A stretch of DNA of 64,000 nt, from assembly GCA_963817365.1 (NCBI GenBank), contig CAWFNZ010000004.1:1983818-2047817 (forward strand). Reading direction: 5' to 3'. This document shows, piece by piece, positions 1 to 64,000 of the stretch. The position numbers and the translations under genes were made by a program. The notes beneath the pieces are model-generated. The model made no database searches and was not told where the DNA came from. It worked only from the letters and a program-made list of their open reading frames with translations. Origin of the DNA: an uncultured Alphaproteobacteria bacterium (GTDB lineage: Bacteria; Pseudomonadota; Alphaproteobacteria; Rhizobiales; Rhodomicrobiaceae). The number at the start of each line of letters is the position of its first letter. Position 1 is the stretch's first letter.

Positions 1-66
1 CGGCATTGTTTCGACGGAACGGTAGCCGCAGGCTGGGCACGTGATCCCGGATTGCATTTGAACCAT
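1..66 (-). CDS. GDCCVxC-domain small protein, 5' part only (runs off the window edge)
   Basis: Minus strand from ATG at 66 reads MVQMQSGITCPACGYRSVETMP, matching the 'TITCPxCGxxxxETMP' N-terminus of this family; GGAGG RBS upstream. Absent from the ORF track. Confidence 0.6.
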   Translation of the reverse strand, partial: MVQMQSGITCPACGYRSVETMP

Positions 67-96
67 AAAGAAGCCTCCTGCAGCTTCTGGAAGCCG

Positions 97-537
97 CTAA
101 CGCAACGGCCGTTGCGCCGGCTCGTGAAGGCCCGCCACAGCAACCGCTTTGAACTGGATATGGCTCAGCGCGCGCAGTTTGGCGATGGTCGCGAAATCGC
201 GGTCGTTATGAACCAGCGTCATCTCATGCCTAAGCGCGACTTCCGCGATGCAGCAGTCGATGACGCTGCGCACGGTGAGCCCGCGCCGGCGCAAATCGAA
301 ATAGAGCCTGGCGGCGTTGGCCCAGCTCTCGTCCTCTATTTCGAGATAGTCTTGATCGGCGAGGTAATCCGAAAGTCTCAGCCATTCCCTTTCATCGCGC
401 GCGCCCTGCAATAGCTCAACTTGCGTGAAGCGCGTGAGGTAATAGTCCCGCCCTTCCAACAGATCGCGCAAGCCATGCGTCACCTCGCCCGAGCGATCCT
501 TGAACAGCGCCACCAGTACGCTCGTATCAATCAGCAT
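97..537 (-). CDS. vapC: VapC PIN-domain ribonuclease toxin
   Basis: 146 aa; N-terminal LIDTSVL, plus DCCIAEVA and TLVHNDRDF PIN acidic motifs; overlaps the stop of the upstream antitoxin. Confidence 0.9.
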   Translation of the reverse strand: MLIDTSVLVALFKDRSGEVTHGLRDLLEGRDYYLTRFTQVELLQGARDEREWLRLSDYLADQDYLEIEDESWANAARLYFDLRRRGLTVRSVIDCCIAEVALRHEMTLVHNDRDFATIAKLRALSHIQFKAVAVAGLHEPAQRPLR

Positions 538-739
538 CGTAGCGTGTGTGCCTCAGGGCCTTGTGGTCGTAGCGGTCCTCGAACGTGATCTTGCCGGCCA
601 GATCGAAGAGATCCTTCTTCTTTTTGACCTTCAGGAATTCAGCCAAGGCCAGATGCACGGCTTCCTTTTTGGTTTTCACGTTCGCCACCTTCATGACCTC
701 GCCAATAAGCGCGTCGTCAATATCGATATTGGTTCGCAT
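527..739 (-). CDS. vapB: VapB antitoxin
   Basis: 70 aa, MRTNIDIDDALI...KTKKEAVHLAL N-terminus typical of VapB; coupled to vapC. Confidence 0.88.
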   Translation of the reverse strand: MRTNIDIDDALIGEVMKVANVKTKKEAVHLALAEFLKVKKKKDLFDLAGKITFEDRYDHKALRHTRYDAD

Positions 740-810
740 TGCCGCTCACATACATCATCTGTTTGTGCATTATACACATCGAGCCGCACAAAGGAAGTGC
801 TTTCTTGCAA

Positions 811-1611
811 TCAGGCGGCGCCGAAGATTTCGGTGAGCCGGGCGCATAGCCAGAACTCGCCCTCGACGATCATGCCTGGGGCCAAGGCTTGTGGCAGGAC
901 GGTATCGTCGGCGACGAGGTCGAGGGTGCCGCCGGCAGTGCCGACCAGCGCCCAGGTGAATTCCTGCCCCGTCTCGGGGTTTTGACGGCGCTCGGCCTTT
1001 TGCACCTCGCCGGTCAGGAACGCGCGGGCTGGCGCCCGGAAATCCTCGGCTTCCGGATCGAGAAAGACGATGTCGCCGGAGCCGCCGCCGACGAAAAGCC
1101 CGCTCGCCAGGAAAGAGCGCGGCGTGAATTTGACGCTCTTGTCCGCCTGCGTGGCCTGGAACGCCGCTTCGTTCTCATACACAGCAAGCTCATGCGGGAA
1201 CGCCGCGATCTGCGCAATCGCCATGAACGGCACGGGCTTGCCTGCGAAGCGGGCGAAATCCACCACGTCGATCAGTGCAATCGTGGGGCCCAGCTCGACA
1301 TAGAAGGTGCCTTCGAAGAGATTGTCGCTTGGGCGCTGGCGCATGGCGCGAACGCGGATCGGCGTGCGGCCTTCGCCTTCAAAAAAGGGAGTTATACCAA
1401 CAGCGACATAAGGATCGGAATCGGGCTCGGACTCAGCCAGCTTTTGCATATGGACCCAAAGCTCGGCTCCGCCCGTCGAGTGCAGACGGTGATAGTAGCC
1501 CGGCGCGCAGGGCTGCTTCTCGCCGCCTTTCTCGACCAGATCGCTGACGAGCGTGGATAGCGCTTCCGCCGAGCTCGCCTTAAATCCGATGACACCGAAG
1601 TGATCCGCCAT
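811..1611 (-). CDS. Hypothetical protein (~266 aa)
   Basis: Long ORF with globular-protein composition; no motif recognised. Confidence 0.65.
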   Translation of the reverse strand: MADHFGVIGFKASSAEALSTLVSDLVEKGGEKQPCAPGYYHRLHSTGGAELWVHMQKLAESEPDSDPYVAVGITPFFEGEGRTPIRVRAMRQRPSDNLFEGTFYVELGPTIALIDVVDFARFAGKPVPFMAIAQIAAFPHELAVYENEAAFQATQADKSVKFTPRSFLASGLFVGGGSGDIVFLDPEAEDFRAPARAFLTGEVQKAERRQNPETGQEFTWALVGTAGGTLDLVADDTVLPQALAPGMIVEGEFWLCARLTEIFGAA

Positions 1612-1654
1612 CACCCCAACTCTCCCAAAAAGACACGCCTGCGGCCGTTAGCCG

Positions 1655-2767
1655 CTAAAGTTGTGACAGACGTTCAAGCTCGCCGCAAATTTCCGCGCCC
1701 ATGCCAGCCGTCGTTACCTGGGTCATGCCGTCCTGCATGATGTCGGCGGTCCTAAGCCCCTTCGCCAATGCGCCAGCAATTGCGGCATCGAGCAGATCGG
1801 CCTCCGCCGCCATCCCGAAGGAATAGCGCAGCGCCATGCCGAAGCTCGCGATGGTGGCTATTGGGTTGGCGATGCCCTTGCCCGCGATGTCGGGCGCGCT
1901 GCCGTGGACGGGCTCGTACATCGCGGCTGGGCGGCCGTTCGCGTTCTTGGCGCCGAGCGAGGCCGAGGGCAGCATGCCAAGCGATCCCGTTGCCATCGCG
2001 GCCTGGTCGGAGAGGATGTCGCCGAATAGATTGTCGGTCACGATCACGTCGAACTGCTTGGGCCAGCGGACAAGCTGCATCGCGCAATTGTCCGCGAGGA
2101 TATGGGTCAGCTCGACATCCTGGTAATCCGCGGCATGGACGCGGCTGACGACCGCATTCCACAAGACGCCCGTCTTCATGACGTTGCGCTTATCGGCCGA
2201 GGCCACACGCTTGCCGCGCGCCCGTGCCAGGTCGAAAGCCACACGTGCAATCCGCTCGATCTCGTGCTCGCTATAGACTTGCGTGTCGACGGCGCGCTTC
2301 TCGCCATTCTCCAGCGTCACGATCTCTTTGGGCTCGCCGAAATAGACGCCGCCCGTCAATTCGCGGACGATCATGATGTCGAGCCCCTCGACCACCTCGC
2401 GCTTGAGGCTCGAAGCCTCCGTCAGCGCCGGATAGCAGATGGCGGGCCTCAAATTGGCGAACAGGCCCAGATCCTTGCGAAGGCGCAGGAGCCCGGCCTC
2501 AGGGCGCTGGGCGTAAGGCACCTTGTCCCATTTCGGGCCGCCGACAGCGCCGAGCATAACAGCGTCGGCAGCCTTGGCCTTCGCCATGGCGGCGTCCGAT
2601 ATCGCCTCGCCATGAACGTCGTAAGCGCAGCCGCCAACGAGGTCTTCCCCGACCTCGAACGTGGCGCGGCCCGCCTTTTCGAGCCAGGCAACGATGCGTT
2701 TGACTTCGGCCATGACCTCGGGGCCGATGCCGTCGCCGGGAAGAAGGAGCAGTTTGTTTGATTTCAT
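1655..2767 (-). CDS. leuB: 3-isopropylmalate dehydrogenase
   Basis: [58 protein letters not shown] motifs; start at MKSNK (2767). Confidence 0.97.
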
Positions 2768-3035
2768 GAACGGAAACAGGGCTTTAGCTGGTTGGTCTGT
2801 TTGGGAATCCAGCGACGACGCTGGTCCGGCAATCTGCGACTTAGACCACACGGGGTGCAGCTAAGCACGGCCTTCCTGCGGATTCTGCACAGCTTTGTGT
2901 GGAGTTCAAGTCACTATTATTATAGCCCATCCATGGGGTTCCCATGGCACCGCAAATCCTAAAACGGCGAAAAATTCCCGGAGCCCCTTGCTTCGGCCTT
3001 CGCCCGCAACGTCGCCCAAGCCTCGTGCATTTCCG

Positions 3036-3386
3036 CTATCGGGAAATATAAGAGCAAAAGCCGTTGCGAAGGAGCCAGAGGCATTTCAAGGAGCCCACGC
3101 GGACAACCGTCAAATCCGAGTACATAAGAAAAATGAGATCGGCGGTGCGCCACCGCACTCCCGGATTGGGGACACGCGCGCCTATGGCAAATACGTCTTC
3201 CACTGTTTGGATCAAAGCGGCCGCTGCTGCCGCGGCGGCAAAATCGGGCGGCATTCTTTCTTTGTTGATAACCGTGTAATTCATCTGCCCGGTGGCCGCG
3301 GATGCGATCTCCTGCGGCGTTGGCTTGGTCAGGATCAAGACGATGGCGAGCGCCAAGACGATGGCCAAGCCAAGCAATTTCTTCAT
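3036..3386 (-). CDS. Small exported or membrane-anchored hypothetical protein
   Basis: MKKLLGLAIVLALAIVLILTK signal/anchor at 3386. Confidence 0.6.
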   Translation of the reverse strand: MKKLLGLAIVLALAIVLILTKPTPQEIASAATGQMNYTVINKERMPPDFAAAAAAAALIQTVEDVFAIGARVPNPGVRWRTADLIFLMYSDLTVVRVGSLKCLWLLRNGFCSYISR

Positions 3387-3671
3387 GTTAGCCCCCATTT
3401 GCGATCCGCTTTGCGAACGGCGCAACCGCGGTGTTCCGGTGTTTGCCCCTAACCTCCCGGGGTAGGGTAGGCGCGCCCATTTTGTTGCCGCCACACCTGG
3501 TTGTTGCAAAAGTGCATCTTATACAACCGTGATCGCAAAATCGTCGATTCCCGTTCAAATAAATGATGCAACCCACGACCATTTTTGCTACTTTGGCAAT
3601 ATAGATTAGCCTTTAAGAACCAAATCATATTGCAGCCGTATACTAACAACAGGTAACCCGGCTACGCCGGG

Positions 3672-4580
3672 TTACCTGGGGACTATCAAGCGAGCGGCCC
3701 CCCTGACCCCGCTTAAGTCGCCCCATTTGTTAACCACGAGCGGCGTATCGAAACAGTCGGAGAATACCCACCCCGGGAGCTCAGACACCGCCATTTCCCT
3801 GATGGCGTCAATGTTAGATACGCCGCCGCCTAACACAATCGCATCCGGGTCGGCAATGTTGATGACGGTGGCGAGCGATTTCGCGAGCCTCTTTGCGTAA
3901 ACGGCGAGAACGGATTGTGCCACGGCCTCACCCGCTTGCGCACGCTCGGCGATGGCTCTTGCCGGGGCCGCTTGGCCGGAAAGGGTCTGGTACTGCCTTT
4001 CGAGCGCCGGGCCGCTCAAGAACGTTTCGATGCAGCCGCGCTTGCCGCAATAGCAAAGCGGTCCCGGCAATTCATCCGCTTCCGGCCAGGGCAACGGATT
4101 GTGGCCCCACTCGCCAGCGACGGCGTTATGGCCCAGCAGGGGCTTGCCATCGACGACGATGCCGCCGCCAACGCCAGTTCCCAAGATCACGCCGAAAACC
4201 GTGCCGCAGCCTTGCGCGGCACCATCCGCCGCTTCCGAAAGCGCGAAGCAGTTGGCGTCGTTCTCGATGGCCACGGGCCAGGCGAAGCGCGCCTCAAGAT
4301 CGCGGAGCAGCGGGCGGCCGTTGAGCCAGGTGGAGTTCGCATTGCGCACCAGCCCAGTCTTGGGCGAAAAGCTGCCGGGTATGCCGATGCCAATTCCTGC
4401 GATATCCGAATCCGCCAAGCCCTCGCGGCAAGTGCTGGCTAGCGAAACGATTGCATCGAGCGTGCCGTCATAGTCTCCGCGCGGCGTTGGAACCCTGACC
4501 CGGACCCGCTCCCTGCCGTCTGGCGAAAGGGCCAGCGCTTCGATCTTTGTCCCGCCGAGGTCAACGCCAATCCGCCACAT
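3672..4580 (-). CDS. ROK-family sugar kinase (fructokinase/Mak-like)
   Basis: IGVDLGGTKIE, ENDANCFALSE, ILGTGVGGG, AGEWGH, CYCGKRGCIETF motifs. Confidence 0.93.
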   Translation of the reverse strand: MWRIGVDLGGTKIEALALSPDGRERVRVRVPTPRGDYDGTLDAIVSLASTCREGLADSDIAGIGIGIPGSFSPKTGLVRNANSTWLNGRPLLRDLEARFAWPVAIENDANCFALSEAADGAAQGCGTVFGVILGTGVGGGIVVDGKPLLGHNAVAGEWGHNPLPWPEADELPGPLCYCGKRGCIETFLSGPALERQYQTLSGQAAPARAIAERAQAGEAVAQSVLAVYAKRLAKSLATVINIADPDAIVLGGGVSNIDAIREMAVSELPGWVFSDCFDTPLVVNKWGDLSGVRGAARLIVPR

Positions 4581-4751
4581 GTTTAGGCCTCTCTCAGAAA
4601 TAACCGCATCATATGGCGAAGGAATTTTGTTCGTCCGCAAGGCGCGAAAAGGGGCGCATATCCGAGATATGTAACCCTTTTTGCAACGCAGCGGGAGGAC
4701 AAAAGGACAAGCCAGGCGGCGCGGTTATTTCTGAGAGAGGCCTTAGCCCCG

Positions 4752-5435
4752 CTATGGAACCGTGTGAGCCTCAGCCACCATGCGCTTGGCGGCATCGGCC
4801 GGCTCCGTTATCTGCTGTACGCCGTCCCTTGTGCCGATCACCGTCTTGCTTGCCGGATTGTGCAGACCGGGGAGCGAGTTGAAAATGTCGGTGACTTTGC
4901 TCGCAGCCATGTAGATGGTCTCGCCGTTTGGCGCGGTGAACTGCACAAGCGCGATCTTTTTGCTGACATCGCCGACGAGTGTCGCGACAGGGGTCGCCAC
5001 GAACAGCCGGTTGTCGGCGAAATCGACGACAGCCGTGTCCCGGGGCTCGTCGCTGGCGAAAGCGTGCCTTATGCGCCAGATTTCGCCGAACTGAATGGCT
5101 TGAGTGCCGCCGTCCTTGAGGTCCACGACAACGCCATCGTCCGAGAGGCTGGTTATCCGGCCGGGGTGCCTGCGGCCAAGAACGATGCGCGGACCATGAG
5201 TGGGCTGGAAAACGGAGGACGATTGCGCTGCCGCCGGAGCGCCCGGGCCGGCAAGACACGTTAGCGCCAACGCCAACGCTAGCGATACCGCTATCCCCCT
5301 AATCCTGTCCTTCTCCCGCAAGGGGAGAAGGAACGGTGCTGCACGGTACAGCTTCGAGGCCAAGGGCGCGGAGCGCACAACAACGTCCCCTCTCCCCTTG
5401 CGGGAGAGAGACAGGCTGATGGGTAAGTTACACAT
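4752..5435 (-). CDS. Exported hypothetical protein with a palindromic repeat inside its N-terminus
   Basis: ATG at 5435, 14 bp after the lpdA stop; signal-like segment IAVSLALALALTCLAGPGAPAAAQ; start uncertain. Confidence 0.55.
   Translation of the reverse strand: MCNLPISLSLSRKGRGDVVVRSAPLASKLYRAAPFLLPLREKDRIRGIAVSLALALALTCLAGPGAPAAAQSSSVFQPTHGPRIVLGRRHPGRITSLSDDGVVVDLKDGGTQAIQFGEIWRIRHAFASDEPRDTAVVDFADNRLFVATPVATLVGDVSKKIALVQFTAPNGETIYMAASKVTDIFNSLPGLHNPASKTVIGTRDGVQQITEPADAAKRMVAEAHTVP
5296..5423. repeat. RIME/REP-like double-hairpin element, copy 1
   Basis: Two hairpins (CCTTCTCCCGCAAGGGGAGAAGG; CCCTCTCCCCTTGCGGGAGAGAG); its reverse complement aligns with 14102-14205. Confidence 0.8.
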
Positions 5436-5448
5436 GATACGCCCGTTG

Positions 5449-6861
5449 TTAGAGGTGGATGGCGCGCTTGCCAACGGCGAGCGCGGCTTCTTTCACTGCC
5501 TCGGTCAGCGTCGGGTGCGCATGGCAGGTGCGTGCCAGGTCCTCGGCCGATCCGCCGAACTCCATCAGCACCGCCGCTTCGGCGATCATGTTCCCGGCAT
5601 CCGGCCCGACGATATGGACGCCCAGCACGCGGTCGGTCTTGGCATCGGCGAGGAATTTGACGAAGCCGTCGGTCTGCCGGTTCACCTTCGCGCGCCCGTT
5701 GGCCGTGAAGGGGAATTTGCCAACATTGTATGCGATGCCGGCGTCTTTCAGCTCTTCCTCGGTCTGGCCGATGCTGGCAACCTCGGGGAAGGTGTAGATC
5801 ACGCCAGGGATCACCCCGTAATTTACGTGACCGGCCTTGCCTGCGACGATTTCGGCCACGGCAACCCCCTCGTCCTCGGCTTTGTGCGCGAGCATCGGTC
5901 CGCGAACCACATCGCCGATGGCGTAGATGCCGGGCACATTCGTGCGGAAACGATCGTCGATCACGATGCGGCGCTTATTGTCGAGTTGTACGCCAGCTTC
6001 CTCCAGGCCGAGCCCTTCCGTGTAGGGCGCGCGGCCGATGGCGACCAGAACCACATCCGCGTCGAGCAGTTCTCGCGGGCCTTCGCCTTGCGCCGGCCGC
6101 ACGGTCACTCTGAGCGGTCCCGCGCCGTTCGGTTGAACGGCCGTCACCTTGGTGCCGAGCCGGAATTCCATGCCCTGCTTTTGCAGGATGCGCTGGAACT
6201 GCTTGGCGACCTCGTTATCCATGCCGGGAAGGATGCGGTCCAGGAACTCGACGACGGTGACTTTCGCCCCGAGCCTGCGCCAAACCGAGCCTAGCTCCAG
6301 GCCAATCACGCCGGCGCCCACGACGAGGAAGCGCTCCGGAACTTTGTCCAATTCGAGCGCGCCGGTCGAGGAGACGACACGCTTTTCGTCGATCTCGACG
6401 CCGGGCAGGCGGACGATATCGGAGCCGGTTGCGATTACTATCGTCCTGGTCTCAAGCGTCTTTTCCTCGCCCCCATCGACCGGCCGCACGAGCACCCGGC
6501 CCGGCGCCACGATGCGCCCGATGCCCCGGTGGGTATCGACCTTGTTCTTTTTCAGGAGGTACTCGATGCCCTTGACGTTGCCGTCGACGCCTTCCGCCTT
6601 GTACTTCATCATCGCGGGTAGATCGAATTCGGCGATGGCCCTGATGCCCATGCCTGCGAAACCGTGGTTCGCTTCCTCATAAAGCTCGGAGGCGTGCAGC
6701 AGCGCCTTCGACGGGATGCAGCCGACGTTGAGGCAGGTGCCGCCGAAGGTGGCGTTTTTCTCGACAACCGCCGTCTTCAGCCCAAGCTGCGCCGCCCGGA
6801 TCGCACAGACATAGCCGCCCGGACCTGTTCCGATGACAATCAGATCGTATGCGCCGGTCAT
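5449..6861 (-). CDS. lpdA: Dihydrolipoyl dehydrogenase
   Basis: [11 protein letters not shown] motif, [13 protein letters not shown] redox disulfide, HAHPTLTE active site. Confidence 0.97.
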
Positions 6862-7095
6862 GCCGTTCGTCTCCGCTTTGCTTTAAGGCCCGCTTGGCCG
6901 ATTCACACGTTGTATAACAAACGCCTGCCCGCGCCTCCAGCCTGCATGCGCGCCGCTGACGCTTTTCCTCGCGTGTTTTCGCCCGGCAGGCCCGTTTCAA
7001 CCAACATTGCGCTTATCCTCGACGGGCGCTAAAGCTTGACTTCGACGAAATCTCCGGCCATTCGCCGGGCCTCAACGGCTGCATTGGAGTTGCCT

Positions 7096-8508
7096 ATGAT
7101 AATTCCTGTTATCCTTGCGGGAGGTACGGGCTCAAGGCTTTGGCCCTTGTCGCGGGCGCAGCACCCAAAGCAGTTTCACGCTCTTGTCAGCGCCGAGCCG
7201 CTACTGGCGGACGCAGCCCGCCGCGTGCCCTCCGTGCCGCCCTATACGCCGCCGTTTGTCATCACGAACGAGCAAAACCGCTTCGGCGTCGCCGCCGCCT
7301 TCAAACATGCGGGACTGCCGCTAGAAAGCATCGTTCTTGAGCCCGAGGGCCGTTCCACCGCGCCTGCCGCGGCGGTTGCCGCGCATTTGGCAATCGAGAA
7401 GGCTGGGCCGGATGCGATTGTGCTCCTCATGGCTTCGGACCACTATATCGAAAATCCGCGCGCCTTCCTCGATGCGGTCGAGGCTGGCGCGGAAGCAGCC
7501 AAAGGCGGCATGCTCGTAACCTTCGGCATCAAGCCTTCCAAGCCGGAAACAGGTTACGGCTACGTCAAAACAAAAGGCAACCCCGGTCCGGGCGGCGTTC
7601 TCAAAGTCGAGCGCTTCGTCGAAAAGCCGGACAAGGAAACGGCAGTCCGTTTCTGCGCGGAACCCGGTTATTTCTGGAACTCCGGCATCTTCCTGTTTGG
7701 CGCGAAAGCGTTTCTTGACGAACTGGGCCGCTTCGAGCCGGATATGGTCCGCCAGACACTCGATGCCGTCAGCAACGCCACCAAGGACCTCAATTTCATC
7801 CGTCTTGCTCCGAGTTTCCGGAAATGCCGTTCCGATTCCATCGACTACGCGGTCATGGAAAAGACGGAGAAGGCAGCGCTCGTGCCGCTGGACGCGGGCT
7901 GGAGCGACGTCGGAACCTGGGATGCGCTTTTCGATGCAGCCAAAAAGGACGAGGCCGGCAATGTCACGCGCGGCGATACGCTGTTGCAAAACGCCAAAGG
8001 CTGCTATGTGCGCGCCGAAAACGGCATGGTAGCGGTGGCTGGCGTCGACGACATCATCGTCATCAGCACCAAGGACGCGATGCTGGTCGCCAAGCGCGGT
8101 GACAGCGGATCGGTCAAGGAAGTGGTGCAGGAGCTATCGTCCAACCACCGCTCAGAGGCGGAGCAGCACCTCACCGTGCACCGGCCTTGGGGGAGCTACG
8201 AAACCCTGCATATGAGCGAGCGCTACCAGGTGAAGCAGATCGTCGTGGAGCCCGGCGGAAGCCTGTCGCTACAGAAGCATCACCACCGCGCGGAGCACTG
8301 GATCGTGGTGAAGGGAACGGCGCGGGTTACCATCGGCGAAGAGGTCAAGCTTCTCTCCGAGAACCAGTCGATCTATGTGCCGCTTGGCGCGGTCCACCGC
8401 CTGGAAAATCCGGGCCTCATCCCGCTCACGCTTATCGAAGTTCAGTCCGGCCCTTATCTCGGCGAGGACGACATCGTGCGCCTGGAAGATATCTACTCGC
8501 GGACTTAA
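7096..8508 (+). CDS. manC: Mannose-1-phosphate guanylyltransferase / mannose-6-phosphate isomerase
   Basis: PVILAGGTGSRLWPLSR, FVEKP, WNSGIF, GWSDVGTW, C-terminal cupin RPWGSY...HHHRAEHW; GGAG RBS before 7096. Confidence 0.95.
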   Translation: MIIPVILAGGTGSRLWPLSRAQHPKQFHALVSAEPLLADAARRVPSVPPYTPPFVITNEQNRFGVAAAFKHAGLPLESIVLEPEGRSTAPAAAVAAHLAIEKAGPDAIVLLMASDHYIENPRAFLDAVEAGAEAAKGGMLVTFGIKPSKPETGYGYVKTKGNPGPGGVLKVERFVEKPDKETAVRFCAEPGYFWNSGIFLFGAKAFLDELGRFEPDMVRQTLDAVSNATKDLNFIRLAPSFRKCRSDSIDYAVMEKTEKAALVPLDAGWSDVGTWDALFDAAKKDEAGNVTRGDTLLQNAKGCYVRAENGMVAVAGVDDIIVISTKDAMLVAKRGDSGSVKEVVQELSSNHRSEAEQHLTVHRPWGSYETLHMSERYQVKQIVVEPGGSLSLQKHHHRAEHWIVVKGTARVTIGEEVKLLSENQSIYVPLGAVHRLENPGLIPLTLIEVQSGPYLGEDDIVRLEDIYSRT

Positions 8509-8532
8509 GAGAAGAGCCACGAAGCGAACCAC

Positions 8533-9210
8533 ATGAGAAAATCGCTCAATCTAGTTGGCGACGGCGACGAGTCCGATCTAATCAAAGACCTCGAAGATAT
8601 CTTCGCGATCAAGTTCGCTGTCGCCGAGCTTGCGGCATGCCGGACCGCGGGAGATCTGAATGGCATTCTCTGGCGGCATTTGAGCAGGCGTGCAGGCTCG
8701 GACAATGTCCGCTGCATGGACGCCATAGCGTTCTACGCCCTGCGCAGCGTGCTCGTATCGGCAGGCGCGGGCCGGAAAATCAAGCTCCCGGATCGCTTGG
8801 ACAGCTTTTCCATAACGCCAAAAGACCTGGCATCGGCACTGTGGAAGCAGAAAGGACTTGCGGTGCGATTTGCTTCCAGCGCGCTGGGGATAGCGGGCCA
8901 ATGGGTAGCGCTGGCGGCATTCCCGGCGGCGCTGCTGGGCTTGAAATGGCACGTCTCACTGATATTGGCCGTTGTTCTTGGTGCTGTTGGCTGGCATCTC
9001 ATGACGCGCGACCAGGGTTCCTTCAAAGGCTGCGAAACCGTGGCCGACGCCGCCGGTAGAATATCGAAGCAAAATTACGGCAAGCTGGTTGAGAAAGGCG
9101 CGCGCCTCGATCCCCCGAGCGTTTGGCGGGCGCTTTGCAACGCGCTGTCATGGCACGGGCATTGCCCCGCGGACGAGATCGGGCCCGGCACCCTCCTGAT
9201 CCACCCGTAG
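8533..9210 (+). CDS. Hypothetical membrane protein
   Basis: 225 aa with a central hydrophobic hairpin; N-terminus weakly carrier-protein-like. Confidence 0.65.
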   Translation: MRKSLNLVGDGDESDLIKDLEDIFAIKFAVAELAACRTAGDLNGILWRHLSRRAGSDNVRCMDAIAFYALRSVLVSAGAGRKIKLPDRLDSFSITPKDLASALWKQKGLAVRFASSALGIAGQWVALAAFPAALLGLKWHVSLILAVVLGAVGWHLMTRDQGSFKGCETVADAAGRISKQNYGKLVEKGARLDPPSVWRALCNALSWHGHCPADEIGPGTLLIHP

Positions 9211-9306
9211 ACGGCCGCCTTGCGCCAAAGCTGCGTCCCAAGCTCCCGGTCTATGTGCCTGGGCTGAAGGCTTTCTACCGCATCGGCAATTGCGCATCCC
9301 CTGCAG

Positions 9307-9353
9307 TGTATAGTTTCAATACAGCCCAGCTTGCCATGTACAATTGTAATACA
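9307..9353. promoter_or_regulatory. Two tandem TGT-N11-ACA sites, candidate activator (MmoR) binding sites
   Basis: TGTATAGTTTCAATACA (9307-9323) and TGTACAATTGTAATACA (9337-9353), ~160-200 bp upstream of the sigma54 promoter. Confidence 0.5.
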
Positions 9354-9509
9354 CTCATTATCCAGAATATTCATTGAAGCGGTGTGGCTTCGGTATCTAT
9401 GCGATAGCATGGAAGCCATGTACTCCTGCCGCTCAAAAAGAGCTAAGCGCCGGTTATTGCTTGCATAACAGTAGAAAGCGCCACAACGGCGTTTCCTGGC
9501 GCCACCGAT

Positions 9510-9525
9510 TGGCACGAAATCTGCG
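9510..9525 (+). promoter_or_regulatory. sigma54 (-24/-12) promoter of the mmo operon
   Basis: TGGCACGAAATCTGCG: GG-N10-GC spacing; sMMO operons are known to be sigma54/MmoR-dependent. Confidence 0.85.
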
Positions 9526-9633
9526 ATATAGCCTTTGCTAAGTGCCGCTCAGAGAAGATCGAGCGCCCGCAGATCTCAAGCGCAACCCGTGGCGGCTTTG
9601 GCTTGCATACCGCAAATGTAGGAGGAATTGCTT

Positions 9634-11208
9634 ATGCCCCTGAGTTCCGCAACCAAAGCGGCAACCGGCGCCCATCAAGCGAACCGGGCGCCTACCAGCG
9701 TAAGCCCCCAGGAGGTTCACCGCTGGATGCAGAGCTTTAACTGGGACTTCGCGAACAACCGCACGAAGTACCCCACCAAGTACAAGATGGCGTTCGATAC
9801 CAAGGAACAGTTCAAGCTCATCGCCAAGGAATACGCTCGCATGGAAGCCGTGAAGGACGAGCGTCAGTTCGGCACGCTCCTCGACGGCATGACGCGTCTG
9901 GGCGCGGGCAACCGCATGCACCCCAGATGGGGCGAGACGATGAAGGTCGCGTCCAACTTCCTCGAAGTGGGTGAGTATAACGCCATCTCCGGTTCGGCCA
10001 TGCTGTGGGATTCAGCCACCGCCGCCGAACAGAAGAACGGCTACCTCGCCCAGGTTCTCGACGAAATCCGCCATACCAATCAGTGCGGTTTCGTGAACTA
10101 CTACTACTCCAAGCACTATCACGATCCTGCCGGCCACAACGACGCGCGCCGCACACGGACCATCGGCCCGCTGTGGAAAGGCATGAAGCGCGTGTTCGCC
10201 GACGGCTTTATCTCGGGCGATGCGGTGGAATGCTCGATCAACCTGCAGCTCGTGGGCGAGGCGTGCTTCACCAATCCGCTGATTGTGGCCATCACCGAAT
10301 GGGCCTCGGCCAACGGCGACGAGATCACCCCCACGGTGTTCCTCTCCATCGAAACCGACGAACTGCGCCATATGGCGAACGGCTATCAGACCATCGTGTC
10401 GATCGCCAACGACCCGGCGTCGCAGAAGTACCTGAACTCCGACCTCAACAACGCCTTCTGGACACAGCAGAAATATTTCACGCCGGTGCTTGGCTGGGCG
10501 TTCGAATACGGCTCGAAGTTCAAGGTCGAACCCTGGGTCAAGACCTGGAACCGGTGGGTGTACGAGGATTGGGGCGGGATCTGGATCGGGCGCCTCTCCA
10601 AGTATGGCGTGCAGTCGCCGCCGTCCTTGCGCGACGCCAAGAAGGACGCCTACTGGGCGCACCACGACCTCGCGCTCATCGCCTATGCATTCTGGCCGCT
10701 GGGCTTCTTCCGGGTATCGCTGCCGGATGAGGAAGACATGGCCTGGTTCGAAGCCAATTATCCGGGATGGGATGCCCATTACGGTAAGATCTACCGCGAA
10801 TGGAAGAAGCTCGGCTGCGAAGATCCGAAGAGCGGCTTCATCCCGCTGAAGTGGTTCGCCGATAATGGCCACAAGATCTACGTCGACCGCGTGTCGCAAG
10901 TCCCGTTCTGCCCGTCGCTTGCAAAGGGCGCCAGCACGCTGCGCATCCATGAGTACAACGGCAAGAAGCACTCCTTCAGCGACGACTGGGGCGAGCGCAT
11001 GTGGCTTACCGAACCGGAGCGCTACGAGTGCCAGAACGTGTTCGAGCAGTATTCGGGCCGCGAGCTGTCGGAAATCGTGGTCGAAGGTCAAGGCTTGCGA
11101 GCTGACGGCAAGACGCTGATCGGGCAACCGCATGTCCGCGGTAACAATCTGTGGACGGTCGCCGACCTGAAGCGCGCAGGCATCGTGTGCGGTGACCCGC
11201 TGGCCTAG
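9634..11208 (+). CDS. mmoX: Soluble methane monooxygenase hydroxylase alpha subunit
   Basis: LEVGEYNA, DEIRHTNQC, GFISGDAVEC, GEACFTNPL, DELRHMANG: all di-iron ligands plus the Cys151/Thr213/Asn214 equivalents; AGGAGG RBS. Confidence 0.97.
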   Translation: MPLSSATKAATGAHQANRAPTSVSPQEVHRWMQSFNWDFANNRTKYPTKYKMAFDTKEQFKLIAKEYARMEAVKDERQFGTLLDGMTRLGAGNRMHPRWGETMKVASNFLEVGEYNAISGSAMLWDSATAAEQKNGYLAQVLDEIRHTNQCGFVNYYYSKHYHDPAGHNDARRTRTIGPLWKGMKRVFADGFISGDAVECSINLQLVGEACFTNPLIVAITEWASANGDEITPTVFLSIETDELRHMANGYQTIVSIANDPASQKYLNSDLNNAFWTQQKYFTPVLGWAFEYGSKFKVEPWVKTWNRWVYEDWGGIWIGRLSKYGVQSPPSLRDAKKDAYWAHHDLALIAYAFWPLGFFRVSLPDEEDMAWFEANYPGWDAHYGKIYREWKKLGCEDPKSGFIPLKWFADNGHKIYVDRVSQVPFCPSLAKGASTLRIHEYNGKKHSFSDDWGERMWLTEPERYECQNVFEQYSGRELSEIVVEGQGLRADGKTLIGQPHVRGNNLWTVADLKRAGIVCGDPLA

Positions 11209-11215
11209 CCGGGCA

Positions 11216-11305
11216 CGGCAGGGGGAGCGCCTCGCGGCATAGGGCGCTCCCTCCCCCCTCGCCGAAGCGGGCAGCAAAGCGAAGCTGAGCTGGGCGAGGG
11301 GTCTT
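11216..11305. other. GC-rich stem-loops in the mmoX-mmoY spacer
   Basis: GGGGGAGCGCC...GGGCGCTCCCTCCCCC inverted repeat followed by CCCCTCGCC...GGCGAGGGG. Confidence 0.55.
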
Positions 11306-11425
11306 TTCGCAACGAATGGCGGCTGAGTCTCCGCCAAGCCCAACGGTACCAGGCGCCACAAGGGACGGCAGCCGCGTCCCCGGCGAGCGTCAAAGCAGAA
11401 GAAACGTTTGAGGAGGAGTTAAGCC

Positions 11426-12598
11426 ATGGCCACAACCCAGGCCACAAGACGCGGTCTGACCGACCCGGAACGCGCGGCCGCAATCATTGCCGATATTCCC
11501 GAGCCTATCGATACGCAGCGCAGAATGAACTACTTCGTGACGCCGCGCGGCAAGCGGCTCAGCGAATACGAAATCCTGTCTCTTTACACCCAGCCCAATC
11601 CGGATTGGATTGCGGGTGGCCTCGACTGGGGCGACTGGACGCAGAAGTTCCATGGCGGGCGTCCCTCGTGGGGTAACGAGTCCACCGAGCTGCGCACTAC
11701 CGACTGGCATCGCCACCGCGACCCCTATCGCCGCTGGCACGCCCCCTATGTAAAGGACAAGGCCGAAGAGTGGCGCTACACCGAGCGCTTCATCGAAGCC
11801 TATTCCGCCGAAGGCGCCGTCCGTTCGATCGACACCTTCTGGCGTGACGAAATGCTCAACAAATACTGGGGCGCCTTCCTGTTCAACGAGTATGGGCTGT
11901 TCAACGCTCATTCCTCGGTGATGCGCGACTGCTTGTCCGATGTGATCCGTCAGACCGCCGGTTGCGCCGGGTTCGACAAGATCGACATCGCGCAGATGAT
12001 CCAGCTTGAGCGCACCCTGCTATCCAAGCTCGCGCCGGGCTTCCCAGAGTCGACCGACGAGCCGAAGAAGGTCTGGCTCAGCGATCCGGTCTACAAGAGC
12101 GCCCGCGCCGCGGTGGAAGAGGTGTGGCAGGGCATCCAGGATTGGAACGAAATCCTCTGGGGCGTGCATGCGGTTTACGACTCCATCTTCGGCCAGTTCG
12201 TCCGGCGCGAGTTCTTCGGGCGCATGGCCGCGCACTACGGCGACAACCTGACGCCGTTCTTCCTCGCGCAGTCGCAGACCTACTTCCAGATTAACCGCGC
12301 AGGGATACAGGACTTGTATCTCACATGCCTCGCCAACGATCCGGCCTTTGCCGGCCACAACCGGCGCTGGTTGCGCACCTGGACGTATAAATGGCTGTCC
12401 AAGACCGTGGATGCGATGCGCGATTTCATGGGCATCTACGCCACGGTGGACAAGGTCCAAGGTATCAGCGACGCCGCGGCCGTCGCCGCCACGGTGCGCC
12501 GCGTGCTCGCCGACTGGACGGAGGATTACGCCAACGGCATCGACTTCAAGATCGATCTCGACAAGACCACCGCCTACATCGTCAGCGGACTCAAATAA
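11426..12598 (+). CDS. mmoY: sMMO hydroxylase beta subunit
   Basis: SEYEILSLYTQPNPDWIAGGLDWGDWTQKFHGGRPSWGNESTELRTTDWHRHRDP; GAGGAGG RBS. Confidence 0.96.
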   Translation: MATTQATRRGLTDPERAAAIIADIPEPIDTQRRMNYFVTPRGKRLSEYEILSLYTQPNPDWIAGGLDWGDWTQKFHGGRPSWGNESTELRTTDWHRHRDPYRRWHAPYVKDKAEEWRYTERFIEAYSAEGAVRSIDTFWRDEMLNKYWGAFLFNEYGLFNAHSSVMRDCLSDVIRQTAGCAGFDKIDIAQMIQLERTLLSKLAPGFPESTDEPKKVWLSDPVYKSARAAVEEVWQGIQDWNEILWGVHAVYDSIFGQFVRREFFGRMAAHYGDNLTPFFLAQSQTYFQINRAGIQDLYLTCLANDPAFAGHNRRWLRTWTYKWLSKTVDAMRDFMGIYATVDKVQGISDAAAVAATVRRVLADWTEDYANGIDFKIDLDKTTAYIVSGLK

Positions 12599-12610
12599 GG
12601 AGGTGACGCC

Positions 12611-13027
12611 ATGTCTGCAGGTAAAAACGCCTATAACGCCGGCATCATGCAGAAGACCGGGGCCGCCTTCGCCGCCGAATTCTTCGCGGAGAAGAACCAA
12701 GTGGTTCACGAGTCCAACACGGTCGTGCTGGTGCTCATGAAGTCGGACGAGATTGACGCCATCGTCGAGGAGATAATCCTCGGTCCAGGCAAGAAGGAAA
12801 ACCCCTCCATCACGGTGGAGGACCGCACCGGCTTCTGGTGGATCAAGGCGGACGGCCAGATACAGGTCGATACGGACGCCGCCGCCGCGATGCTCGGCAA
12901 AACGTACTCGGTCTACGACTTCCTCGTGAACGTGTCGTCGACGATCGGGCGCGCCTATACGCACGGCAACACCTTCACGATCACGTCGGAGCTGATGGGC
13001 CTCGACCGCAAACTAACCGATATCTGA
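12611..13027 (+). CDS. mmoB: sMMO regulatory protein B
   Basis: NAYNAGIMQK, VVHESNTVVLVLMKSDEIDA, VSSTIGRAYT, TITSELMGLDR. Confidence 0.96.
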   Translation: MSAGKNAYNAGIMQKTGAAFAAEFFAEKNQVVHESNTVVLVLMKSDEIDAIVEEIILGPGKKENPSITVEDRTGFWWIKADGQIQVDTDAAAAMLGKTYSVYDFLVNVSSTIGRAYTHGNTFTITSELMGLDRKLTDI

Positions 13028-13126
13028 TGAGGGAAGGCGCCGCATCCGCCATGGCCGGGTCATTTCCCCGCCATGGCGGAGAAGGACGGATGCCCAACAG
13101 AGCACGAAGATAGTGAGGTAACCCCA

Positions 13127-13645
13127 ATGGCCAAGCATAATATCCATGACAATCCCCTGCGGGATGAATGGCTGGCGAAAATCGCCGCGCTCGACACCGT
13201 CGAGGCGGCAACCGGCTTCATTCAGGACTTCCGCAAGAACCACACGTCGCCGTTCCGGACGTCCTATGCGCTGGAACTCGACTATCTTTTCATCGAGGCC
13301 AAGATCGAGGAGCGGCTGTCGGTCCTGAAGGCCGACAAATTCAGCGACGCCGGCCTGCTGAACAAGACAACTACCGGCGAGGATGCCCTTACGGTCGCGG
13401 ACGCCTGGAAACGGCAGATGGACGCAGAAACCAGCAAGTACAAGGCCGAGAAAATACTCATCCAGTTCCGCCAGTTTTACAAACCGCCCGTGATGCCGGT
13501 GAACCACTTCCTGAAGGTGGACGCCTATCTCGGCTCGCGCCTCATGGAGCTGCGCAACACCGACTACTACGCAACGTCCTTGGCGGACCTGCGCAAGGAA
13601 CGTGGCGTGAAAGTGCTGTATCTCGCGAACGGCGTCACTCCGTGA
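13127..13645 (+). CDS. mmoZ: sMMO hydroxylase gamma subunit
   Basis: [50 protein letters not shown]. Confidence 0.95.
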
Positions 13646-13756
13646 CCGGGCCGCGGTGACGAAGAACGGCGGGCGCGGGATTGAGGAGGCCAGCCCCGCC
13701 ATTCGAAACCCGGCGGTCAGGCCGGGACATGCGAGCGCAAACGCAAGGAGGTAGCC

Positions 13757-14029
13757 ATGTACACGCGGGACATACTGGCCGGAAACGAAGCGCCATCGGC
13801 CCACGATCTGCCATTCACCGATGCGGCCGTTCTCGATCGGCATGACATCGAGGGCGATGGCCGCTACAGCGCGGTCATCGAGGACCTCGGGTTCATGTGG
13901 CGCTGGAGCCTGTTCCGGGGCCGAGAGATGTGCCAGCACGGCTGCTCGCTGAGCGAGCGTGCCTCGCGGGAGGCGGTCGGCCACGTGCTCGCCTTCTACG
14001 GCATCCGCGATAGCGGCGGGGAAACTTGA
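13757..14029 (+). CDS. mmoD: MmoD (OrfY)
   Basis: RYSAVIEDLGFMWRWSL...GCSLSERASREAVGHVL core; position between mmoZ and mmoC; AAGGAGG RBS. Confidence 0.9.
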   Translation: MYTRDILAGNEAPSAHDLPFTDAAVLDRHDIEGDGRYSAVIEDLGFMWRWSLFRGREMCQHGCSLSERASREAVGHVLAFYGIRDSGGET

Positions 14030-14101
14030 TGGCCTGAGGGTTTCCCGCCTCCTCGCCCAAGCGCGAAAGTTGGCGCAGGGCCTAACGAACAGCGGGAATC
14101 T

Positions 14102-14205
14102 CCCCTCACGCTGTCCCTCTCCCCTTGGGAGAGGGGACGTTGTTGTACGCTCCGAGCGCTATTCAGGCGTCCCTTCTCCCATTGGGAGAAGGACAGGATG
14201 AGGGG
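14102..14205. repeat. RIME/REP-like double-hairpin element, copy 2
   Basis: CCCTCTCCCCTTGGGAGAGGGGACGTTGTTGT...CCCTTCTCCCATTGGGAGAAGGACAGGATGAGGGG; same family as 5296-5423. Confidence 0.8.
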
Positions 14206-14405
14206 TGATACCCGCTGTTCGTTCCGCCATCCGCCGTTAATTGACGCAATTGTAGCAAACGGGCACCGCCCCCCGCTCCTGGCCACGGCATGGCCGGGGA
14301 ACGGGAGAACTGTGCCCGGAGAACGGCGAGAGCGACGCCATGAATACGCTACTCGCATTGTCAGCCTGAAACCGCAAAAGCCAAGCAAGTGTAGGGGAGA
14401 TTGGC

Positions 14406-15458
14406 ATGTATAAGATCACTGCATACACCGAGGACGGACGTGCTATCGAATTCGAGGCATCGCCCAACGAGGATGTGATCACGAGTGCGTTGAAACAGGA
14501 CGTCATTCTGCTGACGTCTTGCCGCGAAGGCGGGTGTGCCACCTGCAAGGCGGAATGCACGGACGGCGATTACGAACTGGCGAACGCCAGCGTGCAGGCT
14601 CTGCCGCCGGACGAAGAGGAAGATGGCTTCGTCCTCCTGTGCTGCACCTATCCGCGCAGCAATCTTACGCTCAATCTCCCGTATACGTCCGACAGGGTTT
14701 CGTTCGAGAAAATCAGCAAGGAATGGATCGGCGATATTGTCGTGGCCGAGCGCGTGTCGTCCAACGTCATGCGCCTGGTGATTCGCCCGGCCGATGCAGA
14801 AACGGGCAGGCCGGCGAAGCTGAAGTTCTGGCCGGGCCAATACATCGACATCGAGGTGCCGGGGACCAATGTCTGGCGCTCCTATTCCATGGCGGCTACC
14901 AGCGACAGCGGCGAGCTGGAATTCTTGATCCGGCTGCTGCCAAACGGGTTCTTCTCGAAGTTCCTCGTCAACGAGGCCGCTGCCGGCATGTGGGTGAGAC
15001 TGAAGGGTCCTTCCGGCGCGTTCGCCATGCGCGAGAACGGATTTAGGCCTCGTTACTTCATCGCGGGCGGCACCGGGCTGTCGCCAGTATTGTCGATGAT
15101 CCGCCACATGCGGATCGAGGGGCATCCCCAGCAGGCGAAGTTATTTTTCGGCGTCACCCACCAACACGAGCTGTTTTTCGCCGATACGCTGCGGGAGATC
15201 GAAAGCGCGATGGCGAATTTGGAAGTTCACATATCTGTTATAAATCCGGAATTGTCTTCGCCATATTCGGCAGGCACAGTAGTTGACGATCTGGTGAAGC
15301 ACTTTGAGCAAGACGGACCAAGTCCAGACATTTACGTGTGTGGGCCCCCGGGAATGATTGACGCTACACTTGCTGCAACCAGAAAGTATGGCATGCCAGC
15401 AGACCAGGTATTCTACGAGAAATTCCTGGCCTCCGGTCAGGTGCGGGCAGCGGAATGA
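14406..15458 (+). CDS. mmoC: sMMO reductase (2Fe-2S/FAD/NAD)
   Basis: SCREGGCATCK...LLCCTYPRS ferredoxin, WRSYS FAD motif, AGGTGLSP NAD motif, YVCGPPGM. Confidence 0.96.
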   Translation: MYKITAYTEDGRAIEFEASPNEDVITSALKQDVILLTSCREGGCATCKAECTDGDYELANASVQALPPDEEEDGFVLLCCTYPRSNLTLNLPYTSDRVSFEKISKEWIGDIVVAERVSSNVMRLVIRPADAETGRPAKLKFWPGQYIDIEVPGTNVWRSYSMAATSDSGELEFLIRLLPNGFFSKFLVNEAAAGMWVRLKGPSGAFAMRENGFRPRYFIAGGTGLSPVLSMIRHMRIEGHPQQAKLFFGVTHQHELFFADTLREIESAMANLEVHISVINPELSSPYSAGTVVDDLVKHFEQDGPSPDIYVCGPPGMIDATLAATRKYGMPADQVFYEKFLASGQVRAAE

Positions 15459-15738
15459 CCTGGTCAGCAAGGCAAGCCTTGGAGCATGACGATTTGGTTG
15501 CCGCTCCTTTTGCCGCCCTTGCGAATGCGGGGTTGCAGGGCAGTAAGCGCCGGGTGAGCGGCTCCCGCTTTAGCGGGAAACAACGAGTGCCGGAAAGCGG
15601 AACCGGCCGGGAATCGTCTGCTTTCGGCTTGCCATCCCCGGCGCCCGCAGCGCGCCAGGGTAAGGGGCGCACCGTCCGCGCTCGCGAGCTGGCATGTCCG
15701 GGTAAAGCGGCTGCGGCACATGTCCGGGATACGCGCAG

Positions 15739-17875
15739 ATGGGCTTGGAAGAGTATCATGTTACAGCAAACCGGCACGAGTTGATGGACAGCGGCTATAA
15801 CCTGACGCCGCCATATGCGAGGGCGGGCAACGGACAGGAAACGGGGCTGTTTCGCGTCGACCGTCCCGGCGTGGCCTGGGACTGGATGACCCAGACCGGC
15901 CAGGCGCCCAACCGTTCCGATTGGGTGCGCCCGCAGGTGGCGGAAAGCTGGAGCCGGTGCATCGGCGACTACGGCCTGATGCCGGGCGCCCGGCTGCCCA
16001 ACGGCGGAACCCCGCTCGATCCGGATCATCCGCGCGCATCGGGAATCCTCGCGCGGCACGATGCGCGGGCGACGCTCGCCAATATCGCCTTTAGCCTGCA
16101 TTCGCTGCTGCGGGATACCAGCGTGGCGCTGCTGGTGGCCGATCCCGCCGGTACGCTCATCCATGTCATGGAGGCAGGGCTTGTGCTCGGACCGGCTGGA
16201 CGGCGGCTGGTGGCGCTCGGCTCCCGCTGGCAGGAGCCGGTGCTCGGTAACAATGGCCTGGGGACCGCTGCCGTGCTGCGCAAGCCCGTAGCCTTCGACG
16301 GCAAAGAGCATTTCGCCGCCGAGCTTCACCCCTACGCCACGGTTGGCCAGCTGATTACCGGCCCCCAAGGAGAGCCGTTCGCCCTCCTCGGCCTGATCAC
16401 CGACCGGCACGACTCCGCCAGTTCCCTGCTTTGCTTTCTGCGGCTCGCCGAGCATCTGGTCGAGTTCGAACCTTTTCGAGCAGCTCGGCCCTGGCGGCTA
16501 TACGCTGCGCCTCCGGCCAACCGGCCTCGGAGCGGGCGTGGCGGTGGAGGATTGCCTGCTCGACGGTCTCATCGCCGTATGCGAGGCGGGCATAATCAGC
16601 GGGGCGACGCGGGCGGCGCTGGCGCTGCTCGGCTACGCGGAGCATCACGAATTGCTTGGCAAGCCTTTGGAAAACGTGCTCGGCCTTACCATAGCGCGCG
16701 TCCTGTCGGAACCCGCACTCGACAGCGCCGGCGTCGAGGTCACCGGTCCCGGCGGCCGCGTCCTTACTGTGCAACTTATAGGCGGCCGCCGCCTGTCCGC
16801 GCCGGTACGGGCCGCCGCCCGCGCCGGCACATCCGGCGGCGGGCGCAGTGCAGCACCTCGCGGCGGGATGCAATCCGGTCCCTCGGGCAATGGGCAATGG
16901 CGCGATACGGTGCTCGAAGCCGCACTGCAGAAGGCCATCGGCGCGCAGAAACAAAAAATCGGCATCCTGATTACCGGGGAATCCGGCGTCGGCAAGGACC
17001 ATCTCGTGCGCAAGATGCACGATGCGGGCACGCGGCGCGGGCGTCCGCTGGTGCTCATCAATTGTGCCGCCATCCCGCGCGATCTCATCAGTACGGAGCT
17101 GTTCGGCTACGAGCCGGGCAGTTTCACCGGCGCCCGCACCAAAGGTAAACCCGGCAAGTTCCTCGACGCACATACCGGAACGCTGTTCCTCGACGAAATC
17201 GGCGACATGGCGCTCGATCTCCAGGCAGCGCTGCTTTGCGCGCTCGATACCTCGGAAATCGTGCCTGTCGGCGGGGCCAAGCCGATCGTCGTCGACGTGC
17301 AGGTGGTGGCGGCGACGAACTCGCTGCTGCAAGAGTGCGTGCGCAAAGGCACATTCCGGCGCGACCTCTACTACCGGCTGAACGGCGCGCAGATCAACCT
17401 TCCCCCCTTGCGCGAGCGTCCCGACAAGCTGGGGCTCATCATGCACCTGTGGGACGCCGAGACGCGTGTGCAGGGCCGCGCCGGCGACGACATCTTCATC
17501 AGCGACGAAGTGCTGGAAATCTTCGAGCAGCACCCTTGGCCCGGCAATATTCGCGAACTGCGCAACGTGCTCAGGTCATGCATGGCGACAATGGCGCGAC
17601 AGGAACTGCGCGTCTCGGATTTGCCGTGCGATTTCCTGGAGGAAATGGCTGAAGGCGCATGTGGCGAACCCGTCGAGGCGCCGGAACCGCAGCAGGCAGC
17701 GATCCCCGAGACGCGCGCGCTCTCGGCAATGGAATTGCAAACCATTCGCTGGGCGCTGGAAGCAACCCAGGGGAATATTTCAAAATCGGCAAAGCAGCTC
17801 GGCATCACGCGGGCGACGCTTTACCACAAGATGGCGCGCTACGGGTTACGGAAGACGGAGCTGAGACAATCGTGA
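15739..17875 (+). pseudogene. mmoR: sigma54-dependent activator MmoR, +1 frameshift at ~16465 (possibly a sequence error)
   Basis: GAF-like N-terminus (VAESWSRC, LGNNGLGTA) in one frame; AAA+ motifs (ITGESGVGKD, ELFGYEPGSFTGA, RDLYYRLN, WPGNIRELRN) and Fis HTH in the next; removing one T gives ...EHLVESNLFEQLGP... Confidence 0.88.
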
Positions 17876-18240
17876 GTACCGGCGGCCCAGCCGAATATGG
17901 CGATCCAGATTTCATCGCCGGGATGGCCAGGGAACTCGACGCATCGGCGCGCAGGCTGGAAGCGCGCGAAGCGGAGCTGGTGGCACAGCTCGGAGCGGAT
18001 CGCGTGGCCGAACTGGCCGGACTTTGGGCCAAGGAGATGGACCCGCACGATGAGGCCGAGTTGAAGCGCAACATGGATTGGACGGACAAGGAACTCATTT
18101 GGGTGTGGTCGCGTCTAGAGCGCGCGCGGGCGCGGCGGGTGCTCGCCGGCCGGCAGGCGATGCTGCACATGCAATACGGTCCTGACACGCCGGAGACCGG
18201 CAAGGATACACAACAGACCGAAGGGGAAGCGGAGACGTAG
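17872..18240 (+). CDS. Hypothetical protein between mmoR and mmoG (orf2-like)
   Basis: GTG overlaps the mmoR stop (GTGA); 122 aa helical protein; position matches orf2 of Methylocella-type clusters. Confidence 0.75.
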   Translation: MSTGGPAEYGDPDFIAGMARELDASARRLEAREAELVAQLGADRVAELAGLWAKEMDPHDEAELKRNMDWTDKELIWVWSRLERARARRVLAGRQAMLHMQYGPDTPETGKDTQQTEGEAET

Positions 18241-18301
18241 CAACCAACAACCGGCGCTCATCAAAACATAAGTAAAAGCGCCGGGAGGGTAGGAAAAGAC
18301 C

Positions 18302-19987
18302 ATGGCCAAGGCATTTCATTTCGGCAGTGCGGGCCGCTTGCGCATGCTGGCGGGCGCCAACCTGCTGGCGGACGCGGTGCAGATCACCCTGGGTCCGCAC
18401 GGCCGCAACGTGCTCATAGAGCATCGCTCCGGCGGCATGGCACCGCTCCTCACCCGTGACGGCATCACCGTGGCGCGTTCCATCGAGGATGGCGACAACG
18501 CGCGAAACGCAGGGGTTGCCATGCTGCGCGAGGCGGCGCGGAATGTGTCGCGCGAGGCTGGCGACGGCACCAGCACCACCATCGTGCTCGCGCGGTGCAT
18601 CGCGGCCGAAGCAGTAAGGGCAATGGCCGCCGGAATGGAGCCGAAGGGCTTGCGCCAGGGCATTAACATGGCCATAGGCGCCGTCATCGCCGATCTCGAA
18701 TGCCGCGCCCGCAAGTGCACCGGCGGGCCTGCTCTCGCCAGCCTTGGCACCATCGCAGCTAACGGTGAAGAGCGCATCGGCACCATGCTGGCGGAGGTAT
18801 TCGAGCGGGTAGGGGCCGAAGGCATCGTAGCACTCGAACTCGGCGAAGGGCGTGACGACAAATTGGAGTTTGCCGAAGGCGCGAGCTGGGACCAGGGCTA
18901 TCCATCGCGTTATTTCGTCACCAACAAGGACCGCGAAACGGCCGAACTGGACAATCCGTTCGTGCTGCTTACCGACCGCACCATCACCCGGTTCGACGAG
19001 TTGATCCCAGCGCTCGACCTTGTGCGCGAGGAAAACGGCTCGCTGCTCATCGTGGCGGAAAATATCGAGGAGCGCGTGTTGCCGCCGCTCCTGCTCAACC
19101 ACATCCGCGCGGTCGTCCGCATGGTTCCAGTGAAGCCGCCGGGATATGGCGAGTCGCGTGCCCATGCGCTTGCCGATCTCGCTGTGCTGACCGGCGGACG
19201 CGCGATTTTGGAATCCTGCGGCGACGATCTGGCGCGCCTGCGCCTTGCCGATCTTGGCAGGGTGAAGCGCGCCGTGGTGACGGAAAATTCGATATCGATC
19301 ATGGGCGGCGGCGGTGAGGCTGGCGCCATCGCCGGGCGCGCCGCCTCCATCGAGCAGCAGATCGGCTGGATTCGCGATGGCGATCTGGCCAAAGGCTCGG
19401 CCATCGGCAAATCCCACGATCGGGAGCAACTGGAAGAGCGTTTGCGGCGTCTGAGCGGGGTTGCCGCGGTCATCCGAGTTGGCGGCGGCACGGAAGTGGA
19501 GATCAAGGAACGCCTGCAACGCTTCGGGAACGCCATGAACTCCATGCGCGGCGCGCTGCGCGAAGGCGTATTGCCAGGCGGTGGCACCGCTCTGCTGCGG
19601 GCGCGCGAAGCCTTGCGCGATCTGCCGCGCGAGCCGCAGGAAGTACGCTGCGGCGTCGATATCGTCGCCCGCGCGATTGCCGAGCCCGCCCGTCTGATCG
19701 CCGCCAATATGGTTGGCGACGACCCGGCGCAGGTGCTAGCGCGCATACTCGCCGGCGCCAGCCCTTTCTTCGGTCTCGACGCGCGGCACGGGCGCTTTGG
19801 CGATCTGTACGAACTCGGCGTGCTCGATCCGCTGATCGTGACGCGGCTTGCCTTGCAGGAAGCGGCAAGTGCTGCATCGCTGCTGATGACGGCCGAATGC
19901 GTCATCACGCAGATACCCGCGGAGGACCCGCTGTACGGCTATACGCCGGAGTGGGCGGCCGCCACACGCGAAGACCCGCGCCTATAA
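18302..19987 (+). CDS. mmoG: GroEL-like sMMO chaperonin
   Basis: TLGPHGRNV, TRDGITVA, AGDGTSTT, GVLPGGG; divergent GroEL at the end of the mmo cluster. Confidence 0.93.
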   Translation: MAKAFHFGSAGRLRMLAGANLLADAVQITLGPHGRNVLIEHRSGGMAPLLTRDGITVARSIEDGDNARNAGVAMLREAARNVSREAGDGTSTTIVLARCIAAEAVRAMAAGMEPKGLRQGINMAIGAVIADLECRARKCTGGPALASLGTIAANGEERIGTMLAEVFERVGAEGIVALELGEGRDDKLEFAEGASWDQGYPSRYFVTNKDRETAELDNPFVLLTDRTITRFDELIPALDLVREENGSLLIVAENIEERVLPPLLLNHIRAVVRMVPVKPPGYGESRAHALADLAVLTGGRAILESCGDDLARLRLADLGRVKRAVVTENSISIMGGGGEAGAIAGRAASIEQQIGWIRDGDLAKGSAIGKSHDREQLEERLRRLSGVAAVIRVGGGTEVEIKERLQRFGNAMNSMRGALREGVLPGGGTALLRAREALRDLPREPQEVRCGVDIVARAIAEPARLIAANMVGDDPAQVLARILAGASPFFGLDARHGRFGDLYELGVLDPLIVTRLALQEAASAASLLMTAECVITQIPAEDPLYGYTPEWAAATREDPRL

Positions 19988-20033
19988 CCTGCCCCAACCG
20001 GCGAGGCTCGCGGAGTCAAAGCGGTGCCTTAGT

Positions 20034-20579
20034 TCAAGACTTTTTGGGCATCTTTTCAGATTCGAGGGCTTTGAGGGCTTCTTTGAAGCCTTTGAGGGAG
20101 AACTTGATATTGAGGTTCTGGCCGTTGATGAGGTGGATGTTTGCGAAGCCGGCCTGGCCCGATTTGAGGGCCTCAAGGGTTTTGGCGTCCAGCGAATGCT
20201 GGAGCCAGCAGCCTGCGTTGTTGCAGTTGCGATATTGCAGGCCGACCTTGGTTTGCTGGTCGATGGAGAGTTCGAGGCCGCCGGGCAGATAGACGTTCTG
20301 CGGCGCAAGCAGGGTAATGACGGTGCTTTTCTTTTTGTCTTGCGCGGTCTGGGAAACGGAGATTGTCAGCAGGTTGACGGTTTCCTGGCCTTGTTTGGTT
20401 TGCGCGATTTGGACGACTTCGCATTGAGTTTTGGGCTGGGGCTGATCTTTGCCGGCCTCGGGGGTGACGCAGCGATAAAACCAATCGTCGAACCGCTCCG
20501 ATTGGATGCGCGGCTCGGCGGACGCAGCTGCGGGAAGAAGGACACCCAAGCCAAGCGCGACGGCTGCGAAGACACGCAT
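20034..20579 (-). CDS. IalB (invasion-associated locus B) family protein
   Basis: Signal peptide; ERFDDWFYRC, CEVVQ, LLAPQNVYLPGGL, YRNCNNAGC, KFSLKGFKEAL. Confidence 0.85.
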   Translation of the reverse strand: MRVFAAVALGLGVLLPAAASAEPRIQSERFDDWFYRCVTPEAGKDQPQPKTQCEVVQIAQTKQGQETVNLLTISVSQTAQDKKKSTVITLLAPQNVYLPGGLELSIDQQTKVGLQYRNCNNAGCWLQHSLDAKTLEALKSGQAGFANIHLINGQNLNIKFSLKGFKEALKALESEKMPKKS

Positions 20580-21103
20580 CGTGACACTACTTTCCTATAG
20601 GCGACAGTTAGATGCTTTAAAGACACGCTTAACAAGGAAGCTTGCGCCTTGTCAAATTTTATGTGGCTTGCCGTCTGGCTAGCTAGTGCGCTGATTTGTA
20701 ATGCTAAACATGTGGCACGCCGGACATTCCGCCAACGGAGGCGTACCCGTTACAATTTGCCGCGAACTATTGCCATCGGCGTTTTAATGCTGTAGCTAAT
20801 AAATATAAGTGTATGTTCTAGTGGTTGCAAAGAGGAGAAGTTTGCAACTTACGAAGAAGAGGCCGCACGGGTAGGTAGTAACGCGGGATGGGGGCAACTA
20901 TACAACGGAACAACTACAAGTTGGTACACTAAAGCCGTATTCACGCGGCGATGCGCAGGCACAGCGCACTCTGAAGTTTGCAGAAGCATAGAGGTCTGCC
21001 TGAATGGCAGGTCATATAACGGGCCGGGCACACACGTTTCCGGGACACGGTAGAGTTGTGTTCGAGTTGCCTTTGGTATAAACGGGCGGGTTGGGGTTTT
21101 TGG

Positions 21104-22912
21104 ATGCGTATTTGTTCTGCGTGTGCAGCGTTCGTGCTGCCGGCTGGGGCGGTCAAAGTCTGGCGGTTACTGGCAACGCCTTTAGCTTTAGCATTGGGCC
21201 TTGCTTTGGGTATGGGCCAAGCGCGCGCGCAGCAGCCGCCCGTGCAAGGCGACGTCAATCAAATCATGCAGCAGCAGCGCCAGGTCATCCAGCAGCAGGA
21301 GCAGGCGCGCCGCGAGCAGTTCGAGAGGCAGCAGCGGACCCAGGCTCCGGCTGAGCAGGCTGCCCCCGCCGAGCCTCAAACCGCCGCGCAGACCTCGCAT
21401 TGCGTTACGGTCCGCAACTTCGTTTTCGAGGGGGCCGAGCACCTGGAGCAGAGTGTCAAACAGCAGGTGCAGAAGAGTTTCGGCGGAAAATGCATGACCA
21501 TCGTGGATATTCTCACGGTGGTGAAGACGGTTACCAACGTCTATGTCGGCGAGGGATATGTCACGACGCGCGTCTTCACGCCGGAGCAGGATCTCTCCAA
21601 GGGCACGCTTCGCTTCAAGGTCATCGAAGGGCGTACACAGAGCGTAAATCTTAGCGACAACGGCCAGGAACGCGCCGGCCTCGACACGGCCTTTCCCTTC
21701 CTCGTAGGCGAGCGCCTCTATATCCGCGATATCGAGCAGGGCCTCGACCAGATCAACCGCATCCCAGGGTTCGAGGCGAAAATCAAGATTCTGCCCGGCG
21801 AGGGCGAGGGCGAAAGCAAGATCGTGGTCGATGCGAAGCATCCCTTCCTGCCGCTCGTCACCAACACGATCGATAATCTGGGCTTGAAAACCACCGGCGA
21901 ATGGGAGATTGGCACGACCATTACGATGGGCGACCTTCTCGGGCTTTACGATAGCTGGTCGGTGGGCTACAAATCCAGCTCTCAAATCTACGACGGAAAG
22001 ATCGGATCGGACCAGTATAACGCGAGTGTTTCAGTGCCTTACGGCTACTGGACTCTGACGCTGTCCGGAAACTATTTCGACTATAAGTCGATACTCCCGA
22101 ACACCAATTACCCGGTCCTCTCGACCGGTGACAGCATATACGCGACGGCCGATCTCGAACGGGTTATCTACAGGGACCAAGACAGCAAGACCCGGGTCGA
22201 TGCGTTCATCAACTACAAGGATGTTGCGAATTTCTACAACGATGTGGAGACGGAGACTGGCAGCCGCAAGCTGAACGTCTTGGGTATCCGCTTGTCGCAG
22301 ACGCAGCGCATTTTCGGCGGGCTGTTCGATGGGGACATCAACGCCCAGTTCGGCGTACCGATGTTCGGCACGCTCACGGATGCGGACTCGCTGCCGGGCA
22401 CCGTGCAGAAGGCCCAATTCAGCAAGCTCGCGGGCGATTTAAGCTTCTACCGGCCCCTCGATCTGAGCAGCCTCGGCATGAAGGATGTGCATCTCGCGTA
22501 CAGCTTCAAGGCGTCGGGCCAGTACACGCAGGACGTGCTCTACAACACCGAGCAGCTGACGATGGGCGGCTTCTACACGGTGCGCGGCTTCAAGACGCAA
22601 AGCCTTAGCGGCGACAGTGGCGCCTTTACGCGCAACGAGCTGATCTACACCATGCCTTATTTGCTGCCGGACGAGTTCAAATCGGCCTTCGCGCAGGTGG
22701 ACCTGTTTGCCGGCCTCGACGCGGGCGGGTTCTTGCCGAGCAAATATGATCCCACCCAATCCGGGATGATGAGCGGTATCGCGGCCGGCATGCGGCTTAG
22801 CAAGGGGCCGCTGTTCGGCGAGGTCTCCTACGAGCGTCCGCTTTCGGCTCCCGAGTTCATTCCAATGCAGGACCAACTCGTTGTGCAGGCAGGGCTGCTC
22901 TACAAATGGTGA
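21104..22912 (+). CDS. ShlB/FhaC/CdiB-family two-partner secretion transporter
   Basis: POTRA (YVGEGYVTTR; IRDIEQGLDQINR), NTIDNLG, GGFYTVRGF motif, C-terminal aromatic residue; start uncertain. Confidence 0.93.
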   Translation: MRICSACAAFVLPAGAVKVWRLLATPLALALGLALGMGQARAQQPPVQGDVNQIMQQQRQVIQQQEQARREQFERQQRTQAPAEQAAPAEPQTAAQTSHCVTVRNFVFEGAEHLEQSVKQQVQKSFGGKCMTIVDILTVVKTVTNVYVGEGYVTTRVFTPEQDLSKGTLRFKVIEGRTQSVNLSDNGQERAGLDTAFPFLVGERLYIRDIEQGLDQINRIPGFEAKIKILPGEGEGESKIVVDAKHPFLPLVTNTIDNLGLKTTGEWEIGTTITMGDLLGLYDSWSVGYKSSSQIYDGKIGSDQYNASVSVPYGYWTLTLSGNYFDYKSILPNTNYPVLSTGDSIYATADLERVIYRDQDSKTRVDAFINYKDVANFYNDVETETGSRKLNVLGIRLSQTQRIFGGLFDGDINAQFGVPMFGTLTDADSLPGTVQKAQFSKLAGDLSFYRPLDLSSLGMKDVHLAYSFKASGQYTQDVLYNTEQLTMGGFYTVRGFKTQSLSGDSGAFTRNELIYTMPYLLPDEFKSAFAQVDLFAGLDAGGFLPSKYDPTQSGMMSGIAAGMRLSKGPLFGEVSYERPLSAPEFIPMQDQLVVQAGLLYKW

Positions 22913-22995
22913 CGCGCGGCGCTTCCGCTATTGCAACTGGCGCCCCGTCCGAGGCAGGCGCCGCTGAAAAGGTTCAAAAGGGTTTGGTGAGTACG

Positions 22996-25566
22996 ATGTC
23001 GAAGATCGAAAGCTTTTCAAAAGCGTTTGCTTCGGGGCTGCCAGCAGTCGCGGCGGTAGCCTTCGCGGGATTGCTGCTGGCGCCGGGGGCAGCCCTGGGG
23101 CAAACCCCCAATCAGTCGGCAGTTAACAGCTCCTCGGGCCCGGCGCCGATCGTCAATATTGCTACCCCAAACACCCCGGGGGGCGTCTCGCACAATATTT
23201 ACCCCGGTTTCAACGTCTATTCCAACGGCGTCATTCTCAACAACAGCGCCACGGGAGGCACGTCATCGGCCGGGACCAACAAGATTACAGTTACAGGAAA
23301 TACCAATCTTACCGGAGGCACCGCCGGTTTGATCCTGAACGAGGTTACGAGCACAGGCGGGGCATCTACGCTGGCCGGCTTGCTTGAGGTCTTCGGCACC
23401 AAGGCCGATGTCATTGTGGCCAATCCGAACGGCGTCACCTGCGATGGCTGCGGCTTCATAAACACCCCGCGCGTGACCTTGACGACGGGCACGCCAAATA
23501 TTGACTCTGGTGGGGCGCTCACCGGCTTCACGGTTGGCACCAGCAACCAGGTAATCATCGGCGGCAATGGAGCCGATATCTCGGGCCTGCAGACATATTC
23601 CAATAATAACGGGAACGTGCCGACATATTTCGACGTGATCGCGAGCTCGATTTCGGTGCAAGGCAAGATCGGAACGTCCGGCGCTAACCAATCGGTCGAG
23701 ATCGGCCTGTTCGCCGGGAGCGACTTCAATTACAACTCGCGCACGGTGGCGGGCTCCACCTCTAGTGCGCCGGCAGTTGCCATCGATTCCAGCGCGGTGG
23801 GCGGAGCTTACGCGGGCAGGATTCAGCTCATCTCCACGCAGGACGGTGCCGGTGTCAAAACCCCCACCATGCAGACGGGCAGCGGCGGCATCACCATCAA
23901 CGCGAAGGGCCAGATCGTCTTCAACAATGCCGCTCAGGGGGGCACGGGCGGCATCACGGCCGACTCGAGCGGCTCGAACGGCGGTATTTCAGTAAATAAC
24001 TCGGTTTCGTCGCAGGGTATCACCAAGCTCACCTCTTCGGGAGACTTGACCAACGCCAATGCGATCTCTGGGCAGTCGGTTACACTGACGGCCTCGGGCA
24101 AGCTGGTTAATCAGACCACCAGCTCCAGCGTCACTTCCACCCAGGACATGACGCTTTCCGCGAACGCGCTCAACAACGCGGGTAGCATCTCCGCTGGCAC
24201 CACGCTTGGCGTGACCGCAACGGTTGATTTGACCAACACCGGGCAAATCACCGGGCAAACCACCGGGCCGGGCATCACCACCGTCTCGACCACCGCGGGA
24301 GACTTGACCAACTCCAACGTCATCTCGGGTAAGACGCTGAAACTTGCCGCTTCGGGAACCTTTAAGAACCTGGCGGGCGGCCACGTGACCTCCACCCAGG
24401 ATATGACGCTTTCCGCGAACACCCTCAACAACGATGACACCATTCAAGCCGGCACCACGCTTGGGGTGACCGCCGCCAATTTGACCAATACTGGCACCGT
24501 TTCGGGCCAGTCGATGAACCTTGGCGTTTCGGGCACGCTGGACAACCAGGCAACGCTCACCACCACCACCGGCGATATGACGCTTTCCGCAAATACGCTG
24601 ACCAACGAGGGCGGCATCGCTGCGGGCACCACGCCTGGTGCGAACACCACGCTTGGGGTGACCGCGGCCAAGTTGACCAATACTGGTACCGTTTCGGGCC
24701 AGTCGATGAGCCTTGGCGTTTCGGGCACTCTGGACAACCAGGCAACCGGCAAGCTTAGCTCCAGCGCCGACATGACGCTTTCCGCGAATGACCTCACCAA
24801 CGCGGGCAAAATCAACGCCGGCACCACGCTCGGCGTGACCACAGGGGGCGATCTGACCAACATCGGGCAAATCACCGCCAACCAAGACGCCACGCTCAAA
24901 GTTCACGGCACCCTGACGAACGGCACCTCGCCAACCCCCGTCAACGCCACGATCCACGCGGGCGGCACGCTTAATATCCAGGCCGCCGTGCTCAAGAATC
25001 TTGGCGGCATGGACATCACCTTGCCGCGCGGAGAACTCTCCGGCCTGTACCTCATCATCAACGCCGGTAATGTGCAGAACTCGGGCAACCTGTTTGCCAC
25101 CAAAGACATGACCATCGGCTCGACCGGCGACATAGTGAACGAGATGGGCTGGATCAAGGTTGGCGGCTACCTCTCTATCACCGCCGGCGGTAATTTCGAT
25201 AACATCGTAGGCATGATCCAAGCCAGCAGCGCCAACATCAACGCCCAGACCATGGAGAACGTCGTGCTGGTCCGCCTCGACGACGATCAGCTCCTCCCGA
25301 AGAGAAACCACAACGTTCTTAGGGCGATCACCAGCCAGAGCGTCGCTCAGGCCGTTGCGGGCTGGGACAAGTCCGTGCTGGCCAAGTTCGGGACCGTGGA
25401 CAACAAGGCGCTGGACACGCTCCGCCTGCAGCTTGGCGACCCCTTCTTGATACAGCAAAAACAGCAGCAGCAGGGCAAGGGCGCAGGCAACTTCCCGCAG
25501 CCAGGCCAGGGCGCGAGCGCCAAGCGCGCCGATGCAGCGGCGGGGGCACGGCCCACGGCCTTTTAG
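22996..25566 (+). CDS. Short TpsA exoprotein with filamentous-haemagglutinin N-terminal domain (~856 aa)
   Basis: Signal peptide, SHNIY, LILNEV, VANPNG, CDGCGFINTPR; FHA-type LTNxG repeats; no toxin domain recognised. Confidence 0.88.
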   Translation: MSKIESFSKAFASGLPAVAAVAFAGLLLAPGAALGQTPNQSAVNSSSGPAPIVNIATPNTPGGVSHNIYPGFNVYSNGVILNNSATGGTSSAGTNKITVTGNTNLTGGTAGLILNEVTSTGGASTLAGLLEVFGTKADVIVANPNGVTCDGCGFINTPRVTLTTGTPNIDSGGALTGFTVGTSNQVIIGGNGADISGLQTYSNNNGNVPTYFDVIASSISVQGKIGTSGANQSVEIGLFAGSDFNYNSRTVAGSTSSAPAVAIDSSAVGGAYAGRIQLISTQDGAGVKTPTMQTGSGGITINAKGQIVFNNAAQGGTGGITADSSGSNGGISVNNSVSSQGITKLTSSGDLTNANAISGQSVTLTASGKLVNQTTSSSVTSTQDMTLSANALNNAGSISAGTTLGVTATVDLTNTGQITGQTTGPGITTVSTTAGDLTNSNVISGKTLKLAASGTFKNLAGGHVTSTQDMTLSANTLNNDDTIQAGTTLGVTAANLTNTGTVSGQSMNLGVSGTLDNQATLTTTTGDMTLSANTLTNEGGIAAGTTPGANTTLGVTAAKLTNTGTVSGQSMSLGVSGTLDNQATGKLSSSADMTLSANDLTNAGKINAGTTLGVTTGGDLTNIGQITANQDATLKVHGTLTNGTSPTPVNATIHAGGTLNIQAAVLKNLGGMDITLPRGELSGLYLIINAGNVQNSGNLFATKDMTIGSTGDIVNEMGWIKVGGYLSITAGGNFDNIVGMIQASSANINAQTMENVVLVRLDDDQLLPKRNHNVLRAITSQSVAQAVAGWDKSVLAKFGTVDNKALDTLRLQLGDPFLIQQKQQQQGKGAGNFPQPGQGASAKRADAAAGARPTAF

Positions 25567-25569
25567 GCC

Positions 25570-25690
25570 TCTTTCCGGATTGAAGAACCTCAAGGGCTTC
25601 ATTGAAGCCCTTGAGGGAGAGCTTGAAATTTAGATTTTGGCCGTTCAGGCAGTGGATGTTTGTTAAGCCGGCCTAACCCGATTTGAGAGG
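25570..25690 (-). pseudogene. Remnant of a second ialB copy (3' end)
   Basis: ...TTGAAGCCCTTGAGGGAGAGCTTGAAATTTAGATTTTGGCCGTT...CCGATTTGAG aligns with ialB 20050-20170. Confidence 0.75.
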
Positions 25691-26184
25691 GAGCTGGGTT
25701 GGCGGCAGGGTTATGCCGGACCCGTCAGCCTGCTTTATTGCGGGCCGCCTTGTTCCGCCGGCCGATGAAAAGATCGACGCTCGCGGTTCGGCTAGTGCAT
25801 TGTTTTACCGTTATAAATACCAACTCCACCTATCTGTGGCAGCAGTCCACTGATAGTTACAACTTGGCGCAAACTATTGCCAATCGCGCCCCAATACCGT
25901 AGTTTCAGAAAATAGGTTCCTTAGTTCCGGAGATCGCGGGCGGGGCCGCATTGCAACGTGACGGTGATGCGCGCGCCTATCAGGCGATCGTATTTGCGGC
26001 GCGCGGGCAGCGCGTATGCTCAACGGATTTTGCCCCCCGCGGCTCCGCGCGCAGGCGGGCCTAACTTACAAGCGGTGACGCGGCGGGCCCTTGAGGGGCC
26101 TTGTGCCGCGCTTCAGCTACAGCAATCGGCGGGCAGGCTAAGGCCGGGCGCCCCGGTAACCAGAACAAGGGTTTGGTGAGGACG

Positions 26185-29100
26185 ATGGGCAAGACCGGGG
26201 GCTTCTCGAAGGCGTTTGGTTTAAGGCGGGCGGCGGTTCTGGCGGCAGCCTTGGCGGGTTTGCTGCTGGCGCTGGAGGTGTCCGCCCAGGGCGTCAAGCC
26301 CAGCACCACCGCGCCCAAGGCCAACCAGCCCACGGCTGGCAGCACCACCACTTCGAGCACCGGCAAGTCCGTCCCCAGCATCAACATCGTGGCCCCCAAC
26401 AGCAAGGGCGTCTCGCACAATATTTACAACCAATTCAACGTCGGCCCGAATGGCCTCATCCTCAACAACGCCACCCAGGCGGGCCAGTCCCAGATCGGCG
26501 GCCAGCTTGGCGCCAATCCCAATTTCACCGGCGGGAACTACGCCCACCTGATCCTGAACGAGGTCACCGGCGGCAGCGCCTCCTCGCTGCAGGGCTATAT
26601 CGAGATCTTCGGCCACAGCGCCGATTTCATCCTGGCCAATCCGGCCGGCGTCACCTGCAACGGCTGCGGCTTCATCAACACGCCGCGCGTGACCCTGACG
26701 ACGGGCACGCCGAACCTCGACGCCAATGGCGGGCTCTCCGGCTTCACGGTTGGCGGCAGCGGCCAGATCAGCATCGAGGGCGCCGTCGATATCACGGGCG
26801 TGCGGTATTTCGACGTGGCCGCGCGCTCGATCTTCGTGGGCGGAGAGATCGGCGACAGCGCCATGCAGGCCGAAGTGGGCCTGTTCGCCGGGCGCAACAA
26901 CTTCGATTACAACGCGCGCACCGCGGCGGCGCTTGCCGATGACGGCTCCGCGAAGCCTGCCTTCGGCATCGACGCGAGCGCGGGCAGCATCAAAGCAGGC
27001 AAGATCGCGGCCGTCAGCACCGAGAAGGGCGTTGGCACGCGCACCGGCAATTTGCAGGCGGGTGCCGGCGGTATGATGCTGACCGCGGACGGCAAGCTCG
27101 TGCTGGGCAAGACGCAGTCGCAGGGCGCGATTTCCGCCAAGTCGGTCTCGGGCGATATTCAGATCGCGGGTCCGCTCTGGTCGCAGGCCTCGCTCGATCT
27201 TTGGGCGGGCGGCAATATCGGCCTGCTCGCCCAGGTCTCGGCCGGGGCGCTGGGCAACGTGAGCGTCACCGCGCAGGGCCTTACCTTGAACGCCGGCGCG
27301 GTGCTGGGCGCCGGCCTCGATGCCGCAACGGGCAATTTTACCGGCGGCGGCGCGCTGACCGTCGCGGCGGCGAGCCTTTGGAACGCGGGCACGGTACGCG
27401 CCACCCAGAACGTGACGCTTGGGCTTACGGGCGTGTTGAACAACCAGGCCACGGGCACGATCCACGCGGATGGCACGCTCACCGTCAATGCCGCCTCGCT
27501 TGAGAACTACGGCAGCGCAAACCCGGGCGGGCCGCAGGGCGAGATCTCCGGCCAGATGCTTGTGGTCAACGCTGGCGATATCGCGAACGCGGGCAAGCTG
27601 CTGGCCAGCCAGGCCCTGACCATCGCCTCGTCCGGCCAGGTGATGAACGCGCTGGGCACGATCCAGGCCGGCGGCAGGCTCTCGATTGCCGCCGCGGGCA
27701 ATGTCGAGAACCTGTCGGGCGCGATCCAGGGCCAGGATGTCGCGATCAACGCCCAGACCATCGATAATTTGACGCTGGTGAGCCGCAACGGCCAGCTGAC
27801 GCTGCCCACGGAGTTCGCGGGCGCGTCGAGCCAGAGCTTGCAGGCCCTGTTCGGAACCCAGAACGGCGCGTTCCTGAACGGCCTTGGCGTGCCGCTTGGC
27901 GGGGCGGCCGCTGCCACCCCGAAGACGGTCTCCTGGTTCGGGCTGGACCTTGCCGCCGCAAGCCAAGGCTCCTTCACCGGCACCGCGGCCCAGCAGGCAG
28001 CGATCGGCGCCACGAACGGCGTGACCCTCAACGCCAGCAAAGACATTAACAGCGTGGGCGGCAAGCTCAGCGCGGGCACGGACCTCAACCTCAATGCGGG
28101 CGGCAGCGTCAGCATCCAGGCCGCGGAGCTGACCGGCACGTCGTCGAGCACCACCCATCTGGGGTCGGCGCTCACCGCCGGCGGCAGCGTCACCGTCAAT
28201 GCGGGCGGCGATGTCACCATCCAGGGCTCCACCGTCACCGCGGGCAAGAATGCCCAGATCGACGCGCAAGGCCAGGTGACGCTCCTGGGGGTCCAGGACG
28301 AGGTCAAAACGGACACCCGTCACACAAGTTGCGGCTGGTTCGGCCTCGACTGCAGCAGCTCGGGCAGCGTCAGCGATACGGTCACCGCTCTTGCCGCCAC
28401 CGTCAATGCGGGCGGCTGGATCGCGATCAAGGGCAAGGACATTGCCGGCAACGGCGCCAATATCGGCGCCCAGGGCAGCGTCACCCTGACCGCTTCGGGC
28501 TCCGTGGTGAACATGCTGGGCACCATTGCGGCCGGCGGCGGCGTCACGATCAACGCGGGCGGCAATTTCGAGAACCTGTCGGGCACCGTGCAGGGCCAGG
28601 ACGTCACGGTCAACGCCCAGACCATCGAGAACGTCACGCTGGTGCGCCGCGATGGCCAGTTGCTCTTGCCAGCCGAATATGCGGCCCTGCTCAAGATCGA
28701 TACCAGCCCAAGCGCCAGCGCGGCCCTTCCGGGCGTGCTGGCCCTGCTGAGCAGTCAGAACAGCACGCTTCTGAGCGCCTTTGGGGTCTCCGGCATCGCC
28801 GCCAGCAGCGCCCACACCGATGTGGCCGCCCAGCAGGCGGGGATCAGCGCCACCAATGGTATCACCCTCAACGCCCGCCAGGACATCAACAATGTGGGCG
28901 GCAAGCTCACCGCCACCAATGGCGATCTGGCGCTCAATGCGGGAGGCAATGTCAACGTCCAGGCCCAGGAGCTGAGCACCGTCCAGGACGCTAACAACTC
29001 GACAACCACCCATGTGAAGTCCGCGCTCTCGGCCGGCGGCAACATCACCATCAATGCGGGCGGCGATGCCACCATCCAGGCCACGGATATCAAGTCGGGC

Positions 29101-32100
29101 AAGAACACCGCGATCAACGCGCAAGGGGCGGTGACGCTTGGGGCGGCCCAGGACGAGACCAAGACATACTCCTCGCATCACAGTTGCGACTGGTTCGGCT
29201 GGAGCTGCTCCAGCTCGTCCACCAGCACCGACAACGTGATTGCGGTTACCACCACCATCAATTCGGGCGGCTGGGTCCAGGTGGAGAGCAAGACCAAGGA
29301 CATCCAGGCCACCGCCACCACGGTCAACGCGCAAGGCTACATCAAGCTGCTGGCGGATCTCGGCAATGTGATCCAGCAGGCAGGGCAGAACAGCAGCTAC
29401 TCGCATAGCTCCGGCAGCGACAGCCAGTGGTGGGGGCTCACCGGCTCCTCGCACTCCAGCACCGACAGTTCGACAACCATCGCGCCCTCTTTCGTCTCCG
29501 CCGTGGGCGACGTCCAGATCGTCGCGCATGCGGACTTCGTGCTCAAGGGCTCGGGCGTAAAGGCCGGCGGCAGCATCTTCATCACCGCCCAGAACATCGA
29601 CCTCATCGCACTGCAGAACACCACCTACCACTCCCAGATGGACGAGAACTGGGGCTTCTACGCAAGCGCCAGCGCGCAGTCGGGCAGCGCCAGCGTGGGC
29701 GTGGGCTGGCAGGACACGAAGACCACCAGCTCCACCACGGAGGGCCTCGCCCAGGTGTCGACCCTTGAGGCGGGCGGCGATATCGCCATCAACGCCAAGG
29801 GCGACATCAATTCGCAGGGCGCCATCGTGGCGGCCTCGGGCGACATCACCGCGGTGGCGGGCGGCGATATCAACCTGACGGCCGCCTACGACACCTACAC
29901 GGCAACGAGCAGCAAGACCTCCACGCAGATCGGCCTCACGCTCTCGGCCAACGAGAACGTCAGCTCGGCGATCAAGACCTTCGAGAACGCGCCCCAGGCC
30001 TTCAACGCGGGCCAGGGGAGTGCCACCAACAAGGGGATTACCCAGGCCTCCGAGGCGCTGCAACTCGTCGAGACCGCCGCCAACCTGGTCTTCGGGCAGC
30101 TGGTCTCGGTCAGCGCCAGCATCGGCTTCTCGCATAGCACCTCGGAGTCGAGCCTGACCGAGCACCTGGCGCATGCGGGCTACTGGGTGGCGGGCAACGA
30201 CGTCTCGATCGCCTCCGGCAACAATGTGAACATCGAGGGCACGGTGAGCCAGGCCGGGCGCTGCCTTTCGGTCGCCGCGGCCAACAACCTCACCATCCAG
30301 TCCGCGCTCTCGACGGTCGACCAGAAGACTTCCTTCCAATCGGAAAGTGCGAGCGTCGGGGTCTCCTTCGGCGTGGGCCTGACGGGGTTTTCGCTCGCGG
30401 GGAACGCCAGCGTTGGCTTCCAGACCGGCGACAGCTCCATGCACCAGGTCACCAATGTCATGTCGCAGCTCTCGGGCGGCACGGTGACGCTGAAGTCAGG
30501 ACGCGATACCACCGTGGCGGGCGCAACGGTCACCGGCGGCACGGTCACCGCCGATGTGGGCGGCAACCTCTCCGTCGAAAGCCGGCAGGATACGCTCACC
30601 TCGCGCAACAGCCAGACCGGGTTCAGCCTCGGCATCGGCATCGGGCTCGGCAGCGTGTCGTCCACCGCGGGGCCGGGCAGCTACGCCCCCAACACCAATT
30701 TCCTGAGCGATACCGGCGCCATGTTCAGCAACGCCGGCAGCTTCCTCGCCAGTGGCGGCCCCTTCGGGAATGCCGGCCCGGGTTCGCTCACCAATGCCGG
30801 CAACGGCAATGCCCCGCTCAAGAACACCGGCAGCATCGGCTTCACCTATGTGCGCGGCTCCGAGGACAAGGCCTGGACCAACAACCTGACCACGATTAAC
30901 GGCACCAGCGGTACCACGCTTAACGTGGCCGGCAATACCAATGTGAAGGGCGCCGTCATCGAAAGCAGCGGGGGTGGCCCGCTTGCCGTCAACACCGGGA
31001 CCTTCACCTACCAGGACATCCACGATTACGACAAGACGCAATACATCAACGCCAGCTTCAACGTCACGATCCCGCTGGGCAGCTTCGACTGGCAGAAGAA
31101 TGCGCCCGCCCCCGGCGGAGCGCCTACCGCCGTGGCGCCGCCGCCCCCGCCCACGCCGTCCATGCTGGCGCAGCTTGGTCAGGGGCTGGCCCAGGTTGGC
31201 CAGTACCTGGGGCAGTATCCCACCAAGTTCCAGCTTGCCTACAAGGCCACGGATAAGGAAGGCATAACCTACGCCACGGTTGGGGCAGGCAGCATCAACG
31301 TCAGCGATACCGCCAAGCAGGCGGCGCTTGAGAAGAGCGGCGCAACGGGCCCGCTCGCCAAGCTCAACCGCGATGTGACCAAGACGCAGATCGTCACCAA
31401 GAACACGACCGAGGCCTTCAACATCTTCGTGTCAACTCAGGCGCTTGGAACCATCGCGACGCTCGCCTCGAAGGCGGCCCTCTTCATCGACGATATGGTG
31501 AACAAAGCGATCCTGACGGTTGACGAAGGCGCACGGGTTAAAAAGATTCTCGATTATATCGCAGCAAACGGCATGCCTGCGGCTATTTGCGATGGCCCCG
31601 GAGGATCGGCGGCGCCGGGGCAAAGCGGCTTTCTGGATAAGTTGCGCGGATTCATCATAGCGCCAGCTTATGCTGCGAATGCCCTAACCGGTTGTCAGCT
31701 GTATTTCACTAACAGCAGATACTACACTACCGACCCTGCGGCTTGGGAAACCGCCCGATGGACCATAACGAATGAAGCAGCTCAGACTTTAAGTCCTGAA
31801 AATCTGGCCCGATATAACGATCTTCAGGCGCAAGTCGACAGCGGCCAGATTTCCTCTAACAATCCAGACTACGTCAATCTCAAACAACAACTTCTCGTTG
31901 CTGCTTCCATTTATGAACTCTGCAACACCGACCCCGGCTCATTGAGGGCTTCTGGCGTATTCAACTCGGCGCCAAGCCTTTATAACGACGTCCTGTTTGC
32001 GGAATCCGTCCGGCGTGGCGGCGACCTCCTTGCCACCAGGATGGCGAGCGGAGATCTGGCAATCGGTGAATACTGGAGAGCTGTCCTGCTCCCACTTGCC

Positions 32101-33609
32101 GATCTCCGCGAGAATCCCATAACCGGCTCAGGGCGATTAGACGGCACAGGGCAATTCGCGCCCAACAACAGCGTGTTAGCGGCCTTCATGTTTGCAGGCA
32201 TCGACGCATCGACACCGCAGGGTCAGGTCGATACGATCACGCAAGGAGCCATGAGCCAGCTTCGGCTGGCTACGGGGTATTCGACCGACATCATTGCCGA
32301 GAGGCGCATCCAGGCGGTCGTGGATTTAGTGTGGGGAGGGCTCACGACAGACCAGAAGAACACTTTTAATCTTTGGTACGAGAGCGCCGGCCTGCAGAGT
32401 TGGGCAAACGAAAATCAGGCAAGGGCCGACAAATTAGAGGCGCCATTATACACGGTACTCAAAGTAGAAGGCGCCGTCGCGGCACCATTCCTAGTGGCCG
32501 CGTACGCGCCGGCAATTGCTGGCGGGGTGGCCATTGGCGAAACCTATTACACGGTTCGTCAGTTGGCGACCGGCCAAGAGGTGACGCCAGAGGGCCTGGC
32601 TCTTAATGGAGTCCTCTTTGGTGTCACTGGTGGCGCCTTCGGCTATGCCTACTCTCTCGCCCCGGAGGCTGCACTGTTAACGGCGCGGACGGCCTTAGGA
32701 ATTGGGAGCATCGACTTGGCGGCGCAGGCAACCAATTTGCCCAATATGACCGCCCAGGAGAGGAATGGGTTTTATGTCGATACCGCCTTCTGGTTCGCCG
32801 GATACGGAGGCTACAGGTGGGCAAGCGCCGGGACTGCGGAACCCCTGACACCGCCTGGTTCCGTCGCGATGTTGCCGGCTCCCGATGCGATGGGTGTGGC
32901 GGCGCGCACCATATATGTTGATGGAGCAGGCGATGCATTCGTTGGTAAGTTGCCGCCCGCAGGCTCTAGCGGCACCACATTTTATGGCGATGCATGGGGC
33001 CGCATATCTTCCAATCTTTCTGACCTTGATCCTTACGTAGCCCAAAGCACGGCCAAGCTCCCTTGGAGCCTGCAGGCACTGAACCAGGATTTGGCCACGC
33101 AACAGGCCAACGATGCACGCATTGGAACGACATTGGACGGAGCGCAGGCTCCAATCGTGGTTGTGGCGGACGGTACTGTCGCCGGTCAGACTTTCACCAG
33201 CACCAATCAGACAGCGCGCCCGGCTGGGTCAGCCGATCCAACTCAGCCCAGCTTGATTTCCGGTTCGGTTCAGACGGGTGCGCCAAACTCAACACTAGGG
33301 GACTTGCATGCAGAAATGGACGTGATCCAGCAAGCCGCCAATAAGAATTTGACCCAAGGTCAGGACATGACTATCACCGTCAGTGGCCAGAGTGTTTGCC
33401 CTTATTGCAGGAGCAACTTAGGCGATATGGCAGATGCCGCCGGCCTAAACTCGTTGACTGTTTACGATACCGCCACAGGATACGTGCGTATTTGGGTAAA
33501 AAATAGCGATGGTGGCGGGACATGGACGAACATTCCTGGGACGGAGCCCCTGGGGCCTACCTCTACAACAACGACGCCTCTCCCATTTAGGTCATATCAA
33601 TTCAAATGA
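26185..33609 (+). CDS. CdiA-like TpsA polymorphic toxin (~2470 aa) with C-terminal cytidine-deaminase-fold domain
   Basis: TPS domain (LANPAG, CNGCGFINTPR), long FHA repeats, then HAE (33307) and CPYC (33397) zinc-deaminase motifs. Confidence 0.88.
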   Translation: MGKTGGFSKAFGLRRAAVLAAALAGLLLALEVSAQGVKPSTTAPKANQPTAGSTTTSSTGKSVPSINIVAPNSKGVSHNIYNQFNVGPNGLILNNATQAGQSQIGGQLGANPNFTGGNYAHLILNEVTGGSASSLQGYIEIFGHSADFILANPAGVTCNGCGFINTPRVTLTTGTPNLDANGGLSGFTVGGSGQISIEGAVDITGVRYFDVAARSIFVGGEIGDSAMQAEVGLFAGRNNFDYNARTAAALADDGSAKPAFGIDASAGSIKAGKIAAVSTEKGVGTRTGNLQAGAGGMMLTADGKLVLGKTQSQGAISAKSVSGDIQIAGPLWSQASLDLWAGGNIGLLAQVSAGALGNVSVTAQGLTLNAGAVLGAGLDAATGNFTGGGALTVAAASLWNAGTVRATQNVTLGLTGVLNNQATGTIHADGTLTVNAASLENYGSANPGGPQGEISGQMLVVNAGDIANAGKLLASQALTIASSGQVMNALGTIQAGGRLSIAAAGNVENLSGAIQGQDVAINAQTIDNLTLVSRNGQLTLPTEFAGASSQSLQALFGTQNGAFLNGLGVPLGGAAAATPKTVSWFGLDLAAASQGSFTGTAAQQAAIGATNGVTLNASKDINSVGGKLSAGTDLNLNAGGSVSIQAAELTGTSSSTTHLGSALTAGGSVTVNAGGDVTIQGSTVTAGKNAQIDAQGQVTLLGVQDEVKTDTRHTSCGWFGLDCSSSGSVSDTVTALAATVNAGGWIAIKGKDIAGNGANIGAQGSVTLTASGSVVNMLGTIAAGGGVTINAGGNFENLSGTVQGQDVTVNAQTIENVTLVRRDGQLLLPAEYAALLKIDTSPSASAALPGVLALLSSQNSTLLSAFGVSGIAASSAHTDVAAQQAGISATNGITLNARQDINNVGGKLTATNGDLALNAGGNVNVQAQELSTVQDANNSTTTHVKSALSAGGNITINAGGDATIQATDIKSGKNTAINAQGAVTLGAAQDETKTYSSHHSCDWFGWSCSSSSTSTDNVIAVTTTINSGGWVQVESKTKDIQATATTVNAQGYIKLLADLGNVIQQAGQNSSYSHSSGSDSQWWGLTGSSHSSTDSSTTIAPSFVSAVGDVQIVAHADFVLKGSGVKAGGSIFITAQNIDLIALQNTTYHSQMDENWGFYASASAQSGSASVGVGWQDTKTTSSTTEGLAQVSTLEAGGDIAINAKGDINSQGAIVAASGDITAVAGGDINLTAAYDTYTATSSKTSTQIGLTLSANENVSSAIKTFENAPQAFNAGQGSATNKGITQASEALQLVETAANLVFGQLVSVSASIGFSHSTSESSLTEHLAHAGYWVAGNDVSIASGNNVNIEGTVSQAGRCLSVAAANNLTIQSALSTVDQKTSFQSESASVGVSFGVGLTGFSLAGNASVGFQTGDSSMHQVTNVMSQLSGGTVTLKSGRDTTVAGATVTGGTVTADVGGNLSVESRQDTLTSRNSQTGFSLGIGIGLGSVSSTAGPGSYAPNTNFLSDTGAMFSNAGSFLASGGPFGNAGPGSLTNAGNGNAPLKNTGSIGFTYVRGSEDKAWTNNLTTINGTSGTTLNVAGNTNVKGAVIESSGGGPLAVNTGTFTYQDIHDYDKTQYINASFNVTIPLGSFDWQKNAPAPGGAPTAVAPPPPPTPSMLAQLGQGLAQVGQYLGQYPTKFQLAYKATDKEGITYATVGAGSINVSDTAKQAALEKSGATGPLAKLNRDVTKTQIVTKNTTEAFNIFVSTQALGTIATLASKAALFIDDMVNKAILTVDEGARVKKILDYIAANGMPAAICDGPGGSAAPGQSGFLDKLRGFIIAPAYAANALTGCQLYFTNSRYYTTDPAAWETARWTITNEAAQTLSPENLARYNDLQAQVDSGQISSNNPDYVNLKQQLLVAASIYELCNTDPGSLRASGVFNSAPSLYNDVLFAESVRRGGDLLATRMASGDLAIGEYWRAVLLPLADLRENPITGSGRLDGTGQFAPNNSVLAAFMFAGIDASTPQGQVDTITQGAMSQLRLATGYSTDIIAERRIQAVVDLVWGGLTTDQKNTFNLWYESAGLQSWANENQARADKLEAPLYTVLKVEGAVAAPFLVAAYAPAIAGGVAIGETYYTVRQLATGQEVTPEGLALNGVLFGVTGGAFGYAYSLAPEAALLTARTALGIGSIDLAAQATNLPNMTAQERNGFYVDTAFWFAGYGGYRWASAGTAEPLTPPGSVAMLPAPDAMGVAARTIYVDGAGDAFVGKLPPAGSSGTTFYGDAWGRISSNLSDLDPYVAQSTAKLPWSLQALNQDLATQQANDARIGTTLDGAQAPIVVVADGTVAGQTFTSTNQTARPAGSADPTQPSLISGSVQTGAPNSTLGDLHAEMDVIQQAANKNLTQGQDMTITVSGQSVCPYCRSNLGDMADAAGLNSLTVYDTATGYVRIWVKNSDGGGTWTNIPGTEPLGPTSTTTTPLPFRSYQFK

Positions 33610-33633
33610 GTTCATAAAGGTGGGTCTGAAGTC

Positions 33634-34092
33634 ATGAAACGCTACGAACTCATGCTGAGTGCTACTGCTGCAATCGGGGGAGGCGCTTCTGCCATTTACC
33701 CTCTCTGGTCCGATGTTGAAATGGGCATCGAGCGGGCATTTCAATATGGAGGGCACGTAACTTTAGAGGCCGGAGTGCTAAGCGTAACGCGCCTCAATGC
33801 GCTCGTGACGAAAGAGGCCATTGACATGGAGGCGAAATCCGGAAGGTTTAGAATAGTTGTTTCTCCCGAACGAGAACCCCGTCAGAAGACGAACTTGCGC
33901 GAATGGTGGGAACCGGAAGACAAGCCGTTTCGCGGCACTGAACGGTTCCGGGATGACGAATGGGATTCCAGAACCGTTTGCACCGATATTTCCGTAGCCA
34001 AAGAGATGTTCAAGGATTTTTTCGATAATCGCGGGATCACCGAAACAATTCTAAATCAGACGCTGTCGGTTTGGGACCGCAAGCCGCGTTAA
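33634..34092 (+). CDS. Candidate immunity protein for the deaminase toxin
   Basis: 152 aa, starts 24 bp after the toxin stop. Confidence 0.75.
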   Translation: MKRYELMLSATAAIGGGASAIYPLWSDVEMGIERAFQYGGHVTLEAGVLSVTRLNALVTKEAIDMEAKSGRFRIVVSPEREPRQKTNLREWWEPEDKPFRGTERFRDDEWDSRTVCTDISVAKEMFKDFFDNRGITETILNQTLSVWDRKPR

Positions 34093-34251
34093 GAGTGCTG
34101 CGGGCGCTGTAGGGCACGCGCGCCATTGAGGCGTGGCGCCAGCGGCTGGTTGGCCTCGCGCCCCCTTGTGCCAATCGAACGTGATGTTTGCCATGCAGCC
34201 TACATGTGGGCGCTGCTGGCTGAGACTGCGTCTCAACGCATTTGCGTAGGA

Positions 34252-34620
34252 ACGTATCGTAGTTAATGCGAGTATGGTAAACGCCGCATCGTCCTATTTT
34301 TCGCCGCCGCATTTTTGCGAATCTTTTCGCGTTTTCGGCTGAATTCTACGTTTCCAGAATCCCGTTAAATACAAAAGCAACTTCCGGATTAACCATGGCA
34401 CGGTGCATTTTCGCCGGGAGACACGGCGTGCGCGCTTCAGTTTATTCAACAATATCAGCATATTGTCTCAAGTTTACGGTATTCTAAGAACCCATCCTTT
34501 ATAGTGGCGTCATGAGAGCGGCGGTCCCAGGGGTACGGAAAGAGCGAAAAGCACGAAGGAACGGGGTTAACGGGGAATGAATCCGGATGGAGGCCAAGCG
34601 ATAGGGTAAGCCAAGACCGC
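34252..34620. repeat. 33-bp core site + ~370-bp leader, copy A
   Basis: Closely matches 43104-43470; core ACGTATCGTAGTTAATGCGAGTATGGTAAACGC. Confidence 0.85.
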
Positions 34621-37600
34621 GGGCGGCAATATCGCCATCGACGCCAAGGCCGGCATCAACTCGCAAGGCGCGATCGTGGCCGCGTCCGGCGACCTGACGG
34701 CGAACGCGGGCGGCAACATCAACCTGACGGCCGCCTACGACACCTACACGGCAACGAGCAGCAAGAGCTCCACGCAGATCGGCCTCACGCTCTCGGCCAA
34801 CGAGAACGTCTCAAGCGCCATCAAGACCTTCGAGAACGCGCCCCAGGCCTTCAATGCGGGCCAGGGGAGTGCCACCAACAAGGGGATTACCCAGGCCTCC
34901 GAGGCGCTGCAACTCGTCGAGACCGCCGCCAACCTCGTCTTCGGGCAGCTGGTCTCGGTCAGCGCCAGCATCGGCTTCTCGCATAGCACCTCGGAGTCGA
35001 GCCTGACCGAGCACCTGGCGCATGCGGGCTACTGGGAGGCAGGCAACGACGTCTCGATCGCCTCCGGCAACAATGTGAACATCGAGGGCACGGTGAGCCA
35101 GGCCGGGCGCTGCCTTTCGGTCGCCGCGGCCAACAACCTCACCATCCAGTCCGCGCTCTCGACGGTCGACCAGAAGACTTCCTTCCAATCGGAAAGTGCG
35201 AGCGTCGGGATCTCCTTCGGCGTGGGCCTGACGGGGTTTTCGCTGGCGGGGAACGCCAGCGTTGGCTTCCAGACCGGCGACAGCTCCATGCACCAGGTCA
35301 CCAATGTCATGTCGCAGCTCTCGGGCGGCACGGTGACGCTGAAGTCGGGACGCGATACCACCGTGGCGGGCGCAACGGTCACCGGCGGCACGGTCACCGC
35401 CGATGTGGGCGGCAACCTCTCGGTCGAAAGCCGGCAGGATACGCTCACCTCGCGCAACAGCCAGACCGGCTTCAGCCTCGGCATCGGCATCGGGCTCGGC
35501 AGCGTGTCGTCCACCGCGGGGCCGGGCAGCTACGCCCCCAACACCAATTTCCTGAGCGATACCGGCGCCATGTTCAGCAACGCCGGCAGCTTCCTCGCCA
35601 GTGGCGGCCCCTTCGGGAATGCCGGCCCGGGTTCGCTCACCAATGCCGGCAACGGCAATGCCCCGCTCAAGAACACCGGCAGCATCGGCTTCACCTATGT
35701 GCGCGGCTCCGAGGACAAGGCCTGGACCAACAACCTGACCACGATTAACGGCACCAGCGGTACCACGCTTAACGTGGCCGGCAATACCAATGTGAAGGGC
35801 GCCGTCATCGAAAGCAGCGGGGGTGGCCCGCTTGCCGTCAACACCGGGACCTTCACCTACCAGGACATCCACGATTACGACAAGACGCAATACATCAACG
35901 CCAGCTTCAACGTCACGATCCCGCTGGGCAGCTTCAGTTGGCAGCAGCCGGCTCCCCCATCAGACCCGAATGGCGGCGGGCAGACCGCTAGAGCGCCCGG
36001 CAATCCGCCGGCACCGCCCACACCGTCCATGCTGGCCCAGCTTGGGCAGACCCTGGGGCAATACCCAGCCAAGCTGCAGGTCGCCTACAAGGCCACCGAT
36101 AAGGAAGGCACAACCTTCGCCACGGTGGGTGCAGGCAGCATCAATGTCAGCGATACCGCCAAGCAGGCCGCGCTGGAGAAGGACGGCAAGACCGGGGCGC
36201 TCGCCAAGCTCAACCGCGATGTGACCAAGACGCAGGTTATCACCAAGAATACGACCGAGGCCTTCAATCTCTATCTGTCGACCCAGTCAATCCAAACGGT
36301 GGCAGCGATCGTTCAGAAAGCTGCGAGCTATATCGACGCGCTCGTTAGCACGGGGAAACTGAGCCCTGAACAGGCGCAGCAGGCTAAGAAGGTGCTCGAC
36401 ACCCTGCTCAGTGCCGGGGACATACTAGGCTTTAAAATTTGCGATGGAAGCTCCGGCGGGTCGCAACAAGGCTTCTTGCACATTCTGCATGATTTCATTA
36501 TCAGCCCGGCTTATGCCGGCGCCCAGCCGGGAAGCGGCTGCGTATTGATCCAGAAGGGCAGCAATGCGCTGTTCGATTTCAATCTCGACCCGGCTACCTA
36601 CGACGCGACTCGCCAGTCCATAGCTGACGCGGCCAAGGCCCGGGTCGCCGACGATCAGGCCCAGATCGTCGCACTCCAGGCAGATAGCACCATTGACGCC
36701 GACAGCAAGCAGCAGCAAATCGACAAATTGCATAACGACCAGCTTAATGCCGCGTCGACCTTCGAGCTTTGCAGCAAGAACCCTGGCGAGTTGAAAGCCC
36801 AAGGGATTCTTGACGGCATCGTCGATCCTAACAGCAATTTTTTCGCGGAAGCCGAATCCCTCAGGCGCGGCGCCGATCTGATGGCGTCGAACCTGCTTAC
36901 GGAGCACAATAGCGGCGTCGCCGGACCAGCAACCAAATTGTGGATTGCCACCGAGCAGCAATCCAGTAAAGCGGCGCAATTGAGCGTTGCGTACTTCCTT
37001 GGGGTTAATGGCACCGATACGGCCGCGCAGGCCCAGTCAATTATCGACCATGCCGTTGCGATGCTAAATGGCTCGTTTGGCGATAAGTCCATGCTCATGC
37101 CCGGGGGGTGGTCCAACGGCCAGAACACCGCCGATAAAGGAATACTCGTTCTGCAAGTTCTGGCCTACGCCTCTCCCGTACTGCCGGCGGACGACCGTGC
37201 AATTTTGAGGCAGGAGGTCGTAGACTCCGGCCTTTTCGCTACGGCCCTGAATTTTATAAACCAGGGCAACGCGGTGCAAGACGCCACGAACAAAATTCTT
37301 GGTCCCGGCGTCGCAGGGGGCAATGCGGTTGCGTTCGCTATTTTCGGCGTGCCCGCATTGGCAGGCGCGGCAGTCGACGGCAGCAGCGCACTGGCAAGCT
37401 GCGTGACAAATATCGCCTGCCGTGCCTACCTCTATATCGAAGGCACCGCCGCATTGGAGTCCCTCGCCAATCCGGGAGCGGTTCCGGTAATCACGGGCCT
37501 TGCCGGCGCGGCCCGGCTACACCGCAAAATTGACCGGCGCCGCCGATCTCGCGGAAAACCTCGCAAGCGACTTCCTTAATCTGGAACTGCGCGCGAATGC

Positions 37601-38111
37601 CCTTGCTGGCGGCGCTAGCCGTGACCTTCCTAAGGCCGCCTGGGCCATAGAGGACGCTGTGCGCCAATCTGTTCTGATTCAGAGCGGGTCTGACACTTGC
37701 GGTCCAGCATGCGCCGCCTATGTCGCAAACAAACTAGGTTTTGATGCAGTTACCGAGCAGTCTATTATAAAGGCGGTCGGGAGCGATCTCACCAATGCGG
37801 GAGAGCTTGCAGGAGCGTTAACCGACCAAACAGGCCGAACCTTTATTGGAGGCGCGCTGGCGAGAGTCGTTCCAGAAGCAGACATAACCGCGTGGGTTGC
37901 CGCAAGGACAAATCAAGGCGATCAACCATTTATGACTTTATTTTACGGGCCCAATTCGTCGGCAACGTCAGCAGGGCATTGGGTTGTCGTTGAAGGGGTA
38001 ACTCCCAGCGGAAATATCGCCATTCTCGACCCCGCCGGATTGCAGTATACTATGCAACCAGATGCATTTTTCAGTGCCTGGAAATGGCAAAATCTTGTTT
38101 TAAAGCCTTAA
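34620..38111 (+). pseudogene. Orphan TpsA C-terminal module with C39-like cysteine peptidase toxin; no N-terminus; +1 frameshift at ~37513
   Basis: 34620-35935 nearly identical to tpsA 29770-31085; C-terminus QSGSDTCGPAC...GHWVVVEG...ILDP. Confidence 0.82.
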
Positions 38112-38124
38112 GGGAGTCCTTGAC

Positions 38125-38508
38125 GTGAAGAACAACAAGGGGATCGATGATAAACATTTCGATGTAATCGGAATGGGCGGCTTCGGCCAATACCGTTATA
38201 TATTCGTATTTTATAAGGGGCATACGCATATGATACCGGCCGAAAAATTATTGCCTGCGCAAAAAGATACGCATAACCCGTGGTTTACCGATGCAAAATA
38301 TGTTTCTCCGTTGTGCAGCGAAGAGGAAGACCCTTTCTTTATGCCGAATGCCATTGGCTGGCTAACTTGGCTTGTGCACGAGAACAATGCTGTTCTTCCA
38401 ATACGAAACATTGACATATCTAAATTACGCGAAATCGCAAACGCGTCTGGGGAGTTCGAGGCATATCTGAGGACTTTCATAAAAAAGGCAGATGATACCA
38501 GCGGCTGA
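38125..38508 (+). CDS. Candidate immunity protein (peptidase module)
   Basis: 127 aa, AT-rich, 13 bp after the toxin stop. Confidence 0.65.
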   Translation: MKNNKGIDDKHFDVIGMGGFGQYRYIFVFYKGHTHMIPAEKLLPAQKDTHNPWFTDAKYVSPLCSEEEDPFFMPNAIGWLTWLVHENNAVLPIRNIDISKLREIANASGEFEAYLRTFIKKADDTSG

Positions 38509-38526
38509 CGAGTTCGGCTGAGCACT

Positions 38527-39724
38527 AGGACGAGACCAAGACATACTCCTCGCATCACAGTTGCGACTGGTTCGGCTGGAGCTGCTCCAGCTCGTCCACC
38601 AGCACCGACAACGTGATTGCGGTTACCACCACCATCAAGCAGACGATGCAGGCGGGGCGCTCGTACGGGGGGCGGAATCAAGCGCTGGCAATGCCGCATC
38701 GAAAGAGCTAGCCTCGGCCGCGGATTTTGCCAAGCCGGAAGTGCCAAGCGTACCAGAGGTAGCAGTCGAACCGAAATTCGAGGCGCCCAAGGCTCCAGAG
38801 ACGGCGCAGGCGAAGATCGAAGGCGCAGGCGCGCCCGAGGTAGCAACCGAACCAAAATTCGAGGCACCCAAGGCTCCGGAGACGGCGCAGGCGAAGATCG
38901 AAGGCGCAGGCGTACCCGAGGTAACAACCGAGCCGAAATTCGAGGCGCCCAAGGCTCCAGAGACAGCGCAGGCGAAAATCGAAGGGGCTGGCGTACCCGA
39001 GGTAACAACCGAACCGAAATTCGAGGCGCCCAAGGCTCCAGAGACAGCGCAGGCGAAAATCGAAGGGGCTGGCGTACCCGAGGTAGCAACCGAACCGAAA
39101 TTCGAGGCGCCCAAGGCTCCAGAGACGGCGCAGGCGAAGATCGAAGGCGCAGGCGTACCCGAGGTAGCAACCGAGCCGAAATTCGAGGCGCCCAAGGCGC
39201 AAGAAACGGCGCAGGCAAAGGCCAACCCGGAGGCGGCGCCAGGACCGGAGGTGGCCACAGCCACACCCAAGGATACGGCGCCAAAGGTGGAGCCCGCATC
39301 GCAACCACAAATATCCTATCAAGGTCCGGGATCAGTAGAGCGTGGGGCGCTGGACGATAAGGAATTTCAACAGGCGCAAGAAATTGTACAATACCGGGGA
39401 GGGAAGTTTGTCGGCAACGACGTTCCAAACGCTCCCGGCATCGATGGCCAGCTGGACGGTGTTCCGGTCAGTCTGAAGGAAACTAGCTCGTCCGATGTCG
39501 ATGGCTTGATCAGAGAGGCTAGACGAGCCCGTAAAAGCGCTTCAGACGCTGGATATTCAGGTGTTGAAACCTATATTAAGGCGCCTAATATTTCTATTGA
39601 AGATATATCGAACGCTCCAAACATCGATCAATTGCTGAGCATTCCCAAGGGAACTATTTCTTCAGTTACCATCATGGGGAATGACGGTGTGCTTCGAATT
39701 GTACCCGGAAAGATTGTGAGGTGA
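38527..39724 (+). pseudogene. Orphan toxin module: tpsA patch + Pro/Glu/Ala/Lys repeat linker + PD-(D/E)xK nuclease (CdiA tRNase-like)
   Basis: 38527-38638 identical to tpsA 29150-29261 but out of frame with the C-terminus; GIDGQLDGVPVSLKE...AGYSGVETYIKAPN. Confidence 0.7.
38768..39215 (+). repeat. 81-bp coding tandem repeat, ~5.5 copies
   Basis: Units start at 38768, 38849, 38930, 39011, 39092 and 39173; encode EPKFEAPKAPETAQAKIEGAGVPEVAT. Confidence 0.95.
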
Positions 39725-40255
39725 ATGATGACTCGCGCATTAAGTGTCCCGATACAAAATAACCATATATGTGTGCCAAATTGCAACATGCGCCTCAATG
39801 AGGCAGCAAAAGCTATTACCAATAGCAATATTGATATATTATTTTCTATCGAAAATGAGCGCGGGGACATTTTTGATCATACAGTATGCTTTGGATGTGA
39901 TAATGCTAATATAATTAAGATGCCCGAGTTTGGAATTTTTACTAAGGTATTATGGATAGAGTGATCGGACTTCTCTTTCGATGAAAAGCACTATTCTCTT
40001 AGTAGTGTATTCTTCGATGTGCCAAAAGGAAGAAGCCATCTGGGATATTTTCTAGTTGCATGCATAGCTGTTGTGTTGTCTGAGGCATCGCTGAACATAA
40101 TCGAGGACTCGTCCAATTTTTGGGTTAATAAAGAATTTATTAATACGCAAGAATTCTTGGAGAGGGTGCGTAGACCGCGACTGCATGGAGAAGAAATAGA
40201 TATTTCTAGGTTGATAGAAGCGTTTTATTCCAATCTAAACTGGGCCACTGTCTAA
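39725..40255 (+). pseudogene. Candidate immunity gene with an in-frame TGA
   Basis: ORFs 39725-39964 and 40019-40255 share a frame and are separated only by TGA 39962-39964. Confidence 0.6.
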
Positions 40256-40299
40256 ATTGGCGTCGGAGGTGGCCTGCAATCTGATCGTCACCGTCACGG

Positions 40300-40409
40300 T
40301 TGTTCAGCGGCCTACTCTTCACCCTCGGATGTGGGAAGGTGTCACGCCTAGCGGTGTTAAGGTACAAGGATACCTTTCTCAAAAGGTTACCGTCTATCCA
40401 TTGTACTGA
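40300..40409 (+). pseudogene. C-terminal tail of an EndoU-like toxin
   Basis: Reads ...HPRMWEGVTPSGVKVQGYLSQKVTVYPLY*, resembling the ends of bacterial EndoU toxins. Confidence 0.5.
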
Positions 40410-40421
40410 GAGGCTTGAGCA

Positions 40422-40802
40422 ATGAAATTGACGTTTTTCTGGGCGAACAGAATTGGAATAATAAGGCCTTACTGTAGTCCGGCCGATAAAGATGGCAAAG
40501 ATCTTCTTGCCTGCCTGCTGATGGATGATGGAGGATTGAGCCTTAGTGCCACACTGGCTTGGATCGATGATGGCATCGCTATGATAAAGGCCGTCATGAA
40601 GGGCGAGGTTGCCGATGGGGATTGGGATCGGGAGACATGGGGCGCAAAGCTGAAGCCCGATGACGTTGAGATATGCTCATTATATGATGAGAGCTACTCA
40701 GAAGTGGTTTCGAGTTCTACGTTCCAGCACGCGTTGCAGGCTTGGCGGGAGTTCATTCAGTCAACACCCGACGTCAATACCGTTCTGGAGGTAGACGTCT
40801 AG
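40422..40802 (+). CDS. Candidate immunity protein (EndoU-like module)
   Basis: 126 aa, 12 bp after the toxin tail. Confidence 0.65.
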   Translation: MKLTFFWANRIGIIRPYCSPADKDGKDLLACLLMDDGGLSLSATLAWIDDGIAMIKAVMKGEVADGDWDRETWGAKLKPDDVEICSLYDESYSEVVSSSTFQHALQAWREFIQSTPDVNTVLEVDV

Positions 40803-40857
40803 AGGTTCTCGCGACAGTAACGTGACGGCCTTACAGCGGCCGGTTGCGGTTGTACCG

Positions 40858-40902
40858 ATTTGCGTTGGGACATATCATAGTTAATGCGAGTATGGTAAAC
40901 GC
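40858..40902. repeat. 33-bp core site, copy B (no leader)
   Basis: ATTTGCGTTGGGACATATCATAGTTAATGCGAGTATGGTAAACGC; shares ~12 bp of upstream flank with copy A. Confidence 0.85.
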
Positions 40903-40904
40903 TG

Positions 40905-41159
40905 GTGAGTGATGAAAACTTCGACGCGTTTGTTAAGAAGCGGGTGGCGGAAACGCCGGGAGGAAGCGGGGCACAAATTGAGGAGGTTGCTATGAAGCAA
41001 GAGCGAATTAGGGCCCGTGGCGTATCACGAACGTTTGAAAGCAATCTTTGGGATCAAGTCTATCCTTCCTTACCCGCCGGGGATGTGACCAAAATCCAGT
41101 TTTCAATCGTTAAGCCAAGTTCGCCGTTCAACACTGGTCCATTCATCCCGATTCGGTGA
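40905..41159 (+). pseudogene. Probable toxin C-terminal fragment
   Basis: 84 codons beginning right after core site B and overlapping the next ORF; family not recognised. Confidence 0.4.
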
Positions 41160-41596
41160 TATCATGTCACGCCAACCGGGGGCTAGTTCTCGGGGCGAGA
41201 GGCCATGGACCGAGGCATTACAAGCCGGAGCGAATTCTGTCTGAGTATACAATATTTTCCCTTATGATCGACACCCGCCTGAGTGAGGCTGAGCTGTTTC
41301 GTGCGCTTGTTGACGGCCTTTCAAACACCGAGCAGGTTGGGGGGTACATTAAGTACAAAAACAATGTGCTGAAACTAGATATAAACTCGATGCATGACGA
41401 TAAGATAGTTGCAGAACGAAATGAAAGATCCTGGATGTACTATAGATACGAACTGGTCGTATTTATTGATGGCCAAAGTGCATTTAGTGATGACAATGCC
41501 GCTTTAGTACATCAGAGAGAGGTTGCGTTAAATATTATAACTCTACCGCAAAAACTCGGCGCAACCATAGAATTCGTAGCGGAATTTGAGTTGTGA
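41156..41596 (+). CDS. Candidate immunity protein
   Basis: AT-rich small ORF in the array; real start may be ATG ~41264 (MIDTRL). Confidence 0.5.
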   Translation: MISCHANRGLVLGARGHGPRHYKPERILSEYTIFSLMIDTRLSEAELFRALVDGLSNTEQVGGYIKYKNNVLKLDINSMHDDKIVAERNERSWMYYRYELVVFIDGQSAFSDDNAALVHQREVALNIITLPQKLGATIEFVAEFEL

Positions 41597-41991
41597 GCGA
41601 CCAGAGCAAACTACCTGAATTGTACGTAGCTACCGATGTTGAAGCTGATGGGCCAATTCCTGGTCCATATAGTATGCTATCGCTGGGTATGGCGGTGGTT
41701 GGGTGGCCCGAAATCTCGTTTTATACGGAAATGAAGCCGATCTCGGAAGAGTACGTGCCTGCCGCTTTGGAGGTGTCGGGCCTAGATCGTAACCGGCTCC
41801 TAGAAAACGCACCATCTCCACGTGAGGCAATGATGGCTGCGTATGGATGGATAAATGGATTGAGAAAATTTGGCCGGCCAGTATTCCTTGCTGGTCCAGC
41901 GGTTTGGGATGGAATGTTCGTTCATTGGTACTTTGTGCGATATGTCGGGACAAGCCCCTTTGGATCAACAGGGTCAGGCATTGACTTGAGA
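41593..41991 (+). pseudogene. DEDD 3'-5' exonuclease (Rv2179c-like) interrupted by IS1595
   Basis: YVATDVEADGP, SMLSLG, AVWDGMF...GIDLRS, then the IS inverted repeat. Confidence 0.75.
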
Positions 41992-43051
41992 AGCTCTGTC
42001 CAAGTTGTGCGTAGGTTTTCGCCGCAATTCGGGGGCATCCTGGGCGTACCGGTCCGGCAGGAGGGCACCCGATGGAACATCGCAAATTTCAACAGCGGCT
42101 GGATGAATTGCTAGCGGAAGTGACGCACGCGCAAGCCCAAAAGGCAATCGCGGCATTACAGCAACGCGGCGACGGTGACGAGGTGCAGCGTCTTCTGAAT
42201 GAGCGCTTGGAGGGCGATCCCAAGTGCCCGCATTGCGGATCGGGGCGCACCGAAGGCTGGGGCCGCGAGAGGAACGGGCTGAAGCGCTGCCGCTGCCTTG
42301 ACTGCAAGCGGACGTTCAATCCGCTAACCGGCACGCCGTTGGCACGGCTGCGTAAGAAAGAGTGCTGGCTGAAATATGCCGGGGCGCTCAATGAATTGCT
42401 ACCGGTCCGCAAGGCCGGCAAGGTGTGCAAAGTCAGCAAGAACACTGCCTTCAAGTGGCGCCACCGCTTTTTGAAGGCGCAAAACAAATCGAAGGATCAA
42501 TCGCTTGCCGGCATCGCTGAGGTTGACGAAATCTTCCTGCTGGAAAGCTTCAAAGGCCGGCGCAAGCTGCCGCGCCCGGCGCGCAAGCGAGGCGGCGTTG
42601 CGGAAAAGCCAGGCCTATCGGCTGAGCAAATTCCGATCCTGATTGCCCGCGACCGCACCGGCGCTCATATCGACGGCGTATTGCCGGACCGCTCCGAGGC
42701 GGCTGTGCGTCCAGTTCTTGAGGGCAAGCTATCGAAGGACAATACGCTGCTGTGCATGGACGGCGACAAGGCGCTGATCGCCTTCGCCGATGCGGAGGGC
42801 ATCGAATATGAACTCATCATCGCCAGCAAAGGTGAACATGTGCACGAGAAGGTACTGCACATCCAGAACGTCAATGCTTATGGCAGCAGGTTTAAGCAAT
42901 GGCTCAGCCGCTTCAACGGCGTCGCCACCGAATATTTGCCTAGCTATCTTGGCTGGCGGCGCTGGCTTGAGGGGGGCGAGGACGTTATAACCCCAAAAAA
43001 TGCTTTCGCCGCAGCGCTTAGCTGAAACCTACGCACAATTTGGACAGAGCT
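41992..43051 (+). mobile_element. IS1595-family insertion sequence
   Basis: 27-bp TIRs AGCTCTGTCCAA(G/A)TTGTGCGTAGGTTT at 41992-42018 and 43025-43051 (26/27); no TSD visible. Confidence 0.9.
42072..43025 (+). CDS. IS1595-family transposase
   Basis: CPHC...CLDC zinc finger, HTH, EVDE, MDG, HIQNVN motifs. Confidence 0.92.
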   Translation: MEHRKFQQRLDELLAEVTHAQAQKAIAALQQRGDGDEVQRLLNERLEGDPKCPHCGSGRTEGWGRERNGLKRCRCLDCKRTFNPLTGTPLARLRKKECWLKYAGALNELLPVRKAGKVCKVSKNTAFKWRHRFLKAQNKSKDQSLAGIAEVDEIFLLESFKGRRKLPRPARKRGGVAEKPGLSAEQIPILIARDRTGAHIDGVLPDRSEAAVRPVLEGKLSKDNTLLCMDGDKALIAFADAEGIEYELIIASKGEHVHEKVLHIQNVNAYGSRFKQWLSRFNGVATEYLPSYLGWRRWLEGGEDVITPKNAFAAALS

Positions 43052-43103
43052 ATTGTGTTTGAGGAAGTGTTAAGGAGTAGGAAAGTCTAGCGGCAGAGTA
43101 GAG

Positions 43104-43470
43104 ACGTATCATAGTTAATGCGAATATAGTAAACGCCGCATCGCCCTATTTTTCGCCCGCCGCTTTTTGCGAATTTTTTCGCGTTTTTGGTCGAATTCTA
43201 CGTTTCGGGAATCCCGTTAAATATAAGAGCAACTTGCGGATTAACCGCGTTACGGCGCTTTTCCGCTGGCGGGTGCCGCGCAGGTGCTGAAATTTACGGC
43301 GCAATATCAGCATATTAGCTCAAGTTTACGGTTTTCTAAGAACCCATCCTTTATAGTGGCGTCATGAGAGCGGCGGTCCCAGGGGTACGGAAAGAGCGAA
43401 AAGCGCGAAGGAACGGGGTTAACGGGGAATGAATCCGGATGGAGGCCAAGCGATAGGGTAAGCCAAGACG
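43104..43470. repeat. 33-bp core site + leader, copy C
   Basis: ACGTATCATAGTTAATGCGAATATAGTAAACGC followed by the same leader as copy A. Confidence 0.85.
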
Positions 43471-43649
43471 GCGGGCGGCAATATCGCCATCGACGCCAAG
43501 GCCGGCATCAACTCGCAGGGCGCCATCGTGGCCGCGTCCGGCGACCTGACGGCGGCCGCGGGCGGCACATCAACCTGACGGCCGCCTACGACAGCTACAC
43601 GCAGACAAGCAGCAAGACCAGCACGCAAATCGGCCTCACGCTCTCGGCC
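43462..43649 (+). pseudogene. Stub of another orphan TpsA module
   Basis: Aligns with 34612-34797 (AGGNIAIDAKAGINSQGAIVAASG...QIGLTLSA), contains a 1-bp deletion, then breaks off. Confidence 0.8.
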
Positions 43650-43924
43650 TACTTACGCTGCCGATTTTGGAGCCGTTTCGGGCAATCCTTGATACAAGCG
43701 AGCTTGGCTGGATGACTTGACCAAGCCTTACAGCGCGGCTGGCTTCGGCAACTCATTCAAGGATTGGTGGCGTCTACAGGCGGAAGGCAGCGCAGAAAAA
43801 ATTGTCCGCGAGCGGTGCCGCGAAGTTTAGTTATAGTCGCACAATTGTCCCACAAAGAGAGACAAAGCGAACATAATCAATAATATAAGAGTAGGATGAC
43901 TCCCCCGGCCGGAGCCAAAAAGAC

Positions 43925-45610
43925 GTAATAGGGGCAAAAGGGCGGGCAATCACGCTGAAGCGGGCGCGCGGATGAGTTCGGCCAAGCTTTGCACGGCCGG
44001 TGCGTCCGGCACGCCGAGGCGGTCGCCGAGATAGTCCCAGAAGCTGATCGCCTGCTTGGCGCAGGTTTTCATGAGGCCCAGGAACGCGTCGCGGCTATCG
44101 CGGCCCAGATCGGTGCGGGTGCCGGCGGAGGTTTTGCGCCTCGTCACTTGGCAGCGGATATCGTTTTCCGAGCCGTTGGTGTGCAACGGGATCTCCGGCC
44201 GTTTCAGCACCGCCAGCAGGTCTTCTTTCTGGGCATGCAGCCGCGCCAGCAGCCTGTCGAGTGTGGCAAAGCCCGTCTCCGTGGAAAAGATGCTATCGAA
44301 GCGGCGGCTCAGCTTCCTCGCCCGGCGCCGGGCTGGCGCCTGGCGGTAAGCTTTGAGATCCTTGTAGAGCCGCCAGATGCGGGCACGGATGCGCTCCTTG
44401 GCCTGGACGTGCGCCTCGCAGAACGTGTCGAGCTTGTGGATGAGGCGTTCTGCATGAACCCAGCAGAGCGCGTGCTCCGCAATCTTGAACTGTCCGGCGC
44501 CATCGGAGACGATCACCGTGCCGTCCAGGAGTCCTTGTTCCGCAATCGAGCCCCATAAAGCGCCTTCGGTTGCGATCTGGACCGGATCGGGACGGACCTT
44601 AAGATCGGTGAGGCCGAGCTTTTGAAGATGCTCCATGAAGGCGTCGCGGCCGGTAAAGCGCTGGTCTGCGCCCGCCAAGAGGGCGATGGTTGCCTGCGGC
44701 AGCTTATGATCGCGCATGTAATCGAGGGCTGCGGCATTGATGACGTAATCGTCCTGCCCGGCCCGCAGCAGTTCCAGGAAGTTGAGGCGGCTCTTCGAGT
44801 ATGTGGTCGCGAAAAAGGCGAAGCGATCGTTGCCGATATGGGTGCAAAAGCCGTTCTTGGCCTTATGCCGGGCACCCGTATCGTCGACCGTAATCCAGCG
44901 CGCCGAGCCAAGCCCCGCACGCAGCACCTCCCTGGCTTCGGCGAGGAAGGCGTCCTGCTTGCGGCTGAGCAGCCGCACGATTTGCCGCTTGGAGATATCG
45001 ATGCCCAAGTCTTGCAGCAGGGTAAGCAGGCGCGGGATGGTCACTTGCCCCTGGTGGTATTGGCTCAAGATGAAGCGCTTGAGTTCCGGGCCGAAATGGC
45101 TGGCCGTACCGGCCGGCAGCGCGGCCACTACCGTCTCGCCCGAGGGCAGCAGCCAGCGCTCGCGCCGGTAACGGATCGTCCATGGCTTGATGACAATGTC
45201 CTGAACGATGAAGTCTTCATAGCCCTTGAAGCGGGCGCCTGCCGGCAGGTTGTCTGGCTTGCCAATCCGTGTTTCGTTTATGCTGAGCTTCGTCCGCTTG
45301 GCGCCGCGCCGGCCCTTCCGGCGGCTGCCTTTGGCAGCGGAAGCCTCCGCCGCCTTCTCCATGCCGCTGGGCTTGAGCTTCGGCCGCCCCTTCAAGCCCT
45401 TGAGCCGCGCGATCTCCTCGCGAAGCTTCACGTTCTCTGCCTTCAGCCGGGCGTTCTCCTCCAGAGCCTGCAGCAGCAACGCCTTCAGCTCTTCGAGGCC
45501 AGCCCCGGAAATGTCCTTTGGTGATTCGGCCATGCCCAAGGGGAGTCAGAAATTGAGTCTCTTGTGAAGTTCGCGCCTCAGTGACTTGCCCGGCGTTTTG
45601 CCCCTATTAC
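43925..45610 (-). mobile_element. IS66-family (single-ORF) element, copy 1; transposase 43950-45533
   Basis: TIRs GTAATAGGGGCAAAA / TTTTGCCCCTATTAC; WITVDDTG, VSDG, LCWVHAER, TNGSENDIR motifs; flanks do not match (no TSD). Confidence 0.88.
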
Positions 45611-45695
45611 GAGAGATGGGGATATATCGCCAAAGTTGCACGCATAACTTGATTGCACCGCATGCACGGCTGTAGGTTGGAGCCCACAAGAAAGA

Positions 45696-45721
45696 GCCCC
45701 TAGCGGGGGGACGCTAGGGGC
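45696..45721. terminator. Hairpin, possible minus-strand intrinsic terminator
   Basis: GCCCCTAGCG-loop-CGCTAGGGGC with an A-rich run on its left. Confidence 0.4.
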
Positions 45722-46069
45722 TAGATGGTTGGGCTTCCATCTGGTGGTGCATGTACCGTAGGTTGTATTTTTCCGCGGATCAATAAAAGATAGTTTGTTT
45801 CCACACGCCGGGGTTGTGTTGTGGATATCTGCTGCCAATCGCTCCTAGCCCTGCTTTATTTAACGCGGCGCTGCCAGTAGTCTGAAATGTTCACCGGAGG
45901 TTTGCGGCTGATGGCCTGCGCTGCAAAGCGTTTTGCAGCCGGCACCCGCGTCCTGACCGGCCGGCTCCGGCACGTCTGGCATTGGCGCCATAATACCCGG
46001 CTCGCTCGCACCGCCGATGAACTTGGCGCATTTCCGATGCTTCATGCTGGAAACGCATGGGAGGCTTGA

Positions 46070-46408
46070 GTGACAGCGGTTCAGGCAGGCAACCTATTCG
46101 AGACTATTCCAGCCGCGGGCGGCGCGGCGGACGAGGAATTCGCCGAAATTCTCAGCCGCCCCGGATTGAAAATTGAGCGCATCGTTTCGCACGGGCATGC
46201 CAGCCCGCCTGGGTTCTGGTACGATCAGCCCTGGAACGAGTGGGTGATCGCGCTTAAGGGCGGCGCGGGATTGCGCTTCGAGGACGAGCCTGGCGAACGG
46301 GCGATGGCCGCCGGCGATTACATCTTTATCCCGGCTGGGAAACGCCACCGCGTCGAGTGGACCGATCCGGCGGCGCCAACGGTTTGGCTCGCCGTCCACT
46401 TCGAGTGA
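46070..46408 (+). CDS. Cupin-domain protein
   Basis: KIERIVSHGHASPPGFWYDQPWNEWV...IPAGKRHRVEWT; GGAGG RBS. Confidence 0.88.
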   Translation: MTAVQAGNLFETIPAAGGAADEEFAEILSRPGLKIERIVSHGHASPPGFWYDQPWNEWVIALKGGAGLRFEDEPGERAMAAGDYIFIPAGKRHRVEWTDPAAPTVWLAVHFE

Positions 46409-46476
46409 ACATTCGGGGGCAAAACCGTAATCGCCACGGCACCCCAGGGGCCGGCTCGCAGCCATGACGGCGATTG

Positions 46477-47433
46477 TTATTCCTCAGAAATCGGCAAGCC
46501 GAATCGCAGCAGTGAGCGCGCCAGCACTGGGTGAGCAGACGCCCAAAGGCCGTCGAACAGGAACCAAACGTGCCAAACAAAGCCGTCGTGCATGCGGAGT
46601 TCGACCGCATGCGAACCGCCTTGCACCACCGCCGGCTGCCGCAGCCCGAGCCAGACGGCATCTTTCCGCAGCTCGTCCTCGCTCAAAGTGCCGGCGCGAA
46701 ACGCCTGCCAATGGTTGCTCAGGGTGTGGGGACTGGCCTCGGCGACGCGGCGCAGCAATGCCGGAAGGTCAAGCGCGGGATTGTGGTGCGCCACCAGCGC
46801 AAGCCAGCCGATTTCCATCGAACGGTTTTCGTCAGCGGAAAGCGTTCGCAGCCAGGCGGCAAGGCCGGGCAAGCGCAGTCCGCTCACTTTGACCGGACCG
46901 GCCGCATCGCTCAGATTGCCGCTATCCCACACCGTCGCGAACACGCCGAAAACCGCGCCGTCTCCTCCGGCATCCCCGGCCGCGGCGACGTCGAAACCGG
47001 GATCGAAGCCGCCGCTCCCGGTTTCCAGCGGCAGCGCATCTGCGGCGTAGCAGGCGAAGCGCTCCTGTTCCGCCTGAAAAACTCCATCGCTTGCCCACCA
47101 GAAGGCAAGCTCGACCTCGTCATCGTCGGTTTCGACCAGAACATATCCGTCCCGGCATTCGACGTTGCCCGAATACCATTTGTCCGACAGCAGCTTTTGC
47201 AGCTCTTCGGGTGTCGCGGGCGCCTCCAAACCCTCCTCGCGGACGCGTCTGGCAAAGCCAGCGAAGCCGTAGAGATCGTCTGCATCAAGGAGCGCCTTGC
47301 TGGTGACGTCCGCATCGCTGCGCAAGCGCGGCCAGATCGATTGGAACCAGGCGAGCGGCGTTTCTGCGTCGAGCCTGTAGACGGACCGGTTCGCAGACAA
47401 ATACGGGCTTCTAAGGACAAAGTTCGTTGGCAT
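46477..47433 (-). CDS. Hypothetical protein (~318 aa)
   Basis: Long ORF, likely start MPTNFVLRSPY; no family recognised. Confidence 0.7.
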   Translation of the reverse strand: MPTNFVLRSPYLSANRSVYRLDAETPLAWFQSIWPRLRSDADVTSKALLDADDLYGFAGFARRVREEGLEAPATPEELQKLLSDKWYSGNVECRDGYVLVETDDDEVELAFWWASDGVFQAEQERFACYAADALPLETGSGGFDPGFDVAAAGDAGGDGAVFGVFATVWDSGNLSDAAGPVKVSGLRLPGLAAWLRTLSADENRSMEIGWLALVAHHNPALDLPALLRRVAEASPHTLSNHWQAFRAGTLSEDELRKDAVWLGLRQPAVVQGGSHAVELRMHDGFVWHVWFLFDGLWASAHPVLARSLLRFGLPISEE

Positions 47434-47779
47434 CGTCAATCGATCCAAGGGCCTGCAAGACGTGTCAGGCGGCGAAAACGGGCATCGCCGTTGGGTGTCT
47501 CCGCTGCCGGAGGGTGGGCTCAGTGGTAGCATGGCGATCTTGGCCAATTCATGAAAATAGGAATGCCTTGGTGGGGTTTTGAAATAATTTTCCAGCGCAA
47601 TGCTCACCTTAGCACATGAGTGGTCCTTTTTGCCAACTCCGCACCAAATGGCGCGTATTATTTGCTATGCGCGACTTTGACAACGGGTTCGCGGCGGGAC
47701 ATTTTCGAGGGCCCGCCAGCATTAGGCTGCGATAAATGCGCGCTGACGCTCCGGGCCTGAATTCAACCGGGAGCTTTCG

Positions 47780-48640
47780 ATGCCCAGTCAGCCGCTCCGC
47801 ATAGCCGTAGCCAGGAAGCAGGACGTTTATCCGCTGGAAGACGATGCGGTCTGGCAGCGTTTGCGCGCCGAGGCCCAGCAAGGGCTCGACAACGACGGCG
47901 CGCTTGCTTCGCTCTACCTGCAAATCCTTGAAGCGCCCACGTTCGAGCAGGCGCTGATCCACAGGCTTGCCGCGCTGCTCGGCGATGCGTTCCTGCCCGC
48001 CGAAGCGCTCGGAACCATCCTGGTCAATCAGGTTCACGCGGAACCTTCCATCGGCAAGGGCATGCGCGCCGACATCGCCGCGGTTGCCGAACGCGATCCT
48101 GCCTGCACAAGGCTCCTGGAGGCGTTCTTTTTCTACAAGGGCTACGCGGCAATCCAGACCCACCGTTTCGCGCACTGCCTTTGGACGCGGGACAAGCGCG
48201 ATATAGCCCTCTATCTGCAGAGCCGGTCTTCGGAGGTGTTCCACACGGATATTCACCCCGCCGCGATGTTCGGAAATGGGATTTTCCTGGATCACGCGAC
48301 CGGCTTCGTGGCAGGGGAAACCGTGCTCATCGAGGATAACGTCTCGATCTTGCATGGTGTCACGCTGGGCGGCAGCGGGACCCAAAAAGGCCAGCGGCAT
48401 CCGAAGGTCCGGACCGGCGTCTTGATCGGAGCGGGGGCGCAAATCCTTGGGCCTATCGAACTCGGCGCCTTCTCCAAGATCGCGGCTGGCTCGCTGGTCA
48501 CGAAGTCCGTTCCACCCCGGTCCACCGCGGTCGGTGTGCCCGCGCGTATCATCGAGGGCGCCGGATCGGAAAACCCTGCGGAAAGCATGAACCAGGCGCT
48601 GGCCGAAGGGACCTACGAGTCCTTCACTTACGTTATTTGA
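47780..48640 (+). CDS. cysE: Serine O-acetyltransferase
   Basis: ERDPAC, YKGYAAIQTHR, DIHPAA, DHATG, VTLGGSG...RHPK hexapeptide repeats. Confidence 0.94.
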   Translation: MPSQPLRIAVARKQDVYPLEDDAVWQRLRAEAQQGLDNDGALASLYLQILEAPTFEQALIHRLAALLGDAFLPAEALGTILVNQVHAEPSIGKGMRADIAAVAERDPACTRLLEAFFFYKGYAAIQTHRFAHCLWTRDKRDIALYLQSRSSEVFHTDIHPAAMFGNGIFLDHATGFVAGETVLIEDNVSILHGVTLGGSGTQKGQRHPKVRTGVLIGAGAQILGPIELGAFSKIAAGSLVTKSVPPRSTAVGVPARIIEGAGSENPAESMNQALAEGTYESFTYVI

Positions 48641-48733
48641 TCGGTGGCCACCCGCAACGGAGCGTGTGAAAAAATGCCGATCCGCTTGGCGGCCTAACCC
48701 CGGCAGACGTTCAACTATCGAAGCGGGAAATCT

Positions 48734-50417
48734 GTAATAGGGGCAAAACGCCGGGCAAGTCACTGAGGCGCGACTCACAAGAGACTCAATTTCTGACTCC
48801 CCTTGGGCATGGCCGAATCACCCAAGGACGTTTCCGTGGCTGGCCTCGAAGAGCTGAAGGCGTTGCTGCTGCAGGCTCTGGAGGAGAACGCCCGGCTGAA
48901 GGCAGAGAACGTGAAGCTTCGCGAGGAGATCGCGCGGCTGAAGGGCTTGAAGGGACGCCCCAAGCTCAAGCCCAGCGGCATGGAGAAGGCGCCGGAGGCT
49001 GGCGCTGCCAAAGGCAGCCGCCGGAAGGGCCGGCGCGGCGCCAAGCGGACGAAGCTCAGCATAAACGAAACACGGATTGGTAAGCCGGACAGCCTGCCGG
49101 AAGGCGCCCGGCTCAAGGGCTACGAAGACTTCATCGTTCAGGACATTGTCATCAAGCCATGGACGATCCGTTACCGGCGCGAGCGCTGGCTGTTGCCCTC
49201 GGGCGAGACGGTCGTGGCTGCGTTGCCAAAGGGGGTAACCAGCCATTTCGGCCCGGAGCTCAAGCGTTTCATCTTGAGCCAGTACCATCAGGGGCAAGTG
49301 ACAATCCCGCGCTTGTTGGGGCTACTGCAAGACCTGGGCATCGATATCTCCAAGCGGCAGATCGTGCGGCTGCTCAGCGGCAAGCAAGACGCCTTTCTTG
49401 CCGAAGCCAAGGAGGTGCTGCGCGCGGGCCTTGCCTCTGCCTTTTGGATTACGGCCGACGATACAGGTGCGCGGCATAAGGCCAGGAACGGCTTTTGCAC
49501 CCACATCGGCAATGATCGTTTCGCTTGGTTTGGAACCACATACTCGAAGAGCCGCCTCAATTTCCTGGAACTGCTGCGGGCCGGGCAGGACGATTACGTC
49601 ATCAATGCCGCAGCCCTCGATTACATGCGCGATCATAAGCTGCCGCAGGCAACCATCGCCCTCTTGGCGGGCGCAGACCAGCGCTTTACCGGCCGCGACG
49701 CCTTCATGGAGCATCTTCAAAAGCTCGGCCTCACCGATCTTAAGGTCCGTCCCGATCCGGTCCAGATCGCAACCGAAGGCGCTTTATGGGGCTCGATTGC
49801 GGAACAAGGACTCCTGGACGGCACGGTGATCGTCTCCGATGGCGCCGGACAGTTCAAGATTGCGGAGCACGCGCTCTGCTGGGTTCATGCAGAACGCCTC
49901 ATCCACAAGCTCGACACGTTCTGCGAGGCGCACGTCCAGGCCAAGGAGCGCATCCGTGCCCGCATCTGGCGGCTCTACAAGGATCTCAAAGCTTACCGCC
50001 AGGCGCCAGCCCGGCGCCGGGCGAGGAAGCTGAGCCGCCGCTTCGATAGCATCTTTTCCACGGAGACGGGCTTTGCCACACTCGACAGGCTGCTGGCGCG
50101 GCTGCATGCCCAGAAAGAAGACCTGCTGGCGGTGCTGAAACGGCCGGAGATCCCGTTGCACACCAACGGCTCGGAAAACGATATCCGCTGCCAAGTGACG
50201 AGGCGCAAAACCTCCGCCGGCACCCGCACCGATCTGGGCCGCGATAGCCGCGACGCGTTCCTGGGCCTCATGAAAACCTGCGCCAAGCAGGCGATCAGCT
50301 TCTGGGACTATCTCGGCGACCGCCTCGGCGTGCCGGACGCACCGGCCGTGCAAAGCTTGGCCGAACTCATCCGCGCGCCCGCTTCAGCGTGATTGCCCGC
50401 CCTTTTGCCCCTATTAC
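48734..50417 (+). mobile_element. IS66-family element, copy 2; transposase 48809-50392
   Basis: Same TIRs; perfect 8-bp TSD GGAAATCT (48726-48733, 50418-50425). Confidence 0.93.
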
Positions 50418-50448
50418 GGAAATCTGTCCGAACAACCGGGGCCACCTC

Positions 50449-50603
50449 ACTCATTCCCGCGCAGGCGGGAACCCACGGTAAGTATATGCAGAGCCTGTGT
50501 CCTTGGCTGTCATGGTTTCCCGCCTTCGAGCGTGTGAAAAAATCGGCGAGACGCTTGCAGTCCGGGCCGCAGCGTCGTCCCCCCGAAGGCGGCGGGAATG
50601 ACG
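50449..50603. repeat. Palindromic intergenic repeat (TCATTCCCGC...GCGGGAATGAC type)
   Basis: ATTCCCGCGCAGGCGGGAA hairpin and terminal inverted repeat; another hairpin at 50714-50744. Confidence 0.6.
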
Positions 50604-51079
50604 TTGCGTAGTCTCGCCGAAGTCTGCAATTTCGATTTTTTCACGCCCAGCAAGTTGCGCCGGCACGCCTTTTTCGGGCTGGAACAAACGCAACCGCCGG
50701 ATTTAGTTGAAGGTCCCGGATACGGCGAAAACGCCGTTCCGGGATGAGGGGCGCGGAAATACGGGGCCGGATGCGGTACCGGCTGTTCAGGGCCTCCGCT
50801 GCCCGGATGCTTGCGTTACCGCCGTGGTCCATCGCACGCACCTGGGCGGTTGGCGGGTAGGGCTCATCGTTTTTTTACCTTTGCTGGGTATATGTTTAGA
50901 TCGTGGACATAAATCGAGCGTCCGCACAAATATTAATAAATTATCATTTCGTCTCGCGTGTTTCTCTTGGAAGGTCTTTAAATTACTAAATACAATAGAA
51001 CCGGCATGCACGCAATTGGCAAGCATGACTATTGTTTTGCGATACTGTCTTCCTTTGAGGTTTCTTGTGGAGGGTAGCT

Positions 51080-51613
51080 ATGCAGCCGGCGTTCGGTGAG
51101 AACTACGATTTCACCTGGACAGATCTAGGTGACATTTCTTTCGGGCGCCCGAACTTAGGCCCGGATGTCCCCGTATTTGTCCACCGCCTGGCCCAATACA
51201 CCATGCGTGAGGTCATCCGGCGGCGCTACGGCGAGGACATGGCGCGCCTCCTGCTTCGCGAGGCGGGCTGGATCGCCGGGCGGGAATTCTGCCGTAATAT
51301 CCTGAACGCCAGCTTGGATTTCGCCGCCTTCATAGTCCAGTTGCAGGAAGCACTGAAGGCCAGAAGGATAGGCATTTTAAGGATCGAGAAAGCCGATTTA
51401 GAAGCCATGTCATTCGTGATTACCGTGTCGGAGGACTTGAATTGTTCCGGCCTTCCCGTCCTCGGAACCACGGTTTGCGACTACGATGAAGGCTTCATTG
51501 CCGGCGTTCTTCAGGCATACACCGGCAAGCACTTCTCAGCGGTAGAGGTCGATTGCTGGGCGACCGGAGACCGCACCTGCCGCTTCGTGGTCAACCAGGA
51601 TATGGGCGGCTAG
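51080..51613 (+). CDS. Stand-alone V4R-domain protein
   Basis: LNCSGLP...VCDYDEGFIAGVL...VEVDCWATGDRTCRF; GGAGG RBS. Confidence 0.88.
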   Translation: MQPAFGENYDFTWTDLGDISFGRPNLGPDVPVFVHRLAQYTMREVIRRRYGEDMARLLLREAGWIAGREFCRNILNASLDFAAFIVQLQEALKARRIGILRIEKADLEAMSFVITVSEDLNCSGLPVLGTTVCDYDEGFIAGVLQAYTGKHFSAVEVDCWATGDRTCRFVVNQDMGG

Positions 51614-51615
51614 TA

Positions 51616-52752
51616 ATGGAGCCCGGCGGCGAGGCATTAAAGGATGCGGCCCGGCACATCGCGGCCGTCGCTTCTGGAGACTCCGCGGAGCCCATTGCCC
51701 TTCTTCCAGGACAGGACGAGGCGCTTGCCGCGGCGATCGAGGCGGTCAATTTGCTGGTCGCCAATTTCAACGTCCTAAGGGAGTTCTCCATTGCCTTGGC
51801 CAACGGCCGCATCGATTTCGAAGTGCCGCCCCGGATGCACCTTCTCGATCCACTCAAATCGCTGCAATCCAGTCTGAAACATCTGACTTGGCAAACCCAG
51901 GAAGTGGCGGCCGGTCATTACGGCCAGCAGGTCGACTTCCTGGGCGAGTTTTCCGTGGCCTTCAACGGGATGGTCCGCGCCTTGCGGGAAAAGGACCAGG
52001 CCGAGCGGGAGGCGAGGAAACTGCTTCAGCAGCGTACTGCCGCCCTGGAAGAGGCCAACAAGGAGCTGGAATGGTTCTCCTATTCAGTGTCCCACGATTT
52101 GCGGGCCCCCTTGCGGGCCATCGACGGTTTCTCGCGCATGCTAAGGGAAGAATACGATAGTCAGCTTGGCGAGGAAGGCCGCCGGTATGGCGAAACGATC
52201 AGCCGCAGCGCTGAGCACATGGGTCAGCTGATCGGCGATATTCTCGACTTCTCCCGCATGTCGAGGCACGAAATAGCGATGACGCCGGTGGACATGACTG
52301 CGCTTGCGTTGGAGGTTTACGTGGAGGTGCGCGGCACCGCCCCGGCGGAAAGGGCCATCGTCTTGCATATAGGCGATCTGCCGCCGGCGCGCGGCGAGCG
52401 GGCCATGCTCCACCAGGTCTGGGTCAACCTTATCTCCAACGCCGTCAAATATACCCGTCCCCGGCCCGAAGCGGCCATCGAGGCGGGCGGCTCCACGGCC
52501 AACGGCGAAAACACCTATTGGGTGAAAGATAACGGCGTGGGTTTCGACATGGCGTGTGCGGACAAGCTGTTTGGCGTGTTCCAGCGGCTGCATGGCGACG
52601 GGGAGTTCGAAGGCACCGGCATCGGGCTTGCCATCGTCAAGCGTATCGTCACGCGCCATGGCGGCAGGGTCTGGGCGGAAAGCAAGCCTGGCGAGGGCGC
52701 AATATTCTATTTTGCCTTGCCCGCGGGGAAAGAGGAGCAAGCCCCCGCCTGA
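51616..52752 (+). CDS. Cytoplasmic sensor histidine kinase (HAMP-like, HisKA, HATPase)
   Basis: FSYSVSHDLRAPL H-box, NLISNAVKY, VKDNGVGF, LFGVFQRLH, GTGIGLAI; no transmembrane segment. Confidence 0.92.
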   Translation: MEPGGEALKDAARHIAAVASGDSAEPIALLPGQDEALAAAIEAVNLLVANFNVLREFSIALANGRIDFEVPPRMHLLDPLKSLQSSLKHLTWQTQEVAAGHYGQQVDFLGEFSVAFNGMVRALREKDQAEREARKLLQQRTAALEEANKELEWFSYSVSHDLRAPLRAIDGFSRMLREEYDSQLGEEGRRYGETISRSAEHMGQLIGDILDFSRMSRHEIAMTPVDMTALALEVYVEVRGTAPAERAIVLHIGDLPPARGERAMLHQVWVNLISNAVKYTRPRPEAAIEAGGSTANGENTYWVKDNGVGFDMACADKLFGVFQRLHGDGEFEGTGIGLAIVKRIVTRHGGRVWAESKPGEGAIFYFALPAGKEEQAPA

Positions 52753-52932
52753 TCTGGCGCAAGAGGCGGAAATTCCGCTACTGCGCAGGCTTCCACACGC
52801 CTGCATGACCGGTCTTCAACCGGCGGCGGCCACTGGCGGCCTCGCGATGACGGAGATCGCAGCCGACCCCGCAGGCTGGCCGCATCGCCTTATAGCAATG
52901 GCAGGAAGTCCTGACCGCTCCGGCACACTCGC

Positions 52933-53031
52933 CGTCATCGCGAGACGGTCTTGGCCGCCGTGGCAATCCAGAAACAAGCGTTGTGTTTGTTGCTTCGGGA
53001 TTGGTTCGGGGCTTCGCCCCTCGCAATGACG
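52933..53031. repeat. Palindromic intergenic repeat (CGTCATCGCGAG...CTCGCAATGACG type)
   Basis: 12-bp terminal inverted repeat (11/12). Confidence 0.6.
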
Positions 53032-53061
53032 CAGAACGGTCGAAACTTAAGGCGATCGGTA

Positions 53062-56000
53062 TTAGACGCCGAGCCGCCCGCTGATGTGAGCCAGCACGAA
53101 ATACACGCGTCCGTCATCCGAGCTGAGCCGGGACTGCACGGCGTTGCCGCGCGGATCGGAACGGCTCACGTCTTGCAGCATCTTCTCGAAGTCGGCCAGA
53201 TACCGCTCCACGACGCCCCGGAAGTTCTGGTCGGTCTCATAGCGGCGCTGGACGCGCTCCACCACCGTCTGCGCCTGACGCGAATAGAAGCCGCGCTGCT
53301 GCAGAACCTCGGTTTCGCCGCGCTTCAATCTGGACCAGATGTCCATAACCCGCCGCTCGTCGATGCAAGAGGCGATGTCGCTCATGCTGAAGTCCAATTC
53401 GCCAGCATCGTGCTGCGGTACGGCATGGTTGCCGCCCCGGGCCGGGGGAGGCGCCACAAGCGGCGGAAGGCCGTAAGAATTCGTCCTTCCCCGAAAAGCC
53501 CGTCTCGTCTTCCGATGCCCGTGCCAGCAGGTCGCCCAGAGACCACTGATTGCGCCGCTCCGTGGCTTGAGGCTCAGGGAACGAGGGGATCGGGGCAGGA
53601 ACGGGATCGGGCTGCTGGTAGGCCCTGGCGGGCTGCTGCGGCTCGCTCTGAGGCCAGACTTTCTCGGCCGGCGGCTGGCCGTACTCGTAGGACGGCCGCG
53701 GCGAAAACGCTGCATCGTGCGGGGGCAAACCCTGCGGCTGCTCGCGTACTGGCGGCTCGCCTCTTTGCTCAGGAGTTGACACGGCGGCCGTGTACGCGTG
53801 GCGGGTGGAGAGATCGGAAAGAGCGTCGAGTGCGGAAAGCTGATCCTGCAGCGCGCGCCTCATGGCGGTAGCGCTTTGCTTCGCGGTTTCCGGCAGAGCC
53901 TTCGCGTGGCGCTGAAGCTCGCTTTGCGCGGCTTCGAGGTCCACGGCGGCCCGCCGCGTCGTGTCGCGCACCACACGCGTCGTGTCGGAGAACTTCGACG
54001 AGAGGTTCGTAAGCTGATTGGAGACTTGGTCCGTGAGAGAGCTGAAATTCGCCTGCAGCTCCGATACGGCCTTTTGCGTATGAACCTGCGCGTCCGACCG
54101 CAATCGCTCGATCTCGCGGATAGCCACCTGCGATTTTTCCGCGGAGTCCTTGGCGAGGACCTCGGTAACTTTCCGCGCCCTAAGCTCCGCTTGGCTCAGG
54201 GACTGCTCCAGCATATTGGAGTAGGAATTCATCATGCGGTCGAGCTCTTGCGCCCGCGCGCCGACGTTTTCCATCAGCTTGTTGAACCCAACCTGACGCT
54301 GCTCCAACATGGCGTCGACCTTCGTGTTGGACATCTCGAAGGTGCGCGAAGCGTTGACAAGCGCGGCGCCCTGCTCCTCGAAGCGCTTGGTCAAGCCGCC
54401 GAGCTGGTTCACCAGCGTTGCGGAGACTTCCTTCAGAACGCGCGCCTGGCCGGAGAGCGCATCCGAGCCGCTCGACGAGCGGCTGGCCAGCTCTTCGACC
54501 GACCTCTGCAGGTTGGCCGAGTTCTGGGATACCACGCGCTCGATGGCGGCAGCCTGCCGGGCGAGAGTGTGCTCCATCGACCCCGCTTGCTTGTCGATCG
54601 TATCGCGGAGCGCCCCAGTATGCTGAGCAATCGAGGTTTCCATCGCCTGTGCGCGCTGGGCGAGCGTGGTGTCGAGCTGCTTGGTCCGCTCGGTCATGCT
54701 CACTTCGAAATTGTGCGTCCGCCGGCTCAAGATACTCTCAAGCGCCTGGATGCGCTCCGCCATCCCAGTGTCGATGCGCTGCGTATGGTCGTGCAGGACG
54801 GTCTGGAGAACCGAGGTACGTTCGCCAAGGGCCTGGCCGAGCGATGCCGTCTTTTCGGTAAGCGCCCCTTCCAGGGCCGACAGGTTGCGCGTCGCGCCCT
54901 CGATGATGGTGCTAAGGCGCGTCTGCTCGGTGCCAAGCTTATCGAGGATCGCCGGGATTTCCCGTCCAACCCGCTCGCTCATGCCTATGACGGACGTAAC
55001 GAGGCTATTGCCTTTGGCGGAGATAGCCGCGGCGGCGCGGTCGGAGCTTTCCTGAATGGCGCGCGTAACTTCAAGGCTCGACGTGCGCAACGATTCCGCC
55101 GCCTGCGCCCCATGCTTGACGAGTTGCTCGGTGATGCGTGCGCCGCGCTCGGCAAGTTTTTCGTCGATGGCCGATCCGGCCGCTGACACGGCGGCGGTGA
55201 TCTTCTGCCCGCGAGCGGCGAAAGTCTCGCTCATGGTAACGGAGGCGTGGCCGAGCGTCTGAGACGCCTTTTCGCTCGCGGCCGTGATCTCTCTTGTAAC
55301 CTGACTGCCGACGCCGCGCAGAGCCTCGCTCACGCGCTCGCTATTATTGGCCAGCGCCTCGCGCTCGCTCGCAAGTTCGTTGATGAGGTTCCTGATCCGG
55401 TTCTCGTTTTCCGAATAGGAACGCTCCAGCGCCGCGACCTCGTTATGGACCAGCGCCTCAAGCTCGCCCGCCCGGCCAAGAGCGCGGGAAATGGCGTCGT
55501 TCATCGCCGCGACCTGGCGGCGCACGGTCTGCCCCAGCGAGGCAACCGACTGCTCGGCCATGCGGTCGGGCTCGGCGAGCCGGACCGCGACCTCGGTCAT
55601 TGCCGATGACATCAGGCGCAGCTCTTGTGCGCGCCAGACGAGGATTGCCAGGAACCAGAACAGCGCAATCGGAATGGCCACGGTCGCGATAACCGCGACA
55701 ATGGCGGGATTGGCGAGCATGTCGGCGGTGCTGCCCGAGGTATCCATGGCCTTCTGGAAGACCGCATAGGATACGGCCAGCCCAAGCACGAACCAAACAG
55801 CGGAGGCGATAAGCGCAATAAGGAAGGGCGACCTCGACGGCCGCTGCTGAAGCGCGTAGATCAGCCCCCCGATGGAGGGCATGTCGTCATTGGCGGCGAC
55901 ATGCGGCCGCGCGGCACCTCCGCCACGCTTCTGCGTGGCGGGCCTGCCCCCAGCCGCCGGCGAAACCTGAACGGGATTGCCGGGCGTATCCGGAACACGC

Positions 56001-56176
56001 CGCGGCGATGGTGCCCGCCCGGCTGCAGCTCCTTGCCCAGGATTTTGCTGCGCGCCCTCTGCGCGCGTCCCAGCCCCCGCTTCCGTCTGAGCTTTTCCGC
56101 TCAGATTGTGCGGCTTTGCCTCATCTTCCGGAGTGAGATCGATGGGCGTCTGGGAGATCGCTTGTTTCTGGCTCAT
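53062..56176 (-). pseudogene. GPR/RgsE-like polar growth scaffold with apolipoprotein-like helical repeats; +1 frameshift at ~53475 (possibly a sequence error)
   Basis: AANDD, two TM helices, AMTEVAVRLAEP, LEALVHNEVAALERSY; conserved C-terminus RRYETDQNFRGVVERYLADFE...GRVYFVLAHISGRL lies in the next frame. Confidence 0.72.
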
Positions 56177-56623
56177 CAGGCCGTCCTGACCGTATATATA
56201 ATGTCCGAGATACCGCCAACGCCGCAAACCGATCGCCGGCGATCCCTCGCCGCAGCGTTACGCACAAACTCCAGGCAGCTCTTCATTGCTCCTCAAAAAG
56301 GCGCTTGAAAGCGCCCCGAAAAAACCCAGCCTGCGCCTTGGCTACTGGATTTTTGAGGCCAAAAAAAGATTGCCGGACACCTAAAATAAATCGTCCATCC
56401 AATGCCACATTCTTAAATCTCTGTTTCTCGTTGTGAATATTGTGATTCGCCACCTTTTCATTAACTACCGTTGCAGGTAGAGAAAAAACGCACAACTTTT
56501 TTTGCCCCTGGTGTAAATTTGCCGCGCCCTATGGCCTGGAGGGTGCAACTCCCTAAATTGCGGCTTTGAGTTTTGGACCGGTCTCCCTTAAATAATGGAG
56601 CCAGGGAACGATCTGACGGTGCG

Positions 56624-56944
56624 ATGGTGAAAATCACTTACATAGAAGATAACGGTACGGTTCATACGGTCGAGGGCGAGCCTGGCCAGACGTTGATGGA
56701 AACGGCGATAAAGCATGCGGTGCCGGGCATCGTCGCCGAATGCGGCGGGGCCTGCAGTTGCGCAACCTGTCATGTCTACGTCGATGAGGCGTGGAAAGCA
56801 AGGACGGGCGCGCCGTCGCCGATGGAAGAGGACATGCTCGATTTTGCATACGACGTGCGGCCGGGTAGCCGGCTGAGCTGTCAAATCCGGCTGACGCCCG
56901 AAATGGACGGCCTTGTCGTCCGCATCCCCGCGCATCAAAACTAG
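56624..56944 (+). CDS. 2Fe-2S ferredoxin (adrenodoxin/putidaredoxin type)
   Basis: [15 protein letters not shown]...SRLSCQI. Confidence 0.95.
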
Positions 56945-56978
56945 GCCCCCGGAAAGCGCTGGCATCCGCACCGGCTGA

Positions 56979-58025
<1,047 letters not shown>

Positions 58026-58091
58026 CACTTCGCGGGACAGGGTGAGAGGCGTGACCTCCGGCCAAGGTACGCCTTTCGGCGATCGTGCGCT

Positions 58092-59873
58092 CTAGTTCAA
58101 GGTGTAGACGGCGCTGGCGCCCGCGCCCACGTCGGTCCGGCTCGCGGTCGGAGAGAAGGTAATGCCGGCGGAGAATCGCCAATCGCGATCCATGGACGTG
58201 TAGCCAGCGCCGGCGGCAAAGCCCGTTTGCCCGTCGTAGCCGGAGACGCCAATGCCAGCCGACAACTTTCCTCCCCTGTCGTCGAAGCGCATCATCCCCA
58301 GCGCCATGGCCGAGGCGATGCCGCCGCTCAACTCATTGAAGTTGGAGTTCACCTGGTTCCGGAGCTGGTTGACAGACTGATTGACGGCGTAGAGCTGCGA
58401 GCCGTTGATAGCCTGCGTGGATGAGGCGCTGACGAGCCCCGGAGCGACGTTGCTCAAGGTGACCTCGCCGCCGCCGCTGGCCGGATTGCTGAACACAAAG
58501 GTGTTCGAGGCAGGCGACTGCCAGCTCCCCGGCAACTGGCTCACATTCACCCCATCGGTGGGGGCAATGCCCGCGGCGACGTTATGCAGGAGGACCGGGC
58601 CGCCGGCGGTTCCACCTCCGGTCCCAACCAGAGTGACGTTGTTGCCGGGCACTTGCGGCGTGGGGTTGCCGGAGCTATCCGAATACTGCACCGGGCTCAG
58701 AATTTGCAACGCGGCGACGGCTCCGCCAACCGAGGTTTGGGTCGAGCCATAGACGGCGTAGCTTGGCGCCGAGATGCCGCTGCCGGCCGTATAAGTCGAG
58801 CCACCGGCAAGCGCCGCCGCAACCGTGGTTCCCGTGGCATTGCCGGCAGCCGCCACACTGTAGAGCTGCGAGCCGTTCACCGCGTCGGTCGAGGTGGTCG
58901 AAATCACGCCGGCCGCCACATTCTGGATTTGGCGCTCCGAACCCGAACTTCCAACGGAGACCACCGACGCTGGAGACGTTGCCGCCGCGGTGCCGCCGGT
59001 CATGTCGAACGTCCCCGTATGCGGCGCCGCCGTCACCGAGCCCGTGCCGAGTGCCACATCGTTGGCGTTGGCCGCGAGCGCGCCCGCACCTAGCGCGATG
59101 CCCCCAGCATACCCGGCGGATGAATTGCCGCCGATGGCGATCCCGTTATCGCCAGCGGCGGTCGCGACGCCTGAATTATTGGTGCCGATGGCGACGGAGT
59201 ATAGCCCGCTAGCGGTCGCACCGATACCGACGGCCACCGCGTTGACGCCGCTTGCTTGCGCCGCAAAGCCCAACGCGGTTGCGTTGGCTCCGGAAGCGTT
59301 CGCATAGGAACCGACGGCCGCGGCGTTATCGCCGCTTGCCTGCCCACTGTAGCCCAAGGTGGTTGCGTTGGCTCCGGAAGCAGACGAACCCCAGCCATAG
59401 GCCGAGGAATCCAGTCCCGTAGCCGCGGAGCCCGCGCCGGTGGCAGTCGAATTGGTTCCCGTTGCCGAGGCTCCAAAGCCAATCGCGGTGTTGGTTGCAT
59501 TTGAGCCCACACCATTGACGCCGGCTGTCGCACCGCTGCCCACCGCGGTGTCGCCACCATTATATGCCGACGATGAACCACCAACGGCAATCGAATTCGC
59601 GCCGTTCGCGGTTGCGGTGTCGCCGATCGCGACGCCGTCGGGGGTGCTTGCCGATGCGCCCTGCGTGTTGACTTGGCCTGGGCCAGAGATGGCGGTCTGC
59701 GCCGAAGCCGGCGTGCCGCCTGCGAAACAGAGCAGCAGCGCGGCCGCGGCGGCACCTGAGGCCGCTTTGCGAAGTGCCACAGCAGCCCGCGGCTTGTTGC
59801 CGGCCGCCCTTTGCGCGCGCCGCTCGACCGCGTTTATTCCGGGCTTACAGCCCAATTGTATGGAAATGCTCAT
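58092..59873 (-). CDS. Trimeric autotransporter adhesin (YadA-like)
   Basis: Extended signal peptide, xAxAxGxxA head repeats, RQIQNVAAG...STDAVNGSQL necks, C-terminal YadA anchor (GGIASAMA...SAVYTLN). Confidence 0.92.
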   Translation of the reverse strand: MSISIQLGCKPGINAVERRAQRAAGNKPRAAVALRKAASGAAAAALLLCFAGGTPASAQTAISGPGQVNTQGASASTPDGVAIGDTATANGANSIAVGGSSSAYNGGDTAVGSGATAGVNGVGSNATNTAIGFGASATGTNSTATGAGSAATGLDSSAYGWGSSASGANATTLGYSGQASGDNAAAVGSYANASGANATALGFAAQASGVNAVAVGIGATASGLYSVAIGTNNSGVATAAGDNGIAIGGNSSAGYAGGIALGAGALAANANDVALGTGSVTAAPHTGTFDMTGGTAAATSPASVVSVGSSGSERQIQNVAAGVISTTSTDAVNGSQLYSVAAAGNATGTTVAAALAGGSTYTAGSGISAPSYAVYGSTQTSVGGAVAALQILSPVQYSDSSGNPTPQVPGNNVTLVGTGGGTAGGPVLLHNVAAGIAPTDGVNVSQLPGSWQSPASNTFVFSNPASGGGEVTLSNVAPGLVSASSTQAINGSQLYAVNQSVNQLRNQVNSNFNELSGGIASAMALGMMRFDDRGGKLSAGIGVSGYDGQTGFAAGAGYTSMDRDWRFSAGITFSPTASRTDVGAGASAVYTLN

Positions 59874-60196
59874 ACTAAATTATCCTTCCCCGCTGGCAGC
59901 AGCCTACCGGACCTAACTTGTAACCCATTGAAATCATTGAAGCCTACCGAAGACGCGAATTTAGACATATTCCGCGATAACGAAGCGTTAGCGAATCCCA
60001 CCGCCTCGAGTCCGGCAGGCTGATAGATGCCCACGCGCAACTCATAAGCGAAAACGGCAGCTGATTGATGCAACCTATAAGGGTATTTACTAGCGAGTCG
60101 CTACCTGCTGGCGGGCGGGCCGTTGAACTTATCCAAGCAAAAACTTGCCACCTGTGTAAAATGGGCCAGAAACGGGCAGCCAAGGCAATTGGGAGG

Positions 60197-60892
60197 TTAG
60201 TTTTGCGTGGGGCCGCTGCTCGCCGAAGCCCTTATTGCGTCCGCGAAGCCGGCGCCATCGACAACGATGCCCATGGGGGAAGGCGGCCGGGCGGCCCGCG
60301 GCGTCAGCCAGAAACTCCGCGCCGGCAGCATCGAGTACCGTATCCGCAGCGTGCCGCCTGCCTGAAGCGCGCCTATTTGCGCCGGCGTCAGATTCCAGAG
60401 CGTCATGCAACCTTGCGCATCGCATGAGGGGAAGGCGAGCTTCAACGCCGCCTCGCTCCGCCGGGGCTTGCCGGCAGACTTCCCGCCGCCGGGCGCCTTC
60501 TCCCGAAGTGCCGCGCTTCCAGCCGGCAGACCGGCCACTACTTCGACGCCCTGGCTCAGTGCCACGCCATGCGGCAGGTGGATGAGCGCGGCCGGGCGGC
60601 CTTCGTCGCTCGTGGACACGATCAGCCCCGCAACCGGCAGGCCGGCCGCATCCGCTCCTATGGTGGATAGGCTGCAGAAACGCTGTTTCAGGCGGACGAC
60701 TTCGTCGCAAACGATGCGCCAAGACCGGAAATGGCCTTCGAGACGCCGAACCTCCCCCTCCTTGAAGACGCCGCGGTCGATGGCCTCGGTGGCGAAGGCC
60801 GAAGGCCCCGCTTGCGCCGGCTGGGCGCGCAACGGCGCCGGCACGGGCGTTAGCGCCGCCAAACAACTCAGAAGAATTAAGCGCCGAACCAT
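60197..60892 (-). CDS. IalB-family protein
   Basis: Signal peptide; FRSWRIVC, FCSLS, IHLPHGVAL, FPSCDAQGC, VDGAGFADA. Confidence 0.75.
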   Translation of the reverse strand: MVRRLILLSCLAALTPVPAPLRAQPAQAGPSAFATEAIDRGVFKEGEVRRLEGHFRSWRIVCDEVVRLKQRFCSLSTIGADAAGLPVAGLIVSTSDEGRPAALIHLPHGVALSQGVEVVAGLPAGSAALREKAPGGGKSAGKPRRSEAALKLAFPSCDAQGCMTLWNLTPAQIGALQAGGTLRIRYSMLPARSFWLTPRAARPPSPMGIVVDGAGFADAIRASASSGPTQN

Positions 60893-61268
60893 CGCAATCC
60901 AATATCCACTCAGGCCACGGCGCCCGGGCATTCAGTTCACGCACGACGCGGCAGCCACGGAACCGGCTCCGCGACGCTGCCACCCGCCCAGCATAGGATC
61001 GATCCCCGCGGCACGCAACGCAGGTTGCGTCGCCTGTCCAGGCTATCCATGGTTGTGTTTTCCGTCGCCGCGAGGCGGCTGGACCGCCGCGGACACCCCC
61101 CAACCCCAAAACGCACCCGCCGAGGCCATCCGGTGCCGCCGGAGCACCTTGCCAGCCCGGCAAAACAATATGTCGAGTACACCGCATTGCGATATTGCAC
61201 CGCGGGGCGTAAAACAAAGCTCGTGCTACGTGGGGCGGGACCGGATTCAACCCGGCTCCCGGGGGGGA

Positions 61269-62009
61269 ATGGTTTTCTCGTTGGATCGAACCTGCGACGT
61301 GATCAGCAGGCTGAGCCAGGCAGTCACCGCGCAGGAAATCTGCGATGGCGTGACGAGCTTCTCCGGCCGTTACGGCCTCACCCGGATGTGGGCGGCAAGC
61401 CTGCCCGCGTCCAATGAGCATAAAGTCGTCGTGCGGAGGCGGCATATGCTCATGGGGGCATTTCCACCCGGCTGGATGGACCAATATTTCACCCAGGATT
61501 ACGCGCATATCGATCCGATTGTCCGCCGCAGCAAGTGCGATCCCAAGCCGTTCCTGTGGTCCGAGGCCGCGCCGTTCGTGCGCGCGGATCACAGCGCCGT
61601 TGCCAGCAGGATGTTCGGCGAAGCCGCCGAGTTCAATCTCAAGGCGGGGTTCGTGGTGCCGATGGCTCCCCCTCGTGGAGAGGTTATCGCGGCGTCGCTG
61701 GGCGGCGAAGCTGCCGATGTTCCTCCGGAGGCTCACGGTATGATCGCCGTGATCTGCGCCTATGCGATTGGCCGCGCCATCGAGCTTCGCGACCGGGAGA
61801 AAAAACGCAGGCGCTCCGGGCTCACGACGCGCGAGGTGGAATGCCTGAAGTGGGCCGCCGACGGCAAGACCGAGTGGGAAATCAGCGCGATCCTGAGCAT
61901 TTCCGAGCATACGGCCGACAAGCATCTGGCCAACGCGCGCCGCAAGCTTGGCGCCGCAAATCGCGCCCAGGCGGTGGCAAACGCCATCCGCTGGGGCATC
62001 ATTACCTGA
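61269..62009 (+). CDS. LuxR-family AHL receptor, copy 1
   Basis: GWMDQY...IDP...PFLW ligand-binding residues; LTTREVECLKWAADGKT HTH; G-rich RBS. Confidence 0.93.
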   Translation: MVFSLDRTCDVISRLSQAVTAQEICDGVTSFSGRYGLTRMWAASLPASNEHKVVVRRRHMLMGAFPPGWMDQYFTQDYAHIDPIVRRSKCDPKPFLWSEAAPFVRADHSAVASRMFGEAAEFNLKAGFVVPMAPPRGEVIAASLGGEAADVPPEAHGMIAVICAYAIGRAIELRDREKKRRRSGLTTREVECLKWAADGKTEWEISAILSISEHTADKHLANARRKLGAANRAQAVANAIRWGIIT

Positions 62010-62059
62010 CAGTGCCGGGACACCCGCCCGGAAGCCGTCAAGACTTCTGGCCAACGGTT

Positions 62060-62075
62060 TTACGCGATCGCGTAA
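62060..62075. promoter_or_regulatory. Palindrome upstream of the luxI remnant (lux-box-like)
   Basis: TTACGCGATCGCGTAA, perfect 16 bp. Confidence 0.5.
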
Positions 62076-62146
62076 TGGTTCAGCGTTCCAACCTGTGCTG
62101 AATCTCCACTGGGGCTCTCCACTGTGGGCTTGCGGTGGTAGTATGA

Positions 62147-62295
62147 ATGATTTATGCCGTCTCAGGCTAGGACGCTGGGCGCTACTCAGCCCTCATGCGG
62201 CAGGATTACCGGCTGCGGGCTTTTGCCGAGGAGTCCAGCAGGAGATTTTTTGCCGATGCGGAGCGTCTTGAGCGCGGCCAGCTCGAGCGGCCAGA
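62147..62295 (+). pseudogene. Decayed 5' fragment of luxI
   Basis: ATGATTTATGCCG...GGACGCTGGGCGCTACTCAGC...TACCGGCTGCGG...TTTTGCCGAGGA...CTTGAGCGCG aligns with luxI 63251-63400, with indels. Confidence 0.85.
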
Positions 62296-62301
62296 TTCCG
62301 G

Positions 62302-63048
62302 ATGGTCATGGTTCTCTCGTTGGATCAAACCTATGACGTAATCGGCAGGCTAAGCCGGGCGGTCACCGCGCAGGACATTTGCGACGGCCTGACGAGCTTC
62401 ACGGGCCGCTACGGCCTGACCTCGATGATTGCGGGCAGCATGCCGCAGCCCCATGAGCATAAGCCGCATATGCAGAGGCGGCATCTCCTTGTATCGGCAT
62501 TTCCGCCCGGTTGGATGGACCGTTATGTCAGCCAGGATTACGTTCACATCGACCCCATTATCCGCCGCTGCAAGTGCGATCTTTCGCCATTCCTCTGGTC
62601 CGAGTTCGAATCCTTTATGCGCCGGGAGCACACCGCCCTTACCGGCAGGATGTTCGGCGAAGCTGCCGAGTTCAATCTCAATGCTGGGTTCACGGTGCCG
62701 ATGATCGCCCCCGGCGGCGGCGTTCTGGCGGCGTCGCTGGGCGGTGAGGTGGCCGATGTTCCTCCAACCGCCCGGGGAATGATAGCCATGATCTGCGCCT
62801 ACGCGATCGGCCGCGCCATCGAGCTTCGCGACCGGGAGAAAAAGCGCGAGCGCTCCGGGCTGACATCGCGCGAGGTGGAATGCCTGAAGTGGGCCGCCGG
62901 CGGCAAGACCGAGTGGGAAATCAGCGCGATCCTGAGCATTTCCGAGCATACGGCCGACAAGCATCTGGCCAACGCGCGCCGCAAGCTTGGCGCCGCAAAT
63001 CGCGCCCAGGCGGTGGCAAACGCCATCCGCTGGGGCATCATTACCTGA
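62302..63048 (+). CDS. LuxR-family AHL receptor, copy 2
   Basis: Same motifs as copy 1; HTH-coding 3' end almost identical to it. Confidence 0.93.
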   Translation: MVMVLSLDQTYDVIGRLSRAVTAQDICDGLTSFTGRYGLTSMIAGSMPQPHEHKPHMQRRHLLVSAFPPGWMDRYVSQDYVHIDPIIRRCKCDLSPFLWSEFESFMRREHTALTGRMFGEAAEFNLNAGFTVPMIAPGGGVLAASLGGEVADVPPTARGMIAMICAYAIGRAIELRDREKKRERSGLTSREVECLKWAAGGKTEWEISAILSISEHTADKHLANARRKLGAANRAQAVANAIRWGIIT

Positions 63049-63172
63049 CTGCGCCACGGAGCCGCGAAGCCAGGTCCGCAACCCGGCGCCAGGCCATGGA
63101 CGCCCGCGGCGGTGAAGGCCCGCTCGCGATGGCGGGGTGACGGCGCCGCAGCGGTCAAGATTTCTGGCCAAA

Positions 63173-63196
63173 ACCATTACGTGATCGCGTAATGGT
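63173..63196. promoter_or_regulatory. lux-box-like palindrome upstream of luxI
   Basis: ACCATTACGTGATCGCGTAATGGT, 11 of 12 pairs; 54 bp before the ATG. Confidence 0.6.
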
Positions 63197-63250
63197 TCAG
63201 CGTTCGAACCCGTGATGAAACTCTACTGGGACCAAGCGGGGGCGGTGCCA

Positions 63251-63934
63251 ATGATTTATGTCGTTTCGGGCCAGGACGCTGGGCGCTACTCAGCGCTCAT
63301 GGAGCAGGTTTACCGGCTGCGGTACCGCGCTTTTGCCGAGGAACTCGGCTGGAAAGTTCTTGCCAATACGGAGGGCCTTGAGCGCGACCAGTTTGAGCGC
63401 CCAGACGCGGTTCACCTAATTTCCGTGCGCTGCGGCAGGGTGGCCGGCTACCAGCGCATGTTGCCAACTGTCGGACCTCATGTGCAGCCCGGCGTTTCTT
63501 CCAAGCAGCTTCCGCGCGGGCTCGATACCTACGAGCTGACGCACTATTGTGTTGCCCCCGCGTGCAGCGAGGGAGGCTGCGTCACCTGCTCGGCCGGCAG
63601 CGAGCTGGTAGCGGGATTTGTCGAATGGGGACTGGCCTGCAAGGTGAGCAAGGTCATCGTCGAGTTCGAAGCCGTCTGGCTGTTGCGCTCCTTGCAGCTG
63701 GGGTTCCAAGCTAAATCGCTGCGTGCTCAAACCCGCACCGGGAATCGGCAGGCCGTTGCAACGCTGCTGGAGTTTGACAAGGCGACGCTGCGGGCGATCC
63801 GCGATTACCGCAAGCACTGGGAGCCCGTGGTCTCTTTTCTGGGCGAGCACGAAAGCAAGCGCCTGACCACCGCCGTCTGGCCACGCGCCATTCTTTCGCT
63901 GGCCCCCGCGCTGCTCAACGCGTTTTGCGGATGA
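63251..63934 (+). CDS. LuxI-family acyl-homoserine-lactone synthase
   Basis: YRLRYRAFAEELGW, ERDQFE, YQRMLPT, YELTHY; follows luxR. Confidence 0.88.
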   Translation: MIYVVSGQDAGRYSALMEQVYRLRYRAFAEELGWKVLANTEGLERDQFERPDAVHLISVRCGRVAGYQRMLPTVGPHVQPGVSSKQLPRGLDTYELTHYCVAPACSEGGCVTCSAGSELVAGFVEWGLACKVSKVIVEFEAVWLLRSLQLGFQAKSLRAQTRTGNRQAVATLLEFDKATLRAIRDYRKHWEPVVSFLGEHESKRLTTAVWPRAILSLAPALLNAFCG

Positions 63935-64000
63935 AGGCGCCGAAGGCCCGCGGGCCATTCCCGGTTTCAACCTTGCCCACGGCCTTCAACGAAACCGCAT

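Follow-up and report, generated by a model that had tools for sequence, protein, structure and literature searches.

The DNA stretch analysed here (64,000 nucleotides, referred to as the window) very probably encodes a canonical three-component soluble methane monooxygenase (sMMO) operon with its regulatory tail, comprising MmoXYZ, MmoB, MmoC, MmoD, MmoR, a small ORF and MmoG, in a non-phototrophic Rhodomicrobium host. A sigma54 promoter is followed by mmoXYBZDC, mmoR, a small conserved ORF and mmoG, all on the + strand, and every gene named in the preliminary description (mmoXYBZDC-mmoR-orf-mmoG) was recovered. In blastn comparisons with the sMMO loci of three congeners (L001-L003), homology to the window is confined to 9299/9453-19989, at 84-89% identity, and the flanks of the block have no match. 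The features are as follows:

9299..19989, + strand: whole sMMO block (blastn of L001-L003 against the window)
9456..9476, + strand: palindrome of the CTGTTAT-N7-ATAACAG type, about 35 bp upstream of the -24 element
9510..9525, + strand: sigma54-type promoter of mmoX, TGGCAC-N5-CTGC (TGGCACGAAATCTGC), footprint conserved in relatives
9634..11208, + strand: mmoX, hydroxylase alpha subunit, 524 aa (Pfam Phenol_Hydrox; gapless against 6vk4, 1mhy and 1mty; MmoX clade)
11426..12598, + strand: mmoY, hydroxylase beta subunit (NF045802, 710 bits, cut-off 700)
12611..13027, + strand: mmoB, regulatory protein B (NF045804, 249 bits, cut-off 245)
13073..13645, + strand: mmoZ, hydroxylase gamma subunit (NF045805, 258 bits; PF02964)
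13757..14029, + strand: mmoD (orfY) (TIGR04550, 82.6 bits, cut-off 80)
14072..14235, no strand: imperfect palindromic repeat, MITE/REP-like, in the mmoD-mmoC spacer (inverted repeat, 68-nt arms)
14406..15458, + strand: mmoC, reductase with 2Fe-2S, FAD and NAD domains (NF045803, 507 bits, cut-off 500; Pfam Fer2, FAD_binding_6, NAD_binding_1)
15739..17875, + strand: mmoR, sigma54-dependent activator, in two frames (Sigma54_activat, AAA_lid_14 and HTH_8 in the 3' frame)
17872..18240, + strand: small conserved ORF, 122 aa (GTG start overlaps the mmoR stop, GTGA)
18302..19987, + strand: mmoG, GroEL-like chaperonin (Cpn60_TCP1 and GroEL subfamily models, 522 bits)

MmoY, MmoB, MmoZ, MmoD and MmoC (5/5) score above their NCBIfam equivalog cut-offs, and mmoG and all structural genes are intact. 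The start of mmoX was set at the ATG at 9634, which is preceded by GGAGGA, rather than at the TTG at 9628 placed by the ORF listing; the start codon of mmoZ is uncertain, as its family match runs from residue 24 onward. The mmoD-mmoC spacer is the sole part of the cluster non-homologous to L001-L003 by blastn, and its repeat belongs to a family with about 547 BLAST HSPs genome-wide. Pfam and NCBIfam profile searches with the small ORF gave no match, and its C-terminal ~90 aa are kept beside mmoG in Methylocella, Methyloceanibacter, Methylosinus, Methylocystis, Methylococcus and others. The block is flanked upstream by leuB, a ROK kinase gene, lpdA and manC and downstream by ialB and a two-partner-secretion/CDI locus, in keeping with the housekeeping and adhesion/toxin loci described previously. 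A sigma54 consensus scan by itself gave no significance within the window. The pattern TGGCA-N-GAAA-N-CTGC is invariant across the Rhodomicrobium clusters (5/5, the divergent L004 among them), against a background of variable neighbouring DNA. The palindrome at 9456..9476 is kept in the four type-A clusters discussed below (alignment A3) and may be an activator or IHF site.

The host is a non-phototrophic Rhodomicrobium. Its genome was assigned to one genus with 38 others (39 in total), across which RpoB is 88-97% identical, and the markers place it in Rhodomicrobium, not in Methylocella, Methyloferula or Methylocystaceae; the genus-level name is the one given to this lineage in the two papers cited below. 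MmoX is found in 5/39 genomes of the genus and pmoA in four; in the RpoB tree, all five MmoX-bearing genomes fall in one seven-genome clade (support 98). Rhodomicrobium is known for its budding purple phototrophs, and one of the 39 genomes, a single contig of 4,014,469 bp, carries pufLM. These genes are absent from all five MmoX-bearing genomes. A CheckM-type contamination of 3.9% could point to an sMMO block that is foreign to the genome, introduced as an assembly or binning chimera. We find this barely credible: the block has native composition and is embedded in a 2.49-Mb contig between manC (82-89% identical to congeners) and ialB, with pmoCAB and xoxF on the same contig. Since the operon sits on a contig of megabase scale, a binning artefact is ruled out for the present genome.

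MmoX can be aligned over its full length to its M. trichosporium OB3b counterpart (6vk4) with zero gaps and the same residue numbering. The di-iron ligands E114, E144, H147, E209, E243 and H246 are all present, in columns that are invariant in alignment A1, as are N116, C151 and T213 and the motifs EVGEYN, RHTNQC, EACFTN and ETDELRH; the six iron ligands and methane-type residues reported from the first reading of the sequence are thus borne out in 6vk4 numbering. The choice of N116, C151 and T213 as discriminators between methane and butane/propane enzymes follows the BMO mutagenesis literature. A monooxygenase for short-chain alkanes (ethane, propane or butane) is worth considering, given that the group 3 soluble di-iron monooxygenases include butane/propane enzymes at 62-67% MmoX identity and that facultative hosts, such as Methylocella, use propane too. 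This alternative is nevertheless very improbable for three reasons. First, N116 and C151 match the methane enzymes, while the butane/propane-like outgroup has G or A and T, respectively, at these sites (GEYA/GEYG and NQT). Second, in a tree of 87 MmoX sequences, the window MmoX falls with the characterised sMMOs in a methane-type clade (support 100), within which the Rhodomicrobium sequences form a nested clade (support 100); the butane/propane-like outgroup is separate. Its identity to the structurally solved sMMOs is 82-83%. Third, the locus encodes MmoD and has the mmoR/mmoG tail, in a genome that also contains pmoCAB.

The preliminary description overlooked a 1-nt insertion in mmoR. An extra T at 16465/16466 (placed by alignment) splits the assembled gene into two frames, while L002, L003, L004, L008 and L009 have intact single-frame orthologues of ~700 aa. 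No second mmoR was found in the genome. If the break were real, sigma54-dependent expression would be lost with this sole copy, leaving a transcriptionally dead cluster, an mmoR pseudogene and a cell dependent on pMMO alone. The insertion site has no long homopolymer, and relatives have lost regulatory parts: the G036 cluster lacks mmoR and the G015 cluster lacks the small ORF. We consider a dead cluster unlikely, however, as the structural genes are all intact and, the insertion aside, mmoR has zero stops and 89-90% protein identity to that of G018. Lone 1-nt insertions likewise disrupt cbbM (at four sites), tkt (at two) and a number of further conserved genes in this assembly, and a bamB-like gene is broken by a 1-nt deletion. 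Because changes of this kind recur in these genes, the mmoR frameshift is probably a Nanopore consensus error; the MAGs of the relatives are Nanopore-only.

It was previously stated that the window holds no other C1 gene. This is correct for the 64 kb, but not for the genome as a whole. pmoCAB is located at C4:2214648-2217969, 222 kb downstream of the sMMO genes, and xoxF, xoxG (TIGR03874) and xoxJ (TIGR03871) are at C4:441330-444580. XoxF (TIGR03075, 768 bits) has the WDYDG motif, the Asp of which is a XoxF marker, and its gene adjoins flhA (TIGR02818, 632 bits) and fghA (TIGR02821, 437 bits). A cbbR-fbp-prk-tkt-cbbLS-cbbX-rpe operon lies at C2:132731-141784, in which prk denotes a PRK-like gene recognised by its N-terminal motif. 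In the assembly, form I RuBisCO is undamaged and both tkt and cbbM are disrupted. A search of the genome with a working positive control found no Fae, and one run without a positive control gave no match to MtdA/MtdB. With pmoCAB, xoxFGJ, flhA-fghA and the cbb operon also encoded, the suggestion that the sMMO block alone makes this host a methanotroph does not hold, and sMMO is predicted not to be the sole methane oxidation route in the genome. By analogy with OB3b and Bath, MmoR and MmoG would activate the sigma54 promoter upstream of mmoX at low copper and sMMO would hydroxylate methane to methanol. Methanol would be oxidised by the lanthanide-type XoxF and formaldehyde would pass through the glutathione-linked FlhA/FghA route. 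Carbon fixation through the Calvin cycle is proposed because the Fae/H4MPT route was not found.

As an accessory module, the cluster occurs in a single Rhodomicrobium subclade only, and its history there includes relocation, replacement and partial deletion. Horizontal movement within the subclade is supported by comparison of the genomes, since the distribution is patchy (5/39), the genomic context differs in each genome and the sMMO genes conflict with the host tree. Two lineages can be distinguished: type A, in G000, G015, G018 and G036, and type B, in G020. MmoG is 62-64% identical between the types. At fourfold sites, G018 and G020 are mutual closest relatives (rpoB 81% and manC 86% identity), whereas in the sMMO genes no other pair is as divergent (40-59%). 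AU tests rejected congruence of sMMO and host trees both ways (p about 2e-78 and about 1e-49), with the host tree built from rpoB and manC only and the groups named after the distances had been seen. The sMMO flanks differ in every sMMO-bearing genome. G036 has, apart from its type-A cluster, a relic adjoining the xoxF locus, in which a sigma54 promoter and roughly 30 mmoX codons remain, along with a type-B-like mmoR that is intact.

The block is no recent foreign arrival in the present genome, as its composition is native (tetranucleotide distance at the 69th percentile); its silent-site divergence from three congeners equals that of housekeeping genes. The proposal of a horizontally acquired block is accordingly upheld with respect to movement within the subclade, by the flanks, the AU tests and the G036 relic, but not as a recent import tied to the toxin island. 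A different history would involve no transfer within the genus: vertical descent from the subclade ancestor and loss in G035 and G033, with the incongruence due to contigs mis-binned between co-occurring Rhodomicrobium. The restriction of sMMO to a single seven-genome clade, the native composition and the level of silent-site divergence between type-A clusters (65-82% for the four, similar to 68-75% for rpoB) are all compatible with such a history, and because the relatives are MAGs, a contig binned with the wrong one of two co-occurring congeners could pass for incongruence. We nonetheless judge it quite improbable, given the gap between type-A and type-B MmoG in host sister genomes with 98% RpoB identity, the different context in each genome, and the occurrence, on long contigs of G036, of a type-A cluster together with a deleted type-B relic, where the relic contig carries xoxF and flhA-fghA in the order of the present genome. 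Transfer within the subclade is the reading we prefer. We are evenly divided on a more extensive version of it, in which the operon would be an exchangeable cassette among methanotrophic Rhodomicrobium. Types A and B would have replaced one another between species, G036 would have a chimeric regulatory arrangement (structural genes of type A, and a resident mmoR of type B next to the deleted type-B cluster) and, in some genomes, the operon would lie directly beside pmoCAB and copper-handling genes as a single "methane island".

The gene order had been described as Methylocella-type. The cluster is indeed collinear over its full length with that of Methylocella silvestris TVC (L008), in which the gene order is identical, with a sigma54 activator and a GroEL-like gene downstream, but this order is not Methylocella-specific, being found also in Methyloceanibacter, Rhodopila, Skermanella, Nevskia, Glaciimonas and Methylophilaceae. 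MmoX is 87% identical to that of M. silvestris, the other subunits just 53-82%, and the host family differs. Methylocella is not known to have pMMO, whereas pmoCAB is present in our host. Methylocella assimilates carbon by the serine cycle; carbon assimilation in our host, in contrast, apparently proceeds by the CBB cycle, with the serine cycle not indicated (no MtdA-type match in a search without a positive control). Methyloceanibacter methanicus R-67174 carries sMMO in an otherwise non-methanotrophic genus, with the same gene order and 87% MmoX identity. It is reported with sMMO only, unlike our host, which has pMMO too. M. trichosporium OB3b and M. capsulatus Bath (6vk4, 1mhy, 1mty, 1fyz) have the same six structural and accessory genes, with gapless MmoX alignments in which ligands and active-site residues are kept, but the regulatory genes are placed differently: mmoR and mmoG lie upstream of mmoX in OB3b and mmoG-mmoQ-mmoS-mmoR downstream in Bath. 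The small conserved ORF is about 2.2-2.6 kb upstream of mmoX in Methylosinus and Methylocystis loci, while in our host it is downstream, by mmoG.

The closest likeness is within Rhodomicrobium itself. MmoX is 93-97% identical to those of the four other sMMO-bearing genomes, including the Stordalen fen MAG fen_921 (L004), and the "Rhodomicrobium-related peat genome" once cited as a rare precedent belongs to the host's own lineage. HYP1 and HYP2, which carry pMMO and sMMO and have Rhodomicrobium as nearest isolates (Singleton et al. 2018, PMC6155033), and the Microflora Danica MAGs, including "Rhodomicrobium methylothiovorans" (bioRxiv 10.64898/2026.02.02.703227), are of the same genus-level lineage as our host. 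The latter preprint describes 15 Rhodomicrobium MAGs that combine PmoA and MmoX with xoxF, GSH-linked oxidation and CBB. The repertoire of these putative methanotrophic Rhodomicrobium (pmoCAB, sMMO, xoxF, glutathione-linked formaldehyde oxidation, CBB, dsrA and no pufLM) is shared with our host, and there is no essential difference between them. The available text of PMC6155033 and the preprint does not mention two sMMO lineages in conflict with the host, the G036 type-B relic or variable contexts; the words "horizontal" and "mmoR" are absent from the preprint's main text.

The find is genuine. It is not new, because our host agrees with the methanotrophic Rhodomicrobium reported by Singleton et al. 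(2018) and in the 2026 Microflora Danica preprint: methane-oxidising Rhodomicrobium were already known from peat and Danish soils. A non-phototrophic subclade with both methane monooxygenases, XoxF and the Calvin cycle broadens the range of wetland methane oxidisers and ties the methane cycle to the sulfur cycle, a case already in print (PMC6155033; bioRxiv 10.64898/2026.02.02.703227). The present window contributes added detail rather than a discovery. The comparison of congeners suggests that the operon has been exchanged and replaced between closely related species, which is relevant to the spread of methanotrophy and to the role of mmoX as a marker in taxonomy.

The sMMO gene set named in the preliminary description (mmoXYBZDC-mmoR-orf-mmoG) was borne out by the ORF listing and family searches:

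Genes of the sMMO cluster (window positions)
9634-11208, plus strand: mmoX (ORF listing and family searches)
11426-12598, plus strand: mmoY (over the NCBIfam equivalog cut-off)
12611-13027, plus strand: mmoB (over the NCBIfam equivalog cut-off)
13073-13645, plus strand: mmoZ (over the NCBIfam equivalog cut-off)
13757-14029, plus strand: mmoD (over the NCBIfam equivalog cut-off)
14406-15458, plus strand: mmoC (over the NCBIfam equivalog cut-off)
15739-17875, plus strand: mmoR (two frames as assembled)
17872-18240, plus strand: small ORF (ORF listing; 122 aa, family searches without a match)
18302-19987, plus strand: mmoG (ORF listing and family searches)

Over its full length, MmoX gives a gap-free alignment with the hydroxylases whose structures are solved from Methylosinus trichosporium OB3b, Methylosinus sporium and Methylococcus capsulatus (solved sMMOs, >80% sequence identity). 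All six iron ligands are kept, as previously described (E114, E144, H147, E209, E243 and H246), and so are N116, C151 and T213; in butane/propane-like relatives, position 116 is G or A and position 151 is T. A sigma54-type promoter (TGGCACGAAATCTGC) is located at 9510, the start coordinate originally assigned to the cluster, and shows no variation among the five Rhodomicrobium clusters, unlike the DNA around it. This promoter was recognized from inspection of the upstream sequence and from its conservation rather than by consensus scanning: a sigma54 consensus scan of the window gave a single match, with one mismatch, at 9151, which is not above chance.

The small ORF begins with a GTG that overlaps the stop codon of mmoR. 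All sMMO clusters examined, among them those of Methylococcus, Methylosinus and Methylocystis, have its C-terminal ~90 residues conserved next to mmoG, and its product is a candidate for an uncharacterized sMMO accessory protein. Most of this ORF is missing in the congener G015. The mmoD-mmoC spacer is the only part of the cluster that is non-homologous among congeners, with a different insert in each. In the window, it contains an imperfect palindrome with 68-nt arms (14072-14235), belonging to a repeat family with ~547 BLAST HSPs genome-wide. The spacer includes a hairpin and T-rich tail, which could cause transcription attenuation before mmoC. An Rfam search of the window returned zero matches.

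As assembled, mmoR consists of two ORFs (15739-17148 and 16538-17875), a split absent from the preliminary description, and no second mmoR was found in the source genome (G000). Alignment with the intact orthologues of two congener sMMO loci (L002 and L003) identified one extra T at 16465/16466 (GAGTTCGAA versus GAGTCGA). This frameshift is probably a consensus error, because similar isolated 1-nt insertions occur in several conserved genes. Based on nucleotide alignment with congeners, such insertions are found outside homopolymers in the genes for form II RuBisCO (four within 400 bp) and the cbb-operon transketolase (three frames) and in two further conserved genes, all of which stay highly conserved otherwise, while a bamB-like gene is broken by a 1-nt deletion.

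Indel sites in conserved genes of G000 (contig:position)
C4:1094247-1094657: cbbM
C2:135916-137937: tkt
C4:2138688: bamB-like gene
C4:642472-643828: conserved gene
C4:819419: conserved gene

Only cases confirmed by nucleotide alignment were counted; the automated screen over-calls frameshifts because of alternative-frame ORFs in high-GC DNA. The pattern of these indels (many, isolated, 1 nt in length and nearly all insertions) points to long-read consensus error, and the catalogue behind related MAGs is Nanopore-only. Read support is needed for any pseudogene call in this genome.

The earlier statement that the 64-kb window holds no other C1 gene is correct. The recommended genome check for xoxF and pmoCAB found both, so that sMMO is not the sole encoded source of methanotrophy. 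pmoCAB is on the same contig (C4:2214648-2217969), 222 kb downstream of the sMMO cluster, with all three subunits over equivalog cut-offs. Just downstream of it (C4:2219873-2224496), the 3' end of priA is duplicated, and the two copies flank a Phd/RelE-like toxin-antitoxin pair and a TIR-domain protein; the intervening segment looks like an island inserted at the priA end. The Rhodomicrobium genome HYP1 (PMC6155033) and the Danish Rhodomicrobium MAGs (bioRxiv 10.64898/2026.02.02.703227) are reported to have the same C1 gene repertoire as G000. xoxF, xoxG and xoxJ (C4:441330-444580) are directly adjoined by genes for S-(hydroxymethyl)glutathione dehydrogenase and S-formylglutathione hydrolase, and XoxF has the WDYDG motif of lanthanide enzymes. 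C2 carries a cbb operon that encodes form I RuBisCO. No Fae was found in a search of G000 in which control genomes gave matches, and no MtdA/MtdB was found in a search run without a positive control.

In Methylosinus and Methylococcus, MmoR with MmoG activates a sigma54 promoter under copper limitation, MmoB gates the hydroxylase, MmoC passes electrons from NADH, and pMMO takes over once copper is available. By analogy, MmoR and MmoG would switch on the mmoX promoter in this organism when copper is limiting, MmoB would gate the hydroxylase while MmoC supplied NADH electrons, and pMMO would replace sMMO when copper became available. Judging from gene content, methanol would then be processed by XoxF and glutathione-linked steps, leading to CO2 fixation by the Calvin cycle. 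Directly seen are the genes of the cluster, its catalytic residues and promoter footprint, and the companion genes at other sites of the genome.

In a tree of 81 MmoX proteins from species-representative genomes plus six butane/propane-like outgroups, Rhodomicrobium MmoX forms a clade (support 100) within the methane-type clade (support 100) and outside Methylocystaceae. The order of its branch relative to Methylocella/Methyloceanibacter, Rhodopila, Skermanella, Acidiphilium and the gamma/beta lineages is not resolved. The gene order had been called Methylocella-type, and it is indeed collinear with that of Methylocella silvestris TVC, but the same order is found in six other groups (Methyloceanibacter, Rhodopila, Skermanella, Nevskia, Glaciimonas and one Methylophilaceae MAG); it is therefore a widespread arrangement rather than a Methylocella signature. 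No mmoR was detected in the Acidiphilium sMMO locus. sMMO outside the classical families is also less rare than was assumed. Among the non-classical loci examined (L012, L005, L015, L010, L011, L027 and L030), complete clusters with methane-type residues were seen in Skermanella aerolata KACC 11604 (an isolate), Rhodopila, Nevskia, Glaciimonas, a betaproteobacterial MAG and Methylophilaceae MAGs. Most of these clusters already appear in a 2026 preprint (bioRxiv 10.64898/2026.02.02.703227).

The G000 assembly (6.29 Mb, five contigs), in which the window occupies C4:1983818-2047817, shares its genus with 38 other species genomes, a lineage named Rhodomicrobium in two papers (PMC6155033; bioRxiv 10.64898/2026.02.02.703227). 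MmoX is encoded in five of the 39 genomes: G000, three Microflora Danica MAGs and the Stordalen fen MAG fen_921 (together G000, G015, G018, G020 and G036). Four of these five also have pmoA. In the RpoB tree, all five fall within one 7-genome clade (SH-aLRT 98) nested in a 10-genome clade without pufLM, and dsrA is found throughout the clade. The idea that the sMMO-bearing species are phototrophic methanotrophs was rejected because none has pufLM, which is present in 19 of the 39 genomes. G035 (98% complete) is placed next to G018 and G020 within the methanotroph clade. mmoX, mmoR and pmoA are absent from the whole genomes of G035 and G033, which implies that the methane module as a whole was either lost or gained more than once.

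The flanks are as described previously: upstream are leuB, a ROK kinase gene, lpdA and manC, and downstream is ialB, followed by a two-partner-secretion/CDI locus that encodes a deaminase toxin. This contact-dependent-inhibition-type locus (21056-37579) encodes a ShlB/FhaC transporter, an 886-aa TpsA, a 2502-aa filamentous haemagglutinin-like protein with a C-terminal deaminase domain, a DUF6911 protein (likely the immunity protein) and an orphan haemagglutinin-repeat fragment; the region at 38-42.5 kb has low GC (0.49) and no clear genes. The window is homologous to the sMMO loci of G036, G018 and G015 only over 9299/9453-19989, and the flanks of the congener loci match scattered sites in G000. 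No direct repeats, integrase or tRNA were found at the block edges. Comparison of the manC-ialB site in relatives was uninformative because synteny in the sMMO subclade is broken into 1-4 kb pieces, with manC-orf8533 the sole pair kept. In G015 (locus L003, G015:C67, 375-20141), pmoCAB and copCD-like (copper-handling) genes lie directly upstream of the sMMO operon in a block of ~20 kb, while the same two loci are 222 kb apart in G000; L003 375-9592 equals G000 C4:2210348-2219719. Upstream of pmoC, the copCD-like genes are restricted to pmoA-positive genomes.

At the genus level, the sMMO cluster has been horizontally acquired. By rpoB (94% nucleotide identity, 81% at fourfold sites) and manC (93% and 86%), G018 and G020 are each other's closest relatives, and they are the most divergent sMMO pair, with fourfold identities of 59% for mmoX, 40% for mmoC and 48% for mmoG (MmoG protein identity 63%). 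The concatenated sMMO tree, (G020,(G000,G015,G018,G036)), has full support and separates a divergent type B cluster in G020 from the type A clusters. These data reject a G018+G020 pairing (AU p 2e-78), and the sMMO grouping is in turn rejected by the tree of rpoB+manC (p 1e-49), with the host tree being limited to these two genes and the tested groups having been named after the distances were known. G036 has a complete type A cluster without mmoR. Another long contig of this genome (locus L155, G036:C22, 12240-15250) carries, beside xoxF-flhA-fghA, a sigma54 promoter, a degenerate, G020-like stretch of the first ~30 codons of mmoX and an intact mmoR with 81% identity to that of G020 and ~70% to type A. 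This segment looks like a deleted type B cluster with its regulator retained.

Foreign origin was also considered on the basis of composition, with a negative result: the block is ordinary in both GC (80th percentile) and tetranucleotide usage (69th percentile). Type A clusters share 65-82% identity at silent sites, close to the 68-75% of rpoB. These values speak against a recent import of the cluster into this genome. Given them and the unmarked block edges, the adjacent toxin island, previously taken as a hint of acquisition, carries no weight.

As the Rhodomicrobium methanotroph lineage and its sMMO are already described, novelty is low. The two sMMO cluster lineages in conflict with the host tree, the type B relic in G036 and the position of pmo next to sMMO in G015 may be new. 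Of the original interpretation, the unusual host stands, and so does mobility of the cluster, within the subclade. As a source of methanotrophy in this organism, however, sMMO is neither the only one nor recent.

Follow-up and report, generated by a model that had tools for sequence, protein, structure and literature searches.

The window, as we call the whole 64,000-nucleotide stretch of DNA analysed here, probably encodes a contact-dependent polymorphic toxin of the TPS type, with a Deam_C tip that deaminates DNA cytosine and an immunity protein of the DUF6911 family. In the mechanism that we propose, a TpsB/CdiB-like transporter (21056-22912) would export a 2,502-residue filamentous TpsA/CdiA-like protein, and the last ~145 folded residues of this protein (33079-33510) would form a zinc-dependent deaminase in which His2403, Cys2433 and Cys2436 are predicted to hold the zinc and Glu2405 to act as the proton shuttle. 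After delivery into a neighbouring cell, the tip would most probably convert DNA cytosine to uracil, and this would lead to C-to-T mutations or to lethal breaks via uracil excision, while the 152-residue DUF6911 protein would bind the toxin and protect the producer. The toxin family is already catalogued, and the locus adds another, fairly ordinary contact weapon of a known family. The features of the locus are the following.

21056-22912, + strand: tpsB/cdiB-like outer-membrane transporter gene (618 aa); Pfam ShlB E = 5e-77, POTRA_2 E = 4.5e-21, POTRA_3 E = 8.8e-15.
26101-33609, + strand: tpsA/cdiA-like exoprotein gene, 2,502 aa from TTG 26101; Pfam TPS, Fil_haemagg_2 and Deam_C, NCBIfam TIGR01901.
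33079-33510, + strand: deaminase toxin domain, residues 2327-2470, Pfam PF24241 Deam_C; delimited by identity to the tip of a second CdiA (L001) and by the AlphaFold2 model.
33307-33315, + strand: HAE motif with the putative zinc ligand His2403 and the putative catalytic Glu2405, at the N-terminus of a predicted helix; from translation and alignment.
33397-33408, + strand: CPYC motif with Cys2433 and Cys2436 as putative zinc ligands, located where the following predicted helix begins; from translation, alignment and model.
33511-33609, + strand: Thr/Pro-rich C-terminal tail (32 residues and the stop codon) beyond the family profile; pLDDT 50-56, missing from L001.
33634-34092, + strand: candidate immunity gene (152 aa), a divergent DUF6911 (PF21852); from the Pfam match, the gene pairing and a model compared with 6ANZ.
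34676-37579, + strand: orphan tpsA C-terminal module; 76% identity to the main gene over 757 residues (BLASTP).

The earlier note had read the exoprotein as a two-partner-secretion, CdiA-like toxin, and this was borne out by a TPS domain at residues 71-333 (Pfam, E = 1.9e-41), Fil_haemagg_2 repeats (Pfam, E = 3e-72), the upstream TpsB gene and the downstream orphan module. In addition, the exoprotein matched TIGR01901 (NCBIfam, E = 7e-19), and its reading frame was open across 2,502 codons; the ATG at 26185, just ahead of the signal peptide, is likely the real start. The position of the tpsB/cdiB-like gene upstream of the tpsA/cdiA-like gene gives the combination of TPS domain and Omp85-family partner that characterises CdiA, and the polymorphic C-terminal toxin, the adjacent immunity gene and the orphan module, which characterise it as well, are all found at the locus. 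By BLASTP, the first ~420 residues of the orphan module were ~99% identical to residues 1243-1662 of the main gene, and divergence was gradual after residue ~1662. This near-identity could make the module a recombination substrate for tip swapping. None of the pre-toxin domains PT-VENN, DUF637 and PT-HINT was found in the exoprotein by Pfam, and we use the term 'CdiA-like' because of this lack of a pre-toxin demarcation and the gradual divergence from the orphan copy. The sequence SLYND (residues ~1959-1963) was considered as a Burkholderia-type (E/Q)LYN boundary and rejected, since the main and orphan modules can be aligned beyond it.

Translation of 26101-33609 reproduced the tip sequence that had been quoted previously (...TNQTARP...PNSTLGDLHAEMDVIQQA...MTITVSGQSVCPYCRSNL...), which ends in HAE-x27-CPYC. 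The toxin start, formerly placed at ~33100, needed a small correction: the shared module begins slightly upstream, at ~33079 (residue 2327), and ends at ~33510. The tip of L001, an otherwise unrelated CdiA of 2,564 aa, was 53% identical over 144 residues, with the similarity starting exactly at 33079. The last 202 residues of the exoprotein matched PF24241 Deam_C with 113.6 bits (Pfam, E = 8.3e-33, profile positions 3-128 of 136), compared to a curated gathering threshold of 27 bits; the full-length exoprotein gave E = 2.7e-31 at residues 2350-2468 (Pfam), and a six-frame genome search for Deam_C gave 114.5 bits at the toxin tip. The 30-residue H-A-E ... C-x-x-C spacing recurred in most of the best 150 relatives from a search of 1.84 billion representatives. 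Because of the PF24241 E-value and this recurrence, the HAE/CxxC tip is far beyond chance. Clustered at 50% identity, the proteins carrying Deam_C formed 229 groups; the domain was nearly always C-terminal, and most groups kept HAE-x27-CxxC. In relatives, the domain tips TPS/VENN/DUF637 CdiA, Rhs, PAAR and Neisseria MafB proteins. The key residues are encoded at 33307-33309 (H2403), 33313-33315 (E2405), 33397-33399 (C2433) and 33406-33408 (C2436). In an alignment of 81 sequences (numbering of the 169-residue query), A71, E72, C100 and C103 were invariant and H70 nearly so; the window domain was 33-57% identical to the aligned relatives and had deviating residues at four non-catalytic positions that hardly vary in the family (S51, L69, N83 and N135). 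Furthermore, the tip gave weak Pfam matches to MafB19-deam, dCMP_cyt_deam_1, XOO_2897, SNAD4 and APOBEC2, and hhalign aligned it with TadA of related genomes (probability 80%, E = 1.4e-5), with HAE on HAE and CxxC on PCxxC. The profile search that the earlier note had called for thus returned a strong family match with deaminase-superfamily motifs, and its proposal of a zinc-dependent deaminase tip agrees with this match, with the weak matches to other deaminase families and with the TadA motifs in register.

The ORF at 33634-34092, previously named as the candidate immunity gene, is indeed present. Its ATG lies 24 nt beyond the stop codon of the toxin gene and is preceded, at a distance of 9 nt, by the Shine-Dalgarno-like sequence AAGGTGG; no promoter or terminator was detected between the two genes. 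Its match to PF21852 DUF6911 is weak (32.2 bits, E = 1e-7; gathering threshold 24 bits). A 55%-identical homologue of the encoded protein lies directly after a TPS/DUF637/Deam_C CdiA, and at 65 of 74 loci, including those of N. gonorrhoeae MafB and Minicystis rosea, the ORF immediately following Deam_C encoded a DUF6911 protein. The model of the immunity protein (pLDDT 88.7) matched 6ANZ at TM 0.61/0.64 over 146 columns. Among DUF6911 proteins, only 6ANZ has a solved structure; this PDB entry ('hypothetical protein from Neisseria gonorrhoeae') bears no functional annotation, and its sequence is that of the ORF behind the MafB-Deam_C gene of N. gonorrhoeae DSM 9188. Despite their predicted likeness in fold, the two proteins are only ~10% identical in sequence; the window protein also extends ~20 residues further at its C-terminus and differs from 6ANZ at its N-terminus. 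Gene order and homology support ORF 33634-34092 as the probable cognate immunity type for a Deam_C toxin, and its product may neutralise the toxin through direct binding.

The AlphaFold2 model of the toxin domain (pLDDT 90.2, pTM 0.83) has the order b1-b2-loop-helix(HAE)-b3-helix(CxxC)-b4-b5, with helix 1 missing. HAE and CxxC lie at the N-termini of helices 71-81 and 101-113, strand 4 spans 116-123, and strands 4 and 5 form a hairpin; as modelled, this order fits a C-terminal-hairpin deaminase core. Foldseek of the model against the PDB gave no solved deaminase in the top 50 (best E = 2e-3, TM ~0.3), and its best matches in BFVD were phage dCMP deaminases, which were weak (E = 7e-3, TM ~0.3). 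A PDB sequence search with the single toxin domain found no relative, and a search with the 81-sequence profile gave only a marginal TadA match (E = 1). The refuting condition that the earlier note had set, a predicted fold other than that of a deaminase, thus received an ambiguous answer: the order of strands and helices was deaminase-like, but Foldseek gave no significant match to any solved deaminase. This lack of a match, together with the four substitutions at nearly invariant positions, would be expected if the tip were decayed, inactive or not deaminase-folded and had retained HAE/CxxC without catalytic function. We consider this extremely improbable, since every catalytic and zinc-ligand position is intact, the frame stays open over 2,502 codons, the immunity gene is intact with a ribosome-binding site and no detected intervening promoter or terminator, and the confident model has each motif at the start of a helix, where deaminases have them. 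Similarly, the phage dCMP-type deaminases among the weak Foldseek matches and dCMP_cyt_deam_1 among the weak Pfam matches could point to a tip whose substrate is a small molecule, such as a free nucleotide or nucleoside, and whose toxicity comes from draining or spoiling a metabolite pool. This is highly improbable, since the dCMP-type matches are not significant, Deam_C turned up solely on scaffolds that deliver toxins and come with a dedicated immunity protein, and the closest described clade acts on polynucleotides (bioRxiv 10.1101/2023.06.29.547047).

The reading that we prefer, deamination of DNA cytosine, draws on the clade to which Deam_C appears to belong. [quoted passage not shown] 2011, PMC3239186). 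The window tip has an invariant N36 just after strand 2, HAE, V99 before C100 and G115 before strand 4; at the '+' position of +xxCxxC it has Q, where many relatives have a basic residue (K or R). The C-terminal domain of MafB of N. gonorrhoeae DSM 9188 scored 213 bits on Deam_C, but the current PF14437 gave it only ~26 bits. Across four Neisseria genomes, the sole sub-threshold PF14437 matches (~21-26 bits) were at or near Deam_C loci, exactly so for the N. gonorrhoeae MafB tip, and the strong PF14437 matches were ORFs of ~240 aa and ~370 aa resembling housekeeping TadA and RibD. Judged from these sequence features, Deam_C probably corresponds to the 'MafB19' clade in the sense of Iyer et al. 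(2011); the MafB19/Deam_C-type toxins already catalogued include E. coli CdiA-CT 'type 17' (PMC11630599). We also infer that Deam_C equals the 'MafB19' family of a published in-vitro screen. Alternatively, Deam_C might be the sce3516-like clade (Zhang et al. 2012), which likewise has an HAE motif and a C-terminal hairpin and is the 'MsddA-like' family of the NEB screen (bioRxiv 10.1101/2023.06.29.547047), but the link to Neisseria MafB favours MafB19. With either assignment, the family would be one found to be DNA-active in that screen, in which 'MafB19' (Iyer profile) enzymes deaminated cytosine in both ssDNA and dsDNA, often with a preference for CpG, and the MafB19-type was one of five families giving nearly all detectable DNA activity (bioRxiv 10.1101/2023.06.29.547047).

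The earlier note had left the substrate (ssDNA, dsDNA or RNA) open. The family already has entries as Pfam Deam_C, as the MafB19 clade of Iyer 2011 and as E. coli CdiA-CT type 17, and DNA cytosines were deaminated in the published 'MafB19' screen; for these reasons the question of the substrate is narrower, and the novelty smaller, than was supposed. We found no literature specific to PF24241, DUF6911 or BaDTF4/5. A toxin that deaminates RNA (tRNA, rRNA or mRNA; cytidine or adenosine) and blocks growth by corrupting translation is unlikely, although profile comparison gives TadA, which deaminates tRNA adenosine and shares the TAHAE-type motif, as the nearest canonical relative, four of the five active toxin families included members that surpassed APOBEC3A in RNA activity (bioRxiv 10.1101/2023.06.29.547047), and the strand-2/helix-2 loop of the window tip is short and acidic, whereas it is longer and more basic in most family members. 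The same screen lists the MafB19-type among the five families behind nearly all DNA activity, and all the interbacterial deaminase toxins characterised in the papers covered here (DddA, SsdA, DddB, YwqJ and P. aeruginosa PABL083 CdiA-CT) act on DNA cytosine. We thus favour DNA cytosine as the probable substrate.

The toxin/immunity cassette was acquired horizontally, on the basis that Deam_C and DUF6911 each occur in only one of the 39 genomes of the genus, and in the same one. Deam_C is also rare in the order (2 of 201 genomes), the GC content is 54% in the cassette compared to ~66% in the repeat body of the gene, and scaffold segments are 81-86% identical in two other genomes of the genus, both without Deam_C. 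The locus adds an alphaproteobacterial, TPS-delivered example to the Deam_C/DUF6911 pair, which is widespread in Pseudomonadota and was listed as uncharacterised as late as 2024 in the CDI literature covered here. Beyond the locus, the results allow DUF6911 to be labelled as the immunity family cognate to Deam_C toxins, and PDB 6ANZ to be labelled an immunity protein; the current Pfam 'MafB19-deam' (PF14437) detects mainly TadA/RibD-like ORFs, and the Neisseria MafB deaminase belongs under Deam_C; and, since the Deam_C fold has no significant match to a solved deaminase, base-editor engineering would gain a missing piece from an experimental structure. These three points may prove of greater use than the locus. 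The region between strand 2 and the HAE helix caps the substrate pocket in other deaminase clades. In the short-loop subclade of Deam_C, this region lacks the longer, more basic insert, and a substrate selectivity different from that of the screened MafB19-type enzymes, such as strictly ssDNA or RNA or another sequence context, might follow; the ~125-residue core, which is without a solved relative, could be a compact and structurally new editing scaffold. We regard this proposal as unlikely.

In comparison with known systems, the window tip shares with the MafB19-clade toxins (N. gonorrhoeae MafB, E. coli CdiA-CT type 17) the Deam_C match and HAE/CxxC spacing, the N after strand 2, the V before the first Cys, the G starting strand 4 and the predicted C-terminal-hairpin topology; these toxins are carried on T5SS, Rhs, PAAR and MafB scaffolds and are paired with DUF6911 immunity, as at the window locus. 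It differs from most Deam_C in belonging to the short-loop subclade (21 of the 111 scored members), which is without the ~5-15-residue, often Lys-rich insert before PNGNM-x-x-AHAE, and from the MafB19 clade in having Q instead of a basic residue three positions ahead of the first Cys, a unique Thr/Pro-rich tail and a scaffold without VENN or DUF637; its host is an alphaproteobacterium, a setting in which Deam_C is rare. DddA (BaDTF1, SCP1.201-like), SsdA (BaDTF2, DYW-like) and DddB (BaDTF3, Pput_2613-like) are also C-terminal, zinc-deaminase-superfamily tips of polymorphic toxins with mutagenic or lethal C-to-U activity on DNA, and each is neutralised by an adjacent immunity protein, like the candidate pairing at the window locus. 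However, they have other immunity families and T6SS delivery, in contrast to DUF6911 and T5SS here. The SCP1.201 (PF14428), DYW and Pput_2613 models gave no Pfam match to the window toxin at E <= 1, and the solved DddA, SsdA and DddB structures gave no sequence or fold match to the tip in the PDB searches and the Foldseek top 50, so that the former view of the tip as not DddA-like holds. The CdiA-CT of P. aeruginosa PABL083 is a dsDNA cytidine deaminase that is toxic in E. coli and partly rescued by its cognate CdiI (bioRxiv 10.64898/2026.09.30.755834). As the window locus is predicted to do, it combines a CdiA-delivered deaminase toxin with a cognate immunity gene; one CdiA of P. aeruginosa bears the annotation 'MafB19-deam' and is accompanied by a CdiI of 133 aa, and the PABL083 toxin may belong to the same family as the window toxin.

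The window carries a two-partner-secretion locus, followed by the toxin/immunity pair and an orphan module:

21056-22912, + strand: tpsB/cdiB-like gene (ShlB E = 5e-77, two POTRA domains)
22906-25566, + strand: short TpsA, 886 aa, with a TPS domain
26101-33609, + strand: long tpsA/cdiA-like gene, 2,502 codons (Pfam: TPS domain E = 1.9e-41, Fil_haemagg_2 repeats E = 3e-72)
~32400-33050 (tpsA residues ~2100-2320), just 5' of the toxin domain, and similar in the orphan module at 37200-37500: Gly/Ala-rich hydrophobic segments, e.g. VAAPFLVAAYAPAIAGGVAIG, LNGVLFGVTGGAFGYAYSL
33307-33315, + strand: HAE motif, from the translation of 26101-33609
33397-33408, + strand: CPYC motif, from the same translation
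33634-34092, + strand: candidate immunity ORF, 152 codons, beginning 24 nt past the toxin stop, with an AAGGTGG site 9 nt 5' of the ATG
from 34676, + strand: orphan C-terminal module, 3' of the toxin pair, its first ~420 residues ~99% identical to the main gene
37500-38111, + strand: C39-like peptidase ORF (Peptidase_C39 E = 2e-5), overlapping the end of the orphan module in another frame

These genes bear out the earlier description of a CdiA-like two-partner-secretion toxin. The short TpsA, whose start overlaps the final codons of tpsB, has no recognisable domain besides its TPS domain and no toxin tip; a single TpsB may therefore serve two exoproteins. The Gly/Ala-rich segments, which matched no family in a Pfam search, may form a membrane-translocation (cytoplasm-entry) region.

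Translation of the long tpsA gave C-terminal strings identical to those quoted in the earlier note, and confirmed the positions of HAE and CPYC; the downstream ORF is likewise present. The last 202 residues matched Pfam PF24241 (Deam_C) with E = 8.3e-33, and five other deaminase families matched weakly (MafB19-deam 1.4e-4, dCMP_cyt_deam_1 0.017, XOO_2897 0.05, SNAD4 0.07 and APOBEC2 0.1). Among 1.84 billion representative proteins, relatives at E <= 1e-3 form 229 clusters, in which the domain is nearly always C-terminal in proteins of 80 to 6,595 residues; in most of the 150 best, the H of HAE and the first Cys are spaced 30 residues apart. In an 81-sequence alignment (numbered by our 169-residue query), N36, A71, E72, C100 and C103 were invariant and H70 nearly so. 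Among the relatives, Deam_C tips TPS/VENN/DUF637 CdiA, Rhs and PAAR proteins, and also a Neisseria gonorrhoeae MafB protein, an ORF with a Pfam MafB match and VSGDF, which we take to be the class-1 MafB boundary motif. Such a spread over several delivery scaffolds marks Deam_C as a polymorphic toxin domain. Furthermore, a metagenome CdiA of 2,564 residues shares only residues 2327-2470 with the window's protein (53% identity), which delimits the mobile toxin module to 33079-33510.

The proposal of a zinc-dependent deaminase also held in profile-profile comparison, where the tip matched TadA proteins of related genomes (probability 80%, E = 1.4e-5) in register, HAE lying opposite HAE and CxxC opposite PCxxC. 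PDB sequence and profile searches gave nothing apart from a marginal TadA match. On sequence grounds, membership of the deaminase superfamily is well supported. The AlphaFold2 model built with the 81-sequence alignment (pLDDT 90.2, pTM 0.83) starts with two strands (22-27 and 30-35), followed by a long ordered loop, a helix (71-81) opening with HAE, a strand (88-95), a second helix (101-113) opening with CPYC, then strands 116-123 and 128-134 paired as a hairpin, and an extra strand 140-145. As modelled, this order is compatible with the C-terminal-hairpin deaminase division (Iyer et al. 2011, PMC3239186), minus the N-terminal helix. However, none of the 50 top-ranked PDB matches from Foldseek was a solved deaminase (best E = 2e-3, TM ~0.3), and in BFVD the matches, to phage dCMP deaminases, were only weak (E = 7e-3). 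No solved deaminase, DddA, SsdA and DddB included, is close to the Deam_C family.

The candidate immunity ORF matched DUF6911 (PF21852, Pfam) weakly (32 bits, E = 1e-7), and the gap separating it from the toxin gene holds no promoter-like site and, on the coding strand, no terminator-like site. A homologue 55% identical to its product lies directly 3' of a TPS/DUF637/Deam_C CdiA in two metagenome contigs. When we scored the first ORF 3' of the Deam_C match in 73 loci from GTDB species genomes plus the window's own, it was DUF6911 in 65 of the 74; three of the exceptions carry on the toxin frame, and several are short or truncated. The genomes in this set include Pseudomonas, Neisseria, Haemophilus, Serratia, Erwinia, Photorhabdus, Burkholderia, Xanthomonas and Minicystis. 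The model of the window's immunity protein (pLDDT 88.7) had one significant PDB match, 6ANZ (TM 0.61/0.64), titled 'hypothetical protein from Neisseria gonorrhoeae' and identical to the DUF6911 ORF directly 3' of MafB-Deam_C in N. gonorrhoeae (L018:611-1027). A MafI-type immunity protein is the most likely identity of 6ANZ, and the entry could carry that annotation. Of 39 species genomes in the window's genus, a single one has Deam_C, and that same genome is the only one with DUF6911. Homologue context, conserved pairing, the 6ANZ match and this co-occurrence collectively support 33634-34092 as the immunity gene, as the earlier note had suggested. A DUF6911-like homologue at another locus (L003:6001-6378; 67% identity to the window's immunity protein) has no Deam_C gene in its vicinity: it lies in a series of small ORFs 3' of a PT-HINT toxin and probably represents an orphan immunity gene within a poly-immunity array.

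The GC content of the toxin/immunity cassette is below that of the gene body, and in two further genomes of the genus, scaffold segments 81-86% identical occur without Deam_C. Together with the orphan module, these observations fit horizontal acquisition and tip exchange. The long frame of the orphan module has an Arg/Lys-rich end (…RLHRKIDRRRRSRGKPRKRLP, then stop) that looks out of frame, which, with the overlapping C39-like ORF, suggests a frameshift between orphan scaffold and cysteine-peptidase tip. The C39-like peptidase is 'type 21' of the E. coli CdiA-CTs (PMC11630599). Farther 3', 39000-42000 is compositionally foreign, GC falling to 0.48-0.50 from an average of ~0.61, with strongly positive GC skew.

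The family, motifs, scaffold and pairing of the locus are established, and the earlier interpretation as a toxin and immunity pair is sound. The long protein would be exported in a TpsB-dependent manner and its toxin domain delivered by contact into a target cell, where it would deaminate cytosines of the DNA; the DUF6911 protein would block it inside the producer. DNA is the predicted substrate because 'MafB19' and 'MsddA-like' were among five families with clear ssDNA/dsDNA cytosine deaminase activity in an in-vitro screen by NEB (bioRxiv 10.1101/2023.06.29.547047), and because the interbacterial deaminase toxins DddA, SsdA, DddB, YwqJ and PABL083 CdiA-CT (bioRxiv 10.64898/2026.09.30.755834) all target DNA cytosine. 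RNA as the substrate seems rather improbable. Within Deam_C, the window's protein falls in a subclade with a short loop (21 of 111 members; mean loop charge about -1.2 versus +0.8 for the remainder), so that it might not share the specificity of the enzymes screened.

The 'MafB19' clade of Iyer et al. is described by an N ending strand 2, HxE, a V ending strand 3, +xxCxxC, a G opening strand 4, hairpin topology, and MafB, T5SS and T6SS delivery (PMC3239186). The window's protein fits all of these traits except for a Q at the basic position, and Deam_C is very probably this clade; a less probable alternative is the clade that is sce3516-like in Zhang et al. 2012, also called 'MsddA-like'. The Pfam family named 'MafB19-deam' (PF14437) behaves differently: in four Neisseria genomes (G236-G239, loci L117-L120) it scored 120-127 bits on ~240-aa ORFs and also matched ~370-aa ORFs, probably housekeeping TadA and RibD, respectively, and it matched in 12 of 14 control genomes. 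With PF14437 the deaminase tip of Neisseria MafB scored ~26 bits, below the cut-off, versus 213 bits with Deam_C, which agrees with a statement in the in-vitro screen that the 'MafB19' profiles of Pfam and of Iyer are not the same (bioRxiv 10.1101/2023.06.29.547047); the Pfam name is thus misleading for annotation. In three E. coli sequences (NZ_CM185151.1, NZ_CP027457.1 and NZ_CP027310.1), RefSeq names the Deam_C/DUF6911 CdiA 'contact-dependent inhibition effector tRNA nuclease', a name probably transferred and unfit for the tip. The annotation 'cytidine deaminase-like fold-containing protein' is given to E. coli CdiA proteins that have this tip and an accompanying DUF6911 gene, and these proteins correspond to CdiA-CT 'type 17, MafB19 deaminase', listed as uncharacterised by Halvorsen et al. 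2024 (PMC11630599). The window's locus is a further member of this already catalogued toxin/immunity pair rather than a new kind of deaminase toxin.
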